Positions 1-64,000 of a DNA stretch of 64,000 bases are shown in pieces. Position 1 is the stretch's first letter; each line of letters begins with the position of its first letter. Under the pieces are notes generated by a model. That model did no database searches and was not told where the DNA came from. It saw only the letters and a list, made by a program, of their open reading frames with translations. The position numbers and the translations under genes were made by a program. The stretch comes from Alphaproteobacteria bacterium (GTDB taxonomy: Bacteria > Pseudomonadota > Alphaproteobacteria > UBA2966 > CAIVPW01): NCBI GenBank assembly GCA_947481575.1, contig CANKGV010000014.1, positions 2,903 through 66,902 of the forward strand. Reading direction: 5' to 3'.

Positions 1-228
1 CGCGAGGATCATGTGATTGCCGCGATGCTGGAAGGGCTGGGTGCCACGGTCCGCAAGGTATCGGCACCATTCGATCCCGAGGGTGGTGCCTATGGCGGTC
101 ATGGCAGCGCCCCAGCGGTATTGAAGGCAACAGTGAGTGGCCTCACGCACGCCCATACTCACGACCACGAGCACGATCATGGCCACAACCACGATCACCC
201 CCATCCCCACCGCCACGTTCATGGATAG
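1..228 (+). CDS. ureE: Urease accessory protein UreE, C-terminal part (5' end lies outside the window)
   Basis: Frame 1 reads [31 protein letters not shown], the typical UreE C-terminal motif, followed by a His-rich tail. It overlaps the ureF start. Confidence 0.9.
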
Positions 229-898
229 CGGGGCGCTGTTCCGCCTGCTGGCGTGGACGTCGCCGAATTTCCCGGTCGGTGCGTTCAGCTATAGCCACGG
301 CATTGAGTATGCCGTGGAGTGTGGTGCCGTAAGCGATGCCGCTACCCTTGGCGATTGGATCGCCACCATCGTCGAGCTGGGCTCCGGCAGAAGTGACGCG
401 ATTCTGTTCTGTGCCGCGTGGCGCGCCGCTGCCACCAACGACGGCGCCGTATTGCGGGATGTGGCCGAGCGCGCGGCCGCATTGCGCGGGTCCGCCGAAC
501 TAGGACTTGAAACCACCGCCCAGGGCCGCGCCTTCACCGAGACCCAAGCTGCGGCATGGCCTGCTCCGGGGATGCCGGTGATCAGCGGCTGGAACGGGCC
601 GGTCGCCTACCCGATTGCCGTCGCCATCGCCTGCGCTGCCCACGGGATTCCGCTCGACGTCGCTCTGCCCGCCTACCTGCACGGCTTCGCCTCCAATCTC
701 ACGTCCGCCGGTGTGCGCCTAGTACCGCTCGGCCAGATGCAGGGACAGCGCGTGCTGGCCGCGCTGGAAGGCGCTCTGGGCCGCACGGCCGCTGAGGCGA
801 TCGTCGCGCCGCTTAGCGATGCCGGCTCCGCCGCATGGATGGCCGACTGGACCTCCATGCTCCATGAAACCCAACGCACGAGGCTGTTCCGCTCATGA
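221..898 (+). CDS. ureF: Urease accessory protein UreF
   Basis: [22 protein letters not shown]-terminus, [10 protein letters not shown], and C-terminal [11 protein letters not shown]. Start placed at ATG 221 (the ORF track extends it to 137). Confidence 0.95.
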
Positions 899-1533
899 CC
901 GCCGCCCTCCACGGCCCACTGCGCGTCGGCATCGGCGGTCCAGTCGGCTCCGGCAAGACTGCCCTCACCGACGCGCTGTGCAAGCGCCTGCGCGACCGTT
1001 TCGAGCTAGCCGCAATCACCAACGACATCTACACACGCGAGGACGCCGAGTTCCTGACCAAATCCGGCGCTTTGCCGCCCGAACGCATCGTAGGCGTGGA
1101 AACCGGCGGGTGTCCCCACACCGCAATCCGCGAGGATGCTTCCGCCAACTTGGCCGCAGTGGCCGACATGTGTGCGAAGTTCCCCGAGTTGGAGCTGATG
1201 CTGATCGAATCCGGCGGCGATAACCTAGCCGCGACGTTCAGCCCAGAACTCGCCGACATCACGATCTATGTCATCGACGTAGCGGCGGGCGACAAGATCC
1301 CGCGCAAGGGGGGGCCTGGTATCACCCGGTCCGACCTGCTGGTGATCAACAAGATCGACCTGGCCCCTATGGTCGGCGCCGACCTCGGCGTCATGGAGCG
1401 CGATTCGCGCCGTATGCGCGGCAACCGCCCCTTCGTGTTCACCAACGTCCGCACCGGCTTTGGCGTGGACGCCGTCATCGACTTCATCATCGCCGCGGGC
1501 GGGCTTGCCCAGCCGCGCCGCGCCACCGCCTGA
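895..1533 (+). CDS. ureG: Urease accessory GTPase UreG
   Basis: P-loop GGPVGSGKT, Ni-binding CPH motif ([11 protein letters not shown]), ESGGDNL and NKID. ATGA overlap with ureF. Confidence 0.97.
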
Positions 1534-1547
1534 CCCAGGAGAGATCC

Positions 1548-2126
1548 ATGGCTCGCTTGATCGCCACTGCCGCACTAACCGCAACTGCCGTCGCTCTTGC
1601 GCATCCCGCCTTCGCCCACACGGGCGCCGGCGCAGTTCACGGCTATGGGGCGGGCTTTCTGCACCCGCTCACCGGCCTCGATCACCAACTCACGATGGTC
1701 GCCGTCGGCCTGTGGGGAGCCCAGCGCGGCGGCAAGTTCCTCTGGGCCCTACCGGCCACCTTCGTCTCAGTCATGGCGGTGGGTGCAGGGATCGGCATGG
1801 CGGGGGTTCCTTTGCCGCTGATCGAGGAGGGCATCCTCCTGTCGGTCGTGGCACTCGGCGCCGCAGTCGGCCTCAATACCAGACTGCCGATGTGGATGAG
1901 CCTCGCCGGTGTCGCCCTATTCGCGATTTGTCATGGCTATGCCCACGGCGCCGAGATGCCCGAAGGCGCGAGCGGTTTCCAATATCTGACGGGATTTGCA
2001 ACGGCCACCGCGCTGCTGCAAACCATCGGTGTCGGCGCCGGTCTCGCGCTCGCCCGCCTGAAGGCGGTGCCGTGGCTCGGCTGGGGCATCGCTTCCGCCG
2101 GGGTCGCGCTGGCGCTTGGCGGCTAG
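1548..2126 (+). CDS. ureJ: HupE/UreJ family nickel transporter
   Basis: Signal peptide then AHTG, GFLHPLTGLDH, FAICHGYAHGAE. RBS AGGAGA upstream. Confidence 0.93.
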   Translation: MARLIATAALTATAVALAHPAFAHTGAGAVHGYGAGFLHPLTGLDHQLTMVAVGLWGAQRGGKFLWALPATFVSVMAVGAGIGMAGVPLPLIEEGILLSVVALGAAVGLNTRLPMWMSLAGVALFAICHGYAHGAEMPEGASGFQYLTGFATATALLQTIGVGAGLALARLKAVPWLGWGIASAGVALALGG

Positions 2127-2233
2127 GGCTGGTCGCAGAGAGACCGATCGCCAGCACACAAACGACCCGGAGCACCCGATCGCTGGACGCGGTGCAGGGC
2201 CCAAGCGACCGATGCGAGCGGCGCACAAACGAA

Positions 2234-2261
2234 CGGGGCCGCCGATCGCTCGGCGGCCCCG
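2234..2261. terminator. GC-rich hairpin between convergent ureJ and DUF1501 genes; probable terminator
   Basis: CGGGGCCGCCGA-tcgc-TCGGCGGCCCCG forms a perfect 12-bp stem with a 4-nt loop. There is no strong U-tract. Confidence 0.6.
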
Positions 2262-2282
2262 CAAGTCGTTGAACGAGGCTAG

Positions 2283-3533
2283 TTAGGCCCGGAACATGTT
2301 GAGCATCTTGAACTCTTGGCCGAGCACCTGCTTCGCATCGGCGCCCATCCATTCCTGGATCAGGCTGGCGTAGACGCGGCGGAAGTCCGTGGTGGCTTCC
2401 AGGTTGCCGTCCAAGATCAAGTTGGTCAGCGACGGCGGTGCGCCGTACATGCCGCCCTTCACACCATTGCCGATGACGAAGTTCACCTGGGCGGTACCGT
2501 GGTCGGTGCCGAGGCTGGTGTTCTCCGGCACGCGGCGGCCGAACTCGCTGTGCACGTACATCACGACGTCGTCGGCGCGGCCGATGCGCTTCATCTCGTT
2601 GAAGAAGCCGGCGATCGCGTCCGAGCAGTACTGCAGCTGACGGTCGTGTGGGCTGGCCTGGTTGACGTGGGTGTCGAACAGGCTGTTGCGCAACGGCACG
2701 TAGTACAGCTTCGTCGGGAAGTCCGCCTCGATCAGCGCGGCGACCTTATCGAGGTCGAGCAGACGCAGATCAGGGTTGTTCTTGCCTTCGTACTTCTGCC
2801 ACGCGGTGCGAACCAATTCCGAGGCCTGGGCGGCGCTCTTGGTCACGTCCACGAGGTACTTGTGCGTGTCGCCGACCGGAGCGGTCTGGGCGCCGAGGAC
2901 CTCGGTCACCGACTTTTCCTGGGCAAACACGTCGCGCTTGAAGCGCACGGGGTCCGAGAACACCAGCGGCACGTGCTTGTCGGCCTTCACCGACAGCGTC
3001 TGCGCATCGGCGATGTTGACGATCAGGTTCTGCTTGGTGCCCGACGGATCGAGCGCGGACGCGGTGCGGCCAATCCAGCCGTACTCGTTGCCGCTGTTCG
3101 GCGCCGCCGTGTGCCAGAACGAGATCGACGAGAAGTGTGAGAACGACGGCTGGTCGTAGCCGACGCCCTGGACGATGGCGACCTTGCCCTCGTCATACAT
3201 CTTCTTCATGCCGCCGAGGGCCTTCTGCCAGCCGAACTGGGCGTCGATCTTCAGCACGTCCTTCTCTTTGATGCCGATCGTCGGACGGTGCTTGTAGTAC
3301 ATCGGGTCCGAGTACGGGACGATGGTGTTCAAACCATCGTTGCCGCCGAACCACTCGAATACGACGAGGATCTTGCCCGAGTTGCTCGCGGCGACGGCCT
3401 CATGTGCCTTGCCGAAGATGTAGGGCACGGGACCGACGCCGCCGAACAGGCCGAGGCCCAAGCCGCCGGCACCGATCTTCATCATGTCGCGGCGCGAGAC
3501 GCCGCAATCGCAAAGTTCCTTATGGGTAGTCAT
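2283..3533 (-). CDS. DUF1501 family protein with Tat signal
   Basis: Twin-arginine SRRDMMK; family motifs GGNDGLN, QGVGY..PSFSHF, FDTH, SEFGRR, GTDHG. Lies next to DUF1800. Confidence 0.88.
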   Translation of the reverse strand: MTTHKELCDCGVSRRDMMKIGAGGLGLGLFGGVGPVPYIFGKAHEAVAASNSGKILVVFEWFGGNDGLNTIVPYSDPMYYKHRPTIGIKEKDVLKIDAQFGWQKALGGMKKMYDEGKVAIVQGVGYDQPSFSHFSSISFWHTAAPNSGNEYGWIGRTASALDPSGTKQNLIVNIADAQTLSVKADKHVPLVFSDPVRFKRDVFAQEKSVTEVLGAQTAPVGDTHKYLVDVTKSAAQASELVRTAWQKYEGKNNPDLRLLDLDKVAALIEADFPTKLYYVPLRNSLFDTHVNQASPHDRQLQYCSDAIAGFFNEMKRIGRADDVVMYVHSEFGRRVPENTSLGTDHGTAQVNFVIGNGVKGGMYGAPPSLTNLILDGNLEATTDFRRVYASLIQEWMGADAKQVLGQEFKMLNMFRA

Positions 3534-3548
3534 GGTTCCTGGCCTCCC

Positions 3549-5312
3549 CTAGACGATCTGGTATTCCGGCGTGCTCATGATCAAGTGCATGACCATGCGC
3601 AGCGGATCTTCCATGTAAGTCTTGGCGCGATCGACGTTGTCGGTGCCGAGTTCCTTGGTGAGGAACGACACGAACGTGTCGCGCGTCACCTTCGCAACCG
3701 GCACGCGCACCGTGCGCCACAACAAGTAATCGACCGCCTCACCGGTGGTCTTGGCGCCGCTGTTCAACACCATCCGGCCGAGATCGAAGTTGGCCGCATT
3801 GCGCGGGGTCGGAATGAGTTTCCGCGCAGCCTGCGTCCAGCCGATGTACCCGGAGATGCGCGTATTGAACTGCTCGTCACGCTCCAGAGCGACCATGTCG
3901 AACACGGTCATGTACTGCGGATCGTTGACGGCGGTCGCCGCGCCGACGTCGAAGCCATCCCGCAGCCGGACGCCGAGGACGTCGTCGCCGCCAGAGGTGA
4001 AGTTCCAGTCCTTGAAGCCGGTCATGTCGGGGATCAGCACGTCGCGGGCGATGTTGCCGCGAGCGATGATCAGGCCCGGCGTGACCCACGCCTTGCCACC
4101 GGCCCAACCGGCGACCGACGGCGGGTTCAGCAGGTGCTGGCCCATCGCAATGGTCGACTGGTTGAAGTCCGGCACGCCCGGAATGTTGTCGACTTCCAGG
4201 TGCTTCATCATCGCGACCATCTGCTCGACCGGGCCCTTAATGTGAGAGCCGTAGGTGGCCGCGCTGTAGAAGTCTTTCGATTGGAAGATCGCCGCGAGCA
4301 GCGGACGCAGTTCGTACTTGTTGTCGCGCAGAACGGCGCCCAACTTTGCTTGCAGATCGGCCGACAGGTCATCGCGCACGAGGTGACGGTAGACCTTCCC
4401 GGCGATGTAGTTCGCCGTGGCGGGCTGCTCGAGAATGATCTTGAGCACGTCCACACCGTCGAAGTTACCGGTCTTGCCGAGGAACGTCTTCGGACCATCG
4501 TCATGCTTCGCCGGATCGACGACGAAGTTCAGATTGTCGAAGCCCCAGCCGGTAAACGCGCGGGCAGCTTCACGGACGTCCTTCTCGGTGTAGTTGCCTA
4601 CACCCATGGTGAACAGTTCCATGACTTCGCGGCCGAAGTTCTCGTTGGCCGCGCCCTTCACGTTGAACTGGGCATCCAAGAAGTACAGCATGCCCGGAGC
4701 CTGCGCGGCGCCGATCAGCAGGTTGCCGAAATTCCCGGTGGCGTTCTTCTCGAACAAGTCGATTTCCTGCAACATCTTGCGATAGTCGCGGATCTTGTTC
4801 TCGTGGTTGGCAAAGTGACCGTGCCACAGCAGAGCCATCTTCTCTTCGACCGGGTGCGTCGTGGTGAGCATCCGGTTTGCCCACCAGTAACCAACACGGC
4901 GGGTTTCCAGGACGGTCGCGCGCAACCAGTAGAAGAAGCGATCGGAGGTCGGCTGGATCGGGCGATTGCCGCCCGGCTTGTTTTCCATGCCGATGGAGTT
5001 GCCGTCCTTGATCGCCTTATCGGTGGCGGCGGGGCGGCTGTCCGGGAAGTAGGTCAGCGTGGGATCCCACAGACCCGACTCCACGAACGGCTTCATGTTC
5101 GGGTTGGGAATGTTATCGTAATAGACCAGCGACCGGACGGCGCGCTCGAAGCCCGCGTCGGTCAGCTTTTGAATCTCGTCCGGCGTGCCGCCGAAACCTG
5201 CGTGCGCCAGCAAGTGCGCTGCGCGGTCGTAGTTCCAATCTGCGGCGGTAATCGGCGACAGGTCGCCCTTCCACGCCGACGGTCCCGGGGACCAACCTAC
5301 GCGATCAACCAT
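3549..5312 (-). CDS. DUF1800 family protein
   Basis: AAHLLAHAGFG, EKMALLWHGHFA, NENFGREVMELFTMG, YTEKDVREAARAFTGW, PPSVAGW, C-terminal STPEYQ. RBS GGAGGGAG precedes ATG 5312. Confidence 0.9.
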   Translation of the reverse strand: MVDRVGWSPGPSAWKGDLSPITAADWNYDRAAHLLAHAGFGGTPDEIQKLTDAGFERAVRSLVYYDNIPNPNMKPFVESGLWDPTLTYFPDSRPAATDKAIKDGNSIGMENKPGGNRPIQPTSDRFFYWLRATVLETRRVGYWWANRMLTTTHPVEEKMALLWHGHFANHENKIRDYRKMLQEIDLFEKNATGNFGNLLIGAAQAPGMLYFLDAQFNVKGAANENFGREVMELFTMGVGNYTEKDVREAARAFTGWGFDNLNFVVDPAKHDDGPKTFLGKTGNFDGVDVLKIILEQPATANYIAGKVYRHLVRDDLSADLQAKLGAVLRDNKYELRPLLAAIFQSKDFYSAATYGSHIKGPVEQMVAMMKHLEVDNIPGVPDFNQSTIAMGQHLLNPPSVAGWAGGKAWVTPGLIIARGNIARDVLIPDMTGFKDWNFTSGGDDVLGVRLRDGFDVGAATAVNDPQYMTVFDMVALERDEQFNTRISGYIGWTQAARKLIPTPRNAANFDLGRMVLNSGAKTTGEAVDYLLWRTVRVPVAKVTRDTFVSFLTKELGTDNVDRAKTYMEDPLRMVMHLIMSTPEYQIV

Positions 5313-5485
5313 CGTTCTCCCTCCACACCATCACGCGAGGCAGTGCCCCGCTGTTTCTCGCATCGGAATAGGCCACACGGTTGCAACCATCGGAACCTAT
5401 GGGTGCCATAGGGCGGCAGGCCTAAGGAATCCGCGGCCGGCAGGCCCGATCACGGGCTCGCGAGGAGGGCTCCGGCTAGGCCGCT

Positions 5486-6301
5486 TCAGCCCTGCGGCCT
5501 AGTCATCGGCGGGACCACCAGTTCGGGGTCGAGCCGGACATCGAACCAATTGATCTGCCAATGCAAATTGGCCCCGGTAGCGCGCCCGGTAGCGCCGACC
5601 TTGCCGATCACCTCGCCCTGGGCCACGCGCTGACCGACCTTGACGGTGCTGGACGACAGGTGGGCGTACGTGGTGGTGACGCCCTGGCCGTGGTCGAGGA
5701 TCACGGTGCCGCCCGTGTAGTAGAGATTGGGCTCGTTCAGTGCGACGACGCCGGCGGCGGCGGCCAGGATCGGCGTGCCGCCGGGGGCGGCAATGTCGAC
5801 GCCAGTGTGGGGCGACATGGGCTGGCCGTTCAGCACTCGGCGGCTACCGAACACGCCACTCAGACGGCCGGTGACCGGCCAAATGAATCCCGATGCGAAG
5901 CTGGTACCCACGGTGGTGCGGGCGAAGGCCTTGCCGATCAGCGCGTTCTCCTTGGCGATGCGGTCCAAGACTGCCTTCGGCGGGTTGACGGTTTCGGGGG
6001 CAAGGCCATCGACGCGTTCCTCCTGCCACGTGCGCTTGGTGACGGTGAGATCGCGCGCGTCTTCGGTGCCGTCGGCAAACTTCACAGTGAGGTGCGCCGT
6101 GGGTGCGGCATCGACGCCGAGGCCGAACGCGAACACGCCTTCGGGCGATACGGGCACCGTGCGCTTGTCGAGTGTGATTGCGACGGCGCCGGGGGCGGTC
6201 CCGACCAGCAACGCGCCCTGGGTGGGAGTACCGGTCAGCGTGACTTCGCCCGCCATCGCGGGGGTGGCGAGGACGAGCAGCGCGAGCGTGAGCGCGCGCA
6301 C
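5486..6301 (-). CDS. M23 family metallopeptidase
   Basis: Signal peptide from GTG 6301. Motifs HTGVDIA (HxxxD), YAHL, and GATGRATGANLHW. The ORF-track extension to 6784 overlaps other genes. Confidence 0.88.
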   Translation of the reverse strand: MRALTLALLVLATPAMAGEVTLTGTPTQGALLVGTAPGAVAITLDKRTVPVSPEGVFAFGLGVDAAPTAHLTVKFADGTEDARDLTVTKRTWQEERVDGLAPETVNPPKAVLDRIAKENALIGKAFARTTVGTSFASGFIWPVTGRLSGVFGSRRVLNGQPMSPHTGVDIAAPGGTPILAAAAGVVALNEPNLYYTGGTVILDHGQGVTTTYAHLSSSTVKVGQRVAQGEVIGKVGATGRATGANLHWQINWFDVRLDPELVVPPMTRPQG

Positions 6302-6309
6302 GGCCGGGC

Positions 6310-6537
6310 CTACTTCTTCAGCGGATGAACTTCGAGGTGGCGGCGCGTCGCGACCACCGCGTCGGCGTACGGCTCCTGCAACTCGACGCTCCAGTAGCGG
6401 AGGTCTTCGAGCGGGATCGGCACGCCGGTGACGGCGCAGCGCACGAAGGTGCCGGGCTTCACGATGTCGAATTCGGAATGGCCGTAGCGCAGTCCGGCTT
6501 CCGGCCCCTGGGGCAAAATGCGTTTGTCCATCGCCAA
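6310..6537 (-). CDS. DUF2093 family small protein
   Basis: PGTFVRCAVTGVPIPLEDLRYWSVELQEPYA matches this alphaproteobacterial family; typical position between xseA and an M23 gene. Confidence 0.85.
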   Translation of the reverse strand: MAMDKRILPQGPEAGLRYGHSEFDIVKPGTFVRCAVTGVPIPLEDLRYWSVELQEPYADAVVATRRHLEVHPLKK

Positions 6538-6566
6538 CTCTTACACCGTTGCGCGCACAGGCGCCG

Positions 6567-8075
6567 CTACCACAACGAGCCCTGGCGCCGCAGACGTTCC
6601 TGCTCGGCCTCTGACAATGTGCGCGGCTTCGGGCGGGCCGGACCGGCCGGCACGCCCGCCCCGGCCACGGCCGGGATATGGCCGTCCTTGAGTTCGATGT
6701 CCAGAACCGTACCCGGCGTGATGCCGGTGGCGGACGTGAGGGGCTGGCCATCGGCACCCGTGACCAGCGCATAACCACGCGCAAGCACGTTGTGATGGCT
6801 TAGCGCTTCGAGCCGGTTGGCGAGTGCTTCCAGGCGCTGACCTCGGGCATCGAGGCCGCGGGCGACTTCGCGGCGCAGGCGGGCACCGAGGTCGATGGCA
6901 ACGCGGTTGCCATCGCGTACGGCGCGCCCGAGCAAAGTGGGGCGCAACCGTGCCGCCGCTGCGACCAGTTGTTGGCCGCGCAGGCCGAGCAACCGGGTGT
7001 GGGCGCGCGACAGACGCGGTAACGCTTGATCGAGGCGCTGGCGGGCGCGCTGCACCATGCCGCTGCGGGCTTGTTCAAGGCGGTGGGCGGCGTGGTCGAG
7101 ACGCTGTTCGGCGCGGCCGAGCAGGTCGCGCGGACCGCGCAGGCCGCGGCCCAACGCCGATAGGGTCAGGCGGCGGCGTTCCAGCACGCGGGATTGGGCA
7201 GTGGCGAGCCGGGAACCAACCGCGGCGATCTTCGCGACGAGATCGGCGCGCATCGGCACCGCCATTTCGGCGGCGGCGGTGGGCGTGGGAGCGCGCAGGT
7301 CAGCGGCGAAATCGATCAACGTGGTGTCGGTTTCGTGGCCGACGGCGGAGATCACCGGAATCGTGCTGGCGGCGACGGCGCGCACCACGATCTCTTCGTT
7401 GAACGCCCACAAGTCTTCGATGCTGCCACCGCCGCGGGCGACGATCAGCACATCGGGACGCGGCAGCATGGCGGTATCGAACGTGTTGAAGCCGGCGATG
7501 GCGGCGGCGATTTCGGCGGCTGCGGTTTCGCCCTGCACGGAGACCGGCCACAGCAGCACGCGGCGCGGAAAGCGTTCGCGCAGGCGGTGCAGGATGTCGC
7601 GGATCACCGCGCCGGTAGGCGAGGTGATGACGCCGATCACCTCCGGCAGATACGGGATCGGGCGCTTGCGGGAGGGATCAAACAGTCCCTCGGCGGCGAG
7701 TTTCTTCTTGCGGTCTTCGAGCAGCTTGAGCAGCGCGCCGACACCGGCGAGGGCGATCGAATCGACCACCACCTGGTAGCGCGAACTGCCGGGGTAGGTG
7801 GTGAGCTTGCCGGAGACCACCACCTCCATGCCGTTTTCCGGCTGGACCTTGATCCGCGCTGCCGTGGTGCGCCAGCACACGGCGTTGAGCAGTGCGTCGG
7901 CGTCCTTCAGGTCGAAATACACGTGGCCGCTGGGGGCGCGCTTCAGGTTGGTGACTTCGCCGCGCACGCGAACCCGGCCGAACGCGCCTTCCACCATCGA
8001 GCGGATGGCGTTGGCCAGTTCGGAGACGCTGAATTCGTGCGCGCCGGGGGCGGCTTCGGTTTCGGGTACGGTCAC
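6567..8075 (-). CDS. xseA: Exodeoxyribonuclease VII large subunit
   Basis: FSVSEL, SGHVYFDLKD, GVITSPTGAVIRDI, VARGGGSIEDLWAFNEE, SAVGHETD, APTPTAAAE. Start GTG 8075 is approximate. Confidence 0.95.
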   Translation of the reverse strand: MTVPETEAAPGAHEFSVSELANAIRSMVEGAFGRVRVRGEVTNLKRAPSGHVYFDLKDADALLNAVCWRTTAARIKVQPENGMEVVVSGKLTTYPGSSRYQVVVDSIALAGVGALLKLLEDRKKKLAAEGLFDPSRKRPIPYLPEVIGVITSPTGAVIRDILHRLRERFPRRVLLWPVSVQGETAAAEIAAAIAGFNTFDTAMLPRPDVLIVARGGGSIEDLWAFNEEIVVRAVAASTIPVISAVGHETDTTLIDFAADLRAPTPTAAAEMAVPMRADLVAKIAAVGSRLATAQSRVLERRRLTLSALGRGLRGPRDLLGRAEQRLDHAAHRLEQARSGMVQRARQRLDQALPRLSRAHTRLLGLRGQQLVAAAARLRPTLLGRAVRDGNRVAIDLGARLRREVARGLDARGQRLEALANRLEALSHHNVLARGYALVTGADGQPLTSATGITPGTVLDIELKDGHIPAVAGAGVPAGPARPKPRTLSEAEQERLRRQGSLW

Positions 8076-8119
8076 GGCGCTCTCATGGTACAAGACCCGC
8101 CTTCGGTTCGGGAAATCGC

Positions 8120-9388
8120 ATGAACGTTCTGGTGGTCGGATCCGGTGGCCGCGAGCACGCCCTGTGCTGGGGCATTGCCGCGTCGCCGCTGTTGGAAAAG
8201 CTGTACTGCGCGCCGGGCAATGGCGGCATCGCCGCCGACGCGGAATGCGTGAGCCTGGATACCGCCAACAACGATGCCGTGGTGCGGTGGTGCCGTACCA
8301 ACAAGATCGAACTGGTGGTGGTGGGCCCGGAAGTGCCGTTGGTGGCGGGGCTGGTAGACGCCCTGCGCGATGCCGGGATTCCGGCGTTCGGCCCAACCGC
8401 GAAGGCGGCGATCCTGGAAGGCTCCAAGGCCTTCATGAAGGACCTGTGCGCCAAGTATGACATCCCGACGGCCGCCTATGGCCGGTTCCGCGATGCGTCG
8501 GCCGCCAAGGACTATGTGCGCAAAGCCGGGACCCGCGTGGTGGTGAAGGCCGACGGCCTGGCCGCGGGCAAGGGCGTGCGGATGTGCGAGACGGCGGCCG
8601 AGGCGGAAGCCGCGATCGACGCGATGCTGGCGGGCGAGTTCGGCGCGGCCGGGACCGAGATTGTGGTGGAGGAGTATCTGACCGGGGAAGAGGTCAGCTA
8701 CTTCGCGCTGGTGCACGGCGAGCAGGTGCTGCCCTTTGGTTCGGCCCAGGACCACAAGCGCGTGGGCGACGGCGATACGGGACCCAACACCGGCGGCATG
8801 GGCGCGTACTCCCCTGCCCCAGCGCTGACGCCCGCGCTGGAGGCCCAGGTGCTGGAGACCATCATCCGGCCCACGGCCAAAGCCATGGTGCGCGAAGGCC
8901 GGCCGTTCACCGGCGTGTTGTTCGCCGGGCTGATGCTGACGGCAACCGGCCCCAAGCTGCTGGAATACAACGTGCGGTTCGGCGACCCGGAGTGTCAGGT
9001 GCTGGTGCCGCGGCTGAAATCGGACCTGCTGACGGTGCTGATGGCGGCGCAGCAGGGCATCCTGAATAAGGTCGATATGCGCTGGTACACGGACACCGCC
9101 CTGTGCATCGTGATGGCAGCCAAGGGGTACCCCGGCGCCTACGCCAAGAGTTCGCCGATCGGTGGACTGGAGGCGGCGGCCAAACTGCCGGGCGTGACGG
9201 TGTTCCATGCCGGTACCACCAAAGACGGCGCGACGATCCGCGCCAACGGAGGTCGTGTGCTCGGCGTAACCGCCCTGGGCAAAGATGCACGCGAGGCCCA
9301 GGCACGGGCGTACGCTGCGGTCGATGCGATCCAGTGGCCGGAAGGATTTTGCCGCCGTGACATCGGCTGGCGCGCCGTTCTCGCGTAA
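8120..9388 (+). CDS. purD: Phosphoribosylamine-glycine ligase
   Basis: GSGGREHAL, APGNGG, VVGPEVPL, KADGLAAGKGV, QDHKRVGDGDTGPNTGGMGAY, EYNVRFGDPECQ, FCRRDIG. Confidence 0.98.
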   Translation: MNVLVVGSGGREHALCWGIAASPLLEKLYCAPGNGGIAADAECVSLDTANNDAVVRWCRTNKIELVVVGPEVPLVAGLVDALRDAGIPAFGPTAKAAILEGSKAFMKDLCAKYDIPTAAYGRFRDASAAKDYVRKAGTRVVVKADGLAAGKGVRMCETAAEAEAAIDAMLAGEFGAAGTEIVVEEYLTGEEVSYFALVHGEQVLPFGSAQDHKRVGDGDTGPNTGGMGAYSPAPALTPALEAQVLETIIRPTAKAMVREGRPFTGVLFAGLMLTATGPKLLEYNVRFGDPECQVLVPRLKSDLLTVLMAAQQGILNKVDMRWYTDTALCIVMAAKGYPGAYAKSSPIGGLEAAAKLPGVTVFHAGTTKDGATIRANGGRVLGVTALGKDAREAQARAYAAVDAIQWPEGFCRRDIGWRAVLA

Positions 9389-9493
9389 ATACGCGGGATT
9401 TACGCAGATCACGACTCCGTGAACTCCTCCGCCACGCCTAATCGCCCAAAGCACAATACGATACGTATCGACGATTTGTCAACACGTATCGTG

Positions 9494-9949
9494 TCAGCGG
9501 CGGGCGCGGAAAAACTCCTGGAGCAGTTCGACGGCGCGGGTTTCGCCGATGCCGCTGACCACTTCGGGCCGGTGGTGGATGGTGGGCTGGGTGAAGATGC
9601 GGGGGCCGTGGTCGACACCGCCGCCCTTGGGATCGGCGGCGCCGTAGACCACCTTGCGCACCCGGGCCAAGGCAATCGCCGCTGCGCACATGGCGCACGG
9701 CTCCAACGTTACGTAGAGGTCGCAACCATCGAGACGTTCATTGCCCAGGGCCTTGGCCGCCGTCCGCAGCACCAGCATTTCGGCGTGGGCGGTGGGATCG
9801 TGGAGTTCGATCACCCGGTTACTGTCGGCGGCGAGCACGACGCCGCCCTGCACCAGCACAGCGCCGATCGGCACTTCGCCGCGAGCCGCTGCGGCTTCCG
9901 CTTGTTCCAGAGCACGCGTCATGTGGGGCGAGGGCAACATTCCCTGCAC
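9494..9949 (-). CDS. tadA: tRNA adenosine deaminase (nucleoside deaminase family)
   Basis: GEVPIGAV, HDPTAHAE, LYVTLEPCAMC zinc motif, DPKGG. The true start may be the second Met (MTRALE). Confidence 0.9.
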   Translation of the reverse strand: MQGMLPSPHMTRALEQAEAAAARGEVPIGAVLVQGGVVLAADSNRVIELHDPTAHAEMLVLRTAAKALGNERLDGCDLYVTLEPCAMCAAAIALARVRKVVYGAADPKGGGVDHGPRIFTQPTIHHRPEVVSGIGETRAVELLQEFFRARR

Positions 9950-9966
9950 CCTGCCGGAGATTACCT

Positions 9967-10728
9967 ATGACCGACAAGAAGACATCTGCCGCACCGCCAT
10001 CGGCGGGCCCCAAGGGCGAACGCATCGCCAAACGTCTGGCGGCCCAGGGACTGTGTTCGCGGCGCGAGGCCGAACGCTGGATCGCCGACGGGCGGATCGC
10101 GGTGAACGGCACGGTGCTGACGACGCCGGCGTTTACCGTGGGGCCAAGCGACGCCATCGCGGTGGACGGGAAGCTGATCGTCGACAAGGTCGCGAAGCCC
10201 AAGCTGTGGCGCTACCACAAGCCCACCGGGCTGATCACCACCCACAGCGACCCGCGCGGCCGCCCGACGGTGTTCGCCAACCTGCCCAAGGATCTGCCGC
10301 GGGTGATTTCGGTTGGGCGCCTGGACTTCGATTCGGAGGGTTTGTTGCTGCTGACCAACTCCGGCGACCTGGCGCGCAAGCTGGAGCATCCCGACCAGGC
10401 GTGGCTGCGCCGCTACCGGGCGCGCGTGCACGGGTATCCGCAACAGGCGACCTTGGACAAGCTCGCCGCCGGGATCACGGTGGAGGGCGTGCGCTACGGC
10501 CCGATCGAGGCGCAGATCGAACGCGCCCAGAAGGGCGCCAATGCTTGGATCACCCTAAGCCTGCGCGAAGGCAAGAACCGCGAAGTACGCCGCGTGCTCG
10601 AGCACCTGGGCTTGGGCGTGATGCGCTTGATCCGCGTCGCCTATGGTCCGTTCCAGTTGGGCACGCTGGAAGCCGGCAAGGTGGAAGGCGTGGCGGAAAA
10701 AGTGCTGCGCGAGCAGGTCGGCAGCTGA
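9967..10728 (+). CDS. rluB: rRNA pseudouridine synthase, RsuA/RluB family with S4 domain
   Basis: GERIAKRLA..GLCSRREAE S4 domain, catalytic GRLDFDSEGLLLLTN, EGKNREVRR. Confidence 0.88.
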   Translation: MTDKKTSAAPPSAGPKGERIAKRLAAQGLCSRREAERWIADGRIAVNGTVLTTPAFTVGPSDAIAVDGKLIVDKVAKPKLWRYHKPTGLITTHSDPRGRPTVFANLPKDLPRVISVGRLDFDSEGLLLLTNSGDLARKLEHPDQAWLRRYRARVHGYPQQATLDKLAAGITVEGVRYGPIEAQIERAQKGANAWITLSLREGKNREVRRVLEHLGLGVMRLIRVAYGPFQLGTLEAGKVEGVAEKVLREQVGS

Positions 10729-10730
10729 CC

Positions 10731-11321
10731 ATGGCGCCGCAAAAGCTTGGCACCGTCCGCATCATTGCGGGCCGCCACCGCGGCCGCCGCATCAGCGTGC
10801 CGGAAGACAACGTGCGCCCGACCGGCGACCGGGTGCGGGAAGCGATGTTCAATGTGCTGGCCCACAACTCGTGGCGCGGCGCCACCCTGCCCGCGGGCGC
10901 CCGCGTGTTGGACGCGTTTGCCGGGACCGGCGCGCTAGGCTTTGAGGCGCTGTCGCGCGGCGCGGCGGAAGTGATGTTCCTGGAAACCGACGCCCGCACC
11001 CGCAAGGCACTGGGCCGCACCATCGACGAGCTGGACGAGGCCAAGCGGGCGTATGTGCTGCCGCGGGATGCCACGAACCCCGGGCCGCCGATCGGCAAGC
11101 AGCGCTTCGACTTGATGTTTGCCGACGCGCCCTATGGCACAGGGCTAGGCGTGATCGCGATCGATGTGTGCGCGCGGTTCGGCTGGCTGACCAATGGCGC
11201 GGTGGTGGTGCTGGAACTGGACGGCACCGACCCGTTCGAGCCGCCCCGCGACTTCACCGTGGTGGACGACCGCAGTTACGGCCGCACGCGGCTGGTGTTC
11301 CTGGAATACACCGCCACCTAG
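10731..11321 (+). CDS. rsmD: 16S rRNA m2G966 methyltransferase
   Basis: VRIIAGRHRGR, RPTGDRVREAMFN, LDAFAGTGALGFEALSRGA, RSYGRT. Start ATG 10731. Confidence 0.93.
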   Translation: MAPQKLGTVRIIAGRHRGRRISVPEDNVRPTGDRVREAMFNVLAHNSWRGATLPAGARVLDAFAGTGALGFEALSRGAAEVMFLETDARTRKALGRTIDELDEAKRAYVLPRDATNPGPPIGKQRFDLMFADAPYGTGLGVIAIDVCARFGWLTNGAVVVLELDGTDPFEPPRDFTVVDDRSYGRTRLVFLEYTAT

Positions 11322-12290
11322 CTACCGCGCGGCGGCGAACTTCTCGACCGCGTTGCGCGACGGTTGGATCGAGCGCAGGTAGTCGTAGATGGTGCCGAGA
11401 TCGAACTCGGTCATCCCGGAGAATTCCCACCACGGCATGACCGTATTGGGCTCGCCCGGCGCCACCTTCATCTTGCGATGGTCCTCTTCGGTGTTGGACC
11501 GGAAGCGGGCGATGAACTGTTCGCGCGTCCATTTGCCGATACCGGTCTCGTTGTCTGGCGTGATGTTGGCGGAGCGCACCAAGTACTGGCCCGGCTCGTT
11601 GAACTCCCTTCCGCCGGCAAACGGCACCCCAACCGGGTTGCCTTGCGCGTCCATCCTGGTATGGCAGTGGCCGCAGCCGGCGGCCGTGACCATGTACTTG
11701 CCGTAGGCGATCGCTTCCTTGGACGGCGGACGCTGCACGAACTGCGCATCGTGCGGCAACGTACGGACGAGCAGGTTGACCGGAAAATCGAGTTGGTTCG
11801 GCGGCGGCACGTTCTTGACGGTCGGGATCGTGCGCAAATAGGCGATCACCGAATACAGGTCGTCACGTTCCAGGGTGCCGTAGTCGGCATAGGGCATGAC
11901 CGGGAACAGCGCGCGGCCGTCTTTGGAAACGCCGGCGGTGATGGCGCGCAGCAACTCGCCGTCGGTCCATTCGCGCAGGGCGCCCTGGGTGATGTTGCGC
12001 GAGTAGACGACGCCCGGCACGCCATGGCCCTGGTGGAAGGCGCGGCCGCCGCCGAACTGGGTTTCTGGCACCGGCGGACCGGCAAAGGCGTCGGCCACCG
12101 GCTGCGAATGGCAACCGCGGCAGCCCATGACGTTGTTGACGAGGTAGCCCCCACGGAGAAGGCGATCGGTGGTGCGGTCGATCGCCAGCTGCGAGGGGCC
12201 CGCCACATTGGGGTAGTGCAGGAAGAAGTACCCGGTAGCGGCGCCGATCAGCACCACAACGGCCAACAAAATCAACCCGACTACCCGCAT
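11322..12290 (-). CDS. Diheme c-type cytochrome with N-terminal membrane anchor
   Basis: Two heme motifs, CRGCH and CGHCH, each followed by NIT and MP(Y/W) segments as in cytochrome c subunits of membrane dehydrogenases. Hydrophobic N-terminus. Confidence 0.88.
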   Translation of the reverse strand: MRVVGLILLAVVVLIGAATGYFFLHYPNVAGPSQLAIDRTTDRLLRGGYLVNNVMGCRGCHSQPVADAFAGPPVPETQFGGGRAFHQGHGVPGVVYSRNITQGALREWTDGELLRAITAGVSKDGRALFPVMPYADYGTLERDDLYSVIAYLRTIPTVKNVPPPNQLDFPVNLLVRTLPHDAQFVQRPPSKEAIAYGKYMVTAAGCGHCHTRMDAQGNPVGVPFAGGREFNEPGQYLVRSANITPDNETGIGKWTREQFIARFRSNTEEDHRKMKVAPGEPNTVMPWWEFSGMTEFDLGTIYDYLRSIQPSRNAVEKFAAAR

Positions 12291-12344
12291 GGCATCCCCT
12301 CAGCGCAAACGCTGGCGCACCATAATTCGGATGGGGGCGCGGGG

Positions 12345-12411
12345 CTAGCGGGCGGCGGTGTTGACGATGCAGCGAAACACCGACCGCAGCACAAAGTCGC
12401 CGCGCCAGATG
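12345..12411 (-). pseudogene. Detached copy of the 3' end of the SNase-like gene at 17123-17620
   Basis: 12352-12411 matches 17130-17189 at 56 of 60 nt. Both have an in-frame TAG at the same relative position. It translates IWRGDFVLRSVFRCIVNTAAR* versus IWRGDFVLPSVFRRIVNTAAK*. Confidence 0.85.
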
Positions 12412-12451
12412 GCGAAGGCGGCCGCCAGTTTTGCCCCGACCCTGACCAAAG

Positions 12452-13939
12452 TCAGTTTGGCTGAAATCCCGCTGGCAGGTCCGCGTCCACCCACAAGGTG
12501 CCGTCAATTGTGGTGTCGGCTAGATTGGCCGAAGTGAGCCGGGAGTACGACAGGTCGGTCCGAGTAAGGTCGGCGCCTCGCAGGTTCACCCCGAAGAGAT
12601 CGGCCCCCTGCAAATCGGCGCCGGTGAGGTTGGCGCCAGCCATGACCGCGCGCCACATCACCACATCCTCCATTTTGGCCATGGTTAGGTTGGCGCGGTC
12701 CATACGTGCGTCGTGAAACCACGAATCCGTCAGGTCGGCGCCGGTGAAGTCCGCGTCGTTCATGCGCGCCTCGCGCAGATCGACCGCCTTCAGCACGGCG
12801 CCAGTGAGCCGGGCGCCGATGAACTGAATCTTGCCTGCGGCCGCACCGGTGAGGTCCGCGCGGGTAAGGTCGGCGCCATCGAAGCGGCTCTCGAACAGCA
12901 TCGTGCCAACCAACTTAGCCGCGGACAGATTCGCGCGCTTCAGATCCGCGCGGTTGATATTGGCCCCAGAGAGATCGGCGCCAGCGAGGTTGGCACCCGA
13001 GAGAGTCGCACCATGCAAGTTGGCACCGGAAAGATCGGCACCGGCGAGGTTGGCACCGGTCAGGTCGGCGCGCTTCAGGTTTACCCCGCGCAAATCGCAC
13101 CGAGCGCAGCTGCGCGCCCTTGCGATCAATTGGTCCTTTTCAGTCTGCCCCGGCGCAGGCAACCGGGCGACACGCTCTGCCGCGTCTACAATCGGATTGG
13201 CTAGAACGAGCTCGAATCTCGTCGAACTCTCGAATTGCCCTTCGGTCGGCAGACGGGTGACCGCATCGATCGCGCCTTGCCCTGGTCTGCGGAAGTTGTG
13301 GACCTCCATGGCCAACTTCAGGCCTGCCGCCGGATCGTCCTTGCGGCATGCGCGCTTGATATAGGACGCGTGATAGTCGGCCTCGCCGGCAAGCCGGGGC
13401 AAGTCCTGGCATTGCCAGTCAAACTCGCCGTACTGGCCCAACAGATACCCAGACAGGGTCACACCGTTCTCACGAATGCTCGGCGGCAGCCGGGAATCGG
13501 TGACCATGCGAACACCCACCAAGAAGCCAGTGTCGTCGAACAGCGCCGAGGCAATGATCGGGATCGCGAAGACCGAGGTGTACTGGTACAGCGCGACCTG
13601 GGTCGGCAGGCTACGCGCCCGCGCCCAATACTCGGGTTCGTCGTCGTACCGGAAATACACTTCGTGGTAGCCGCCGCCCGGTTCGGCCGGGCACTTGCCA
13701 AATTCGGTCCAGCCTCCCAGCGGCCGAGCCGGTGGGCCGCCATTGGTGCCACAGGCAAAATCGATGAACTCATCGACCGGCAATTCTCTGGCATGGGACC
13801 CCAGCTTCAAGTCCCATAACGACGGCGCGTACAACCCTGCATCTGCCGCCACGTTCTGACCCGTTGCGGCTCCAGCCGCTACGAACGCGCCGAGTACCGT
13901 GGCAAGGCCGAGGTTGCGCAGAGGAGAGCCAAAGCCCAT
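12452..13939 (-). CDS. Secreted protein: Cys-containing N-terminal domain of unknown function fused to pentapeptide repeats
   Basis: Signal peptide from ATG 13939; N-domain with FACGTNGGPP; then CARCDL followed by a long A(D/N)LxG pentapeptide array. Confidence 0.85.
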   Translation of the reverse strand: MGFGSPLRNLGLATVLGAFVAAGAATGQNVAADAGLYAPSLWDLKLGSHARELPVDEFIDFACGTNGGPPARPLGGWTEFGKCPAEPGGGYHEVYFRYDDEPEYWARARSLPTQVALYQYTSVFAIPIIASALFDDTGFLVGVRMVTDSRLPPSIRENGVTLSGYLLGQYGEFDWQCQDLPRLAGEADYHASYIKRACRKDDPAAGLKLAMEVHNFRRPGQGAIDAVTRLPTEGQFESSTRFELVLANPIVDAAERVARLPAPGQTEKDQLIARARSCARCDLRGVNLKRADLTGANLAGADLSGANLHGATLSGANLAGADLSGANINRADLKRANLSAAKLVGTMLFESRFDGADLTRADLTGAAAGKIQFIGARLTGAVLKAVDLREARMNDADFTGADLTDSWFHDARMDRANLTMAKMEDVVMWRAVMAGANLTGADLQGADLFGVNLRGADLTRTDLSYSRLTSANLADTTIDGTLWVDADLPAGFQPN

Positions 13940-13944
13940 CGGTA

Positions 13945-14484
13945 CTATCGCCCCGCGCCCGCGGCCGGTGCGTATTCCCTGCAGCGGGTTCCATTGGCGC
14001 CCCAGAACGCCACACATTCCTCGCGTGTGGGAGGCGGCTTGCCCACAAACGTGGCGACGATGAACGCGGCCAGCGCATCCGCTTCCCGCTTGGTCAAGGT
14101 CACGCTGCCCTGCCCCGGCGCTTGCGTACCAAGCTGGGCTCGAGTCATGCCGAAGCACCGGTCGTCCTCGTATGCTCGGGCATCGAAATAGGGCATCTCG
14201 GTCGTGGGCCGCCCGCACAGAATGGTTTCCGCAAGCTGTGCCGCGTCCAGCTGGGTCTCGCGGAGATTGGCGCCCCGGGGCGCCTGCGGGTCGTCCGGAA
14301 GCCCGTTGCCGCTCCAGCCGTGACAATCCTTGCACGGCACCTTGTTGACCCACACGCTCTTGCCGAGGTTTACCGCGGCCGCGTCCTGCGCGACGGCGGG
14401 GCCTCCCCCGGCTGAAAGCACAACTACGAACAGAGAGGCGACGGCAGCGACCGCCACGCCAAGAAACAAGAACTTGCCGACCAT
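13945..14484 (-). CDS. Monoheme c-type cytochrome
   Basis: Signal peptide, CKDCH heme motif, distal EMPYF (probable axial Met), plus additional Cys residues. Confidence 0.88.
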   Translation of the reverse strand: MVGKFLFLGVAVAAVASLFVVVLSAGGGPAVAQDAAAVNLGKSVWVNKVPCKDCHGWSGNGLPDDPQAPRGANLRETQLDAAQLAETILCGRPTTEMPYFDARAYEDDRCFGMTRAQLGTQAPGQGSVTLTKREADALAAFIVATFVGKPPPTREECVAFWGANGTRCREYAPAAGAGR

Positions 14485-14524
14485 TGACCCCCCGGCTTTG
14501 GCATTACATCTCGGGCGAAACGAA

Positions 14525-14555
14525 GTGGGGGGGCCGGCGAACCGGCCCCACCCAC
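14525..14555 (-). terminator. Intrinsic terminator or stabilising hairpin between the PQQ dehydrogenase and cytochrome c genes
   Basis: 13-bp stem with one bulge. On the minus strand the loop is UUCG and it is followed by UUCGUUUC. Confidence 0.6.
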
Positions 14556-14577
14556 ATTCTGCTTTCGGTTCTGCGCC

Positions 14578-16356
14578 CTAAAGCGAGAACACGTAGAGCA
14601 TCGCAGCGGGGAGTTGATCCTTCAACTCCGGCCAATCGTCGCCGCCCGCGCCGGGTGCACCGACCATGACAGCGATGAACTGCTTGGTGCCAATGGAGTA
14701 GGCCATTGGGGGTGCCTTGATCGCGGTGCCGGTTTCGAACCGCCACATCTCCGCCAGCGTCTCATCGTTGTGCGCGGTGATGCTGCCGTCGATGTTCGCG
14801 GTGAAAACGAGCCCGCCCGCGGTGGCAAGCATGCCCGACCGGTTGGAGTGCGGAAGCGGCAGCCGCGCCTTCAATGTGCCGGTCGTCACGTCCAGGATCG
14901 TGAGCAGGCCGTGCAGCGTTCCGGCGTGCGTTGCGGTTCCCGGCTTGGAGCGGCCCTTTTCATCGATCCCCCCATTTGCCAGCGTGACCGACGGGACAAT
15001 CTGCCTGGTATTGCAGCCGTCCTCGCCACCCGAGTAGGCGAGGCGCTTGACCGGGTTGTAGGCCGGTGGTTGCCAACGCAGACCGCCTTCCAGCGGCGGG
15101 CAAGCGGTCTTGGCCACCGTGTCGGCACGAGCCCAACGCGTCGCCGGAATGTAGGTCTGGAGTGCTTTGCCCGGATCGTATTCCAATGGCTTGCCGGTCT
15201 TGGGATCGATCCCGGCCGTCCAGGTCACCTTTTCGTTGAACTGAACCGCATTCAAGAACTGACCATTGGTGCGGTCGAGCTGGTAGGCAAAGCCGTTGCG
15301 GTCGAAATGCAACACCATCTTCTTGCCGGCCTGCCCTTTGAAGTCGGCGTCGATCAGCATGTGCACGCCCTGGGCGTCGTAGTCCCAGGACTCATTCGGC
15401 GTGTACTGGAAGAACCACTTGATCTTGCCAGTATCGATATCGAATGCGACCGCGCTGTTTGAATAGAGGTTGTCGCCAGGGCGGAATTCCGGATCAAACA
15501 TCGGCACGGGCTGCGCCGTGCCCTCGATGATCACGCGCTGGGCGACGTCATACGAGCCGGTCGTCCACAGCGAGGCCCCGCCGGTCTTCCAGGCGTTGTG
15601 GTCATCCTTCCAGGTCTCGTTGCCGGGCTCGCCCGGACGAGGAACTGTATACGTGCGCCAAATCTCCTTGCCGGTGACGGCATCGATCGCCTCCAACCAG
15701 CCAATGGTGCCCGAGTCACCCTTGGCATTGGCGACGAGAATCTTGCCCTCCACCGCCAATGGTGCCTGGGTCATACCCTCCTTCTCCACATTGATATTGG
15801 AGCCCTTGGGATGGGGCACGCGTGCGATCTGCAGGTCGAACTTGATGTCGCCGGACGTGCGATCGACAGCGACGACGCGTCCGTCGGTCATGCCGAGGTA
15901 CACCGAGTTGCCCCACATCGCTTGTCCGCGGGTACGCGCCTGCTCGTCCTTCGACAACGACACGTCGGTGCGCCAGACCGGGACGAACCGATTACCCGGG
16001 CGCACGTCAATCTTGTAGAAGACGCCGCCGGCGTCGTCGAAGTACATGAACCCGTCGTCGACCATCGGCGCGTTCTCAAGCTGTACGTTCGGACGGCCAA
16101 GCAGCGCCGTGGTCAAGGGCACCGTGAAGGCAACCTTCAGATTCTTTACGTTGTTCTGGTTGATCTCACTCAGCCGCGAATAACGGTGCGAGCTGTAGTT
16201 CTGGAAGGTCGTAATCCAATTCTGCGGTTCGGCGTCAGCGTTTTCGAGACGCTGTTTGGTGACATCGGCAGCATGTGCCGGAAGCGCCAAGACGGCAGCA
16301 AGAACTCCACTCAAAATCGTGGTTGTCGCCAACCGCGATGCGAAAATTTCTCGCAT
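14578..16356 (-). CDS. PQQ-dependent dehydrogenase, methanol/ethanol (type I ADH-like) beta-propeller family, atypical clade
   Basis: RLENADAEPQNW..RYSRL.EIN..NV..L, TGKEIW Trp-docking motif, RPGDNLYSNS, YTPNESWDYD, LATAGGLVF, C-terminal YVFSL. RBS GGGAGGAAGG precedes ATG 16356. Confidence 0.9.
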   Translation of the reverse strand: MREIFASRLATTTILSGVLAAVLALPAHAADVTKQRLENADAEPQNWITTFQNYSSHRYSRLSEINQNNVKNLKVAFTVPLTTALLGRPNVQLENAPMVDDGFMYFDDAGGVFYKIDVRPGNRFVPVWRTDVSLSKDEQARTRGQAMWGNSVYLGMTDGRVVAVDRTSGDIKFDLQIARVPHPKGSNINVEKEGMTQAPLAVEGKILVANAKGDSGTIGWLEAIDAVTGKEIWRTYTVPRPGEPGNETWKDDHNAWKTGGASLWTTGSYDVAQRVIIEGTAQPVPMFDPEFRPGDNLYSNSAVAFDIDTGKIKWFFQYTPNESWDYDAQGVHMLIDADFKGQAGKKMVLHFDRNGFAYQLDRTNGQFLNAVQFNEKVTWTAGIDPKTGKPLEYDPGKALQTYIPATRWARADTVAKTACPPLEGGLRWQPPAYNPVKRLAYSGGEDGCNTRQIVPSVTLANGGIDEKGRSKPGTATHAGTLHGLLTILDVTTGTLKARLPLPHSNRSGMLATAGGLVFTANIDGSITAHNDETLAEMWRFETGTAIKAPPMAYSIGTKQFIAVMVGAPGAGGDDWPELKDQLPAAMLYVFSL

Positions 16357-16555
16357 AACCTTCCTCCCAAGGTTTGGCAGAATACCGAAGCGTTTTGGAT
16401 TCAGTGGTCCCACCAGGATGGGGCCTCCCCCATGGCGGCCCCATGAGCACAGTGGCGGGAACCGAATAAGTAAGTCAACCTACGGTCGCAGGCTCGGCGC
16501 CTTGCCGACTGTTCGCGCCTGCAACGTTAGTTTCCGTTTCCTTACAGGTGCAGCG

Positions 16556-17101
16556 ATGGATCCGTTTGACGACTCAAGGGCATTTACGGTGTTCTTGCTA
16601 CGCTTCGTGGCCGTATTTGCGCTGTTCTGCGCTGCTCTGCCGGGACCGGTCGCAGCACAGGATTTGGCGGGGCGGGCCCAGGCACTGCAGGCGGATCAGT
16701 TGATCGTAAACGGTGCACGGATCTCGCTGTTCGGCATCGACGCGCCGGACCCCGACCAGGACCGCCAGTGCACCTTGGGGACACAGAACTTCGGCTGCTA
16801 TTCCAATGCACGGCGGCAGTTACAGATCTTGCTCGACGAGGGCCCGGTCGCTTGCATCGACAGCGGCAAGCGGAACTATGTGAACTTCCCGTACATGACT
16901 TGCACCATTGCCGGGAAGGACATCGGCGAGGCGATGGTACGCACGGGCAACGCGCTGGCCTTCCTTCCCCAGAGCAACAAGTACGCGGATGCCGAGAAAG
17001 CCGCCAAGGCCGACAAGGTCGGCATCTGGCAGACCGGCATCCGGTTCAAGATTCCCTGGGAATGGCGTAACGAAAACGACCGCCCGATCTTCGGACCCTA
17101 G
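16556..17101 (+). CDS. Thermonuclease (SNase-fold) family protein, degenerate active site
   Basis: LFGIDAPDPDQ, C..G..DIGEAMVRTGNA, Y..AEKAAKADKVGIW, PWEWR. Signal-like N-terminus. Start approximate. Confidence 0.82.
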   Translation: MDPFDDSRAFTVFLLRFVAVFALFCAALPGPVAAQDLAGRAQALQADQLIVNGARISLFGIDAPDPDQDRQCTLGTQNFGCYSNARRQLQILLDEGPVACIDSGKRNYVNFPYMTCTIAGKDIGEAMVRTGNALAFLPQSNKYADAEKAAKADKVGIWQTGIRFKIPWEWRNENDRPIFGP

Positions 17102-17122
17102 CGTTGCTGACGGGCCCGGCCG

Positions 17123-17620
17123 CTACTTTGCGGCTGTGTTGACGATGCGGCGAAACACCGATGGCAGCACAAAGTCGCCGCGCCAGATGCCGGCGCGGTC
17201 CTTGGATGCCTGTTGCTCGATGGCTAGGTATTCGGGGGCCTCGGCGCGGACGGCGAGCGCCCAGCCGAACTGAACCATGACCGCCGCGAGGTCGCGGCCG
17301 TTGGCCCGGCAGCGGGCGGTGGCGTAGCCGGTGTCGTCGATGCCGGCGGGCGTGCATTCAACCGCGCGGCCGGCCGTGAGCCCGGTTAGGGCATCGCGAG
17401 CCTGGCCGCCGCACGCCCAGGGCTTTTCCAGCACCGTGCAGGTTTGATAGCGCTCCGGCGCGTCGATGCCGAACAGGCGGTAGGTGGTGCCGGAAATTTC
17501 GAGGGTATCGCCGTCGATGGCCGTGACCGCTTCCAGTGCGGAAACGCCAAAGGGGATCGCTGCAGCCGCCGCGGCCAGCATCAGAATGAGCGTTGCGACG
17601 AAGGAACGGCGCACCAGCAC
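17123..17620 (-). CDS. Thermonuclease (SNase-fold) family protein
   Basis: AIDGDTL, YRLFGIDAPE, C...PWACG, DLAAVMVQFGWA, AGIWRGDF. Confidence 0.88.
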   Translation of the reverse strand: MLVRRSFVATLILMLAAAAAAIPFGVSALEAVTAIDGDTLEISGTTYRLFGIDAPERYQTCTVLEKPWACGGQARDALTGLTAGRAVECTPAGIDDTGYATARCRANGRDLAAVMVQFGWALAVRAEAPEYLAIEQQASKDRAGIWRGDFVLPSVFRRIVNTAAK

Positions 17621-17776
17621 TCCTTATTGCTGAGATCGATTCTAACCCTTTGAGATTCCTAGGAAAGCAGTAACTCGAAACTGCACAGTTCGTAGGCACG
17701 GGGACTCGCTTGCACACCGAACGTGCAGTTTAGGGTGCTTTGGGGTTGTGCAGGATTGCGGCGGCAATCCCGGCGG

Positions 17777-19579
17777 CTAGCGCCGGCCGAACAGCCGCTC
17801 GATATCGGCGAGCTTGAGTTCGACGTAGGTGGGGCGGCCGTGGCCGCACTGGCCGGAGTGCGGGGTGGCTTCCATCTCGCGCAACAGCGCGTTCATCTCG
17901 GTGCCGGTGAGCTGGCGGCCGGCCCGCACGCTGGAGTGGCACGCCATCGTGGCACACACCTCGGACAGCCGATCCTTAAGCGACTGGGCGGCGTCCAAGG
18001 TGCCGAAGTCGTCGGCGAGGTCGCGCACCAGGGCGGGAACGTCGGTCTTCCCGAGCAGCGCCGGGACTTCCCGCACCACCACGGCGCCGGGGCCGAACGG
18101 CTCCACCAGCAGGCCTAACTCGCCGAGTTCTTCGGCGCGCGCGAGGATGCGTTCGGCCTCCAGGGTGCCGAGTTCCACCACTTCGGGAACCAGCAGGAGC
18201 TGGCGGGCGATGCCATTGGCGGCGAGCTGGTTCTTGATGCGCTCGAACACCAGGCGTTCGTGGGCCGCGTGCTGGTCGACAATGACGATGCCGTCGCCGG
18301 TTTCGGCCACCACATACGTGCCGTGGAGCTGCGCGCGGGCGGCCCCCAGGGGGCTGGCGATGGAGTCCGATTCCGCCTCGGCGATGCGGGCGGCAGGGGC
18401 TTCGAGCACCGCATAGCCCGCTTGCGTGGGCGCCGCAAAGCCGGAGGACGGTGCTTGGAACGCGGCGGCTTCGGCCAGGCGGTAGGGCGACGGCGCGGCG
18501 CGCAGGGTGAACTGGGGCGGCGGCAGGTTGGCGCGGGCAACGCCCAGCGCAGCCGTGCCGACCGTGGACGCGGCGCGGTGGCCGGCGCCCGCCAGCGCGT
18601 GGCGCAGTGCACCAACGATCAGGCCGCGCACGAGGCCCGAATCGCGGAAGCGGACTTCGGCCTTGGCAGGGTGGACGTTCACGTCCACCAATTCGGCGGG
18701 CAGATCGAGGTAGAGCGCCAGCACCGGGTGGCGGTCGCGGGCGACGAGGTCTTGGTAGGCGCCGCGCACCACGCCCAGCAGCAGGCGGTCGCGCACCGGG
18801 CGGCCGTTGACGAACAGGTACTGCGACGCCGCCGAGGGCCGGTGCAGCGTGGGCAGACCGATGTAGCCGGTGAGCCGCACGCCATCGCGCTCGGCCTCGA
18901 TCTTCAGCGCATTGTCGGGGAACTCGCGGCCGAGGACGCGGCCTAAACGCTCCAAGCGCCGGTCCGCCACATCGCCCAGCACCACCGGCATGTTCAGCAC
19001 GTTGCGCCCGGCGTCGTCGACGGTGAAGGCGACATGGTCGGCCACCATCGCCAAGCGGCGTACGGCGTCGACGACGTGGCCGGCTTCGGTGCGCTCCTGC
19101 TTCAGGAACTTGAGCCGCGCGGGCACCGGATAGAACAGATCGCGCACTTCGATGCGGGTGCCCCCGGGGAGCGCGGCCGGGACCGGGGCGGAGACGCGGC
19201 CGGCATCGACTTCGACGGACCAGGCTTCGGCAGCGCCCTTGGGGCGGGACGCGATGGTCATGCGGCTGACGGCGCCGATGCTCGGCAGCGCCTCGCCGCG
19301 AAAGCCGAGGGTGGCGATGTGGACCAGGTCGTCGTCGGGCAACTTGGAGGTGGCGTGGCGCTCGACGGCGAGCAGCAGGTCGGCCGGGCTCATGCCGGAG
19401 CCGTCGTCGGCCACCACGATGGCGCGCTGGCCGCCGCCTTCCAACCGCACGTCGATGCGGCGGGCGCCGGCATCGAGGGAGTTTTCGACCAGTTCCTTCA
19501 CGGCCGCAGCGGGGCGCTCGATCACCTCACCGGCGGCGATCTGGCTGACGAGCGTGTCGGGTAAGCGGCGGATGGTCAT
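17777..19579 (-). CDS. mutL: DNA mismatch repair endonuclease MutL
   Basis: [62 protein letters not shown]. Confidence 0.98.
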
Positions 19580-19754
19580 GTGAGGCGAAGTATACACCGG
19601 AGGCCACGCCATTCTCCGCCGTCATGCGCGGGCTTGGCCCGCGTATCCACGACTTGCCCGCGTCACGCGTCACGCGGCACGGTGGCGGGGATGGCGGGAC
19701 TCGTTTGCGTGGCGCGCTGGCCGCGCGACGCCCGGCCATGACGTCGAAACAAAC

Positions 19755-21113
19755 TCAGTTGGCCTTGTCGAACCCGGTGGGGTTGCCGGAGATGGCAGTG
19801 ATCAGGCGGACGGTGCCTTCGGTGGCGTTGGGGTCGCCCCAGAACAGGCGGCGGGCGACGCGCTTGATGTCGTCCAGCGTAACCTTGCCGTAGAAGTCGG
19901 CGCGGCGGTCGATGTAGTCCGGGCCTAGTTGCGCGATTTGGATTGAGGCCAGCACCCCGGCGAGGCGGCGGTTGGTGTCCATCGACATGGCGAAGCTGCC
20001 GAGCACGTAGCTGCGCGCGTCGTCCAATTCCTTTTGGGTAACGCCTTCGCGGGCCACGCGGTCGATTTCGCTGCGGATCAGGTCGTAGGACAGCTTCACC
20101 TGGTCATTGTTGGTGCCGACCTGCCCCATGAAGTACGACGAGTGCTGCATCGGGTTTATGAACGTCGCGACCGAATAGGCCAAGCCGCGCTGGGCGCGCA
20201 CCGCGTCCCACAGCCGCGACATGAAGCTGGAGCCACCGAGCACATTGTTCAGCAGCGCGGCGGCGTAGTAGTCGGGGTCGTCGCGCTTCAGGCCACGGGT
20301 GCCGAAGATCACCGTCGACTGCGGAATGTTCTGGCGCACGATGGTGATGTCGTCGCGGTCGGTGGGCGGCGTCACGACGAGTTCGGGCGGGTCGAGGCGC
20401 GGGCCGGTGGCGGGCAGGCCGCCGTAGGCGAGATCGATCAGGCGCGAAATTTCCGCCGCATCGACATCGCCGACCGCGCCGATCACCAGCTTGTCGCGGG
20501 TGAAGCGGGTGGCAACGAAGTCGCGCAGGTCGGCCACCGTGAACTTTTCCACCGTACCTGGATTGCCGCGGATGTTGCGGCCATAGGGATGGTCGCCAAA
20601 CGCCGCCTTGGCCCACGCGCGGTTCAGCATATCGCCGGCGCTGGCTTGGCGGCGGTTCAGGTCGTCGAGCTGGTTTTCGCGCATGCGCTCGACCGCTTCG
20701 GCGTCGAAGCGCGGCTGGGTGAGCGCCAAGCCCACCAGCTTGAACGCGTTGTCCCGCTCGGACGACAGCGTGCGGAAACCAACGTCGAAGTTGTCGGTGC
20801 CCGCATTGAAGTCCATGTCGATGTTGATCTCGTCGGCGTAGGCCTGGAACTTTGCCGACACCATGTCGCCGGCGCCTTCGTCGAGCAGGATCGAGACGAG
20901 GTAGGCGAGGCCTTCCTTGTCGAGCGGCAGCGTGGCGGCGCCGGCGTTCACGAACGTGGCCGAGACCGCGACGATCGGCAGGTCGGCCTGACGCTCGTAC
21001 CAAAATTTGATGCCCTTGGGCGACGTGAGCTGCTGGATCTCGACGGCGGATGCCGGGCCCGCGAAGAACACCGCGGCGGCGAACACGGCGGTGAGGACCG
21101 GACGGAACAACAT
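19755..21113 (-). CDS. M16B (pitrilysin) family peptidase, non-catalytic subunit
   Basis: Signal peptide, LLDEGAG, PRFDAEAVER, LGGSSFMSRL..VR..RGLAYS. No HxxEH motif. Confidence 0.88.
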   Translation of the reverse strand: MLFRPVLTAVFAAAVFFAGPASAVEIQQLTSPKGIKFWYERQADLPIVAVSATFVNAGAATLPLDKEGLAYLVSILLDEGAGDMVSAKFQAYADEINIDMDFNAGTDNFDVGFRTLSSERDNAFKLVGLALTQPRFDAEAVERMRENQLDDLNRRQASAGDMLNRAWAKAAFGDHPYGRNIRGNPGTVEKFTVADLRDFVATRFTRDKLVIGAVGDVDAAEISRLIDLAYGGLPATGPRLDPPELVVTPPTDRDDITIVRQNIPQSTVIFGTRGLKRDDPDYYAAALLNNVLGGSSFMSRLWDAVRAQRGLAYSVATFINPMQHSSYFMGQVGTNNDQVKLSYDLIRSEIDRVAREGVTQKELDDARSYVLGSFAMSMDTNRRLAGVLASIQIAQLGPDYIDRRADFYGKVTLDDIKRVARRLFWGDPNATEGTVRLITAISGNPTGFDKAN

Positions 21114-21133
21114 GGCGTACCCCATGGGATGGC

Positions 21134-22504
21134 CTATCGCACAGTGGCGAAGTCGGCGGTGTCGGGCAGCAGCAGGCCGGTGACCGCGTGGGGGCGCACC
21201 AGCACGGCGCGCGCCGCTTTGTTCACGTCGTCCACCGTGACGCGCTTGAGTTCTTCTGGCCAGCTTTGCACTTCCGCCATGGTGAGACCGATGGCGAGGC
21301 CACCGCCGACCAGGCGGGCCAGCGACTGCACCTGATCGCGGCCGTAGGTGTAGCTGGCGTCGATGCCGTTCTTCACCCGGTCGAGTTCTTCCTGGGTTAC
21401 GCCGTCTTTCAGCAGCTTGGCGATTTCGGCGTCGAGCGCCGTTTCCAGCGCCGCGATATCGCCGTTGCGGCCGACCGACGCCGAGAACGTGAAGGTGCTG
21501 GGGTCCATGCTGCCGGCGCCGTACCCGGCTCCGGCGCCCGCCGCGATCTTTTGGCCGATCACCAGCGACTGGTTGAGGCGGCCGGTTCCGCCGGACAGAA
21601 TCTGCGCCAGCATCGAGAGCGGCGCGGCCATGCCGTCGCGTGCGTTGCGGGTGGGGGCGATGTAGCTGCGGGTGATGGACGGCTGGCGCACGCGGCTGTC
21701 GCGGAAGATCACCCGGCGTTCGGCGAGCTGCGGTGGTTCTTGGGCGCGGATGCGCGGCGGCGTGGCGCGCGACGGCACCGGGCCGTAGTAGCGCTGCACC
21801 AGCGGCAGGACTTCCGCCAGCGTCGTGTCGCCCGCGAACACCAAGACCGCGTTGTTGGGCACGTACCAAGTCGTGTACCAGGCGACGGCGTCTTCGCGGG
21901 TGTAGCGCTCGATGTCGCCCATCCAGCCGATGGTGGGCAGGCCGTAGGGGTGCGCCAGATACTGCGCCGCACCGAACTGTTCGGAGAACAGGCCGCCGGG
22001 CGTGTTTTCCGTGCGCATGCGGCGTTCTTCTTCCACCACCTGGAGTTCGGAGCGGAACGCCGTCTCGGAGATGGTGAGATTGTGCATGCGGTCGGATTCG
22101 AGCTGGATGACCAGTTCCAACGCTTCCTTGCCGACGGTCTGGTGGTAGGCGGTCACGTCGTTTTGGGTGAACGCGTTTTCGTCGCCGCCGTGGATCGCGA
22201 CCGCGGAGTGGAACACCGAGCCGGGCGTGGTGCTGGTGCCCTGGAACATCATGTGTTCCAGCATGTGGGCGAGGCCAGACAGGCCGACCGGTGAATCCGA
22301 CGAGCCGATCTTGTAGTAGATGATCTGCGTGACGATCGGCGCGCGGTGATCGGGAATCACCACCACCTGCAGGCCATTGGGCAGGGTGGCGGTTTCGACC
22401 GGGAAGGTATCGGCACGGGCGATCTGCCACGGCGCCAGCGCCAACAGCACAACCGCAAATCCTGCGCCCGCTAAGCGGCTACGCCCGAACCTACTACCGA
22501 ACAT
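21134..22504 (-). CDS. M16B (pitrilysin) family zinc peptidase, catalytic subunit
   Basis: TLPNGLQVVV, GLAHMLEHMMFQG (HxxEH), NAFT, ESDRM, VVEEERRMR, HPYG..IG. Confidence 0.92.
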   Translation of the reverse strand: MFGSRFGRSRLAGAGFAVVLLALAPWQIARADTFPVETATLPNGLQVVVIPDHRAPIVTQIIYYKIGSSDSPVGLSGLAHMLEHMMFQGTSTTPGSVFHSAVAIHGGDENAFTQNDVTAYHQTVGKEALELVIQLESDRMHNLTISETAFRSELQVVEEERRMRTENTPGGLFSEQFGAAQYLAHPYGLPTIGWMGDIERYTREDAVAWYTTWYVPNNAVLVFAGDTTLAEVLPLVQRYYGPVPSRATPPRIRAQEPPQLAERRVIFRDSRVRQPSITRSYIAPTRNARDGMAAPLSMLAQILSGGTGRLNQSLVIGQKIAAGAGAGYGAGSMDPSTFTFSASVGRNGDIAALETALDAEIAKLLKDGVTQEELDRVKNGIDASYTYGRDQVQSLARLVGGGLAIGLTMAEVQSWPEELKRVTVDDVNKAARAVLVRPHAVTGLLLPDTADFATVR

Positions 22505-22592
22505 GCACCCAACCTCCGGACCGATACGCACCGGCGCACGCTGGTGCCGGGGTGTGGCGAGAATAGGGCAACCGCTCGTGCCATCAAACGAA

Positions 22593-22618
22593 GCGGCCCG
22601 GCGTTTCCGCCGGGCCGC
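22593..22618 (-). terminator. Intrinsic terminator downstream of the lipoprotein gene
   Basis: GCGGCCCGGCG-GAAA-CGCCGGGCCGC on the minus strand: an 11-bp stem with a GNRA loop, followed by UUCGUUU. Confidence 0.7.
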
Positions 22619-22647
22619 GTTCACTCTTCCGGGATAGCGGAGCTGCG

Positions 22648-23040
22648 CTAGCGGGGCGTTCCAGCTTTGGCGGCCTTTACGTAGCCGCCGTCGACGTTGA
22701 CCACGGCAAAGCCGTCGTCGAGCGCCTTGAAACAGTCGTCCCACTTCGCTTCCTTGGCGCGGGCATCGGCGCCGTCGCGGGTTTGCTCGGCCAACAGGAT
22801 CTTGGCCGGCGTGCCGGTGGTGTTGAATTCGGCGATCGACTGGGTGAGGCGGAGAATGCCTTTGCGGCATTCCGCTTCCGGATCAAACTTGGGCGGAGAG
22901 TACGCAGCGGCCTTAGGCGCGGCGGCTGCGGCCGGGGTGGCCTGGCCGCCCTGCGCCGCGTCGTCCTTCTTGCCGCATGCGGTCAGAACCGTTGCCACGA
23001 CCAACGCGCACACACAAACGAAAATGCCACGAGCCTGCAT
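22648..23040 (-). CDS. Hypothetical lipoprotein
   Basis: MQARG... signal ending in a lipobox (LTAC), an Ala/Pro linker, and a small helical domain with two Cys. RBS GGAG upstream. Confidence 0.75.
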   Translation of the reverse strand: MQARGIFVCVCALVVATVLTACGKKDDAAQGGQATPAAAAAPKAAAYSPPKFDPEAECRKGILRLTQSIAEFNTTGTPAKILLAEQTRDGADARAKEAKWDDCFKALDDGFAVVNVDGGYVKAAKAGTPR

Positions 23041-23056
23041 GACCTGCTCCTTGTTC

Positions 23057-23650
23057 TTAGAACGCAATGCCGCCTTCGCGCTTGGCGGTCGGGGGCGCGA
23101 CGACGACTTTGGGGGCGTTGTCGGCAGTACGCAGCCGCGCGGCTTCGGCGCCGGGGTTGATCGTGGCTTCCTTGTCATGCTGCCAGAACAAGAGGCGGCG
23201 GATGAACGTGTTGTCGCGGTCGGCAGTGCGCGCAACTTCGAGGTCGATCACCGCGCGAATGTTGGGATCCGGGTTCACGGCCTTGGCGCGCGTCAGCAGC
23301 GCTTGTTCGCCAGCGGTGCGGGCGCCGGCAACAGGTGCCGCCGCAGCAGCGGCAGGCGCCGCCCCGAGCAGGCCCGCCCCGCCAACGGTGGGAGCGCCTG
23401 GCGTTGCTGGACGGGCGGCGGGTGCGGCTGGCGACAGGGCGGCCTGGGCCTGGGCGGCCGGCGCCAAGTTCTGCACCGAGGGCGCGCCGGGCGCGGGCGG
23501 CCGCAGACCGTAATCCGGCGGGACCACCAGGGGTGCCTTGGTGACCACGGTGAATTCATCGGGGACCGGGCGCGTGACCAAGCCGCATCCAGTAACGCCT
23601 AGGGCTGCGGCCAGAGCCGCGCCGGCAAGCACGATCGTTGCGTTCTTCAT
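23057..23650 (-). CDS. DUF3035 family lipoprotein
   Basis: Lipobox VTGC, PDEFTVVTKAPLVVPPDYGLRPPAPG, GEQALL, DPNIRAVID. Downstream of lspA. Confidence 0.88.
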   Translation of the reverse strand: MKNATIVLAGAALAAALGVTGCGLVTRPVPDEFTVVTKAPLVVPPDYGLRPPAPGAPSVQNLAPAAQAQAALSPAAPAARPATPGAPTVGGAGLLGAAPAAAAAAPVAGARTAGEQALLTRAKAVNPDPNIRAVIDLEVARTADRDNTFIRRLLFWQHDKEATINPGAEAARLRTADNAPKVVVAPPTAKREGGIAF

Positions 23651-23702
23651 CGGTACCTTGATAGCGCCCTCCGCCGGGGCCAGCAAGGAATCTCCTGGCA
23701 GG

Positions 23703-24200
23703 CTAGGGGGTGCCAGGGCCGGCCGGGCCAGCGGGCGCACGGCGTTTGGTGACGAAGCCGTCGAGGACGATCAACGCAAACCCCGCGACGATCGCCGCAT
23801 CGGCAACATTGAACACCGGCCAGTGCCACGTGCCCCGGTGCAGGTCGAGGAAGTCGGCGACGCGGCCCCACAGCACGCGGTCAAGGGCGTTGCCGAGGGC
23901 GCCGCCGATGACGAAGCCCAGGGCCACCCCGAGCAGCACCGAGCGGGTACGGGTGAGCCACACAGCCAAGGCCGCCGAGACCGCCACCGCGAAGCCCACC
24001 AAGAGCCACGCCGCGGCGCTGGAATTGCTTTGGAACATGCCGAAGCTGACCCCGGAGTTCCACGTCATCCACAGGTTGAAGAACGGCGTGATCCGGATCG
24101 GGCTGCGGGCAGGCAGATCCCATACTTCCAGCGCCAGCCACTTGGTGGCGCGGTCGGCGGCGAAGGTCAGCACCGCGATCTGGAACCCCAGGCGCACCAT
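23703..24200 (-). CDS. lspA: Lipoprotein signal peptidase II
   Basis: DRATK, WNSGVSFG, GGALGNALDR, VADF, WPVFNVADAAI. Confidence 0.96.
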   Translation of the reverse strand: MVRLGFQIAVLTFAADRATKWLALEVWDLPARSPIRITPFFNLWMTWNSGVSFGMFQSNSSAAAWLLVGFAVAVSAALAVWLTRTRSVLLGVALGFVIGGALGNALDRVLWGRVADFLDLHRGTWHWPVFNVADAAIVAGFALIVLDGFVTKRRAPAGPAGPGTP

Positions 24201-24214
24201 GGCGCGCTAGCACC

Positions 24215-27016
24215 TCACGCGGGGGCCACGGCTTCGGTGCAGCGGTGGCACAGGTCCGGATGGTCGCGCCCGACTTCCGGCAACACGCGCCAACAGCGCT
24301 CGCACTTGGCGCCAATGGCGCCCGGCGCGCGCACGGCAACGCCCGGCACGTCGAGCAGGGTAAACATGGTTTCGCCTTCCGGTGCCGGGCCGTCGTGCAG
24401 CGTGATGCCGGACGTGATGCACAGCTCGGCAAAGTCGATCGCGCCTAGGGCCGCGCGATACGGAGCCACGCCCCACACCGAGGGGTGCGCCTGCAAGGAT
24501 GCGCCGATGCGCTTTTCACGGCGCTCGACTTCGAGTGCGCCGTTCACTACGCGGCGCAGCTCCCGCACCTTGTCCATGCGCGCGCCCAATGCATCGTCGC
24601 GCCACCCACTTGGGATCGCCGGAAACTGGCGCAGGTGGACGCTGTTGGCATCGCCGGGGTTGCGGGCGAGCCACGCTTCCTCGGCGGTGAACACCAGGAT
24701 CGGCGCGAGCCATGCGGTGAGGCAGGAATAGATTTCCGCCATCACGGTGCGGGCGGCACGGCGGCGGGCGGCGGTGGGGGCATCGCAGTACAGCGAATCC
24801 TTGCGCACGTCGAAGTAGAACGAAGAGAGGTCCACCGTGCAGAACGTGTGCAGGGCGGTGTACATGTCGTGGAAGTCGAAGTTCTCGCACGCGTTGCGCA
24901 CGAGCACGTCCAACTCGGCCAAGCGGTGCAACACCCAGCGGTCGGGTTCCGGCATCGCCGCGGGGGCCACGCGCTCGGCCTCCGTGAAGCCGTCCAGCGC
25001 ACCCATGATGTAGCGCAGGGTGTTGCGGAGCTTGCGGTAGCTTTCGACCTGGGCCTGGACGATGTTGGCGCCGATGCGCAGATCTTCGGTGTAGTCGGAC
25101 GACACCACCCACAGGCGCAGAATGTCGGCGCCGTATTTCTGGATGATCTCTTGCGGCGCGACCACGTTGCCGAGGGACTTCGACATCTTGCGGCCTTCGC
25201 CGTCGAGCACGAAGCCGTGGGTGAGCACGGATTTATACGGCGCGCGGCCGCGGGTGCCGCACGATTCCAGCAGCGACGATTGGAACCAGCCGCGGTGCTG
25301 GTCGGACCCTTCAAGGTACAGAGACGCCGGCCACTCCAAGTCCTTGTTCGGTTCCAGCACGAACGAGTGGGTGGTGCCGGAATCGAACCAGACGTCGAGC
25401 GTGTCTTTCGACGCCTCATAGTCATCCGGGTTGTAGTCGGGCGCCAAGAACCGCGTGGGCGGGCCCATGAACCAGCAATCGCCGCCGTGTTCTTCGAACG
25501 CTTTGACGATGCGGGCGTTGACCGCCTCGTCGCGCAACGGCTGGCCGGTGTGTTTGTTCAGGAACACGGTGATCGGCACGCCCCACTGGCGCTGGCGCGA
25601 GACGACCCAGGCCGGGCGCGATTCCACCATCGAGTAGATGCGGTTGCGGCCCTGGGCCGGGACCCAGCGGACTTGATCGATCGCAGCGAGCGCCTTTTGC
25701 CGCAAGTCGTTGGTGTCCATGCTGATGAACCACTGCGGCGTGGTGCGGAAAATCAGCGGCGCTTTGGCGCGCCAGGAATGCGGGTACGAGTGGACGATCT
25801 TGCCGCGGCCCAGCAACGTGCCGTTGGCGATCAGCGCCTCGCACACCGGGTCGTCGGCCTTGTAAACGTGCAAGCCCGCGAACAGCGGCACGTTCGGGTA
25901 GTAGCGACCGTCTTCCATGACCGTCGCCGGTACCTCGATACCGTGCTGCTGGCCGAGGATGAAGTCGTCCTCGCCATGGCCAGGGGCGATGTGAACAAAG
26001 CCCGTGCCGGTTTCCATGTCGACGAAGCCGGCGGACAGCAGCGGCACTTCGAAGTCGTAGCCCTTGCCGAACAGCGGGTGGGCCAACTCGGTGCCGTGCA
26101 TCTCAACGCCCGGGAACTCGGCAAGCACCTCGCACGCTTCGATGCCCGCGGCGGCCTTGACCGATTCCAGCAGCGGCTTGGCGACGATGATTTCCTCACC
26201 GGCGCGGGCGAGGCTGCCGGACTTCACGGCGGTGAGCTTCACCCGCACGTAGTGCTGGTCCGCCGCGTAGGCGACGGCGCGGTTGCCCGGAAGAGTCCAT
26301 GGCGTGGTGGTCCAGATCACCACCGATGCGCCGGAGACCGCCGCGGGGCCGGTGACAACCCGAAACCGCACGAACACCGTGGTGGATTCGTGGTCGTGGT
26401 ATTCGACTTCGGCTTCCGCGAGCGCCGTCTTTTCCACCGGCGACCACATCACCGGCTTCAGGCCCTTGTAGAGGCCGCCGTTCATTAGAAACCGCAGCAG
26501 CTCGCGCACGATCTGCGCTTCGGCCGCGTTGGCCATGGTCGTGTAGGGATGCGCCCAATCGCCTTCGATGCCGAGGCGCTGGAATTCCTCGCTTTGGACG
26601 GCGATCCACTTCTGCGCGAACTTGCGGCACTCGTCGCGGAATTCCAGGATCGGCACTTGATCCTTGTCGCGTCCCGCCTTGCGGTAGTCCTGCTCGACCT
26701 GCCACTCGATCGGCAGACCGTGGCAATCCCAACCCGGCACGTAGGCCGAGTCGTGGCCGGTCATCGCCTTGGAGCGATTGATGACGTCCTTCAGGATCTT
26801 GTTGAGCGCGTGGCCGATGTGGATGTGGCCGTTCGCGTAAGGCGGCCCGTCGTGCAGGATGAACTTGGGCTTGCCCTTGGCGTCATCGCGCAGGCGCTGG
26901 CGCAGCCCCATGCGTTGCCAACGGGCGAGCATGTCGGGCTCGCGCTCGGGCAGCGACGCCTTCATCGGGAAGTCGGTCTTGGGCAGGAATACGGTCGGGC
27001 GGTAGTCTTCGGCCAT
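24215..27016 (-). CDS. ileS: Isoleucine-tRNA ligase (bacterial type 1)
   Basis: LHDGPPYANG, HIGH, PGWDCHGLPIE, WTTTPWT, GTGFVHIAPGHG, KMSKS, C-terminal CERCW..CHRC. Start ATG 27016. Confidence 0.98.
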   Translation of the reverse strand: MAEDYRPTVFLPKTDFPMKASLPEREPDMLARWQRMGLRQRLRDDAKGKPKFILHDGPPYANGHIHIGHALNKILKDVINRSKAMTGHDSAYVPGWDCHGLPIEWQVEQDYRKAGRDKDQVPILEFRDECRKFAQKWIAVQSEEFQRLGIEGDWAHPYTTMANAAEAQIVRELLRFLMNGGLYKGLKPVMWSPVEKTALAEAEVEYHDHESTTVFVRFRVVTGPAAVSGASVVIWTTTPWTLPGNRAVAYAADQHYVRVKLTAVKSGSLARAGEEIIVAKPLLESVKAAAGIEACEVLAEFPGVEMHGTELAHPLFGKGYDFEVPLLSAGFVDMETGTGFVHIAPGHGEDDFILGQQHGIEVPATVMEDGRYYPNVPLFAGLHVYKADDPVCEALIANGTLLGRGKIVHSYPHSWRAKAPLIFRTTPQWFISMDTNDLRQKALAAIDQVRWVPAQGRNRIYSMVESRPAWVVSRQRQWGVPITVFLNKHTGQPLRDEAVNARIVKAFEEHGGDCWFMGPPTRFLAPDYNPDDYEASKDTLDVWFDSGTTHSFVLEPNKDLEWPASLYLEGSDQHRGWFQSSLLESCGTRGRAPYKSVLTHGFVLDGEGRKMSKSLGNVVAPQEIIQKYGADILRLWVVSSDYTEDLRIGANIVQAQVESYRKLRNTLRYIMGALDGFTEAERVAPAAMPEPDRWVLHRLAELDVLVRNACENFDFHDMYTALHTFCTVDLSSFYFDVRKDSLYCDAPTAARRRAARTVMAEIYSCLTAWLAPILVFTAEEAWLARNPGDANSVHLRQFPAIPSGWRDDALGARMDKVRELRRVVNGALEVERREKRIGASLQAHPSVWGVAPYRAALGAIDFAELCITSGITLHDGPAPEGETMFTLLDVPGVAVRAPGAIGAKCERCWRVLPEVGRDHPDLCHRCTEAVAPA

Positions 27017-27171
27017 GGGTACGCTCAGGCTTGTGGATGTTTCGGGGACGACGGAACCCCGGCCCTCGCCTAGAGGGCCGGGCCGATAATTCGCATCCCC
27101 GCGAATGCCGAGCGCTGCGCCATGGGGCGCGTTGTAACAACTCGGCCGGAACGTGTCGAGAAATGACGCGG

Positions 27172-28116
27172 CTAGAGCGTCGCCGGAGTCACGGCCAAGA
27201 TGCCGCGCGCGGCGGTCGAATCGGCGTCCATCGCCTGGGTGAGTTCGGCCAGACCCGGGAACTTCATCTCGGGCCGCAGGAACGCGACCATCTGGACGCA
27301 TACGCGGCGGCCATAGAGATCGCCGGTGTAATCGAACAGGTGCGCCTCCAGCAGCGGTGCGCCGGCATCGAACATGGGGCGGATGCCGAGGCTGGCCACG
27401 GCGGGGCGCCAGTGCGGTTCATCGCCGACGCGGACGCGAACGGCATAGACGCCGAAGCGCGCTCGCAGGATCGGTCCCAGCGGCACATTGGCGGTGGGGT
27501 AGCCGAGGGTGCGGCCGCGGGCAGCACCGTGGCGGACGATGCCGGTGATTTCCCACCAGCGGCCGAGCTGCTGGGCGGCGGCGGCGGGATCGCCCGCTTC
27601 CAGCAGCGCGCGGATGCGGCGCGAGGCATAGGCTTCGCGCTCTGGTGAAGCCACCGGCGCCACCACGCTGAGGCCGAAGCCGTGGGTGCGGGCAAAGCGA
27701 TCCAGCACGGCGGTGTTGCCGCTGCGGCCGCGGCCGAAAACAAAATCGTGGCCGACGGCAACATGGGCGGCGCTGAGACCGTTCACCAGCACCCGGGTGG
27801 CAAATTCGTCCGCATCCAACCGCGAGAACGCGGGGGTGAAGTGGGCGACGAATAGGACATCGACTCCCGCTTCGGCGAGGTAGCGCGCCTTGAGGCGGAA
27901 CGGGGTAATGCGGAATGGGGCACCGGGGCGCAGAACGCCGCGCGGGTGCGGTTCAAACGTGAGTACGGCGGTGGGAGCATCCATGCGGCCGGCAGCTTCG
28001 CGCGCGGCGGCGATGACTTCGCGATGGCCCAAGTGGACACCGTCGAAGTTGCCGATGGCAACCGCGGCGCCGCGGGTGGCAGCGGGGGGCTGCAGGATGG
28101 TACGGACAATGCGCAT
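27172..28116 (-). CDS. ribF: Bifunctional riboflavin kinase/FAD synthetase
   Basis: IGNFDGVHLGH, TFEPHP, GHDFVFG, GRTLGYPTAN, LLEAHLFD, LRPEMKF. Upstream of ileS-lspA. Confidence 0.97.
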   Translation of the reverse strand: MRIVRTILQPPAATRGAAVAIGNFDGVHLGHREVIAAAREAAGRMDAPTAVLTFEPHPRGVLRPGAPFRITPFRLKARYLAEAGVDVLFVAHFTPAFSRLDADEFATRVLVNGLSAAHVAVGHDFVFGRGRSGNTAVLDRFARTHGFGLSVVAPVASPEREAYASRRIRALLEAGDPAAAAQQLGRWWEITGIVRHGAARGRTLGYPTANVPLGPILRARFGVYAVRVRVGDEPHWRPAVASLGIRPMFDAGAPLLEAHLFDYTGDLYGRRVCVQMVAFLRPEMKFPGLAELTQAMDADSTAARGILAVTPATL

Positions 28117-28171
28117 CGGCGCGGGCCATATAATGGCAGCGGTGAAGGCGGCGCAACCCGGGAGCCCGGAA

Positions 28172-29140
28172 ATGCCCAAAGCGATCGTGCAGCAAGCGGC
28201 GGGCGGGCCGGAAGTGCTGACCTACCAGGACGTGCCGATGCCGCGCCCTGGGCCCGGCGAGGTATTGGTGCGCCACACCGCCATCGGCGTGAACTTTGTC
28301 GATATCTACCGCCGCCGCGACACGACCGCGAAGTACCCGCTGATCCCCGGCGCGGAAGGCGTGGGCGTGGTGGAAGCGGCGGGGCCGGGCGTGAGATTGG
28401 TCAAGACCGGCGACCGGGTCGGCTATGCGACCCGCACGGGAGGCGCCTATGCCGAGTACCGGGCGTTGCCGGAGGGAGCCCTGATCCGCCTGCCGCCCGA
28501 TATCGCCGACGATGCGGCCGCTACCATTCTGCTCAAGGGGTTCACCGCCGAATACCTGCTGCACCGCACGCATGCGGTGCGGGCGGGCGAGACGATCCTG
28601 GTGCACGCGGCGGCGGGCGGCATGGGGCTGACCCTGTGCCGGTGGGCACGCGCGATCGGCGCGCGGGTGCTGGGCACGGTCTCAACGCCAGAGAAAGCTG
28701 CGGCGGCAACGGCTGCCGGCTGCGAATCGCCGATCCTGTACACGCGCGAGGACTTTGCCGCGCGGGCCAAGGAACTGACCGGCGGACGTTGCGTGGATGT
28801 GGTGTATGACGGGATTGGGCGCGCGACGTTTCTGCAATCACTCGACGCGCTGGCCGCGTTGGGACACCTGATTTCGTATGGGCAAGCATCGGGGCACCCG
28901 GACCCGTTCACCTTGACCCAACTGGCCGCGAAGTCGCTGACGGTGTCGCGCCCGACCCTGTTCGACTACACCGCCGATCGCGCGCGCTACGACGACATGG
29001 CGGTGCGGGTGTTCGACGCGGTACGGCGCGGGTGGGTCCAACCAACCGTGCAGCGGCGCATCGCGCTAAGCGATGCGGCCGAAGCCCACCGGGCGCTCGA
29101 AGCGCGCGAGACGATCGGCGCGACGGTGCTGATCCCGTAA
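28172..29140 (+). CDS. NADPH:quinone oxidoreductase (zeta-crystallin/Qor family)
   Basis: GGPEVL, AIGVNFVD..R, PGAEGVG, HAAAGGMG, VVYDGIG, HRALEAR.T.G. Confidence 0.92.
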   Translation: MPKAIVQQAAGGPEVLTYQDVPMPRPGPGEVLVRHTAIGVNFVDIYRRRDTTAKYPLIPGAEGVGVVEAAGPGVRLVKTGDRVGYATRTGGAYAEYRALPEGALIRLPPDIADDAAATILLKGFTAEYLLHRTHAVRAGETILVHAAAGGMGLTLCRWARAIGARVLGTVSTPEKAAAATAAGCESPILYTREDFAARAKELTGGRCVDVVYDGIGRATFLQSLDALAALGHLISYGQASGHPDPFTLTQLAAKSLTVSRPTLFDYTADRARYDDMAVRVFDAVRRGWVQPTVQRRIALSDAAEAHRALEARETIGATVLIP

Positions 29141-29143
29141 CGC

Positions 29144-30283
29144 TTAGATGTGGTGCGGCACCGGCGCGGGGGCGCGGAATCGCACCCACATGGCGTGGAA
29201 CACCGCCCCGGTGGCGATGGTGTAGGCGATCCAGACCAGAAGGTCACCGGCCCACGGCACCCACGTAATGAAGCCGATGACCAGGAAGCCGACCTTGGTC
29301 CAAAAGACGCGACCCCAGAATGCGGGTTCCTGCAGGGACACCGTCGTGAACCCGCGGAAGCGCAGGCCGATCCAGTACGCGGCAACAGCACTCCCAAGTG
29401 CCGACAAGATTACGCCGAAGAACCACAACAGGAGCGCTACTGGGATGCCGATCAGGGTGATCAGCAGCAGGACACCCGCGAGCGGGAGGCCAATGGTGAG
29501 GCCGAGGCCCAGGCCGAACGAGGCCACCGGCCGCACCGAGAACTGATCGGCGCCGGACGACAGCAGGCCCGGCACCGCGAGGTGCAGGACCCCCGCCAGG
29601 ACCGTGAACGCGACCACCCAGGCGACGAGCCGCACTAGGCGGTTGACGATGGTCGTCGTGGCATCGATTGGGGCGACGGTCGGCGCCGGTAGCACTTCCA
29701 CCGCGCCGATGATGGCGGTGGGGCTGATTTCGGCGGGACGGTCGGCCGAATAGCGCAGGGTGCCGGTGATGCGGGCCCGCGGCCCGATGCGCAGCGTGCC
29801 GGCCCGCACGGTTACGTCGCCGGCGACGGTGCCCTCGATGGTGACGGCGCTGGCGGCGGTGCGCAGGCTGCCGCCCACCGCGCCGGCAACATCGACGGTG
29901 GCGCCGGCCAGGTAAGCGTTGCCGGTGACTTCAGCGCCCTCTTGGATCGTTACGCTGCGGCCGGCGGCGTAGAGATCATGCCCAACCTTGCCTTCGACGC
30001 TGACGAAGTTGCCACCCAAATAGGTGTTGCGGACCACCGTACCGGTGACGATGACATCGCCACCCGCCAGGAACACGTTCTGCGCGTAGGTGCCGAGGAT
30101 ATTGACGCGGCTGCCCGCGACGAACGCATCGTCGGCAGCGCCATCCACCACCCGGACGTCGCCACCGGCGGCGAATAGGCGGCCAGCATCGACGGTGCGC
30201 CCCGCGCGGGTTTGGTCTTGGGCCGCAACCGGTAGCGCGACCGCGACCACAGCGGCAATCGCCGCGAGCTTGAACCAGCGCAT
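29144..30283 (-). CDS. Membrane protein with polymer-forming (bactofilin-like) beta-helix repeats and a C-terminal multi-TM domain
   Basis: Signal peptide, repeated G-x-V-x-I-x-G-x-V-x-G-(N/D) units, then about five hydrophobic helices. Confidence 0.75.
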   Translation of the reverse strand: MRWFKLAAIAAVVAVALPVAAQDQTRAGRTVDAGRLFAAGGDVRVVDGAADDAFVAGSRVNILGTYAQNVFLAGGDVIVTGTVVRNTYLGGNFVSVEGKVGHDLYAAGRSVTIQEGAEVTGNAYLAGATVDVAGAVGGSLRTAASAVTIEGTVAGDVTVRAGTLRIGPRARITGTLRYSADRPAEISPTAIIGAVEVLPAPTVAPIDATTTIVNRLVRLVAWVVAFTVLAGVLHLAVPGLLSSGADQFSVRPVASFGLGLGLTIGLPLAGVLLLITLIGIPVALLLWFFGVILSALGSAVAAYWIGLRFRGFTTVSLQEPAFWGRVFWTKVGFLVIGFITWVPWAGDLLVWIAYTIATGAVFHAMWVRFRAPAPVPHHI

Positions 30284-30287
30284 CGGA

Positions 30288-32216
30288 CTAGGCCCTCCCT
30301 GCTTCCGCCGCGGCGCGCAGAACCGCGGGGTGCTGCGAACGGTATTCCGGCACGAGTTCGGACAGGATGGCCAGGGTTTCCACGGCGTGACGCTGCAGCG
30401 CCGCGCGCTCCAGGCGCTCTAGCCGCGGGCGCAGCAGTTCGTAATCCATGGCGCGGGCGGTGCCGAACTGGATTCCGGGGTAGCGCGACGCGCGCAGGTT
30501 CTCGGCGGCGTGGAACAGCTCTTCGGCGAGCTTCTCGCCCGGGCGCAGGCCGGTGAATTCGATGGCAATGTCGACGCCGGGGCGCTTGCCGGACAGGCGG
30601 ATCATTTGGCGCGCCAGATCCTGGATGCGCACCGGTTCGCCCATATCGAGCACGAAGATCGTGTCGGACCCGGCTTCCTCGGCTGGGATCGCGGTAGCTT
30701 GCAACACCAGTTCGACCGCTTCGCGCACCGTCATGAAGTAGCGAGTGACGTCCGGATGAGTGACCTTGAGCGGACCGCCGGTGGCGAGCTGGCGTTCGAA
30801 CAGCGGAATCACCGAGCCGGTGGAGCCGAGTACGTTGCCGAACCGCACGGTGACGAAACGGGTAGGCGAAGCGCCACGGCTGAGCGCCTGCAGCACGATC
30901 TCGGCGGCGCGCTTTGTGGCGCCCATGACCGACGAGGCGTTGACTGCCTTGTCGGTGGAGATGAGCACCATCGCCGCGGTGCCGGCGGCGCGGCAAGCTT
31001 CGGCCACGTTGCGGGTGCCGATAGCGTTGGTCAGCACCGCTTCGTCCGGGTTCAACTCGGACAGCGGCACGTGCTTGAACGCCGCAGCGTGGAACACGAG
31101 TTCGGGGCGCTCGGTCTGGAACAGCGCCGATAGGCACTTGGGGTCGCGGACGTCGCCCAGGATCGCCGCACGCGGGATCGCTGGGAAGCGCTCGCCCACG
31201 TCCATGTCGATGGTGAACAGGTTGAACTCGCCGTTGTCGAACAGCACAAGGCGGGCTGGGCCGAACGCCGCCACCTGGCGCGCGAGTTCCGAACCGATGG
31301 TGCCACCGGCGCCGGTGACCAGGACGCGGCGGCCGGCGATCAGGCGCTGCATCGATTCGCGGTCCAACACTTTTTGCGGCCGGCCCAGGAGGTCTTCGAC
31401 ATCGACCTTGCGCACCTCGACAGCACCTTCGCGGAAATCGGTGAGCTTGGGCACGCGCGCGACGGTGAGGCCGAGCGCCTCGGCGGTTTCGATGAGCGCG
31501 CCGATGGTGGCGCGGTCGAGGTCGGCGGCAAACACCATGCGGTGCGGGCGGCGGCCACGGGCGGCGAGTTGTTCCACCACCGCGGGGATATCGCCGATCG
31601 CGCCCAGCACGCGGATGCCGCGAATGTCGCGGCCGATACGGCCGGGGCGGTCGTCGACGATGCCGACGACTTGGTAGGGCGCGGTGCGGGAGCGCGACAT
31701 TTCGCGGATGAACGCTTCCGCCGAGTCACCCGCACCGACCACCAACACCGGCACGCGCTGGCGGTCGAGGCGCTCGAAGCTCGTCCGCAGGTTGCCATCC
31801 TTCAGCGCGCGGTAGAGGAACCGCGGCACGGTTAGGAAAGCGATCAGGAGCGCCCAGGTGATGGGCAACGACGAGCGCGGGAAGGCTTCCAGGCGGTTGA
31901 CGACGAACAGTGCCGGCAGGAACAGCACTACGGCGATGGTGGTGGCGCGCACGATCGCGACCAGGTCGTTGAACGACGCGTAGTGCCAGATGCCGCGGTA
32001 CAGGCCTTGGGTCCAGAACACGACGCCGCACACCGCAGCAAACACGACGGTGCCCTGCCACAGGAAGCCGAATGCCTGGGGGGTGCCTTCGAGCAGGTAG
32101 CGGACTTGCAGCGCAGCCTCGAACGCGAGCGCCGCCATGACCAGGTCGTGCAACGCCACCGCGCCGATGCGGGCGTTGAGCTTGTATTTCATCTTGGCCT
32201 GGGGCCCAGAAGTCAT
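30288..32216 (-). CDS. Membrane-bound UDP-GlcNAc 4,6-dehydratase (CapD/WbpM/PglF family)
   Basis: N-terminal TM helices, VTGAGGTIGSEL, HAAAFKHVP, STDKAVN, MGATK, RFGNVLGSTGSV, MTVREAVELV, GLRPGEKL. Confidence 0.93.
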   Translation of the reverse strand: MTSGPQAKMKYKLNARIGAVALHDLVMAALAFEAALQVRYLLEGTPQAFGFLWQGTVVFAAVCGVVFWTQGLYRGIWHYASFNDLVAIVRATTIAVVLFLPALFVVNRLEAFPRSSLPITWALLIAFLTVPRFLYRALKDGNLRTSFERLDRQRVPVLVVGAGDSAEAFIREMSRSRTAPYQVVGIVDDRPGRIGRDIRGIRVLGAIGDIPAVVEQLAARGRRPHRMVFAADLDRATIGALIETAEALGLTVARVPKLTDFREGAVEVRKVDVEDLLGRPQKVLDRESMQRLIAGRRVLVTGAGGTIGSELARQVAAFGPARLVLFDNGEFNLFTIDMDVGERFPAIPRAAILGDVRDPKCLSALFQTERPELVFHAAAFKHVPLSELNPDEAVLTNAIGTRNVAEACRAAGTAAMVLISTDKAVNASSVMGATKRAAEIVLQALSRGASPTRFVTVRFGNVLGSTGSVIPLFERQLATGGPLKVTHPDVTRYFMTVREAVELVLQATAIPAEEAGSDTIFVLDMGEPVRIQDLARQMIRLSGKRPGVDIAIEFTGLRPGEKLAEELFHAAENLRASRYPGIQFGTARAMDYELLRPRLERLERAALQRHAVETLAILSELVPEYRSQHPAVLRAAAEAGRA

Positions 32217-33265
32217 GCGAACGGCGCGTCCTCGGGGCGAGTGGCGGTGGCGCGGCGCCCAAGGTACCACAACAGACCGGCGGTTAGGACCGCACCGACG
32301 CCCACGGCGGGCCATGCCAGGGCCGGGATCACGGTGGCCGCCAGCGCCAGCACGATCAGGAACGCATCGAGGTAGACCATCAGCAGCACCACGGCCGCGT
32401 GGTCGCCCATCGACGCGGCGGCGCGCTGGTAGAAGTGCTCGCGGTGAGCCCGCCACGGCGCCTGGCCGCGCAGCACGCGGCGCAGCAGAGTGATGCTCGC
32501 ATCCGCCACGAAGAACAGCGGCAGCAGGATGGCGGCGGCCCAGCCACCATGGGCGGCCAATTGCAGCAATAGCCAGCCCAGCAGGTAACCGAGCGGGATG
32601 CTGCCGACATCGCCCAAGAACACCCGCGCCGGGCGCCAGTTCCACAGTAGGAAGCCGAGCGCGGCGGCGGCGGCGGTGAGACCGTAGAGCGCATGGATCG
32701 GCGCCGCACCGAGCAGAACAGCGACGACGGCGATGCCGAAGCCGACGGCGATGGTTTGGGTGCCGGCAATACCGTCGATCCCGTCCATGAAGTTGAACAG
32801 GTTGATGAACCAAACCCAGATCACCGCCGCGAGCGTGAGTTCCGCCCAGGCCGGCAGGCCCAGAAAAAGCCCCGGCGGAATTGTGGCGAGGCCCCCAACC
32901 ACCGCCAGCACCTGCGCGGCGAGACGCACGAGGGGCGAGAGATTGCGGCGCAGGTCATCGATCCACGAGATCGCGCCCAGCGCGGCGGCGATCACCAAGA
33001 TGCGGTCGGGGGCGGCGGTGCCGGCGCCGAACGCGGCCGGGGCCGACAGCGCGGCGACACTCCACGTGAGCAGCAGGGCGACCACCGGACCGACGCCGCC
33101 GCCGTTGGGCGTCGGCACGGTGTGGCTGGAGCGGTGGTTGGGGCTTTCCAGCGCCCCGATCAAGCGCAGGAACCGCAACGTGAGGCCGGTGCCGAGCCAC
33201 GAAATCACGAACGCAGCGACGGTCAGGCCACCGAGCCATAGAGCGAGGTTGGCTTCCAGACTCAC
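32213..33265 (-). CDS. Polyprenyl-phosphate HexNAc-1-phosphate transferase (WecA/WbpL, MraY-like family)
   Basis: RSSHTVPTPNGGG, WIDD, NLFNFMDGIDG, VFLGDVGS, AHREHFYQR. Start GTG 33265. Confidence 0.92.
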   Translation of the reverse strand: MSLEANLALWLGGLTVAAFVISWLGTGLTLRFLRLIGALESPNHRSSHTVPTPNGGGVGPVVALLLTWSVAALSAPAAFGAGTAAPDRILVIAAALGAISWIDDLRRNLSPLVRLAAQVLAVVGGLATIPPGLFLGLPAWAELTLAAVIWVWFINLFNFMDGIDGIAGTQTIAVGFGIAVVAVLLGAAPIHALYGLTAAAAALGFLLWNWRPARVFLGDVGSIPLGYLLGWLLLQLAAHGGWAAAILLPLFFVADASITLLRRVLRGQAPWRAHREHFYQRAAASMGDHAAVVLLMVYLDAFLIVLALAATVIPALAWPAVGVGAVLTAGLLWYLGRRATATRPEDAPFA

Positions 33266-34437
33266 GGTTCGTCGGCCGGAGTGAGGGCGCGGGCGAGCAC
33301 GGCGGCGAGGCCGAGGCTGGCGAGCCACCAGTTCTGCCATAGGCCGTACGACGCCGCGCCGAAGCTGAGCGCGGTGGCCAACACTGCCGCAGCGGGCATG
33401 CGCGGGCGCGCCGGAAGCTTGGCGATGCCGATGCCGACGAGGGCGATCACTGCGGCCAACGCGAGGCCGCCGGGCAGGCCGAGTTCGAGCCACGCCTGCA
33501 GTGCGACGTCATGGGGATGCAGGGACAACGCTGGGCCGCCTTTGAATACCGGCACGTCACCGCCGGGGATGCTGCGGGACGCATCGAGGCCCCAGCCGAG
33601 CAGCGGCTTCTCGGCGATGCGCGCGGCCGCGAAGTCCCAGATATAGAGGCGGTGCAGGATCGACGAACGCTCCTCGGCCAGCGCCGAGCCGAACCGCTCC
33701 GGCGCAATGCTGCCCGCGACCAACGGCGCCACCAGCACGGCAACCATCGCCGCCAACGTGACGGCCACGACGGCGCGGCGGCCGCCCCACCACGCCAGCG
33801 CAAATGCAGCGCCGCCGGCGACGAGGGCGACACGGGCGGTGACACTTTCGCCAAGCGCCACGAGCGCGAAGGCGGCGAGCACCGCGGCGAGCGCGGCGAT
33901 CCGTGACGAGGGCCACAGCCGCGCCGCCAGGGGCCACACCATCAGGGTGAGCACGGTGAGGCCGGGGTTGAGCACGGTCAGTTCAAGGTGTTCGTCACCG
34001 GGCTTGGTCCCCCGGGCGAAGTTCGCGATCGGCAGGTCGCCCAGAATCTCGACGGCGAGCAGGATGCAGCCAAGGACGTAGCCGGCGACTGCGGCGCGCA
34101 GCACGATGGCCGCCCCGGACGCGTCGGGCCGGGCGGCGCCCCAGGCCACCAGGGCCGTCGCGAACAGGACCGCAAGCGACAGCGCCAAATGCAGTGCATC
34201 GGCGGGGACCACGGCCAACGGCGCAGTGACGGCCGCCCAGACGATCAGCGCCGCGAGTACCCACGCCACCGGCAGGCGCCCGAGGGCGGCGATGCCGCCA
34301 CGGAGCGCGGTCCACGCCAGCAGCGGCACGGCGGCGAGCAACAGCAGCGCGGTTTCGCCCTGGGAGGCGACGGCGCCGAGGGGCAGGAACATCAGTGCAG
34401 CAAACGCCACGGCATAGGTGCGGACGCGATCGCTCAT
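33262..34437 (-). CDS. O-antigen ligase (Wzy_C) family protein
   Basis: Multi-TM protein with RLYIW, PLLGWG and a C-terminal HPHDVALQAWLELG segment. Confidence 0.85.
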   Translation of the reverse strand: MSDRVRTYAVAFAALMFLPLGAVASQGETALLLLAAVPLLAWTALRGGIAALGRLPVAWVLAALIVWAAVTAPLAVVPADALHLALSLAVLFATALVAWGAARPDASGAAIVLRAAVAGYVLGCILLAVEILGDLPIANFARGTKPGDEHLELTVLNPGLTVLTLMVWPLAARLWPSSRIAALAAVLAAFALVALGESVTARVALVAGGAAFALAWWGGRRAVVAVTLAAMVAVLVAPLVAGSIAPERFGSALAEERSSILHRLYIWDFAAARIAEKPLLGWGLDASRSIPGGDVPVFKGGPALSLHPHDVALQAWLELGLPGGLALAAVIALVGIGIAKLPARPRMPAAAVLATALSFGAASYGLWQNWWLASLGLAAVLARALTPADEP

Positions 34438-35582
34438 GCGGCTTCCGGCCAAGCGCGGCCGGCCACCGCGCGGTACGCGGCGAGCGAGTCCGCGACGAAC
34501 GCGCCGACGGAAAACTCCGCCACCGCCCGTTCCCGGCCGCGCCGGGCCATCGCCGCGCGGAGCGCCGGGTCGGTGAGCAAGCGGCGGAGCGCGGCGGCCA
34601 GCGCGACGCCATCGCGCGCAGAAACCAGCAGGCCGTTGTCGCCGTCCTTCACCACTTCGCGGCACCCGGGCACGTCGGTGGTGACGATGGCGCGGCCACA
34701 TGCGGCCGCTTCGATCAGCACGCGCGGCAGGCCCTCGCGGTAGGACGGCATGCACACTACGTGACAGCGCGCGAACTCGGCTGGCATGTCGGTGGCGAAC
34801 CCGCGCCATTCGACCACCCCTTCCCGCTCCCACCCGCGGATCGCGGCCTCGCCGATGTCGGTGGGATTGTCGGGGTCGGTGCGGCCCGCCAGGCGGAAGG
34901 TGGCAGCGATGCCTTCGGACTTCAGAATACGCGCCGCTTGGACGAACTCGCGCGCGCCTTTGTCGCCAATCACCCGCGCCGGAAACAGCACGACCGGCGG
35001 GCCCGCGGGTTCGGGCATGGGGGCGAATTGCGCCATGTCGACGCCGCAGCCGCGGATCATCACAACGGTGCCGGGATCGACCAGACGGCCGCGGAGAAAC
35101 AGGTTCAGGTCGTCCGGGTTCTGGAAGATCACCCGCGCGTTGGGGTGGCCGAGGGCGAACCCGTATAGGCGCTTTACCAGGGCGCGCTGCAGGCTGGCGA
35201 TGCCGCCCTGGATCAGAAACAGGTAGCCCAATCCGGTGATCGCGTGGACCACGCCGGGCACGCGGCGCAGGCGCGCGATGGCGCCGCCATACAGCACTGG
35301 CTTCATCGTGACCGCATGCACGATGCCGGGGCGCAGTTCGCCAACGAGCGCCCAGATGCGAGCGATCAGCTTGAGTTCACCGAGCACGGCGCGCGCGCCG
35401 CGGCGGAGCGGGATTTCGTGCAGCGTGACGCCGGCGGCGCCAATGATCTCCCAAGCAGCCGCATCGAACGGAAGTGCGACATGGACATCGCACCCCGCGG
35501 CCCGCGCTGCCTTTGCAACGGCGAGCCGGTGGGTGACGAAGAACGGCGCATCGTTCAGGAGGAACAAAAGCCGCAGCGTCAC
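34434..35582 (-). CDS. GT4 family glycosyltransferase (WbpU/CapM-like)
   Basis: FFVTHRL, VTMKPVLYG, ITGLG, IFQNPDD, GCGVD, PSYREGLPRVLIEA, TTDVPGCRE. Confidence 0.92.
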   Translation of the reverse strand: MTLRLLFLLNDAPFFVTHRLAVAKAARAAGCDVHVALPFDAAAWEIIGAAGVTLHEIPLRRGARAVLGELKLIARIWALVGELRPGIVHAVTMKPVLYGGAIARLRRVPGVVHAITGLGYLFLIQGGIASLQRALVKRLYGFALGHPNARVIFQNPDDLNLFLRGRLVDPGTVVMIRGCGVDMAQFAPMPEPAGPPVVLFPARVIGDKGAREFVQAARILKSEGIAATFRLAGRTDPDNPTDIGEAAIRGWEREGVVEWRGFATDMPAEFARCHVVCMPSYREGLPRVLIEAAACGRAIVTTDVPGCREVVKDGDNGLLVSARDGVALAAALRRLLTDPALRAAMARRGRERAVAEFSVGAFVADSLAAYRAVAGRAWPEAA

Positions 35583-36427
35583 CGCCGCACTCCGACGTAG
35601 TTGTAATAGAGGAACAGCGGCAGGATGGCGGCGGTGCCGGGCGCGGTTTCGAAGGCGCTAAAGCGGTCGAACACCGGGCGGTTCGGGAACATGCGGAAGT
35701 GCCGAATGCTCTCGCACACGACACCCGCATCTGCGAACAGGCGGCGCAAATTGGCCGCGGTAGTGACGCGCTCCACGCCGTAGGGGTGGGCACGGCCATC
35801 GTCGCCGGTGAGTTGGATCACGCGGGGCAGACCGCGGCGGATCAGCAGCTCCAGTTGCAACGCCGGGTTCCAGGCGTTGGCTTCCGAGATCACCAGGTGA
35901 CCGCCGGGAGCGAGCAGCGAGGCGATCTTACGCACGATCTGTTCGCGCGGCTCGAGATGGTGGAACGTTTGCTCCATCCAGATCAGGTCGTACTGCGCCC
36001 CGGCCGGCAGGTCGAATACCGAGGCGAACTGGAACCGGCACCGCTGGGCGTGGCCGAGCCGCTGCATCACCGCGAGACGTGCCTGCGCGCCGGCCACGCG
36101 GTCGGCGCGCAGGTCGATGCCGGTAACATCGCCACCTTGAAGCGCCAGCCACAACGATTCGGTGCCGAGGCCGCAGCCAACTTCCAGCACCCGCGCGCCG
36201 GGCTGGGCACGCAACAGGGCTTCGGCTTCGGCGATCTGGGACGCGTAGTAGCGCCGGGTGCGGCCGGTGAACGAGCGCTGGAAGCTGCCGTAGTAGTGCC
36301 GGAACGTCTCCGCGGCGGCGCCGTCCAACAGGCCGCCCTCCAACCACACCGACAGGAACGCAGCGATGTCCGGCGCGCCGGCGAGCCGGGCGGCAGCATC
36401 GGTGGGTGCGGGCACCGGCACCGTCAC
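35579..36427 (-). CDS. Class I SAM-dependent methyltransferase
   Basis: VLEVGCGLG motif I, YDLIW, TFHHL, PGGHL. Start GTG 36427 approximate. Confidence 0.85.
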   Translation of the reverse strand: MTVPVPAPTDAAARLAGAPDIAAFLSVWLEGGLLDGAAAETFRHYYGSFQRSFTGRTRRYYASQIAEAEALLRAQPGARVLEVGCGLGTESLWLALQGGDVTGIDLRADRVAGAQARLAVMQRLGHAQRCRFQFASVFDLPAGAQYDLIWMEQTFHHLEPREQIVRKIASLLAPGGHLVISEANAWNPALQLELLIRRGLPRVIQLTGDDGRAHPYGVERVTTAANLRRLFADAGVVCESIRHFRMFPNRPVFDRFSAFETAPGTAAILPLFLYYNYVGVRR

Positions 36428-37794
36428 GGCGCTGCGGTGATACGGAAGCACGAGCGCGCCGTCATACGCTCGGCACGCACGGACCCGAACCGGCCGGTGG
36501 CGCGGCGGAACTGGGCCAGCGCTTCGCGCACCTCGCCCACCGCGATGCCGGGGAACTTTTGCCGCGCGTAGGCATCCGCACGTGGGCCGACGCGGATGCG
36601 GCGCGTCAGCGGGGCAAGGGTTGCGGTGAACCGGTCGCCAAGCAAGCGCGCGGCGTCGCCTGGGCCGGGGCGATAGTTGGTTGGCTCGACCCCTAGTTCG
36701 ACGAGGCCATCGGCGACCCGTTCGGCGGCGAGCCGGCCGTCCACGGCGGTGATGTAGCGCGCGGCTTCTCCCGGTGCCCGAGGCGCGGGCGCGAGGATGC
36801 CATCGATGCCCTGGTGCAGCAGGGCAACCAATTCGTCTTCGGTGAACGCCTCGCGGCTGACGGCGTGGGGCAAATGGGAATCCAGCACATCGTCGGTGGC
36901 CGGCCGGTAGGCGATGACGGGGCGTCCCAACAGGTACGCCTCGACGCCGGTGGTGCAGCTGTTGTGCACGAGCACATCGGCGCCGGCGATCCAGGGGACC
37001 ACCGAGTCTTCGAACGCTACCGTTACGTTCGCGACGCCGGCCGTCTCGCGGCGCCATTCGTCGTGATTCTCCGACGGGTGCGGACGCACGACGATGTGGT
37101 GATCGGGGAAGGCGCGGCTCAGCACCGGTACCGCTGCAACGAACCCGCGGTACAGGACTTCGAGGTAGTCACGCCAGCGGCGGAAGAACGTGAGTTCCGC
37201 TTCGGAGGCGATAGTGCCGCGCTTCTGGAGCGCTTCGATCCAGAAGTTGTAGCCCATGAAATGGTTGTAGCGGCTGAAGTTGGTAGCGACCAACACGTAG
37301 CGGCCGAAGCGGCGTTGCAGTGCCGCCACCTCGGGCGCGAACACGCCCCGCAATTCCGGGCGCAGCACATCGAAGCGAGGGTTGCCGGTGACGCGAATCT
37401 TGCTCGCTGCTTCGGGCGCCTTGCGGAGTACGTCCGCCGCTTGGACCCCACCCCAAGCGAAGAAGCGTTCGGCGACCGCCAGCGAGTCGTTCGAAATGCG
37501 CTCATGGAGATAGGTATCGGCATCGCGGTAGACGAGGCCTTCTTCGCAGCACGCCACAACATGATTTCCCATGGCGCGGAGTTGGCCGAAGCCCTTGGTC
37601 TTGGTGCGCGAGACGCTTTTGTCGAGGTACACGCCGCGCGGCAGGCGGGCGACATTCTTGACCATGCTGTTCTGGTCGCCGAGCACGACGTCATAGCCGC
37701 GCTCGGCCATTACCGCCGCTTGCAGCACCTTGGCGTGGAACTCCCTCGCCTTGGTTTCAATCGGCAGCAGGAGCCAGGGACGGACCTTGGACAT
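36424..37794 (-). CDS. Surface carbohydrate biosynthesis protein (TIGR04396-like, predicted GT-B fold)
   Basis: LPIETKAREFHAK, CEEGLV, FAWG, TGNPRFDVL, VVRPHPSE, HNSCTTGVEAYLLGRPV. Confidence 0.75.
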   Translation of the reverse strand: MSKVRPWLLLPIETKAREFHAKVLQAAVMAERGYDVVLGDQNSMVKNVARLPRGVYLDKSVSRTKTKGFGQLRAMGNHVVACCEEGLVYRDADTYLHERISNDSLAVAERFFAWGGVQAADVLRKAPEAASKIRVTGNPRFDVLRPELRGVFAPEVAALQRRFGRYVLVATNFSRYNHFMGYNFWIEALQKRGTIASEAELTFFRRWRDYLEVLYRGFVAAVPVLSRAFPDHHIVVRPHPSENHDEWRRETAGVANVTVAFEDSVVPWIAGADVLVHNSCTTGVEAYLLGRPVIAYRPATDDVLDSHLPHAVSREAFTEDELVALLHQGIDGILAPAPRAPGEAARYITAVDGRLAAERVADGLVELGVEPTNYRPGPGDAARLLGDRFTATLAPLTRRIRVGPRADAYARQKFPGIAVGEVREALAQFRRATGRFGSVRAERMTARSCFRITAAP

Positions 37795-37857
37795 GGTCGG
37801 CGCAACCTAACAGCAACGGCGGATGGCCGCGAGAATTCCTGCTAGGTTCCCGCCACC

Positions 37858-39354
37858 GTGTTGTTCAACTCCTACGAGTTCCTGCTCGCCTTCCTGCCGC
37901 TGACGCTGGCCGGGTACTTTCTCTTGGCAGGCCGCGCGGGACGGCGCGGACAAGTTCTGTGGCTGATTGCCGCGTCCCTGTTCTATTACGCCTGGGGTAA
38001 CCCCTGGCTGCTGGCGCTGCTGGGCACGTCCACCGCAGGCAACTACCTGATCGCAGGGTGGATCGCGCGGCTGCGGGACGGGTCCCCAACCGGCGCCCGG
38101 CTGGTGACGGCTGCAGGCGTCAGCCTCAACCTCGCCGTGCTGGGGTACTTCAAGTACTCGAACTTTCTGGTGACCAACGTAGCAGAGATGACCGGCCTGC
38201 CGCTGACGATGAGCACCGTGGTGTTGCCGCTGGGCATTTCGTTCATCACGTTTCAGAAGATCGCCTATCTGGTGGACGTATACCGGCGCGTGACCGTGGA
38301 GCGCGATTTTCTGAACTTTGCGCTGTTCGTGTCGTTCTTCCCCCAACTGATTGCCGGGCCCATCGTGCACCACAGCGAGGTGATGCCGCAGTTCGCTGCC
38401 CGCACCCGCGACAAATGGGACGGCTTGGCGGTCGGCGGCATGATGTTCGTCCTGGGGCTGTTCAAGAAAGTGGCAATCGCCGACCCGCTGGGACTGGAGG
38501 CTTCGACGATCTTCAACGCCGTGGCCCACGATGGCCTGGAACCGATGGTGCTACAGGCCTGGGCGGGCGTGGCTTGCTACACCTTCCAGATTTACTTCGA
38601 CTTCTCCGGCTATTCCGACATGGCAGTCGGCATCGCCCGCATGTTCGGCATCCGCTTGCCGATGAACTTCGCCTCCCCCTACCAAGCGGCGTCGATCGTC
38701 GACTTCTGGCGGCGCTGGCACATCAGCCTGTCGCGGTTCCTGCGCGACTATTTGTATGTACCGCTGGGCGGCAACCGCCGCGGGCCGGCGCGCCGCTATC
38801 GGAACGTGTTTCTCACGATGGTGTTGGGCGGACTGTGGCACGGCGCGGCGTGGACGTTTGTGCTGTGGGGTGCTTTGCACGGGCTGCTGATCCTGATCAA
38901 CCAGGCGTGGACCGACCAGGTGACGCGGCGGTGGGGCATCGTGCTGCCGCGGGCCGTGGCATGGCCACTGACATTTGCGCTGGTGGCGGCGTGCTGGGTG
39001 CCGTTTCGCGCCGACACCGTCGCTGCGGCCGGAACCATGTACGCCGGAATGATCGGGTTGAACGGGATCGAACTCTCGAAGGCCGCGGTGGGCCTGCTGG
39101 ACCCCCGCAGTTCCCTGGCCCTGCTGGTGTTCGCCGGCGCGGTCGCGTGGTTCGCGCCCAACACCTATCAAGTGCTTGGAGAGTTTAACCCGGCGCTGCC
39201 GACCCGGGGCTATCCGGCGACCGCCATCACGGCCGCTCCGCGCTGGCTGCGGTGGTCGCCGCGCTGGTGGACTGCCGTGGTGGGCGGAGCGCTGTTCACC
39301 GTGTGCATTCTTAGGCTCACCGATGTCTCCGAATTCATCTACTTCCATTTCTGA
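37858..39354 (+). CDS. MBOAT family O-acyltransferase (AlgI/PatA/DltB-like)
   Basis: MLFNSYEF, LPLGISFITFQ, FFPQLIAGPI, YFDFSGYSDMA, FWRRWHISLS, GLWHG. Confidence 0.95.
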   Translation: MLFNSYEFLLAFLPLTLAGYFLLAGRAGRRGQVLWLIAASLFYYAWGNPWLLALLGTSTAGNYLIAGWIARLRDGSPTGARLVTAAGVSLNLAVLGYFKYSNFLVTNVAEMTGLPLTMSTVVLPLGISFITFQKIAYLVDVYRRVTVERDFLNFALFVSFFPQLIAGPIVHHSEVMPQFAARTRDKWDGLAVGGMMFVLGLFKKVAIADPLGLEASTIFNAVAHDGLEPMVLQAWAGVACYTFQIYFDFSGYSDMAVGIARMFGIRLPMNFASPYQAASIVDFWRRWHISLSRFLRDYLYVPLGGNRRGPARRYRNVFLTMVLGGLWHGAAWTFVLWGALHGLLILINQAWTDQVTRRWGIVLPRAVAWPLTFALVAACWVPFRADTVAAAGTMYAGMIGLNGIELSKAAVGLLDPRSSLALLVFAGAVAWFAPNTYQVLGEFNPALPTRGYPATAITAAPRWLRWSPRWWTAVVGGALFTVCILRLTDVSEFIYFHF

Positions 39355-39361
39355 GGCGCGG

Positions 39362-40276
39362 ATGCGCACGTGGTGGCTGGTGCTGCTGGCGTGCTGTCTG
39401 CTGCCCGCCGCTGCCGCGGGCACGTTGACGGCGTGGGGTGTGCTGTCGGGCCAAGCGCAATTGCGCGTATCCGAATTGCGCACGCTGCAGATGGGCAAGC
39501 TGAACGATCCCACCCACGCCATGGAGTTCGTATTTGTGGGGGATAGTTCGCTCGGCAACGCCATCGACGCCGCAACCTGGGAGCGGCTGAGTGGACGACC
39601 CACGGCCAATCTGGCGCTGACCGGCGCATTCGGCCTGGCGGGTTCGTACAACATGATCCGCAGGGCGGTGCGCGCCCACGGCACGCGCTACGTAGTGATC
39701 ATGCAGGCCGCCGATATGATGGCGCGCGACGTGAGCTATCAGGGGTTCGCTCTCACGTTCAGCGCACGCGACTGGTACCAAGTATCGCCGGTCGACCTGG
39801 TAGCGTCGTTCCTAAATTGGACGCTGCTGGAGCAGTCGCTGGAGGGCTTGCTCGGCACCGCCGACCGGCCCGAAGCGGTGACCGGCGATTACATCGCCCA
39901 AGGGCCCCACGCCGCCCCGGAAGACATCGTCGCGGAGCCACTGACACCTTCCAGCATCAATCCGCGCCAGGAGTACTTCCTGCGAAAGATCGCGGAATAC
40001 TGCGCCAGCGCGGGTGTGACGTGCATCTATGCTCATGGGCCGGTATACGAAGGGACGTGCATTGCCGCAGCCGGATACTTGACGGAGGTCAACGCCCGCA
40101 TCGGTGCTGCGGGACTAACGTTGGCGGAGGGCACGCCTCTGTGCATGCCCGCCGGCGATGTTGGAGACGGAACCGACCATGTGCGGCCGGAACTAAAGCA
40201 GGCTTACACCGAACGGCTATTCGGGCTGATTGCGCCGCTTGCGTTCGGGACCGCACGGGCCGTTCGACGGGATTGA
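39362..40276 (+). CDS. Periplasmic SGNH-like partner of the MBOAT (AlgJ/PatB-like)
   Basis: N-terminal TM, FVGDSSLG (GDS block), and a C-terminal DGTDH. Immediately follows the MBOAT. Confidence 0.65.
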   Translation: MRTWWLVLLACCLLPAAAAGTLTAWGVLSGQAQLRVSELRTLQMGKLNDPTHAMEFVFVGDSSLGNAIDAATWERLSGRPTANLALTGAFGLAGSYNMIRRAVRAHGTRYVVIMQAADMMARDVSYQGFALTFSARDWYQVSPVDLVASFLNWTLLEQSLEGLLGTADRPEAVTGDYIAQGPHAAPEDIVAEPLTPSSINPRQEYFLRKIAEYCASAGVTCIYAHGPVYEGTCIAAAGYLTEVNARIGAAGLTLAEGTPLCMPAGDVGDGTDHVRPELKQAYTERLFGLIAPLAFGTARAVRRD

Positions 40277-40291
40277 AGGGGTACGCAACCG

Positions 40292-41281
40292 ATGTCTGCC
40301 GCAGCGATCGCTAAGAAGGTCGTGCCAACCCGGATCTACCGCAAGCTGTCGAAGCTGCGGCACTATCCGGCACACCTAGGGGCGTGGCTGTTCGACGACA
40401 CGATGGATGGTGCGCATTCTTCGATGCGGCTGTCGCAGCGCATGAACCCGCGCGACTTTGCCCGGCGCCGCGCCGCGATGCTCGAAGTTGGGGCCAAGAG
40501 CCCCGACCGGATCAGCTTTGCGGCGGGGCATTTGATCGCCAACTGGGGCGCTAAGCCCGTGGTTGCCGCGGCCGTGGCGCGCGGCCAGGCGTTTGCCGAG
40601 ACGCTCGACTTCCCGGCCATGGCGGCCAAGGCCAGCAAGCCGTTCCTGTTGTCGGCGCCGATCGACCCAAACGACCCCGCCAACGCGCCGATCTACGACT
40701 TGGCCGCCGATCCGCTGTTGTTGGCACCGATCGCGAGCTACTTGGGTTCCTATCCGGTCCTGAATGGCGCCCGCATTTGGTATTCGCCGAACACCTACCT
40801 GGAGGCGAACCGCAGCCAATTCTTCCACCTCGACGACGAGGACTACCGGCAGATCAAGTGCTACGTGCTGCTGGACGAGGTCGACTCCGACACCGGCCCG
40901 TTCACGCTGATTCCGGCCGACGCCAGCCGCGCCATCTATGGCGTGCTGGGCAACCTGGGCCTGAGCCAGAAGCGCAATCAGAAGTTCACCGACGAGAAGT
41001 TCGCCGAAGCCAAGGCGCTGGCCGGGCAAGGCACGGTGCGGCCGGTGGAGATCGTCGGCCCGACCGGGACCGTCGGCATGGTGGACACCAACAACTGCTA
41101 CCACTTCGGCAGCCGCCCAGGGAAACGCCGCCGACTGTTGTTGTTCTTGCACTACTACAGCGCATTTTCGCGCGAGCTGCCGTTTTGGAACCGCCGCTAC
41201 CGCAAAGTTCCCGGCGGCCCCGAAGCGCAACTGCTGAACGGGCTATCGCACCTGTCGATCGACGGTATGCGCGGCTACTAG
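40292..41281 (+). CDS. PhyH-like Fe(II)/2-oxoglutarate-dependent oxygenase
   Basis: FHLD (HxD), GPFTLIP, GTVGMVDT..CYHFG (distal His), RRLL. Confidence 0.75.
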   Translation: MSAAAIAKKVVPTRIYRKLSKLRHYPAHLGAWLFDDTMDGAHSSMRLSQRMNPRDFARRRAAMLEVGAKSPDRISFAAGHLIANWGAKPVVAAAVARGQAFAETLDFPAMAAKASKPFLLSAPIDPNDPANAPIYDLAADPLLLAPIASYLGSYPVLNGARIWYSPNTYLEANRSQFFHLDDEDYRQIKCYVLLDEVDSDTGPFTLIPADASRAIYGVLGNLGLSQKRNQKFTDEKFAEAKALAGQGTVRPVEIVGPTGTVGMVDTNNCYHFGSRPGKRRRLLLFLHYYSAFSRELPFWNRRYRKVPGGPEAQLLNGLSHLSIDGMRGY

Positions 41282-41285
41282 CCGT

Positions 41286-42563
41286 CTAGCGCCGCGCTTC
41301 TAACTCCGCCAGCACAGCCGCAGCCACGCGAGCGCCCGACTTGCCGTCGGGGTTGCCGGCCCAATGGGTCAGCAGGCGAGCGCGTTCCGGCGGCAACTCC
41401 GCGGTGACGGGTTGCGGGTTGCGCACCCCGTGCAGCAAGCGGGCGTATAGGTCGTCCTCGGAGTCGGCGTGGTCGACCGCACCGGCGAGATCGAGGAAGT
41501 ACGGCGCGGTGCGTTCTTCGACCGCTTCGAAGAAGCGCGGCACGATCACGCGCTTGCCTGCCGCCATCGCTTCCAGCAACGCCGTGGTGGTGAAGCCGCA
41601 GATCACGGTGGCACCCATGATCAGATCCTGGGGATCGCCGCCGACCATGACCCGGAGGTTCGGCCCGGGGCGCAGGGCACCCTCGGCGCCGGTGAGCTTC
41701 AGCCACTTCAGCAGGTCGCCCTTGCCCTTCACGACGACGTCGATGTCGGGGTTGTCCATGGCAAGGCGGGTGACGGCACGGTGGCTGGCCGCTACGAGGC
41801 GGTTCCACGAGAGCTCGTCGAGACCTTCGCCCAAGTGCTCCAGGCGGCCTTCGGGCGCGCCCGGCTTGCGGGGCAGCGAAGGCAGGCCGGTCTTCGGATG
41901 GAACGAGAAGAACAACACGCGCGGCCGGGCGGGCTGTCCTTGCGGGCGCGCAGCAGCCGCGACCCGCCAATGGTGGATGCGGTCCAAGCGGGGCATGCCG
42001 GAAACAGTGATGCGCGATTCCGGCACGATGCCGGCGTAGAGTTGGATGTCGCGCTCGATGTTGTTGTAGACGCACACGCGCGCGCCGGGGAACGGCTGGC
42101 GGCGGGTTTCGTAGAGATAGCGGAAGAACCCATCGAGCCCGGGCGTCTTCAGCGCCTCTTTGTGCATCGCGATCACCGGCGTGCCGCTCGCCTGCACCGC
42201 CGCCGCGAACTCCTGTTCGGCGTGGTACGCGAAGTTGCCGGTGAGTACTGCCTGGGCGCGCGCAACGCGCTGCACCGGGCGCCAAGCATCCGCCCAGAAC
42301 TTGCGCAGCTCCAGCTTGGCCGCATCAAGGCTGGCGGGCGCCGACTTGTAGTTGTTGTCATCCACCCACGGCGGCAGGAATGCCGGGTACGGGGCTTTGA
42401 CGAAATCGCGGCCAAAGCCGTACAGCGCGAAGCGCGGGTCGCCGCCGAACGCGGCCAGCAGATCCTCGGTGAACCCCGCCTTCGGCAGGCCGAGCAGGCG
42501 ATAGGTTCCTGCGGACTGGTGGGCGATGGGTTCGACCATCGTGGCCATGACACGGCCCGCCAT
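41286..42563 (-). CDS. Hypothetical glycan biosynthesis protein, predicted GT-B fold
   Basis: HKEAL, VSGMPRLD, FTTTALLEAMAAGKRV resemble GT-B capsule/epimerase-like proteins. Start uncertain (42563 or a nearby Met). Confidence 0.6.
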   Translation of the reverse strand: MAGRVMATMVEPIAHQSAGTYRLLGLPKAGFTEDLLAAFGGDPRFALYGFGRDFVKAPYPAFLPPWVDDNNYKSAPASLDAAKLELRKFWADAWRPVQRVARAQAVLTGNFAYHAEQEFAAAVQASGTPVIAMHKEALKTPGLDGFFRYLYETRRQPFPGARVCVYNNIERDIQLYAGIVPESRITVSGMPRLDRIHHWRVAAAARPQGQPARPRVLFFSFHPKTGLPSLPRKPGAPEGRLEHLGEGLDELSWNRLVAASHRAVTRLAMDNPDIDVVVKGKGDLLKWLKLTGAEGALRPGPNLRVMVGGDPQDLIMGATVICGFTTTALLEAMAAGKRVIVPRFFEAVEERTAPYFLDLAGAVDHADSEDDLYARLLHGVRNPQPVTAELPPERARLLTHWAGNPDGKSGARVAAAVLAELEARR

Positions 42564-42669
42564 CGTGGCGCTGCGGCGGCGCGCGAGCGCGCCCAACAAC
42601 GGTGGCAACAAGCGTATCCCAGCGCCCTGACGAAAGGTGGAGAACGGGCCGCGGGTTTCGGGCTCGGCA

Positions 42670-43329
42670 TCAAGCGTCAAGTTCGAACACCGTACGTTTG
42701 AGGAATCGGTCGCCGGTACGCCGCCAGGTGCGGCGGAAATGCCCGGCCAAGAAATCGCAGTTCCGCCCGCGGCCATCGACGATCACGCGCGTGCCCGGCG
42801 CGAGGCGGCTCTCCAAGTCGAGGACGTCCACCGCCACCTTGCGATCGGGGGTAAATTCGGGCCCGTCGAGATACACCAGTTCCGGCGCCACCGGCGGCAC
42901 GTCACGGTAGCGCCAGGCGCGGGTGCCGTCGTAGTCGACCGGAATGGCCGCACTGGCGACGATGCTGACATAAGGGCGCAGGGCCGCCGGGACATCCCGC
43001 GCCGCCACATCGGCCCACCGCGCATCGGATTCCAGGGAAACGATGCGCCCGGGCGCACCGCCATCGCGGGCGTTGTCGGCCAGCGCGCGCGCCATTACCA
43101 GCGTGGAGCACCCAGACCCGAATTCGAGCACCATGGCGGGGTGCTTGGCGCGCACCGCGGAATACAGGAACCACAGGTCGGCCCACACGGGCGGGATGGC
43201 ATCGCGGGGCCGCCCGGCGAACAAGTCTGTCAGACCGAGTTCCCGCATGCGCCGGTGCGCGCGCCAGTTTAGCACGGCGCGGCCGGCGCCCGCGTAGACA
43301 CGCGAGGCTGCGTTCCGCACAGGGTTCAT
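42670..43329 (-). CDS. Class I SAM-dependent methyltransferase (Methyltransf_24-like)
   Basis: VLEFGSGCST, IVSLESD, LVYLDGP, IVDGR. Confidence 0.78.
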   Translation of the reverse strand: MNPVRNAASRVYAGAGRAVLNWRAHRRMRELGLTDLFAGRPRDAIPPVWADLWFLYSAVRAKHPAMVLEFGSGCSTLVMARALADNARDGGAPGRIVSLESDARWADVAARDVPAALRPYVSIVASAAIPVDYDGTRAWRYRDVPPVAPELVYLDGPEFTPDRKVAVDVLDLESRLAPGTRVIVDGRGRNCDFLAGHFRRTWRRTGDRFLKRTVFELDA

Positions 43330-43338
43330 GGCACGATC

Positions 43339-44310
43339 CTAGGCGGCCGCGGCAATCTCGTTCACCTCGTTGGTGTTGATGCGCAGCAACCGGAAGCGTG
43401 ACTGCCCGGGGCGGTTCCAGCCAGTGGCGAGCGTGATACCCGCGCCGAACCCAAAGCGGCGGCAGAACCCTTCGGCGTCTTCAGGCACCGCCCAATCGCG
43501 GCCGTAGGGGTACGACACCCAATACGGATCGGTGCCGGTGAGGTCGCGGAGGAACGCGCGATTGGCGTTCACGTCGCGGTCAAGGTCTTCGCCGGACAGG
43601 CGCGAGAACGCGGTGTGGCTGTGACCGTGGGCGCCGACGACATGCCCGGCCTTGTTCAGACGGCGCAAGGCGGCGCTATCGAGATACGTGCGAGCGCAGA
43701 ACTGCGCCTCGTCAATGCCACCCACCGCAAGCAGCTCACTGGCGACGCGATCGACCACACCCTGGGGCAGCGTGAAGTTGATGCGGTATTTCAGGACCGC
43801 GTCGGCGCCGGAATCGTATGGATAGATCCGCCGCGCGGCAGCCTCGCCCTTGGCGTCGCCGCCCCTGCGCCAGATCGGCGGCAGCAGGGCATCGAACGCT
43901 GCCGGGAACTTCGGGCCCAGCGTCGCGCGCAGCCAGTGCACTTTGTGTACCGCGAGCGCCCGGCGTTCGACCGCAGGTTTGCTCGGCACGAAGAACCAGC
44001 CGCGGATCCCGGCCGGCTCCAGCACATCCGCGGCAACGCGGGCGTGTTCGGCCAGGCCGTCGTCGAACGTGAGCGCGACACTCGGGCCCGGCAGCGCATC
44101 AGCGTCCCCTTCGACAAAGGCGCGCGCCTCGGCTGGGGAAGCCATGTGGAATTGGTCGGCGAGCATGCGGACCTGCGCGGCGAACTCGGCGGGGAGCATC
44201 GGGTGAATGCCGGCAAAGCGCACCTCACCCGGATCACGCACCGAGAATTCGCCGGGCCCACGAATGTAGTGGTAGTTGACCAGCAATAGCTGGCCCGCGC
44301 GCGCACTCAT
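43339..44310 (-). CDS. Polysaccharide deacetylase (NodB/CE4) family protein
   Basis: VNYHY, LTFDDG, GAHGHSH, SYPYG. Confidence 0.88.
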   Translation of the reverse strand: MSARAGQLLLVNYHYIRGPGEFSVRDPGEVRFAGIHPMLPAEFAAQVRMLADQFHMASPAEARAFVEGDADALPGPSVALTFDDGLAEHARVAADVLEPAGIRGWFFVPSKPAVERRALAVHKVHWLRATLGPKFPAAFDALLPPIWRRGGDAKGEAAARRIYPYDSGADAVLKYRINFTLPQGVVDRVASELLAVGGIDEAQFCARTYLDSAALRRLNKAGHVVGAHGHSHTAFSRLSGEDLDRDVNANRAFLRDLTGTDPYWVSYPYGRDWAVPEDAEGFCRRFGFGAGITLATGWNRPGQSRFRLLRINTNEVNEIAAAA

Positions 44311-45185
44311 CGCAGCTTTTGCGTCCACAGGTCGATGGCGAGGGTTTCGCCAAGGACCTTCATGTACGCGGTACCGAGGCCGCGCGAGGTGATGTAAGCC
44401 CGCAGGTCATCGGCCTCGATCGAGGACAACACACCGCGGATGCCGACCCGATCGCGGTGCAGTGGCTTGGCGAGCGCTGCAAGCGTAGTGCTGTCCTTGC
44501 CAGTGGCGGCGAGGACGCGCTGGTGATCGTCGGGTTGGCCCTGGAACTGGGCGACCACCGGGTCCCACTCTTCGCCCAAGAACGCGAGCAACGGCCGCAT
44601 CACCGATTCGGGCTGCGCCACCAGCGCTTCGTAGCGGACCTCGAGGGTGTTCGCGGGGGTTACGATACCGGCGGTGCGGAACCGTTCCAGCGCGCCGAAC
44701 ACTGCCATCCAGCGATCGCCGAACGCGTCGATGGTGCCCCACTTGCCGGCCTGCCGCAGCGACACGAAGGTATCGCGCGGATCGCGCACGACGTGCACCA
44801 ATTTCGCATTCGGCCAGCGCGCAAAGATGCGGTCGGCGACGGTAGCGTTGCCGGGCGTCTTTTCGGCCCAGCGGCGCTTGCCGACGCGGGGAGTGTGGGC
44901 GGCCATGAACAGGTCGAGGAACTCTTCGGCACTGCGGCGCCCGGCCATGGCGGCTGCGGCCGCGGGGTCCTCGCCGTAGAACCCGGCCAACTGCGCCACA
45001 AGGGACTCGATGGATGCGCCGCCGTGTCCGGTGCCGGTGGCAAAATCCAACTCAAACCAGTTGGTTTCCAGACCGCTGGCAATTGCCGGGTGCTGACCCA
45101 ACATCGCCCGCACCAGACTGGTTCCGGACTTGAACATCCCGCCGATGAAGATCGGATCGGTCGATGCGGGAGCGGGCGCGTTCAT
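44307..45185 (-). CDS. Sulfotransferase family protein
   Basis: 5'-PSB loop IGGMFKSGTSL, WAEKTP, 3'-PB VRDPRDTFVS, RYEALV..PE. Confidence 0.88.
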   Translation of the reverse strand: MNAPAPASTDPIFIGGMFKSGTSLVRAMLGQHPAIASGLETNWFELDFATGTGHGGASIESLVAQLAGFYGEDPAAAAAMAGRRSAEEFLDLFMAAHTPRVGKRRWAEKTPGNATVADRIFARWPNAKLVHVVRDPRDTFVSLRQAGKWGTIDAFGDRWMAVFGALERFRTAGIVTPANTLEVRYEALVAQPESVMRPLLAFLGEEWDPVVAQFQGQPDDHQRVLAATGKDSTTLAALAKPLHRDRVGIRGVLSSIEADDLRAYITSRGLGTAYMKVLGETLAIDLWTQKLR

Positions 45186-46081
45186 CGTTTTACCCGGGCC
45201 AGGACCAAACCAACGCCCATCGCGAGCTTGGTCGGCATGTTCGCTATCACCAGTTCCGGCTCCATTCCGTAGGCGGCAAGGTCGGCGATCGAAGCGGCAA
45301 AGTACTCCTTGCCGACGATCAGCGCGCGGCGGGCACCATCGGCGTTCCAGTCGCGGAACGGCTCAACCATGGCAACATGCCCAGACGAGACCCGGGCGAC
45401 CTCGGCGAGCGCGCGAGCCCGGATCGATTCGACCTGCTCCAACGCCAATGCGGTAAACACCAAGTCGAACGAGGCGTCGGCGAACGGCATCTTGGCCGCG
45501 TCCGCTTCCACCCACTCAATGGCGCGGACGGCGTCGGGCGCGGTGAGCGGCTCAGGCGCGAACTCGAACAGCGCCGGCGGCAGCGGTGCGGCGCAGGCCG
45601 CGCGCGCGGCGGCGACACCGGCGGCGGTGAGTTCGAGGCCGGTGAAGTGAATCTCGGGGAAGCGTGGCGCCAATGCCAGCAGGTTGAAGCCGACACCGGA
45701 GCCAACTTCGAGAACCCGGCGCGGACGCAGCGCGGCGATCACCCGCATCAGCGCGAGCAAATGGATGCGCTTGGTCGCCATGTCGCCGGCCAAGAACGTG
45801 CGGTTGCCCCAAACCAGCGGCACCGCATCGCCCTTGGGGCGCAGGCGGTTGGCGAGGTCGTATTCGGGCCAGATAGTCTTGTCGTATTCGTTGCGCACTT
45901 GGGTGGTGGCCCGGCGGAACCCGAGCAGGGCGCGCCAGCCCCGCTTGCGCTTTTGCCGCCCGGCCTTCGCATCCAACAGGCGCACCTGTTCACGCCAACG
46001 GTCGCCGGTGGGGGGCAGTTCTTCGTGGACCCACGGCGTCAGTAGGCGCTCGATCTCGGCGTCGGGCAAAACGAGTTCCAT
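45182..46081 (-). CDS. Class I SAM-dependent methyltransferase
   Basis: VLEVGSGVG, TGLEL, EADAAKMPFADASFDLVFT, LEQ, EP. Confidence 0.85.
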   Translation of the reverse strand: MELVLPDAEIERLLTPWVHEELPPTGDRWREQVRLLDAKAGRQKRKRGWRALLGFRRATTQVRNEYDKTIWPEYDLANRLRPKGDAVPLVWGNRTFLAGDMATKRIHLLALMRVIAALRPRRVLEVGSGVGFNLLALAPRFPEIHFTGLELTAAGVAAARAACAAPLPPALFEFAPEPLTAPDAVRAIEWVEADAAKMPFADASFDLVFTALALEQVESIRARALAEVARVSSGHVAMVEPFRDWNADGARRALIVGKEYFAASIADLAAYGMEPELVIANMPTKLAMGVGLVLARVKR

Positions 46082-46084
46082 CGG

Positions 46085-46807
46085 CTAGGCCCGGCCCGCG
46101 GATTCGCGCCGCAGCAGGAACTCCGCCAGTTCCAGTTCGAACGGCTCGTCGATGTTGACCACGTGACGATCGATCACGACGGCGGCGCAGTCCTCTTCCA
46201 GAATGTGGCCGCGGTCCACCAGAGCCGCGCGGGTCAACGCGTAGCACAATCCGTTGCGGTGAAAGTAGCTGGGGATCGACTGCCGCAGACTGTGCCGCGC
46301 GCCTTCCGCCAGATAGAAGCCGATCACGCCTTCCGGGCTAACGGTCAGGGTCTTGTGGGGCGTGAAGTGGGCAGGGGTGCGGCTCACGGTGGCGGCCGCC
46401 AAATGACCACCATCGACCACGGCCGCAACCGTGCGCTCCACGTCTTCCGGGCGGCGCAGGGGGCTGGTGGGTTCGAGCAGCACCGAAATGTCGAAGCGGC
46501 GCTGGTAGTGTTCCTCGGCGGAGAGCCACGCGTGTTTCCACATGGCCGCCGAGCCCGCGGTGTCGCCCGAGTGCTCGGGCGGCCGGGTGAACGGAGCATC
46601 GAGACCGTGGGCTACCGCTTCGGCCATGATCTCGTCGGAGTCGGTGGAGATCAGGCCCTCATCGATCCACGGCAAGGCGGCGACGACGGCCGCGGCGCGC
46701 GCAACCAGGCTTAGCCCGCCGACCAGGGCGAGGTTCTTGCGCGGGATCGACTTCGACCCGCCGCGTGCCGGCACGACCGCCAATACTGAGCGTCCCTTGA
46801 AGCTCAC
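46085..46807 (-). CDS. neuA: Acylneuraminate (nonulosonate) cytidylyltransferase
   Basis: VVPARGGSKSIPRKN, ISTDSDEI, PFTRP, LEPTSPLR, RNG..Y, NIDEPFE. Confidence 0.92.
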   Translation of the reverse strand: MSFKGRSVLAVVPARGGSKSIPRKNLALVGGLSLVARAAAVVAALPWIDEGLISTDSDEIMAEAVAHGLDAPFTRPPEHSGDTAGSAAMWKHAWLSAEEHYQRRFDISVLLEPTSPLRRPEDVERTVAAVVDGGHLAAATVSRTPAHFTPHKTLTVSPEGVIGFYLAEGARHSLRQSIPSYFHRNGLCYALTRAALVDRGHILEEDCAAVVIDRHVVNIDEPFELELAEFLLRRESAGRA

Positions 46808-47823
46808 CCTGCCCTCGCTTTGGTCAGGCGCACGGTGCGGCCCTCGGCGCTACTCGTGCGGGCGGCTTCGAGGACACGCAGCACGGCGGTGCCGTCGGCC
46901 AGCGTGCAACTCGCTTTGCGCTTGCCGGCGGCCACGCGCAGGAATTCCTGCGCCACCGCGATGAACATATCGTTGCGCCCGCACGTGTAGTTGGTTTCCT
47001 GCCACGGACCCGCGGCGTCGTGGGCGACCGACACGCGGTTGGGATCGGCCGTCCACAGGATCGTGCCCTGGTCGCCGCTGAAGCGGATGGTCTTGTCGTG
47101 CGGGCGGCCGTAGAGGTCGAGGTGCAGGCTGATGCGCAGGCCGTTGTCGTAGCCGAGCAGCATGTCGACGTTGTCGTCGGTCTCGATTTCCAGGTCGCTG
47201 ATCTTTTCCACCCGGGCGGTAACCGAGGTGGGGCTGCCGAAGAACATCAGCGCCAGATCGACCCAGTGGCTTTCGTCGAGCAACGCGCCGCCGCCTTGTT
47301 CACGGCTTGCCATGAAGAAGTCTTGGTAACGCTCCCACGGATGCCAATCGGCGAGGTGCGCCGACATGACGAAGCGCACGTGGCGCACCGTGCCGATGGT
47401 CTTGGCCGCCAGCAAACGCTTCACGTCGGCGATCGGTGGCCACCACCGCCACGTGTAGCCGAGCAGGACCGGCGCGCTGGCGGTGCGGGCGGCGCGCTCC
47501 AGCTTGCGGCAGGATTCAAGATCGGGCGACACCGGCTTTTCCAGCAACACGGGCAGGCCCGCCTTCAGCGCCAGCAGGGCTTGGTCCACATGGACCCGCG
47601 GCGGCGAGGCGATCACCACCGCGGTGAGCGATCGGCGGTCGACGTGGAACGCTTCCTCGACGGTCTCGTAGCAGCCAACGACGGCCACCTCGGACGAGGC
47701 TTCGCGTAGCCGGTCCGCGCGCGGGTCGACGGCGGAGATGGTGCACCCCAACGCGGCAAGGTTGCGGGCGTGGCGGCGGCCCACCGACCCGGCGCCGACG
47801 ATGAGAACGTGCGGAGTAGCCAT
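46804..47823 (-). CDS. Gfo/Idh/MocA family oxidoreductase
   Basis: GAGSVGRRH, IASPP..H, LLEKP, GGGALLDESHWVD. Confidence 0.9.
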   Translation of the reverse strand: MATPHVLIVGAGSVGRRHARNLAALGCTISAVDPRADRLREASSEVAVVGCYETVEEAFHVDRRSLTAVVIASPPRVHVDQALLALKAGLPVLLEKPVSPDLESCRKLERAARTASAPVLLGYTWRWWPPIADVKRLLAAKTIGTVRHVRFVMSAHLADWHPWERYQDFFMASREQGGGALLDESHWVDLALMFFGSPTSVTARVEKISDLEIETDDNVDMLLGYDNGLRISLHLDLYGRPHDKTIRFSGDQGTILWTADPNRVSVAHDAAGPWQETNYTCGRNDMFIAVAQEFLRVAAGKRKASCTLADGTAVLRVLEAARTSSAEGRTVRLTKARAG

Positions 47824-47825
47824 CG

Positions 47826-49349
47826 CTAGCGGATCCCCAGAACCATGTCTTGGTACGCCATGGGGTCGAACGGCACTTCGATGTAGGCGGGGCCGGCGTG
47901 CCAATCCCATTGGCCGAGTGCATCGTTGAAGCCGCGGGCGGAGTCCGCACGCATCGCCGGAATCTTCATGGAGGCGAGGATATCGCCCCACGACGGCTGG
48001 TCCATCAGCAGCGGCTTCTGCGTGAGGCCATCCTTCATCGCCTTGGTGCGCACGGAGCCGAAGCCGCCGTCGGTGAGCAGCACCACGAGCAGTGGCAGGC
48101 GCTTTTGCACCGCAAGGCGGAGTTCGCCGACGTGGGTGCCGATGCCGCCGTCGCCCAGGAACACGACGGTGGGCACGTCGCGATCGTGCAACGCAGCGCC
48201 GAGGGCCATGGGAATGCCGGTGCCCATGTAGCGGCCCTGGCCCGACATCAGGCACCAATCGGCGCGGCGCGCGCGCCACGCGTGCTCGGCGATGGTGCAG
48301 AAGTAGCCGGTATCGAATACCGCGCGGACGCGGCCGCGGAAGTGACGGTCTACGGTTTCATAGACGTAGGCCGGCAGGAATGGCCCGCCGAGCATGGCGA
48401 CGCGCAGCGTGCCTGTGGCGAGCTGGACTTCCGTAAGCCCCCATTCCTTGCCCGACAGCGCGGCGAACACGTTGGCCGCATCGGCGGTGTTGGTCGCCGC
48501 GGCAAAGCCAAACGCGGGCGACGACGGCAGCGTGTCGATGTTGACGGACGGCGCCTTGAACGGCTTGGTCGCCAGCACCTCACTCGGGCGCAAGCCGAGG
48601 CACACGACGAGATCGGCAGCGGCGACGATCTTTGTCTCGGGCACGCGCTCAAGGCCGACGCCGGTGTAAACGCCCGCGGCCTGCGGCAGGGTTTCATCGA
48701 GCACGCCCTTGGCGGATGCGGTGGTGAACACCGGCACCTGCAGGGCAGCGAGGTACGGACCCCAGCCTTGGCGGATGGCAAGGGTGCCAGCGATCACCAC
48801 CGGGCGCTGGGCCCTCGCAATGACATCGGCGACGCGCGGCTCGCTGGGTGCGAACTGCGGCACGGGCATCGCCGTTTCGCCGCCGATCAGTTCGACCACG
48901 ACGGGGCCCGGCGCTTCGGCGGCAGCAAAACCAGCGATGGCCCCGGCATCCGGATTGGCACCGACCGACAGGCGCGCCTTGGCGACTGCGCGGATCAGGG
49001 ACTCTTGATCCATGCCTTTGTGGCGCACACGCCAGTCGCTGTTGGCTGGGTGCGCTTCCACGCCAGCGACCAACGGGAGCCCTTCGAACCAACAGGCGGC
49101 GAGGCCCGGCACCATGTTGGCGAGACCCGGTCCCTTGATCGCCAGCGCCAGGCCCGGAATGCCTGACTGACGGCCGATGGTGCCGGCCATCAGCGCGGCA
49201 GCGCCTTCGAAGTAGGTCGTGTGAAATTCGACGCCACGCTTTTCCAGCGCATCGACGATTTCGAGCGTAGGCCCGCTACCGGGCACACCGAAAGCATGGC
49301 GCAACCCGGTGGCGGCGAGGCCGTCGGCGAGGGCGACGAGAGCACTCAC
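47826..49349 (-). CDS. Thiamine diphosphate-dependent enzyme (acetolactate synthase-like fold)
   Basis: FGVPGSG, E..AA.MA, GPGLANM, MGTGIPMALGA, GDGG. Start GTG 49349. Confidence 0.88.
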   Translation of the reverse strand: MSALVALADGLAATGLRHAFGVPGSGPTLEIVDALEKRGVEFHTTYFEGAAALMAGTIGRQSGIPGLALAIKGPGLANMVPGLAACWFEGLPLVAGVEAHPANSDWRVRHKGMDQESLIRAVAKARLSVGANPDAGAIAGFAAAEAPGPVVVELIGGETAMPVPQFAPSEPRVADVIARAQRPVVIAGTLAIRQGWGPYLAALQVPVFTTASAKGVLDETLPQAAGVYTGVGLERVPETKIVAAADLVVCLGLRPSEVLATKPFKAPSVNIDTLPSSPAFGFAAATNTADAANVFAALSGKEWGLTEVQLATGTLRVAMLGGPFLPAYVYETVDRHFRGRVRAVFDTGYFCTIAEHAWRARRADWCLMSGQGRYMGTGIPMALGAALHDRDVPTVVFLGDGGIGTHVGELRLAVQKRLPLLVVLLTDGGFGSVRTKAMKDGLTQKPLLMDQPSWGDILASMKIPAMRADSARGFNDALGQWDWHAGPAYIEVPFDPMAYQDMVLGIR

Positions 49350-50287
49350 AGCTGCAATTGCTCCAGGATCTTTTCCGCGGCGCGGCGGCACACCAGCTTC
49401 ACCGCATCGGGACTGAACCCGCCCATGTGTGGCGTGATCAGCAGGTTATCGTGGGTGCGGGCGTAGGCCACGAGCGGGTGGGCATCGATCGCGGGTTCGC
49501 CTTCCAGCACGTCGAGCCCTGCGCCGCCGAGCCGGCCCGAGGTAAGGGCGGCCAGCAGCGCGGCCTCGTCCACCACCGCACCGCGGGAGGTGTTGAGCAG
49601 CACCGCACCCGGCTTAACACCGGCGAGCAATGGGGCAGAGACGAGCCCGCGCGTTTCGTCGGTCAGATGCACATGGACCGAAATGAAGTCGCTGGTGCGG
49701 AATAGTTCCGGCAGGTCGACACGGCGAATGGCCTCGGGCCACTTCGCTTGGTGCGGGTCGTAACCGACTACGTTCATGCCGAATGCCTGCGCATAGCGGG
49801 CCATCCACCCGCCGATGCGGCCGACGCCAACGACGCCTAGTTGGCGGCCATTGAGCATGATGCCGGGGAAGTCTTCGCGGACCCAGCGGCCCGACTTCAC
49901 GTGGTCCAGCGCCGACGGCAGCTTGCGCGCGCAGGCCATCAGCAGCGCCCAGGTGAGCTCGGCGGCGGGCGTGAGGTTGGCCAGCAGGCCGGGATCTTCG
50001 CGCAAGGTCCGTACCGGAATGCCGCGCTTGGCAAGCTCGCCGCGGGCGATGTGATCGGAACCGGTGGTCGCGCAACTGATGATGCGGAGATTGGGCGCCG
50101 CCGCGATCATGGCATCGGTAACCGGCGTGCGCATCGACGCATCGAGCAGCCCGGCGGCGGTCTTCAGCGCGGCACCCACCGCGTCCGGGGTGGGATCAAC
50201 GTTGACGGCCTCGGCCTTGGCGCCCACAGCCTCGCGCAACGCGGCGAAGCCTTCGGGAGCGCCGAGATAAGCAATAATCGGTTTCAT
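49346..50287 (-). CDS. D-isomer-specific 2-hydroxyacid dehydrogenase (SerA-like, no ACT domain)
   Basis: TGSDHI, AELTW.L, GVVGVGRIG, YDP, LNTSRG.VVDE, LDV..EP, TPHMGG. Confidence 0.9.
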   Translation of the reverse strand: MKPIIAYLGAPEGFAALREAVGAKAEAVNVDPTPDAVGAALKTAAGLLDASMRTPVTDAMIAAAPNLRIISCATTGSDHIARGELAKRGIPVRTLREDPGLLANLTPAAELTWALLMACARKLPSALDHVKSGRWVREDFPGIMLNGRQLGVVGVGRIGGWMARYAQAFGMNVVGYDPHQAKWPEAIRRVDLPELFRTSDFISVHVHLTDETRGLVSAPLLAGVKPGAVLLNTSRGAVVDEAALLAALTSGRLGGAGLDVLEGEPAIDAHPLVAYARTHDNLLITPHMGGFSPDAVKLVCRRAAEKILEQLQL

Positions 50288-51216
50288 GCTTTCACCAGAA
50301 CTGCGTAGAGGCGGTCGGCCAGGCCGCGCAACTCGAGCGAGCGGCGCCACGCCGCATCGAGGGCGGGATCGTGGAGGGCGGGCAACGGGGTGAACCCGGA
50401 CGGACGGCCTTCGCGCACCCAGGTGAACGCGTTGGCCAGGCCGTAGCGCTGCACGTAGAGCACGGCGCCGACGCGCAGGCCCGCAGCGGCGGCGCACTTG
50501 CCCAACGCCTTCCCGTCGAAGTACCAGCGGTGCGCGGCACGATAGAAGAAGCGCGGGTAGTCCGGCGCGAGTTCCATCATCGCGTCATCCCGGTTGGGCG
50601 TAGACACCAAGACGCAGCCCTTCGGCGCCAGCAGCGCGGCGGTATCGGCCAGCAGCGCGCGCGGATCGGGCACGTGTTCGATCACGTTGAAGCAGAATGC
50701 GATGTCGACGCGGCCCAGATAGGCCTGTGCGTCGCCCGCAAAGGGAAACACGGCGTAGCCGCGAGCGGCCAGGCCGGGCTGGAGCGCTTGGGCGGGCTCG
50801 ATGGCGACAATTGCTTTCGGCGTGGCGGGGCGGCCGGTGAGCTGATCGAGAAAGCCGCCGGCGCCACAGCCGATTTCGGCCACCGTGGCGCCGGACACGC
50901 GCTCGGACCACGTTGCGTACAGCGTCGGGTCAGCGAACATCTCGTGGGAGTTCGAGAACCCAGAGGTGTCGGACCCCGCTACCGACTGCCAATATTCCGG
51001 ACCCGCGTAGAAGTCTTCGCCGCGGCACGAGGCCTCGGCGAGGCGGTCCACGCCGCAACCGCCGCAGTGCGACACAACCGTGTCGCCGGTGAGATTGCCG
51101 AACGCGCCATCCCGTACCGGGCCGGCGTAACGCTCGGTCCACTTGGATGCGCCGCACACCTCGCACGGGGCGAACGCCGCATGGTCGTCCGCCGTGGCTG
51201 CGGGTTTGGCGTTCAC
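50284..51216 (-). CDS. Class I SAM-dependent methyltransferase with an N-terminal zinc-ribbon
   Basis: CEVC...CGGC, EIGCGAGGF, NVIEHVPDP, STPN, H..YF. Confidence 0.85.
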   Translation of the reverse strand: MNAKPAATADDHAAFAPCEVCGASKWTERYAGPVRDGAFGNLTGDTVVSHCGGCGVDRLAEASCRGEDFYAGPEYWQSVAGSDTSGFSNSHEMFADPTLYATWSERVSGATVAEIGCGAGGFLDQLTGRPATPKAIVAIEPAQALQPGLAARGYAVFPFAGDAQAYLGRVDIAFCFNVIEHVPDPRALLADTAALLAPKGCVLVSTPNRDDAMMELAPDYPRFFYRAAHRWYFDGKALGKCAAAAGLRVGAVLYVQRYGLANAFTWVREGRPSGFTPLPALHDPALDAAWRRSLELRGLADRLYAVLVKA

Positions 51217-52382
51217 GTGTAGGACAGGCGCTTCTGGATGCGGAACTTGGCGGTCGCCAGATGGTCGGCGATGCGCACGCCGGCGTTGCCGTCGCCGAAC
51301 AGGTGCGACGACGGATAGCGGCCGTGAGCGATCTGCGAACGGATGGCAGCGGCAATCTCCGCCGCGTGGTAGCCGACGGTGACCAGATTGGGCCCGTGTT
51401 CGCGGCCCTGCTGGCGGCTGCCGACATTCACTGTAGGTACGCCGAGGTACGCGCCCTCGCGCAGGCCCGACGACGAATTGCCGACAACACACGCGGCGCT
51501 GTTGATCAGGCGCGCGTAATCCTCGGGCCCGAAGTTCCGGTACATGTGCAGCCAGTCGGGGTTGTGGCGCTCGCGGTACATGCGCAAGCCCTTGGACACA
51601 TCATCGGACCCAGCATCGACATTCGGCCACAACCATGCGGTTTGCATCTTGAGGCTGGCGACTGCCTGCAGGGTTTCATTCACCTGCGCGAAGCCCTGGC
51701 CGTATTCGGTGGTCACCGGGTGCTGCAGCACCACAAGGTACGGCTTACTCGGATCGAGATCGGCGCCGACCCCGCGGTAGCGCGAGAAGATATCGGGCGG
51801 CAGGGTGAGATCGGTTTCCGCGACCAGATCGATGGCCGGGCAGCCGGTGAAGTGCACCGTGTCCGGGTTCTCGCCCATGCGCACCAAGAAATCGGCGGCG
51901 CGGAGCGTCGCGGGGAAATGGATGTGCGCGAGCTTGGTGACCGCGTGGCGCACGCTTTCGTCGATATTGCCGGTGACTTCGCCACCCTGGGTGTGGGCGA
52001 GCGCGATGTTCATGTAGCTGGCGGCGACGGCAGTCGCCATGGTCTCAAAGCGGTCGGCGACGGTGACCACGACATCAGGCTTCAGGTTCTCGAACTGGGT
52101 CGCGAGTTCCAGGATGGCGAGGCCAGTGGACTTGGCCATGGTCGTCGGCGTTTCGCCTTCCACGATCGAATGTACCGTTGCCATCGCACGGAAGCCGTCG
52201 GCGGCGATGCTTTCCTGAACGTTGCCGAACCGCGCCAGCAAAGCGCTGGCACCCACAATCAGTTGCAGTTCCAGGCGCGGATGATTCTTGACCGCGCGCA
52301 TGACGGATTTGATGCGGCCGTAGTTGGCGCGGCTGTTGACCACAACGCACACCTTGCGGCGCTGGGACACGGACTGCGTCAT
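51213..52382 (-). CDS. neuC: UDP-N-acetylglucosamine 2-epimerase (hydrolysing), NeuC family
   Basis: SRANYG, DRFE, HTQGGE..GNIDESVRHAVTKLAHIHF, LQHPVT, PNVDAG, GNSSSG.RE, NVGSRQ.GRE. Confidence 0.93.
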   Translation of the reverse strand: MTQSVSQRRKVCVVVNSRANYGRIKSVMRAVKNHPRLELQLIVGASALLARFGNVQESIAADGFRAMATVHSIVEGETPTTMAKSTGLAILELATQFENLKPDVVVTVADRFETMATAVAASYMNIALAHTQGGEVTGNIDESVRHAVTKLAHIHFPATLRAADFLVRMGENPDTVHFTGCPAIDLVAETDLTLPPDIFSRYRGVGADLDPSKPYLVVLQHPVTTEYGQGFAQVNETLQAVASLKMQTAWLWPNVDAGSDDVSKGLRMYRERHNPDWLHMYRNFGPEDYARLINSAACVVGNSSSGLREGAYLGVPTVNVGSRQQGREHGPNLVTVGYHAAEIAAAIRSQIAHGRYPSSHLFGDGNAGVRIADHLATAKFRIQKRLSYT

Positions 52383-53431
52383 TCCAGGTCCTCCGGCCAC
52401 AACAGACGATCGGATGCGACATCGCAGGCCAAACGCCGTCCGATCAAGCGCGGCAGTTCAGCGGCAGCGATTCCCGTGCCAGGCTTCTTGGTGGTGAGCA
52501 TCTCTGCAGTCAACGTAGTTCCCTTGGGCTGCGCCCGTACCAGGGCGACGCTCTTATTGAAGAGCGCCCGCATGGGTGCCAATTCTTTGGCCGCCGCGTC
52601 CTTGTCGACCGGATTGGCATCCAACAGCGCGAACGCATCGATCGCCTCGCGCAGCAAGCGGAACTGCGGCGGAGTGAGCGACACGGCGACATCCGGCCCG
52701 AACATGCGGCGATCGAGAGCAAAATGGACTTCGACCAGATCGACCCCACGGGCGATGGAAGCTAGGGCTGGGTACAGACTACCCGAATGATCGGATAGCC
52801 CCACCGGGCAGCCGAACCTGTAGCGCAGTTCGCCGATCACGTTGAGGCCGACGTGCTCCAGGCCAGTGGGGTACTTGCTGGTGCACTGGAATAAGGCCAA
52901 CGGGGACCTTGCCTGGCGCACCAGCGCGACCGTATTGCCGATGTCGGCGTAGCTGCTCATGCCGGTACTGAGCAGCACCGGCCCGCCGGCGGCGGCCATG
53001 GCGCGGATCAGGTCGTGGCTGCCGACCTCGCCCGATCCGACCTTCCACGCGGCCATGCCGACCTGCCGGAGCATTTCCACGGCGGCGACGGAAAACGCCG
53101 ACGAGAGGAACGCGATGCCCTTGTCGTGCGCGTGCTTAGCCAGCCCTGCCCACTGATCGGCGGTGAACTCCATGCGGCGCCAATAGGCGTAGCGTGTGTC
53201 GTCCTGCTGGCTGAATTTGACGCGGAACTGCTCATCCAGCGTCGACTCGGCGGCGGCGATGTGAGTCTGGAACTTCACCGCATCGGCGCCAGCGTTGGCC
53301 GCTTCTTCCACGAACGCGTGAGCGAGGCCAAGGGAGCCATCGTGATTTTGCGCTACTTCAGCGATCAGGAATGCCGGGCGCCCGGGACCGATTTCGCGCG
53401 TGCCGATGCGAATGGTGGCGGGGCCGGTCAT
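52379..53431 (-). CDS. neuB: N-acetylneuraminate/nonulosonate synthase with C-terminal SAF domain
   Basis: IAEVAQNHDG, ADAVKFQTH, KVGSGE, LSTGMS, CTSKYP, GLSDHS, EVHF, GPD, KKPGTGI. Confidence 0.94.
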   Translation of the reverse strand: MTGPATIRIGTREIGPGRPAFLIAEVAQNHDGSLGLAHAFVEEAANAGADAVKFQTHIAAAESTLDEQFRVKFSQQDDTRYAYWRRMEFTADQWAGLAKHAHDKGIAFLSSAFSVAAVEMLRQVGMAAWKVGSGEVGSHDLIRAMAAAGGPVLLSTGMSSYADIGNTVALVRQARSPLALFQCTSKYPTGLEHVGLNVIGELRYRFGCPVGLSDHSGSLYPALASIARGVDLVEVHFALDRRMFGPDVAVSLTPPQFRLLREAIDAFALLDANPVDKDAAAKELAPMRALFNKSVALVRAQPKGTTLTAEMLTTKKPGTGIAAAELPRLIGRRLACDVASDRLLWPEDLE

Positions 53432-55194
53432 TCGGCCACTCCGGCGAGCGGCACACCCGGATCCGCCAAGCTGACGCGGCGCGCACCATCGGCGCCGATC
53501 CGGTACACGACGTCGGCCTTGGCAACCGCGGACGCGCGGTGCGCAATGACCAATACCGTGGCGTTGCCCGACAGGCGCGCGATGGCATCGCGCACCAAAG
53601 TTTCGGAAGCGCCGTCCAGGGCACTGGTGGCTTCGTCGAACACGTACAGGTCGGGCCGGCAAAGTACCGCACGGGCGATGGCGACCCGCTGGCGTTCGCC
53701 GCCGGACAGCGACTTGCCGCGATCACCGATCGGCGTGTCGTACCCTTGGGGCAACCCGCGAATAAACGCATCGGCATTGGCGATGCGCGCCGCCTCGACG
53801 ACGTCTGCTTCCGGCGCATCGGGACGGCCGAAGCGAATGTTGTCGCGCACACTGGCGTTGAAGATCACAGGGTGCTGGCTGACGTAGCCAACGTGCCGCC
53901 GCAGCGATGCCACGTTGTATTCGGCGATATCGGCGGAACCGTACCGGATGGTGCCCGCCTGCGGTGTCAGCAGCGCCAGCAGCAAGTCGGCGACGGTGGA
54001 CTTGCCCGCGCCGGAGGAACCGATCAACGCAGTGGTTTTGCCGCGCGGGATCACCAGATTCAGGCCGCTGAATACGTCGTGACCCGGCACATAGGCGAAC
54101 CGCACGCCGCGCAGTTCGATGTCGCCGTCGAGGCCGGTGAACTCGCGGCCCGCGGTGAGCGGTTCCGGGTCCGGCGCCTGGACCAACAGGTCGTGCACCA
54201 GGTCGAACGACGGCAGGTACGCGGCGATCTTCATACGTCCGGCGATCAGGAAGTTCACGTTCACCAACAGGCGTTGCGCGAGCATCAGAAAGAACACCAA
54301 CGGGGCGATGTAGTCGCCCGGATCGACACCCATCACCCGCTTGGCGACGATCAGCGTTGCGCCAAGCAGAAACACCACGAGGAAGTCGGTGGACTGCACG
54401 GGGACTTCCTTGATCGCGCGAAACCACGTTTCGGCGACGGTGTGGCGGCGCAGGCGTTCCACCACCTCGGCACGGATGCGGCGATAGGCGTTGTACAGCT
54501 TCACTTCGGTCGCACCGGCAATCGCCTCGGTGACGATCGCCGAAACCTCCTGGTGCAACTGGATGTGCAGCTTGCCGTTCTTGATCGAATAGCGAAGCGT
54601 GGGACGCCGCGCCGCATAGAACAGCAGCGCACCGAGCGCGCCGACCGCCAGCGTGGTCTGGTAGTTGGCCGTGAGCAGCACCGCCACCAGCACAACCGAC
54701 ATCAGGGAGCGGTTGGCAAAATCGAGCAGCACGGTCATGCCGCGAGCGGCACGGTAGGTTTCGACCGTGACGTTGTGGACAATGGTGCCCTGCTTGTCGT
54801 GGGCGATGGTGTCGCGCGGCGCCGCCAAATAGTGATCCAGGATCGACGCACACCAGTCATCGCGCAGCAGCAGCGCAAAATAGTCCGACAGGGCGTTGGT
54901 CAGGACCAGCACCGCGCCTTTGAGAAAGAAGATGCCGATCAACGCAACCAGGAGTGTTTCCAGCTCCCAGCCGTGCGGCAGGTGGGAGGTGAGCAACGCC
55001 GCGTACGCGGCGAGTTTGCCGGTGCCTTGGGCGCCATCGCCGATCAGGCCGTACACAATCGGCAACACGAGCGAGATACCGAAGCTCTCCATGGCCGCCG
55101 CTGCCAACATGAGCCCGAACAGGCCGATGGTCAGCCGGCGGCGCTTGCCGATCAGGCGGTCGAAGATTCGGAAGCGTGCCGACCAGGACGCCAC
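53428..55194 (-). CDS. ABC transporter, fused permease/ATPase (MsbA/PglK-type, probable lipid-linked glycan flippase)
   Basis: N-terminal TM domain, Walker A GSSGAGKST, signature LSGGERQR, DEATSALD, IAHR. Located at the head of the glycan operon. Confidence 0.88.
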   Translation of the reverse strand: MASWSARFRIFDRLIGKRRRLTIGLFGLMLAAAAMESFGISLVLPIVYGLIGDGAQGTGKLAAYAALLTSHLPHGWELETLLVALIGIFFLKGAVLVLTNALSDYFALLLRDDWCASILDHYLAAPRDTIAHDKQGTIVHNVTVETYRAARGMTVLLDFANRSLMSVVLVAVLLTANYQTTLAVGALGALLFYAARRPTLRYSIKNGKLHIQLHQEVSAIVTEAIAGATEVKLYNAYRRIRAEVVERLRRHTVAETWFRAIKEVPVQSTDFLVVFLLGATLIVAKRVMGVDPGDYIAPLVFFLMLAQRLLVNVNFLIAGRMKIAAYLPSFDLVHDLLVQAPDPEPLTAGREFTGLDGDIELRGVRFAYVPGHDVFSGLNLVIPRGKTTALIGSSGAGKSTVADLLLALLTPQAGTIRYGSADIAEYNVASLRRHVGYVSQHPVIFNASVRDNIRFGRPDAPEADVVEAARIANADAFIRGLPQGYDTPIGDRGKSLSGGERQRVAIARAVLCRPDLYVFDEATSALDGASETLVRDAIARLSGNATVLVIAHRASAVAKADVVYRIGADGARRVSLADPGVPLAGVAE

Positions 55195-55201
55195 GGTCCG
55201 G

Positions 55202-55714
55202 CTACTCGGCGCGCGCCAGCGCGTCGGCGGCGACGCGCACCGGCGTCTGCCGTCCGAGCAGATCGAGCAGAATGATCACTCGCTCGCGGTCGAGGCGGCG
55301 CTGGAACAGGCCGACGCTATCCAACAACGCGCCCTCGGCGATGCGGACACGGTCGCCGCGCTGGTAGCGGGACGAAGCACCCTTACGGTCATCGAGATCG
55401 ATCAGGCCGCCCTCGCCTTCCCGCGCCTGCAGCTCGGCGATGACGCGATCCGGCACGGGTGTGGGGCCCGATCCGAAACCGACCAGGGCGCTCACGCCAC
55501 GGGCGAAACTGATCGCCCGGGCACCGGTGACGCTGAGGTCGGCACGGACGAACAAGTAGCGCGGGAACAGCGGCGCTGGGCCGACGACGAGACCGCGTGC
55601 ATGGCGCCGGCGCTTATTGTAGAGGGGCAGATAGACCTCGAGCCCGCGCTCCCACAGGTTGGTGCGCGCCCACAACTCGCCTTCCGGCTTGGTGAAAACG
55701 CAGTACCAGCGCAT
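55202..55714 (-). CDS. NusG-family transcription antiterminator paralog (RfaH/UpxY-like)
   Basis: WYCVFTKP..E, YLP, PLFPRYLFV NGN domain, TRGV-like ARGVSALV, KOW GDRVRI.EG. TGATG overlap with the upstream regulator. Confidence 0.88.
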   Translation of the reverse strand: MRWYCVFTKPEGELWARTNLWERGLEVYLPLYNKRRRHARGLVVGPAPLFPRYLFVRADLSVTGARAISFARGVSALVGFGSGPTPVPDRVIAELQAREGEGGLIDLDDRKGASSRYQRGDRVRIAEGALLDSVGLFQRRLDRERVIILLDLLGRQTPVRVAADALARAE

Positions 55715-56427
55715 CACGCCGAGACCGCTTTGGCCGCGCCGCGCCGCACCCGCGTACGCGACACCTTGAGCAACTGCGGTACCAGAATCCGCGCCGGGCT
55801 GATCGACTCCGCAAGCGTGTCGTAGCTGGCCTGGGATGCGCGGAATTCGGTCAGGATGACGGCGTCGACAGGGCCCAGGCCTGCGAGCTGCGGCGCGACC
55901 GTCACGGTCACGAAGCGGCCCGACTCCGGATCGGGGTCCACCACGCCGGCGATTTCGACGGGGTGTACCATCGCGCACAGCATGGCGATCTCGGCGAGGT
56001 CACCCATCCCGTACAGCGCGACGCGGCGCCAGCCCTGGTGGACGCACTCTTCGAACAGTTCGTCGCACTGGGCCCGAGCGCGCCGATAAAAGCCGAACGA
56101 GGACGTCAGATAACGCGCGGTAAGGCGGCTCTTCTCGGCGAACCCCTTGGGGGTTAGATAGTATATGTAGCGGTTGGCCGGAGCCTCGCTGACCTTAACC
56201 CAGCCGCGCCGCACGCAGCGGCGCAGGTAGGCGTTGGTAAGGCCGAGGGCAATCCCGAGTTCGCTGGCGAGCGAGCGCTGCGAGATCGCGCTGTTTTCGT
56301 GCACGGCGTCCAGGAGGCCAAGCGTGATCGCCGCTTCGCCATCCACGCCGTCGCCGGATTCGGCCGCCAACGTCGCCGGGTTGGCCCCGCGGCGGCGGTT
56401 GTCGGCATCGCCTTTGTTCGCAGCCAT
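55714..56427 (-). CDS. Winged-helix transcriptional regulator, EPS-associated MarR-like, with a C-terminal Rossmann-like domain
   Basis: SQRSLASELGIALGLTNAYLRRCVRRGWVK, RYIYYLTPKGFAEKSRL, then VALYGMGDLAEI. Confidence 0.85.
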   Translation of the reverse strand: MAANKGDADNRRRGANPATLAAESGDGVDGEAAITLGLLDAVHENSAISQRSLASELGIALGLTNAYLRRCVRRGWVKVSEAPANRYIYYLTPKGFAEKSRLTARYLTSSFGFYRRARAQCDELFEECVHQGWRRVALYGMGDLAEIAMLCAMVHPVEIAGVVDPDPESGRFVTVTVAPQLAGLGPVDAVILTEFRASQASYDTLAESISPARILVPQLLKVSRTRVRRGAAKAVSA

Positions 56428-56449
56428 CGAGCCCTTGCGCCCACCGCGC

Positions 56450-56487
56450 GTTCGCGGCGTGAACACTAAGACGTTCACGCGGTGAAC
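56450..56487. promoter_or_regulatory. Candidate tandem operator (two GTTC-N7-GAAC palindromic units)
   Basis: GTTCGCGGCGTGAAC and GTTCACGCGGTGAAC repeat with a 23-bp period, starting 23 bp upstream of the regulator start codon. Confidence 0.5.
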
Positions 56488-56551
56488 GTCAAGGCGGCCG
56501 CCCGGGGACACGCGCCCTGGGAACGGGGTAGAGTAGCCTGGGGAGGCAGCA

Positions 56552-58729
56552 ATGCTGCGGTTGGGTTTTGCCGCGCTGGCACTGTGTATATCGCTGGCGC
56601 CGGCTGCATTTGGTGCGAATCTGGACGCCAGCTTCGACGCTATGCAGCGCGAGGAATGGCCCCGTGCGCTTCGCGAGTTCCTGCCCGCGGCCGAAGCGGG
56701 CGAAGCCGAAGCCCAAACCGCGATGGGCATCCTCTACCAGCAAGGCAGCGGGGTTAAGCAGGACTACGCCGAGGCGGCGCGTTGGTACCGCATGGCCGCC
56801 GACCAAGGCCAAGTAGATGCGCAGGTGTTCCTGGCGTTCCTCTATCAGGACGGTCGAGGGGTGCCCAAAGACATGGGCCTGGCGGCTCGGTGGTACCGGG
56901 CCGCCGCCGACCAGGGGGACGCGACCGCGCAATTGGAATTGGGCCTGCTGTACCAGAACGGCGATGGAGTTCCGCGCGACCTGGTGGCCGCCGCGCAATG
57001 GCTGGAGCGGTCCGCGGTTCAGGACGACCCGGTGGCTCAGTATTACACCGGTCTCAACTACTATTTCGGCCGCGGCGTGGACCAGGATTTCGACCAGGCG
57101 GTGGGTTGGTTCATTTCTGCCGCAGATCAAGGCCACGACGGCGCGGAATACCAACTGGGCCAGTGCTACGAGTTCGGCGACGGCGTCCCCCAGGACTACG
57201 CCGAAGCGGCGTTCTGGTACGAACTTGCGGCCGAACAAGGGCATGCCCGGGCGCAGTTGGCGCTGGGCTATCTTTACGCGGACGGGGTAGGCGTAGCGCA
57301 GGACGATGCCAAGGCCGCCGCGTACTACCAGATGGCGGCGGACGGCGGCCTGGCCGATGCCCAGTACGAACTGGGGCGCGCGTTCGACACGGGGACCGGG
57401 GTGCCGGAGGACGTGGCGCTCGCGTTCCGCTGGTACCTGCGCGCGGCCGAACAGGATCATGCCGACGCCGAGTACCAGGTCGCGGTGATGTTCGACGAGG
57501 GCTACGGCACTCCCGAGGACAATTCCAAGGCGGCCAACTGGTACCTGAAGGCGGCCCGCCAAGGGGTTCGCGGCGCCGCCAACAACCTCGGGGTGATGTT
57601 TGAGTTCGGCGAAGGCGTGCCGCTCGACTTGGTGCAGGCGTACTTCTGGTACCAAGTCGCCAACACCGACCGCGACTACGATCTGGCTGAGCGCAACGCC
57701 AAGGACCTAGAGCCGCAACTGGGCACTGCCGACCTGACCCGCGCACGCGGCTTGGTGGCCGGCTTCGCTGCCGGAACGTACGAGCCGCAGATCGCCGCCG
57801 CGCCTGCGGCACCGCGCGCGGCCGCACCGGCGCCCCAGGCCGCCGCCGCCCGCGACGACCTCAAACGCATGCAGACCAGTTTGGCGGCGTTGGGCTACGA
57901 CCCCGGCCCGGCGGACGGCGTGGCGGGCGAGCGTACCAAGACCGCGATCCGCACCTTCCAGCAGGACTTCGGGCTGCCCGTAACAGGCGCCATCGACGAC
58001 GATTTGCGCCTTGCGCTCAACGTCGCACGCGCCGCCGAGGCGCGCCGGACCAAAGCGGTTGGCGCGGGTCAGGGTCCGGGGGCGCTGTATGGTACCGGGA
58101 CCGGCTTTGTCGTGAGCACGACCGGCCAGATCGTGACCAACAACCATGTCATCCAGGGCTGCGCAGCGGTGCGCGTGCGCTCGGCAGCGCAGCAGACCGT
58201 GGATGCGCGCGTGATGGCGGCGGAAGCGGATGTGGATCTGGCGTTGTTGTCGGCTCCGGACCTGCGGGTGACCCAGGTCGCGAGCTTCCGCACCGGGCGC
58301 GGCGTGCGGCCCGGTGATGATGTTGTGGTGCTGGGGTTCCCGCTGTTCGGCGCCGGGATCGTGGCCGAAGCCGACGCCATCGTGACAACCGGCACCGTGA
58401 GTGCGCTCGCCGGCCCGCGCGACGACCGCCGCATTCTGCAAATGACGGCGCCGGTGCAGCCGGGCAATTCCGGCGGGCCCCTGCTGGACGCCGCCGGCAA
58501 CATCATTGGCGTGGTGGTGGCCAAGTTGGATGCGCTGGTGGTGGCGGACGCCATCGGCGACATCCCGCAGAATGTGAATTTCGCGATCCACGCGTCGAGC
58601 GCACAGGTATTTTTGGACGCCCACGGAGTCGACTACCGCACTGCCGACTCCGGCACGCGCATGGCGGGCGCCGCCGCGGTAGCCGCCAACGCGCGCAGCT
58701 TCACGGTGCTGGTCGAGTGCTTCAAGTAG
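56552..58729 (+). CDS. Secreted Sel1-repeat / peptidoglycan-binding / trypsin-like serine protease
   Basis: Signal peptide; nine 36-aa Sel1 repeats; PG_binding_1-like MQTSLAALGYDPGPADG..G..T..AI..FQ; protease triad TNNHV, D-LALL, GNSGGP. Confidence 0.9.
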   Translation: MLRLGFAALALCISLAPAAFGANLDASFDAMQREEWPRALREFLPAAEAGEAEAQTAMGILYQQGSGVKQDYAEAARWYRMAADQGQVDAQVFLAFLYQDGRGVPKDMGLAARWYRAAADQGDATAQLELGLLYQNGDGVPRDLVAAAQWLERSAVQDDPVAQYYTGLNYYFGRGVDQDFDQAVGWFISAADQGHDGAEYQLGQCYEFGDGVPQDYAEAAFWYELAAEQGHARAQLALGYLYADGVGVAQDDAKAAAYYQMAADGGLADAQYELGRAFDTGTGVPEDVALAFRWYLRAAEQDHADAEYQVAVMFDEGYGTPEDNSKAANWYLKAARQGVRGAANNLGVMFEFGEGVPLDLVQAYFWYQVANTDRDYDLAERNAKDLEPQLGTADLTRARGLVAGFAAGTYEPQIAAAPAAPRAAAPAPQAAAARDDLKRMQTSLAALGYDPGPADGVAGERTKTAIRTFQQDFGLPVTGAIDDDLRLALNVARAAEARRTKAVGAGQGPGALYGTGTGFVVSTTGQIVTNNHVIQGCAAVRVRSAAQQTVDARVMAAEADVDLALLSAPDLRVTQVASFRTGRGVRPGDDVVVLGFPLFGAGIVAEADAIVTTGTVSALAGPRDDRRILQMTAPVQPGNSGGPLLDAAGNIIGVVVAKLDALVVADAIGDIPQNVNFAIHASSAQVFLDAHGVDYRTADSGTRMAGAAAVAANARSFTVLVECFK

Positions 58730-58739
58730 GCGGAGCCGC

Positions 58740-59996
58740 CTAGCTCGGCTGGCCCGCTTCGAGCCGCGCGATCCCGGCGCGCTGCCGCCACAAGGCCAGC
58801 GCCGCGAGGAAGCACAGGACTCCCCCCACCGCGAGCGGGATGCGCAAGCCGGTTACGTCCGACGCCCAGCCCATGAGCAGAGCGCCCAACGCCGGGGCCC
58901 CGCGTACGACGACGCCCCACATGCTGAGGACGCGGCCACGCATGTGCGCGGGCACGCCGGTCTGGATCAGCGTTTGCGTGCATACCCCGAGTACGGCGAT
59001 CGAGCATCCGCATACCACCATGGCGCAGGCCGCCACCCAGATGTTGCTGGCGGCAGTGAACAGCGCGACCGAGGCGGCCGATGCGACCCCGGCGTAGAAC
59101 GAGATCGCAGTGAAGCCGGCGGCGGACGCGCGCTGGGCGAGCCACAAGCCCGCGGCGAGCGCGCCGAGGCCGATCGCCGAGGTGAGCATCGCCAGGCCCG
59201 TGGGGCCGGCGGCGAACACCGCATCGGCGAATCCCGGCAACAACTCAAACGCAGGCCGCACCAGCAGCGACGATGCGGTGGTGAGCAACAGCACCGGCGC
59301 AACGCCGGTGTGGGTGAACGCATATTCCAGCCCGCTCCATACGTCGCCCAACACGCTGGCACCGCGCCGCCCTGGATCGGTGCCAAGGGGAACCCGCAAC
59401 GCATGCAGGGCGATGATCAGGGCTAGGTAGGTGAGTGCGTTGAAGCCGAACGCGTAGCCGACACCGATGCTGGTGATGATCACGCCGGCGATGGCGGGAC
59501 CGACGAACCGCGCGATGTTGAAGATCACCGCATTGATCGCCACCGCCCCGCCGATGTCTTCCTGGCGCACCAGACTGGGCACGAAGGCGAGCCGCGCCGG
59601 CTGAATCCCGGCAGTGACAGTGCCCATGATCAAGCTGAGGACGAACAGCATGTGGATCGAGATCACGCCGGTGACGGTGAGCAGCCACAGTGCAGTGGCC
59701 TGGGTCAGAGACAGCCATTGGCCCGTGAGCATGATGGTGCGGCGCTCGTGGCGGTCGGCCAGCACGCCGCCGAACAATCCCACGGCCAGGGCCGGGAACA
59801 GGTCGGCGAAAGCGACGGCGCCGAGCCAGAATCCGGAGTGGGTAAGGTCCCAGGCCAGCCAGCCGACCCCCAGCCGCTGCACCCACGTGCCGATCAGCGA
59901 GAGCGTGTTGCCGGATGCGTAGATCGCGTAGTTGCGGTTGGCGAACACACGCCGGATGCCGTGCATCCCTAGCATCTGCCGCGCGCGCGCAATCAT
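58740..59996 (-). CDS. MFS transporter (EntS/MFS_3-like)
   Basis: 12-TM pattern, S..GTWVQR, GGVLADRHERR, FNIARFVGPAIAG, RGRVLS. Start may be Met 59975. Confidence 0.88.
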   Translation of the reverse strand: MIARARQMLGMHGIRRVFANRNYAIYASGNTLSLIGTWVQRLGVGWLAWDLTHSGFWLGAVAFADLFPALAVGLFGGVLADRHERRTIMLTGQWLSLTQATALWLLTVTGVISIHMLFVLSLIMGTVTAGIQPARLAFVPSLVRQEDIGGAVAINAVIFNIARFVGPAIAGVIITSIGVGYAFGFNALTYLALIIALHALRVPLGTDPGRRGASVLGDVWSGLEYAFTHTGVAPVLLLTTASSLLVRPAFELLPGFADAVFAAGPTGLAMLTSAIGLGALAAGLWLAQRASAAGFTAISFYAGVASAASVALFTAASNIWVAACAMVVCGCSIAVLGVCTQTLIQTGVPAHMRGRVLSMWGVVVRGAPALGALLMGWASDVTGLRIPLAVGGVLCFLAALALWRQRAGIARLEAGQPS

Positions 59997-60061
59997 GCGT
60001 GTATACTCGGCGCCCGTTTGCCGGTGTGGTTCGGGTGCGAGGTAGCGTGGGCGTTCACGGA

Positions 60062-60658
60062 ATGCGATTCGTCCGGATGGTGCTGGCGGTGGTGGCGCTG
60101 ACCGCTATGTGCGGCTGCTACCTGCCGACCAAGTTCAAGGCCGAGATCAACATCTCGGACAACGGCGACTATACGATGAATTTCAGCGGCACTCTTGCCG
60201 CGCCGGGGATCGCCCCTGGCCTGACCTTCGATCACCCGGACGCAGCGACCCTGGCCGAGCGTGTGGAAAACGTGCGCCGGGACCTGATCCGCGACCCGGG
60301 CTTCCAGGACCTGCGCTACCTCGGCGGCGGCATCTACCAGATCGATTACCGGCGGGCCGGCAACGTGCGGACCGAAAAGACCGTCACGTTTGTCCGCACC
60401 GACAGCAAGATTCTGACCATCGCGTTTGTGAAGACGAGCGGCGAAATCCAGGTTCGCGGCGTAACGATCCCCAGCGCCCAGCGCAAGTGGATCCTGGACG
60501 CCGGCCTGAACATGATCGGCGAACTGCGGATCACCACCACCAGCGCCGTGAAGAACCACAACGCCACCACGGTCATCGACGGCGACAAGGGCGCCAAGAC
60601 CTACGTTTGGGTCATTAACGGGGTCGACGCCAAGGCCCCGAGCTTCACCCTGGGGTAG
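60062..60658 (+). CDS. Hypothetical lipoprotein
   Basis: MRFVRMVLAVVALTAMCGC lipobox-type signal followed by a beta-rich mature domain. Confidence 0.7.
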   Translation: MRFVRMVLAVVALTAMCGCYLPTKFKAEINISDNGDYTMNFSGTLAAPGIAPGLTFDHPDAATLAERVENVRRDLIRDPGFQDLRYLGGGIYQIDYRRAGNVRTEKTVTFVRTDSKILTIAFVKTSGEIQVRGVTIPSAQRKWILDAGLNMIGELRITTTSAVKNHNATTVIDGDKGAKTYVWVINGVDAKAPSFTLG

Positions 60659-60750
60659 CCCCGCCGGCCTAGGGCGGGTCTTGCGCCGCCCCCGAATCTT
60701 GCTACGTTTCGCCTCTTCCGACCCCCTCCAGCCCTGCCTAAGGACACTCC

Positions 60751-61932
60751 ATGCCCTCCTTCAATCCGCCGCTCCGCGTGCTGATGGGCCCCGGCCCCTC
60801 CGACGTTCACCCGCGCGTGCTGGCCGCCATGGCGCGGCCGACCATCGGTCACCTGGACCCGGCGTTCCAGGCGCTGATGGAGGACATGAAGGACATGCTG
60901 CGCTACGCGTTCCGCACCAAGAACCGGCTGACGATGCCTGCCTCCGGCCCCGGCTCCGTCGGCATGGAGACGTGCTTCGTGAACCTGGTTGAGCCCGGCG
61001 ACACGGTCATCGTGTGCCAGAACGGCGTGTTCGGCGGCCGCATGAAGGAGAACGTCGAGCGTTGCGGCGCCACTGCCGTGATGGTGATCGACGACTTCGG
61101 CAAGACCGTCGACCTCGACAAGGTGAAGAAGGCGATCGCCGACAACCCCAAGGCCAAAGTGCTGGCGTTCGTTCATGCCGAGACCTCCACGGGCGCCCGC
61201 GCCGATGCGGAAACGCTGTGCAAGATGGCGCAGGCCGCCGGCATGCTCACGATCGTCGATGCGGTTACCTCGCTCGGCGGCATCCCGCTCGAGGTCGACG
61301 CGTGGGGCATCGACGCGATCTATTCCGGTTCGCAGAAGTGCCTGTCGTGCACGCCGGGCCTGTCGCCGATCAGCTTCAGCGCGCGCGCGGAACAAGTGAT
61401 CAAGTCGCGCAACCGCAAGGTCCAGAGCTGGTTCATGGATATGTCGTTGATCATGAACTACTGGGAGGCCCAAGGCGGCGCACGCACCTACCACCACACG
61501 GCGCCGATCAATTCGCTGTACGGCCTGCACGAGTCCCTGGTGATGCTCAAGGAGGAAGGCCTGGAGGCCGCCTGGGCACGCCACAAGAAGAACCACATGG
61601 CCCTGCGCGACGGCCTTGTGGCCATGGGCCTGGAAATGCTCGTGGCGGAAAAGGACCGCCTGCCGCAGCTTAACGCCATCAAGATTCCCGCGGGCGTCGA
61701 CGAAGCGGCGGCGCGCAAGCGTCTGCTCACCGACTACAACCTCGAGATCGGCGCCGGCCTCGGCGCGCTCGCAGGCAAAGTCTGGCGCATCGGTTTGATG
61801 GGTGCGTCGAGCACCCCGAACCACGTCACTCTGTGCTTGGCCGCGCTGGAAGGCACCCTTGCCGCCGCAGGCGCCAAGATCAACCGCGGCGTGGCACAAG
61901 ACGCGGCGCGAAAGGTGCTGTTCGCGAGTTGA
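60751..61932 (+). CDS. Alanine-glyoxylate aminotransferase family (class V PLP enzyme)
   Basis: LMGPGPS, HLDP, VHAETSTG, VDAVTSLGG, SGSQKCLS (PLP Lys), YHHTAP, IGAGLG, WRIGLMG. Confidence 0.94.
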   Translation: MPSFNPPLRVLMGPGPSDVHPRVLAAMARPTIGHLDPAFQALMEDMKDMLRYAFRTKNRLTMPASGPGSVGMETCFVNLVEPGDTVIVCQNGVFGGRMKENVERCGATAVMVIDDFGKTVDLDKVKKAIADNPKAKVLAFVHAETSTGARADAETLCKMAQAAGMLTIVDAVTSLGGIPLEVDAWGIDAIYSGSQKCLSCTPGLSPISFSARAEQVIKSRNRKVQSWFMDMSLIMNYWEAQGGARTYHHTAPINSLYGLHESLVMLKEEGLEAAWARHKKNHMALRDGLVAMGLEMLVAEKDRLPQLNAIKIPAGVDEAAARKRLLTDYNLEIGAGLGALAGKVWRIGLMGASSTPNHVTLCLAALEGTLAAAGAKINRGVAQDAARKVLFAS

Positions 61933-62072
61933 GTTGCGGGCGGCGCACCGGCGCCTAGCCGCACACAACCGGAGCACATCCGCGCCCGCATGGACGCGGG
62001 CGCCACGGTGGCGCAGCGGCTATCTGCGGAACTGGGCGCCCGTCGCGCCGACACGCCGACCGGCGACGGCGC

Positions 62073-62813
62073 TTAGCGCGCCACCCTTGCCGTCGCTTGC
62101 TGCCGCGCGGGGGGATTGGCCGGCGGACCGGCGGGTGATTTGGCGCCAACCGCGGCTTTGGGCTTTGGCTGCGGCTTGGGCACGCCCATCTGCTCCAACA
62201 CCCACCGCCACAATGCCGCGATTTCCTGGGCGGGGCGCCCGTCCGGGAACATTTCTATGTAGGTGCGGCCGTTCGGCATCGGGTGCGACAGCGTCGGCCG
62301 GTCGGTAATCGCGATCGGCGCGATTGGCAGGTTGTAGCGGGCGAGCACACGGCGCGCTTGCTTCACCACCGGCATCTCATTGTCGCCGCGGCTGGCCGGC
62401 GCCGCGTTGATGACAATGCCGGCGGGCGCATTGATCTGCTGCAGCACGTCGACGGTGCGGCCGATGGCGCGCAGATCGTGCGGGCTCGGGCGGCAGGGTA
62501 CTAGGTTGAAATCCACCTGCTCGGCGATCACGTATGCGGCACGGTCGGCGCGCGGCGGCGTGTCGATGATGACCAGATTGAAGCCACGGCCTTCCGCTGC
62601 TTTCAGTGCCGCCGCCAAGTTCTTGGGGTGACAGGTGGCGAGCGCCGGAGTCTTGAGCCCGCGTGCGCGCCACCAGTCGGCAGCGGAGCGCTGTGGGTCG
62701 GTGTCGATCAGGGCGACCTTGACCCCGCGCATGGCGGCATACACTGCCAAGTGAGCGGCGAGCGTGGTCTTCCCGGCCCCGCCCTTTTGCGACAGAAGGC
62801 TGAACGACCTCAT
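62073..62813 (-). CDS. ParA-family ATPase (short, no N-terminal HTH)
   Basis: Deviant Walker A QKGGAGKTT, DTDPQRS, IIDTPP, plus a Pro/Lys/Ala-rich C-terminal tail. Confidence 0.88.
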   Translation of the reverse strand: MRSFSLLSQKGGAGKTTLAAHLAVYAAMRGVKVALIDTDPQRSAADWWRARGLKTPALATCHPKNLAAALKAAEGRGFNLVIIDTPPRADRAAYVIAEQVDFNLVPCRPSPHDLRAIGRTVDVLQQINAPAGIVINAAPASRGDNEMPVVKQARRVLARYNLPIAPIAITDRPTLSHPMPNGRTYIEMFPDGRPAQEIAALWRWVLEQMGVPKPQPKPKAAVGAKSPAGPPANPPARQQATARVAR

Positions 62814-63259
62814 TGGGCGTCGGATGACCCGATACGGCCGGCATCATCCCGATGGGCGAACCGAAAGACCCTTTGCATCGGTCTGATTCTAAACGCGAAT
62901 GGCGTCGTTATCCACCGCGCATCTCCAAGCCGGTCCAACAGTCGCATGCGTCTTCCGCGGCTCTGCCGCGTTAATTGGCAGGGGACAATGGCAGAGGCAG
63001 TTCTGCACGGCTGCGGCCCACACTCCACCCAACGGCTTTGCACGCACGGTCGCAGTCCTAGCGGCCGCCATCCGGCGCCAGTTAGCGGGCGGCATGACTC
63101 AAAGCCGCCGGCCACCGCGCCATGGGGTTGCTCGACCGCAAGGCACTATGGCTCGGACTGCCTGACAATCGGCTGACAAGCCGTGTCAACCGGCCATCAC
63201 GGCCCGCCCGCCAACGTGGCCGGGCTCCCTAACAGTTGCATACGAGTAGGGCCGCCGAC

Positions 63260-64000
63260 TTGGAACACCAAACGATCCCGCTCGCAGCCCAGGGCAGCGG
63301 AACCAGCCTGCAACGAGTCCGCGTCTGGGACCGGTTCGTGCGCGCGTTTCACTGGAGCCTAGTTGGCGCGATGGCGGTCGCGTTCGCCACCAGTCTCTTG
63401 CTCCCCAAGGAATGGGCCCTTATCCACGTCATCGACGGAACCGCGTGTGTCGCGCTGGTGGCCGCCCGTTTGGTGTGGGGATGGCTTGGCCCGGAGTACG
63501 CGCGGTTCGCGGCCTTCGTTCGCGGCCCGGCCGCCGTGATTGCCCACCTTCGCGACATTGCCGCCGGCCGGGTCCATCGGCACCGCGGTCACAATCCGCT
63601 GGGCGCGGCGATGATCGTGGCACTCTTGGCAGGCGTGGTCGTCCTGGGCGTTACCGGCACGGCGACACTTGGCGGTACGTTGAAATCGGGACCGCTGGCG
63701 TTTGCCCTATCGTTCGCCACCGGAAGCGCTGCGCGCGAAGTTCATGAACTGGTTGCCTACGCCGTGCTGGGCCTGATCGCTGCACACGTAGCCGGTGCGA
63801 TCTTCGAGAGCCGCCGCACGCGCGAAAATCTCGCCCTTAGCATGGTGACAGGGCTCAAAGAGGCGCGTTCCGGCGACGAAGTCCCGGCTGCCGTTCCTGC
63901 CCATGCTGTTCTGGCCGCAATTCTGTCCGTCACGCTGTTCGCCGCGTCCGGCTTCGCGGTGGCCACGTTGATGAAACGTCCGGCATTGGGAGCGCCGGTC
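63260..64000 (+). CDS. Cytochrome b/b6 domain membrane protein (3' end runs beyond the window)
   Basis: Absent from the ORF track. From TTG 63260 it reads ...VRVWDRFVRAFHWSL, IH, RLVWG..GPEYARF, GHNPLG, EVHE, AHVAG, ENL..SMVTG with no stop before 64000. Confidence 0.88.
   Translation, partial: MEHQTIPLAAQGSGTSLQRVRVWDRFVRAFHWSLVGAMAVAFATSLLLPKEWALIHVIDGTACVALVAARLVWGWLGPEYARFAAFVRGPAAVIAHLRDIAAGRVHRHRGHNPLGAAMIVALLAGVVVLGVTGTATLGGTLKSGPLAFALSFATGSAAREVHELVAYAVLGLIAAHVAGAIFESRRTRENLALSMVTGLKEARSGDEVPAAVPAHAVLAAILSVTLFAASGFAVATLMKRPALGAPV

Follow-up and report, generated by a model that had tools for sequence, protein, structure and literature searches.

The cassette described here probably directs the synthesis of a CMP-activated nonulosonic acid other than Neu5Ac, Leg or Pse, that is, a nine-carbon-type surface sugar that probably has not been described previously. 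It lies on the minus strand of the window (the whole 64,000-nucleotide stretch of alphaproteobacterial DNA that was analyzed) and combines variants of NeuB, NeuC and NeuA with a D-2-hydroxyacid dehydrogenase (HADH), a ThDP enzyme and a Gfo/Idh/MocA oxidoreductase. Because its NeuB and NeuA form clades of their own with altered residues, and because the enzymes of the Leg and Pse pathways are missing from the window, we consider it likely from these sequence features that a distinct nonulosonate is made. The fuller proposal, that the block is a self-contained, horizontally spread pathway to such a sugar by the route outlined below, we regard as evenly poised.

Organization of the cassette and its locus

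The cassette spans 46085-53431, limits that coincide with the neuA stop and the neuB start, and domain searches of all seven genes bear out the content assigned to it in the sequence-only reading:

52379-53431, minus strand: neuB, with PF03102 and SAF domains
51213-52382, minus strand: neuC, hydrolysing UDP-GlcNAc 2-epimerase (TIGR03568)
50284-51216, minus strand: SAM methyltransferase MT1, with a Cys-rich N-terminus and Methyltransf_23
49346-50287, minus strand: HADH (2-Hacid_dh_C, 187 bits)
47826-49349, minus strand: ThDP enzyme, with all three TPP_enzyme domains (N, M and C)
46804-47823, minus strand: NAD(P) oxidoreductase with Gfo/Idh/MocA domains (Gfo)
46085-46807, minus strand: neuA-like CTP_transf_3 protein (PF02348), CMP-nonulosonate synthetase

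The tight packing from which that reading had deduced translational coupling is equally evident: 4-nt overlaps join an ABC exporter gene to neuB, neuB to neuC, neuC to MT1, MT1 to HADH, HADH to the ThDP gene (counted from an assumed GTG start at 49349) and Gfo to neuA, while the ThDP/Gfo and neuA/MT2 junctions are gaps of 2 and 3 nt. Downstream of neuA, MT2 and the genes for the sulfotransferase and deacetylase are coupled in the same way, and 4-nt overlaps occur at 8 of the 12 junctions between the RfaH-like gene and X41; the cassette is part of a longer operon. The surrounding genes are as follows, with counts taken over the 49 loci having enough flank:

55202-55714, minus strand: RfaH/NusG-like antiterminator at the operon head (PF02357; 111 bits against TIGR01955, under its cutoff), recurring in 10 loci
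53428-55194, minus strand: fused ABC exporter, MsbA/PglK/HepA-like, coupled to neuB (25/49)
45182-46081, minus strand: class I SAM methyltransferase MT2, from a domain search
44307-45185, minus strand: sulfotransferase (PF13469, 118 bits; 24/49)
43339-44310, minus strand: CE4 polysaccharide deacetylase (PF01522; 24/49)
42670-43329, minus strand: methyltransferase MT3 (Methyltransf_24; 23/49)
41286-42560 (start uncertain), minus strand: X41, candidate nonulosonate transferase (15/49)
37858-41281, plus strand: three divergent ORFs, comprising the next three lines
37858-39354, plus strand: MBOAT O-acyltransferase, assigned from its sequence and its homologues in loci L018, L029 and L054
39362-40276, plus strand: exported protein
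40292-41281, plus strand: protein without a family match
36424-37794, minus strand: Cap36, candidate nonulosonate transferase (TIGR04396, "surface carbohydrate biosynthesis protein"; 19/49)
30288-36423 (approximate bounds), minus strand: remaining glycan locus, with a CapD/PglF-like dehydratase (30288-32813), GT4, Wzy_C/ligase-like protein, GT1 and methyltransferase

A search for co-occurring genes recovered HADH-ThDP-Gfo-NeuA, mostly preceded by NeuB-NeuC, from about 50 genomes that represent at least 10 phyla and include one archaeon, Methanoregula, whose proteins are 43-62% identical to those of the window. As the same block recurs across phyla, its arrangement is not due to chance. The host genomes are almost all metagenome-assembled and mostly of uncultured bacteria, including Alphaproteobacteria, Desulfobacterota, Acidobacteriota, Gemmatimonadota, Nitrospira, Rokubacteria, Marinimicrobia and Omnitrophota; the full cassette is found in one cultured host, Pseudorhodoplanes sinuspersici. 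Among the 49 loci, HADH is present in all, NeuA in 46, Gfo in 45, NeuC in 34 and NeuB in 31. The tightest unit is HADH-ThDP-Gfo-NeuA, which in about a third of the loci occurs without NeuB/NeuC nearby; in one marine cluster (Rhodospirillaceae, about 39 kb) these two are missing altogether. MT1, whose N-terminal CxxC...CxxC pattern was judged by eye to be a possible zinc ribbon, stands between NeuC and HADH in only 20 loci and is an optional member. Hence, of the four enzymes originally noted as wedged between neuC and neuA, HADH, the ThDP enzyme and Gfo form the core, but the methyltransferase is not universal.

Variant NeuB and NeuA alongside a Neu-type NeuC

The cassette shares three enzyme families with the Neu5Ac pathway (NeuC/NeuB/NeuA; SiaA/SiaC/SiaB in Neisseria meningitidis; also Escherichia coli K1), and like that pathway has no need for a 4,6-dehydratase or aminotransferase. 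The window NeuC passes its equivalog model (TIGR03568, 373 bits versus a cutoff of 236), and its best PDB match is the epimerase domain of human GNE (251 bits, versus 200 for LegG). NeuB, which carries the QTHI and GPD segments noted previously, best matches N. meningitidis NeuB in the PDB (183 bits) and retains, as do all cassette copies, every catalytic, PEP-binding and metal-binding residue. Its earlier comparison to Neisseria/Campylobacter Neu5Ac synthases holds insofar as it is closest to the Neu type, but it falls short of the TIGR03569 cutoff (281 bits versus 400; 204 bits with the PseI model) and has Lys, Leu and Gln in place of NmNeuB Arg314, Phe288 and Asn74. Across about 45 cassette copies, which form a monophyletic clade in the NeuB tree, Lys replaces Arg314 and L/M/I/T replaces Phe288 without exception; Asn74 is not conserved, the alignment being less certain in this loop region. 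Arg314, which is reported to be completely conserved among bacterial NeuS enzymes, binds the carbonyl of the N-acetyl group, and Asn74 contacts the C6-OH of ManNAc (PMC11339185).

NeuA likewise retains the CTP-binding residues and departs from the Neisseria enzyme elsewhere, with Q104E, D209N, F192I, F193L and R173H (NmCSS numbering). The cassette copies constitute their own clade, with Q104E in 65/65, D209N in 64/64 and aliphatic residues at Phe192 and Phe193. In the Neisseria enzyme, Phe192 and Phe193 form the pocket for the N-acetyl methyl group with Tyr179, a contact of Gln104 with N5 and O8 has been proposed, and Q104E reduces kcat 800- to 20,000-fold (PMC2901514). The Q104E/D209N pair may, on the other hand, be a mere compensated rearrangement of the Mg site. 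Canonical NeuB and NeuA paralogues within the same loci retain the Neisseria residues, as in the Marinimicrobia locus L071, where the cassette adjoins a canonical NeuB/NeuC/NeuA set with Arg314, Phe288, Gln104 and Asp209. These clade-specific substitutions at substrate-contact positions of both enzymes speak against plain Neu5Ac as the product. Literature searches aimed at the cassette found neither a matching characterized pathway nor a description of the block, in keeping with the initial claim of an undescribed pathway.

The three additional enzymes and alternative readings

The remaining difference from the Neu5Ac pathway lies in three conserved enzymes. HADH is distantly PGDH-like and retains the catalytic Arg/Glu/His, with the invariant family motifs DASM[KR] and CATTGSDHI replacing the Arg54 and Arg75 loops of PHGDH. 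The ThDP enzyme (507 aa; AlphaFold pLDDT 89.5) is predicted to adopt an acetolactate-synthase-like three-domain fold with an invariant Glu48 and a GDGG...TDGG motif; the best Foldseek matches of the model are FAD-independent catabolic ALS, followed by HACL, BAL, CEAS and AHAS. By both sequence and structure it is nearest to carboligases and lyases (AlsS, HACL, BAL and CEAS) rather than to PDC-type decarboxylases. Gfo is IolG-like along its full length. All three fall far under the equivalog cutoffs of housekeeping families, and NCBIfam yielded no equivalog for them or for the window NeuB and NeuA.

The trio may constitute a module separable from the cassette, since it is found alone in Litoribacillus, with no neu gene, and in L074 it adjoins a UDP-sugar 6-dehydrogenase upstream of a Pse cluster. 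This bears on the strongest alternative, unlikely but carrying real weight, in which the cassette yields ordinary CMP-Neu5Ac and the trio separately converts a 2-hydroxy acid via a 2-keto acid to an aldehyde or acyloin and then an alcohol or acid, furnishing a non-sugar substituent (e.g., glycolyl, glyceroyl or hydroxyalkyl) or altering a different sugar within the same glycan. A ThDP enzyme coming after HADH is the arrangement that textbooks give for small keto acids, and the trio also stands without NeuB/NeuC in L047 + L087, in L022 and in L062. Further, N-glyceroyl and possibly N-glycolyl nonulosonates of unknown genetics do occur (PMC5378307). However, the conserved core has no acyltransferase, ligase or carrier protein, the trio is translationally coupled between neuC and neuA in dozens of genomes spanning phyla, and the invariant contact-position changes are absent from neighboring canonical paralogues.

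It is improbable that the trio instead shortens or cleaves the sugar to a truncated 7- or 8-carbon sialic acid analogue, for instance through oxidation that leaves a keto or keto-acid end, with decarboxylation or acyloin cleavage by the ThDP enzyme to follow. Relatives of this enzyme include C-C lyases (BAL, HACL and cyclohexanedione hydrolase), the residue contacting the ManNAc C6-OH is not conserved in NeuB, and the 6-dehydrogenase directly before HADH in L074 would yield a 2-hydroxy-acid terminus; yet such a dehydrogenase is absent from the window and most loci, four-electron oxidations are rare for Gfo enzymes, and we know of no precedent.

A known Leg or Pse cluster that uses the CapD dehydratase found in this locus is effectively refuted, notwithstanding that dehydratase and the top NCBIfam match of NeuA to PseF, far under its cutoff. 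As stated at the outset, Pfam scans of nearly all sizeable window ORFs detected no DegT aminotransferase, hexapeptide acetyltransferase or PtmE-type enzyme. The aminotransferase, N-acetyltransferase and PtmE are also missing from the conserved block of the 49 loci; NeuC and NeuB are nearest to GNE and NmNeuB rather than to LegG and PseI, and in Methanoregula the cassette follows a complete, separate Pse set. Branching of the CapD 4-keto product, the other option raised initially, is also unlikely, as CapD adjoins the priming GT4 transferase 14 kb from the cassette and is outside the conserved block. Chance insertion of ilvB-, serA- and iolG-like housekeeping paralogues, as automatic annotations such as acetolactate synthase might suggest, is refuted by the conserved, overlapping gene order and the sub-cutoff scores.

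A proposed route, transfer and tailoring

Returning to a distinct nonulosonate as the product, the sequences establish the gene content, its conservation and the clade-specific residues of NeuB and NeuA; every chemical step is inferred, most of all what the three extra enzymes do and in which order, and the YerE-like branching, hydroxyacyl substituent or epimerisation envisaged in the sequence-only reading are likewise conjectural. By homology, NeuC would release ManNAc from UDP-GlcNAc. Either ahead of NeuB or at about the stage at which it acts, Gfo would turn one of the sugar hydroxyls into a carbonyl, HADH would generate an uncommon 2-keto acid from a D-2-hydroxy acid (e.g., hydroxypyruvate from D-glycerate), and the ThDP enzyme would decarboxylate this acid and link the acyl-anion unit to the sugar carbonyl, giving a C-branched or chain-extended skeleton. 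Such carboligation is a tentative suggestion, which we rate as possible rather than probable. D-2-hydroxyacid dehydrogenases usually require a carboxylate substrate; this suits donor supply and equally a small-molecule route apart from the sugar skeleton. The variant NeuB would then condense the aldose with PEP, and the variant NeuA would form the CMP-sugar.

The proposed logic resembles that of YerE/YerF of the yersiniose A branched-chain sugar pathway in Yersinia pseudotuberculosis, where an ALS-like ThDP enzyme and sugar oxidoreductases also lie within a glycan cluster and a keto sugar receives a keto-acid-derived acyl anion as a C-branch that is then reduced. YerE acts on a dehydratase-made CDP-3,6-dideoxy-4-keto-hexose, whereas the cassette block has no dehydratase, its partner enzyme is a D-2-hydroxyacid dehydrogenase and its end product would be CMP-activated. 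Another parallel is sfmABCDE of Shewanella oneidensis, a flagellin modification operon needed for a nonulosonate-containing glycan, which also unites a NeuB-domain protein, an IlvB-like ThDP enzyme, a reductase and a SAM methyltransferase (PMC3765264). It differs in its 290-aa NeuB protein, 581-aa ThDP enzyme and SDR reductase, in having no NeuC, NeuA, HADH or Gfo, and in that a 236-264 Da moiety is added onto a separate 274 Da nonulosonate (PMC3765264).

Transfer to an LPS/O-antigen-type surface glycan could be effected by Cap36 and X41, very distant relatives, without PDB or Pfam matches, of the Tannerella forsythia nonulosonate transferases Tanf_01245 and BFO_1060 (PMC5420450). Cap36 exceeds the TIGR04396 cutoff (366 bits versus 125), weakly matches the BFO_1060 family and has a predicted GT-B-like model (pLDDT 90); its invariant CEEG and RPHPSE motifs correspond to the D/E-D/E-G and HP motifs of those transferases. 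X41 matches the BFO_1060-family model NF046086 weakly and has the HP motif. The methyltransferases, the MBOAT protein and the deacetylase/sulfotransferase pair may tailor the sugar, with export by the ABC protein. Heparan-type N-deacetylase/N-sulfotransferase logic similarly pairs the two activities, which here would reside in separate CE4 and Sulfotransfer_3 proteins. Their genes are neighbors in every case, and in about 20 loci they lie 3' of the cassette. Behind the Methanoregula deacetylase come, instead, proteins with only faint or weak Pfam matches to FemAB and Formyl_trans_C, and in L038 and L081 the deacetylase gene lies inside the core cassette.

Gene content and recurrence of the cassette

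All seven genes of the cassette (positions 46085 to 53431 of the window, whose G+C content is about 67%) lie on the minus strand, and each matches the family that the sequence-only reading had assigned to it.

Genes of the cassette
52379-53431, minus strand: NeuB plus SAF (family match)
51213-52382, minus strand: NeuC, a hydrolyzing UDP-GlcNAc 2-epimerase (TIGR03568, 373 bits against a cutoff of 236)
50284-51216, minus strand: SAM-dependent methyltransferase with a Cys-rich N terminus (family match)
49346-50287, minus strand: D-2-hydroxyacid dehydrogenase, HADH (family match)
47826-49349, minus strand: three-domain ThDP enzyme (family match), its start placed at a GTG overlapping the HADH stop
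46804-47823, minus strand: Gfo/Idh/MocA oxidoreductase, Gfo (family match)
46085-46807, minus strand: NeuA, a CTP_transf_3 cytidylyltransferase (family match)

The further observations of that reading also held up. The junctions are 4-nt ATGA or GTGA overlaps except for one 2-nt and one 3-nt gap; the QTHI and GPD segments of NeuB are both present; and no DegT aminotransferase, hexapeptide acetyltransferase, or PtmE-type enzyme turned up when almost every sizeable ORF of the window was scanned with Pfam. No RNA genes emerged from Rfam and tRNA scans covering the window. The coupling extends upstream to a fused ABC exporter and downstream to a second methyltransferase, a sulfotransferase, and a CE4 deacetylase.

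Full-length relatives of the cassette ThDP protein number in the hundreds, at 45 to 70% identity. A scan of one genome per species gave 143 relatives, and 80 loci were inspected, with gene counts taken over the 49 that had enough flank. Cluster co-occurrence and NeuB phylogeny had been named as checks on the sequence-only reading; on the former, the block recurs across these 49 loci, usually in the gene order of the window.

Occurrence of genes in 49 loci
HADH: 49 of 49
NeuA: 46 of 49
Gfo: 45 of 49
A methyltransferase: 39 of 49
NeuC: 34 of 49
NeuB: 31 of 49
ABC exporter: 25 of 49
Deacetylase: 24 of 49
Sulfotransferase: 24 of 49

The hosts include Alphaproteobacteria, Desulfobacterota, Acidobacteriota, Gemmatimonadota, Nitrospira, Rokubacteria, Methylomirabilota, Marinimicrobia, and Omnitrophota, with one Methanoregula archaeon, whose cassette proteins are 43 to 62% identical to those of the window, pointing to horizontal transfer. 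Nearly all are metagenome-assembled genomes (MAGs), and a search for cultured hosts through protein clusters returned only MAGs. Through Cap36, a candidate transferase of the same glycan locus, we found the whole block in the cultured, fully sequenced Pseudorhodoplanes sinuspersici (CP021112.1, at about 3.636 to 3.646 Mb), in the order NeuB-NeuC-methyltransferase-HADH-ThDP-Gfo-NeuA-sulfotransferase-deacetylase-X41-like (X41 being a second candidate transferase), beside LPS core genes; this organism makes the question of the product directly testable.

Divergence of NeuB and NeuA from the canonical enzymes

NeuC is, by its TIGR03568 score, the hydrolyzing UDP-GlcNAc 2-epimerase expected of the Neu5Ac route, and its best PDB match is the epimerase domain of human GNE (251 bits, against 200 for LegG). 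NeuB finds its best PDB match in the Neisseria meningitidis enzyme, NmNeuB (183 bits; PseI, 129) and falls below the equivalog cutoffs of both NeuB_NnaB (281.5 versus 399.65 bits) and PseI (204 versus 340 bits), so that synthase and epimerase alike speak against a Leg/Pse assignment. The cassette works like the canonical NeuC/NeuB/NeuA route, yet its NeuB and NeuA fall outside the canonical families.

We aligned all NeuB-like ORFs of the loci to NmNeuB. In every cassette NeuB (about 45), the residues for catalysis and for binding of PEP and metal are intact; at the position of Arg314 these proteins have an invariant Lys, at Phe288 a Leu, Met, Ile, or Thr, and at Asn184 a Ser or Thr, and the Asn74 position is variable. 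Arg314 is reportedly the subject of a 2013 paper titled "Arg314 is essential for catalysis." In the structural literature, Arg314 is described as fully conserved across bacterial NeuS enzymes and as the contact to the N-acetyl carbonyl of a substrate analogue, Phe288 as part of the wall of the hydrophobic pocket, and Asn74 as the residue that binds the C6 hydroxyl (PMC11339185). The window NeuB has Lys, Leu, and Gln at Arg314, Phe288, and Asn74, respectively, the canonical ManNAc contacts thus not being conserved; Arg314 is retained in the six noncassette NeuB paralogues that these loci also encode. In the phylogenetic check, the cassette NeuBs grouped together as a single clade separate from both NmNeuB and the PseI-like proteins.

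Cassette NeuA proteins likewise carry Q104E in 65 of 65 and D209N in 64 of 64 copies, with Ile, Leu, or Met at Phe192 and Phe193 and mostly His at Arg173; the window protein has Glu and Asn at the first two positions and Ile/Leu at Phe192/193. The paralogues retain Gln104 and Asp209. In the Neisseria enzyme, the N-acetyl methyl group sits in a pocket made by Tyr179, Phe192, and Phe193; Asp209 coordinates Mg, and the D209A variant is inactive; and Gln104 is a proposed contact to N5 and O8, with Q104E lowering kcat 800- to 20,000-fold (PMC2901514). The paired Q104E/D209N change may be a compensated alteration of the metal site. Both sugar-recognizing enzymes thus depart from their canonical counterparts near the C5 N-acyl region, which argues for a product other than Neu5Ac and suggests that at least part of the remodeling takes place before NeuB. 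The signature residues (Lys314 in NeuB, Glu104 and Asn209 in NeuA) offer a simple genome marker for the cassette.

The Methanoregula block comes immediately after a full set of Pse genes (PseB, PseC, PseF, PseG/H, and PseI), and a locus in a Marinimicrobia single-cell genome (L071, 2345-19829), with three NeuB-like genes, two NeuC genes, and two NeuA genes, carries a cassette set (Lys314, Glu104/Asn209) alongside a canonical NeuB/NeuC/NeuA set (Arg314, Gln104/Asp209). The cassette is hence a pathway of its own, standing beside the Pse set in the one genome and the canonical Neu set in the other. It is a widespread, apparently uncharacterized variant of nonulosonate biosynthesis with its own clades of NeuB, NeuA, and transferases; the main inference of the sequence-only reading, a probable undescribed nonulosonate pathway, stands. 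A second, divergent set occurs upstream of the cassette in locus L012 (479-2510, minus strand, opposite to the cassette), encoding an Arg314-type NeuB-like protein, a fragment similar to NeuA, and a protein that resembles HADH (about 200 bits), which raises the possibility that 2-hydroxyacid dehydrogenases partner nonulosonate synthases more widely.

Possible chemistry of the HADH-ThDP-Gfo trio

HADH keeps the catalytic Arg/Glu/His, and, by comparison with a 3-phosphoglycerate dehydrogenase (PHGDH) reference sequence, the substrate loops bearing Arg54 and Arg75 are replaced by the family-invariant DASM[KR] and CATTGSDHI. With a score of 205 bits against a cutoff of 454 and these loops replaced, it is not a true D-3-phosphoglycerate dehydrogenase. 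Both the activating Glu and the diphosphate-binding motif are found in the ThDP enzyme, whose predicted model (pLDDT 89.5) adopts an AlsS-like fold that does not indicate the substrate. By sequence and structure its closest relatives are the FAD-independent catabolic acetolactate synthases (ALS), followed by 2-hydroxyacyl-CoA lyase, benzaldehyde lyase, carboxyethylarginine synthase, and AHAS, all of which are carboligases or lyases; a housekeeping acetolactate synthase or AHAS is rejected by the best score of 137.7 bits against an equivalog cutoff of 509. Gfo resembles inositol 2-dehydrogenase over its full length and NanOx and YjhC only remotely (34 and 28 bits, below inositol dehydrogenases and NAD-dependent glycosidases), which dismisses a sialic acid 4-oxidoreductase of that type.

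We offer as a tentative mechanistic best guess that Gfo would put a carbonyl on the sugar, HADH would provide an uncommon 2-keto acid, and the ThDP enzyme would decarboxylate that acid and attach the remaining unit to the sugar, whose skeleton would thereby become branched or longer. It is possible, though we hold this with low confidence, that the cassette houses the first ThDP-dependent C-C bond-forming step in nonulosonate biosynthesis and yields a relative of sialic acid that is C-branched or longer than nine carbons, possibly bearing methyl and N- or O-sulfate groups as well; horizontal transfer would have carried the cassette to the many uncultured bacteria and the methanogen that would display this sugar on their surfaces. 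As thought experiments, two simple extensions of ManNAc at C1 fail: with one added carbon the acetamido group would end up at C6, the position required for the pyranose ring oxygen, and with two the product would be a ketose that NeuB cannot use.

An unlikely alternative is that the trio is a separable module, which makes a substituent or acts on another sugar. About a third of the loci have HADH-ThDP-Gfo-NeuA without NeuB or NeuC within reach, one marine Rhodospirillaceae contig lacking both across a glycan cluster of about 39 kb. GCA_018667855.1 is among the genomes with a NeuB-less cluster. The NeuA of such loci carries the same cassette signature, and we assume from this that their NeuB and NeuC lie elsewhere in the genome. 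The trio also stands alone in Litoribacillus peritrichatus JCM 17551 (L073, 8998-12549), the sole other cultured organism found, with an IS1595-family transposase, an ankyrin-repeat protein, and a 1,176-aa protein without a family match as neighbors. In locus L074 (7622-20915), it directly follows a UDP-glucose/GDP-mannose dehydrogenase-family gene (UDP-sugar 6-dehydrogenase) and precedes a methyltransferase, an RfaH-like gene, a full Pse set (PseB, PseC, PseG/H, and PseI), and a Cap36-like gene. The same three situations keep alive the improbable notion of a decarboxylative or lytic shortening by the trio. A known Leg/Pse pathway is effectively excluded, as no DegT aminotransferase or acetyltransferase turned up among the scanned ORFs of the window or in the conserved block, and no 4,6-dehydratase, DegT aminotransferase, or N-acetyltransferase occurs within 46085-53431; a chance insertion is effectively excluded too.

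With respect to a possible extension of the skeleton by the trio, YerE-type branching of keto sugars might serve as a functional analogy only, the cassette enzyme sharing with it the ALS fold and intact cofactor-binding motifs. A loose precedent is the Shewanella sfmABCDE operon, the sole published cluster that we found to pair NeuB-like and ThDP enzymes, which encodes a NeuB-domain protein, an IlvB-like ThDP enzyme, an SDR, and a methyltransferase. The source consulted on the genetics of N-glycolyl and N-glyceroyl groups in Tannerella (PMC5378307) mentions no dehydrogenase or ThDP genes, and we found no description of the cassette in the literature searched. To our knowledge, known pathways cover only a handful of nonulosonate backbones, namely, Neu, Kdn, Leg, Pse, and their epimers. 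The cassette would extend this repertoire by another backbone or by a hitherto unseen modification chemistry, together with NeuB, NeuA, and transferase clades that annotation now lumps with sialic acid genes.

A class V aminotransferase (Aminotran_5 family) lies just beyond the glycan locus (60742-61932, plus strand); if its activity is that of a serine-glyoxylate or serine-pyruvate aminotransferase, it would yield hydroxypyruvate, a candidate donor for the ThDP enzyme, though this is probably a coincidence.

The surrounding glycan locus and candidate transferases

The cassette sits inside a glycan locus of about 26 kb (about 30.3 to 56.4 kb of the window), of which the following members are of note.

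55202-56409, minus strand: RfaH/NusG-like gene and winged-helix regulator, at the operon head
43339-45185, minus strand: sulfotransferase and CE4 deacetylase, adjacent and translationally coupled
41286-42560, minus strand: X41, a weaker BFO_1060-family relative with an HP motif
36424-37794, minus strand: Cap36, TIGR04396 "surface carbohydrate biosynthesis protein" (366.5 bits against a cutoff of 125)

The RfaH-like gene was found again in 10 loci; no ops-like element for RfaH was found on the operon strand in the window. Further members include a GT1, a Wzy_C/ligase-like protein, and, outside the conserved block, a GT4 priming transferase and a CapD/PglF-like dehydratase, the usual pair for a priming sugar. 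Tailoring is represented by three to four methyltransferases, the sulfotransferase-deacetylase pair, and an MBOAT on the opposite strand.

Cap36 is a remote relative of the BFO_1060 family, which takes its name from a candidate nonulosonate transferase of Tannerella forsythia. Besides its TIGR04396 score, its family has invariant CEEG and RPHPSE segments, which correspond to the D/E-D/E-G and HP motifs of sialyltransferases, and its predicted model is GT-B-like; X41 shares only a weak match and the HP motif. Neither has a Pfam or PDB sequence match. The two are probably transferases for the new sugar.

The sulfotransferase and CE4 deacetylase are always adjacent and translationally coupled, in the window as in about 20 related loci, recalling the logic of N-deacetylase/N-sulfotransferases. 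In loci L038 and L081 the deacetylase lies within the core cassette, and in Methanoregula (L083, 14281-16972) the deacetylase is followed instead by proteins with faint or weak Pfam matches to FemAB and Formyl_trans_C. An Acidobacteriota cassette locus (L002, 14448-16712) has, adjoining the sulfotransferase, a 754-aa fusion of a pyruvate kinase domain, PUA_2, and ATP sulfurylase.

Nonulosonic acids shape the recognition of microbes by hosts, by phages, and by one another. The cassette occurs widely among lineages of environmental and wastewater type (Nitrospira, Desulfobacterota, Acidobacteriota, and marine Alphaproteobacteria), and unidentified "sialic acids" and sulfated glycoconjugates have been reported from such communities.

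Divergent from the glycan locus and adjoining it is a 725-aa protein (56552-58729, plus strand) in which a trypsin-like protease domain and a peptidoglycan-binding domain accompany about nine Sel1 repeats. Elsewhere in the window, a stretch of lower G+C (0.62 to 0.65) encodes a 633-aa pentapeptide-repeat protein (12452-14353, minus strand) and a PQQ-type dehydrogenase (14578-16413, minus strand). Finally, an AsnB-like glutamine amidotransferase (about 637 to 700 aa) recurs in cassette-containing glycan clusters (L086/L087, L022, L062, and L002), which suggests amidation of a carboxylate in the glycan.
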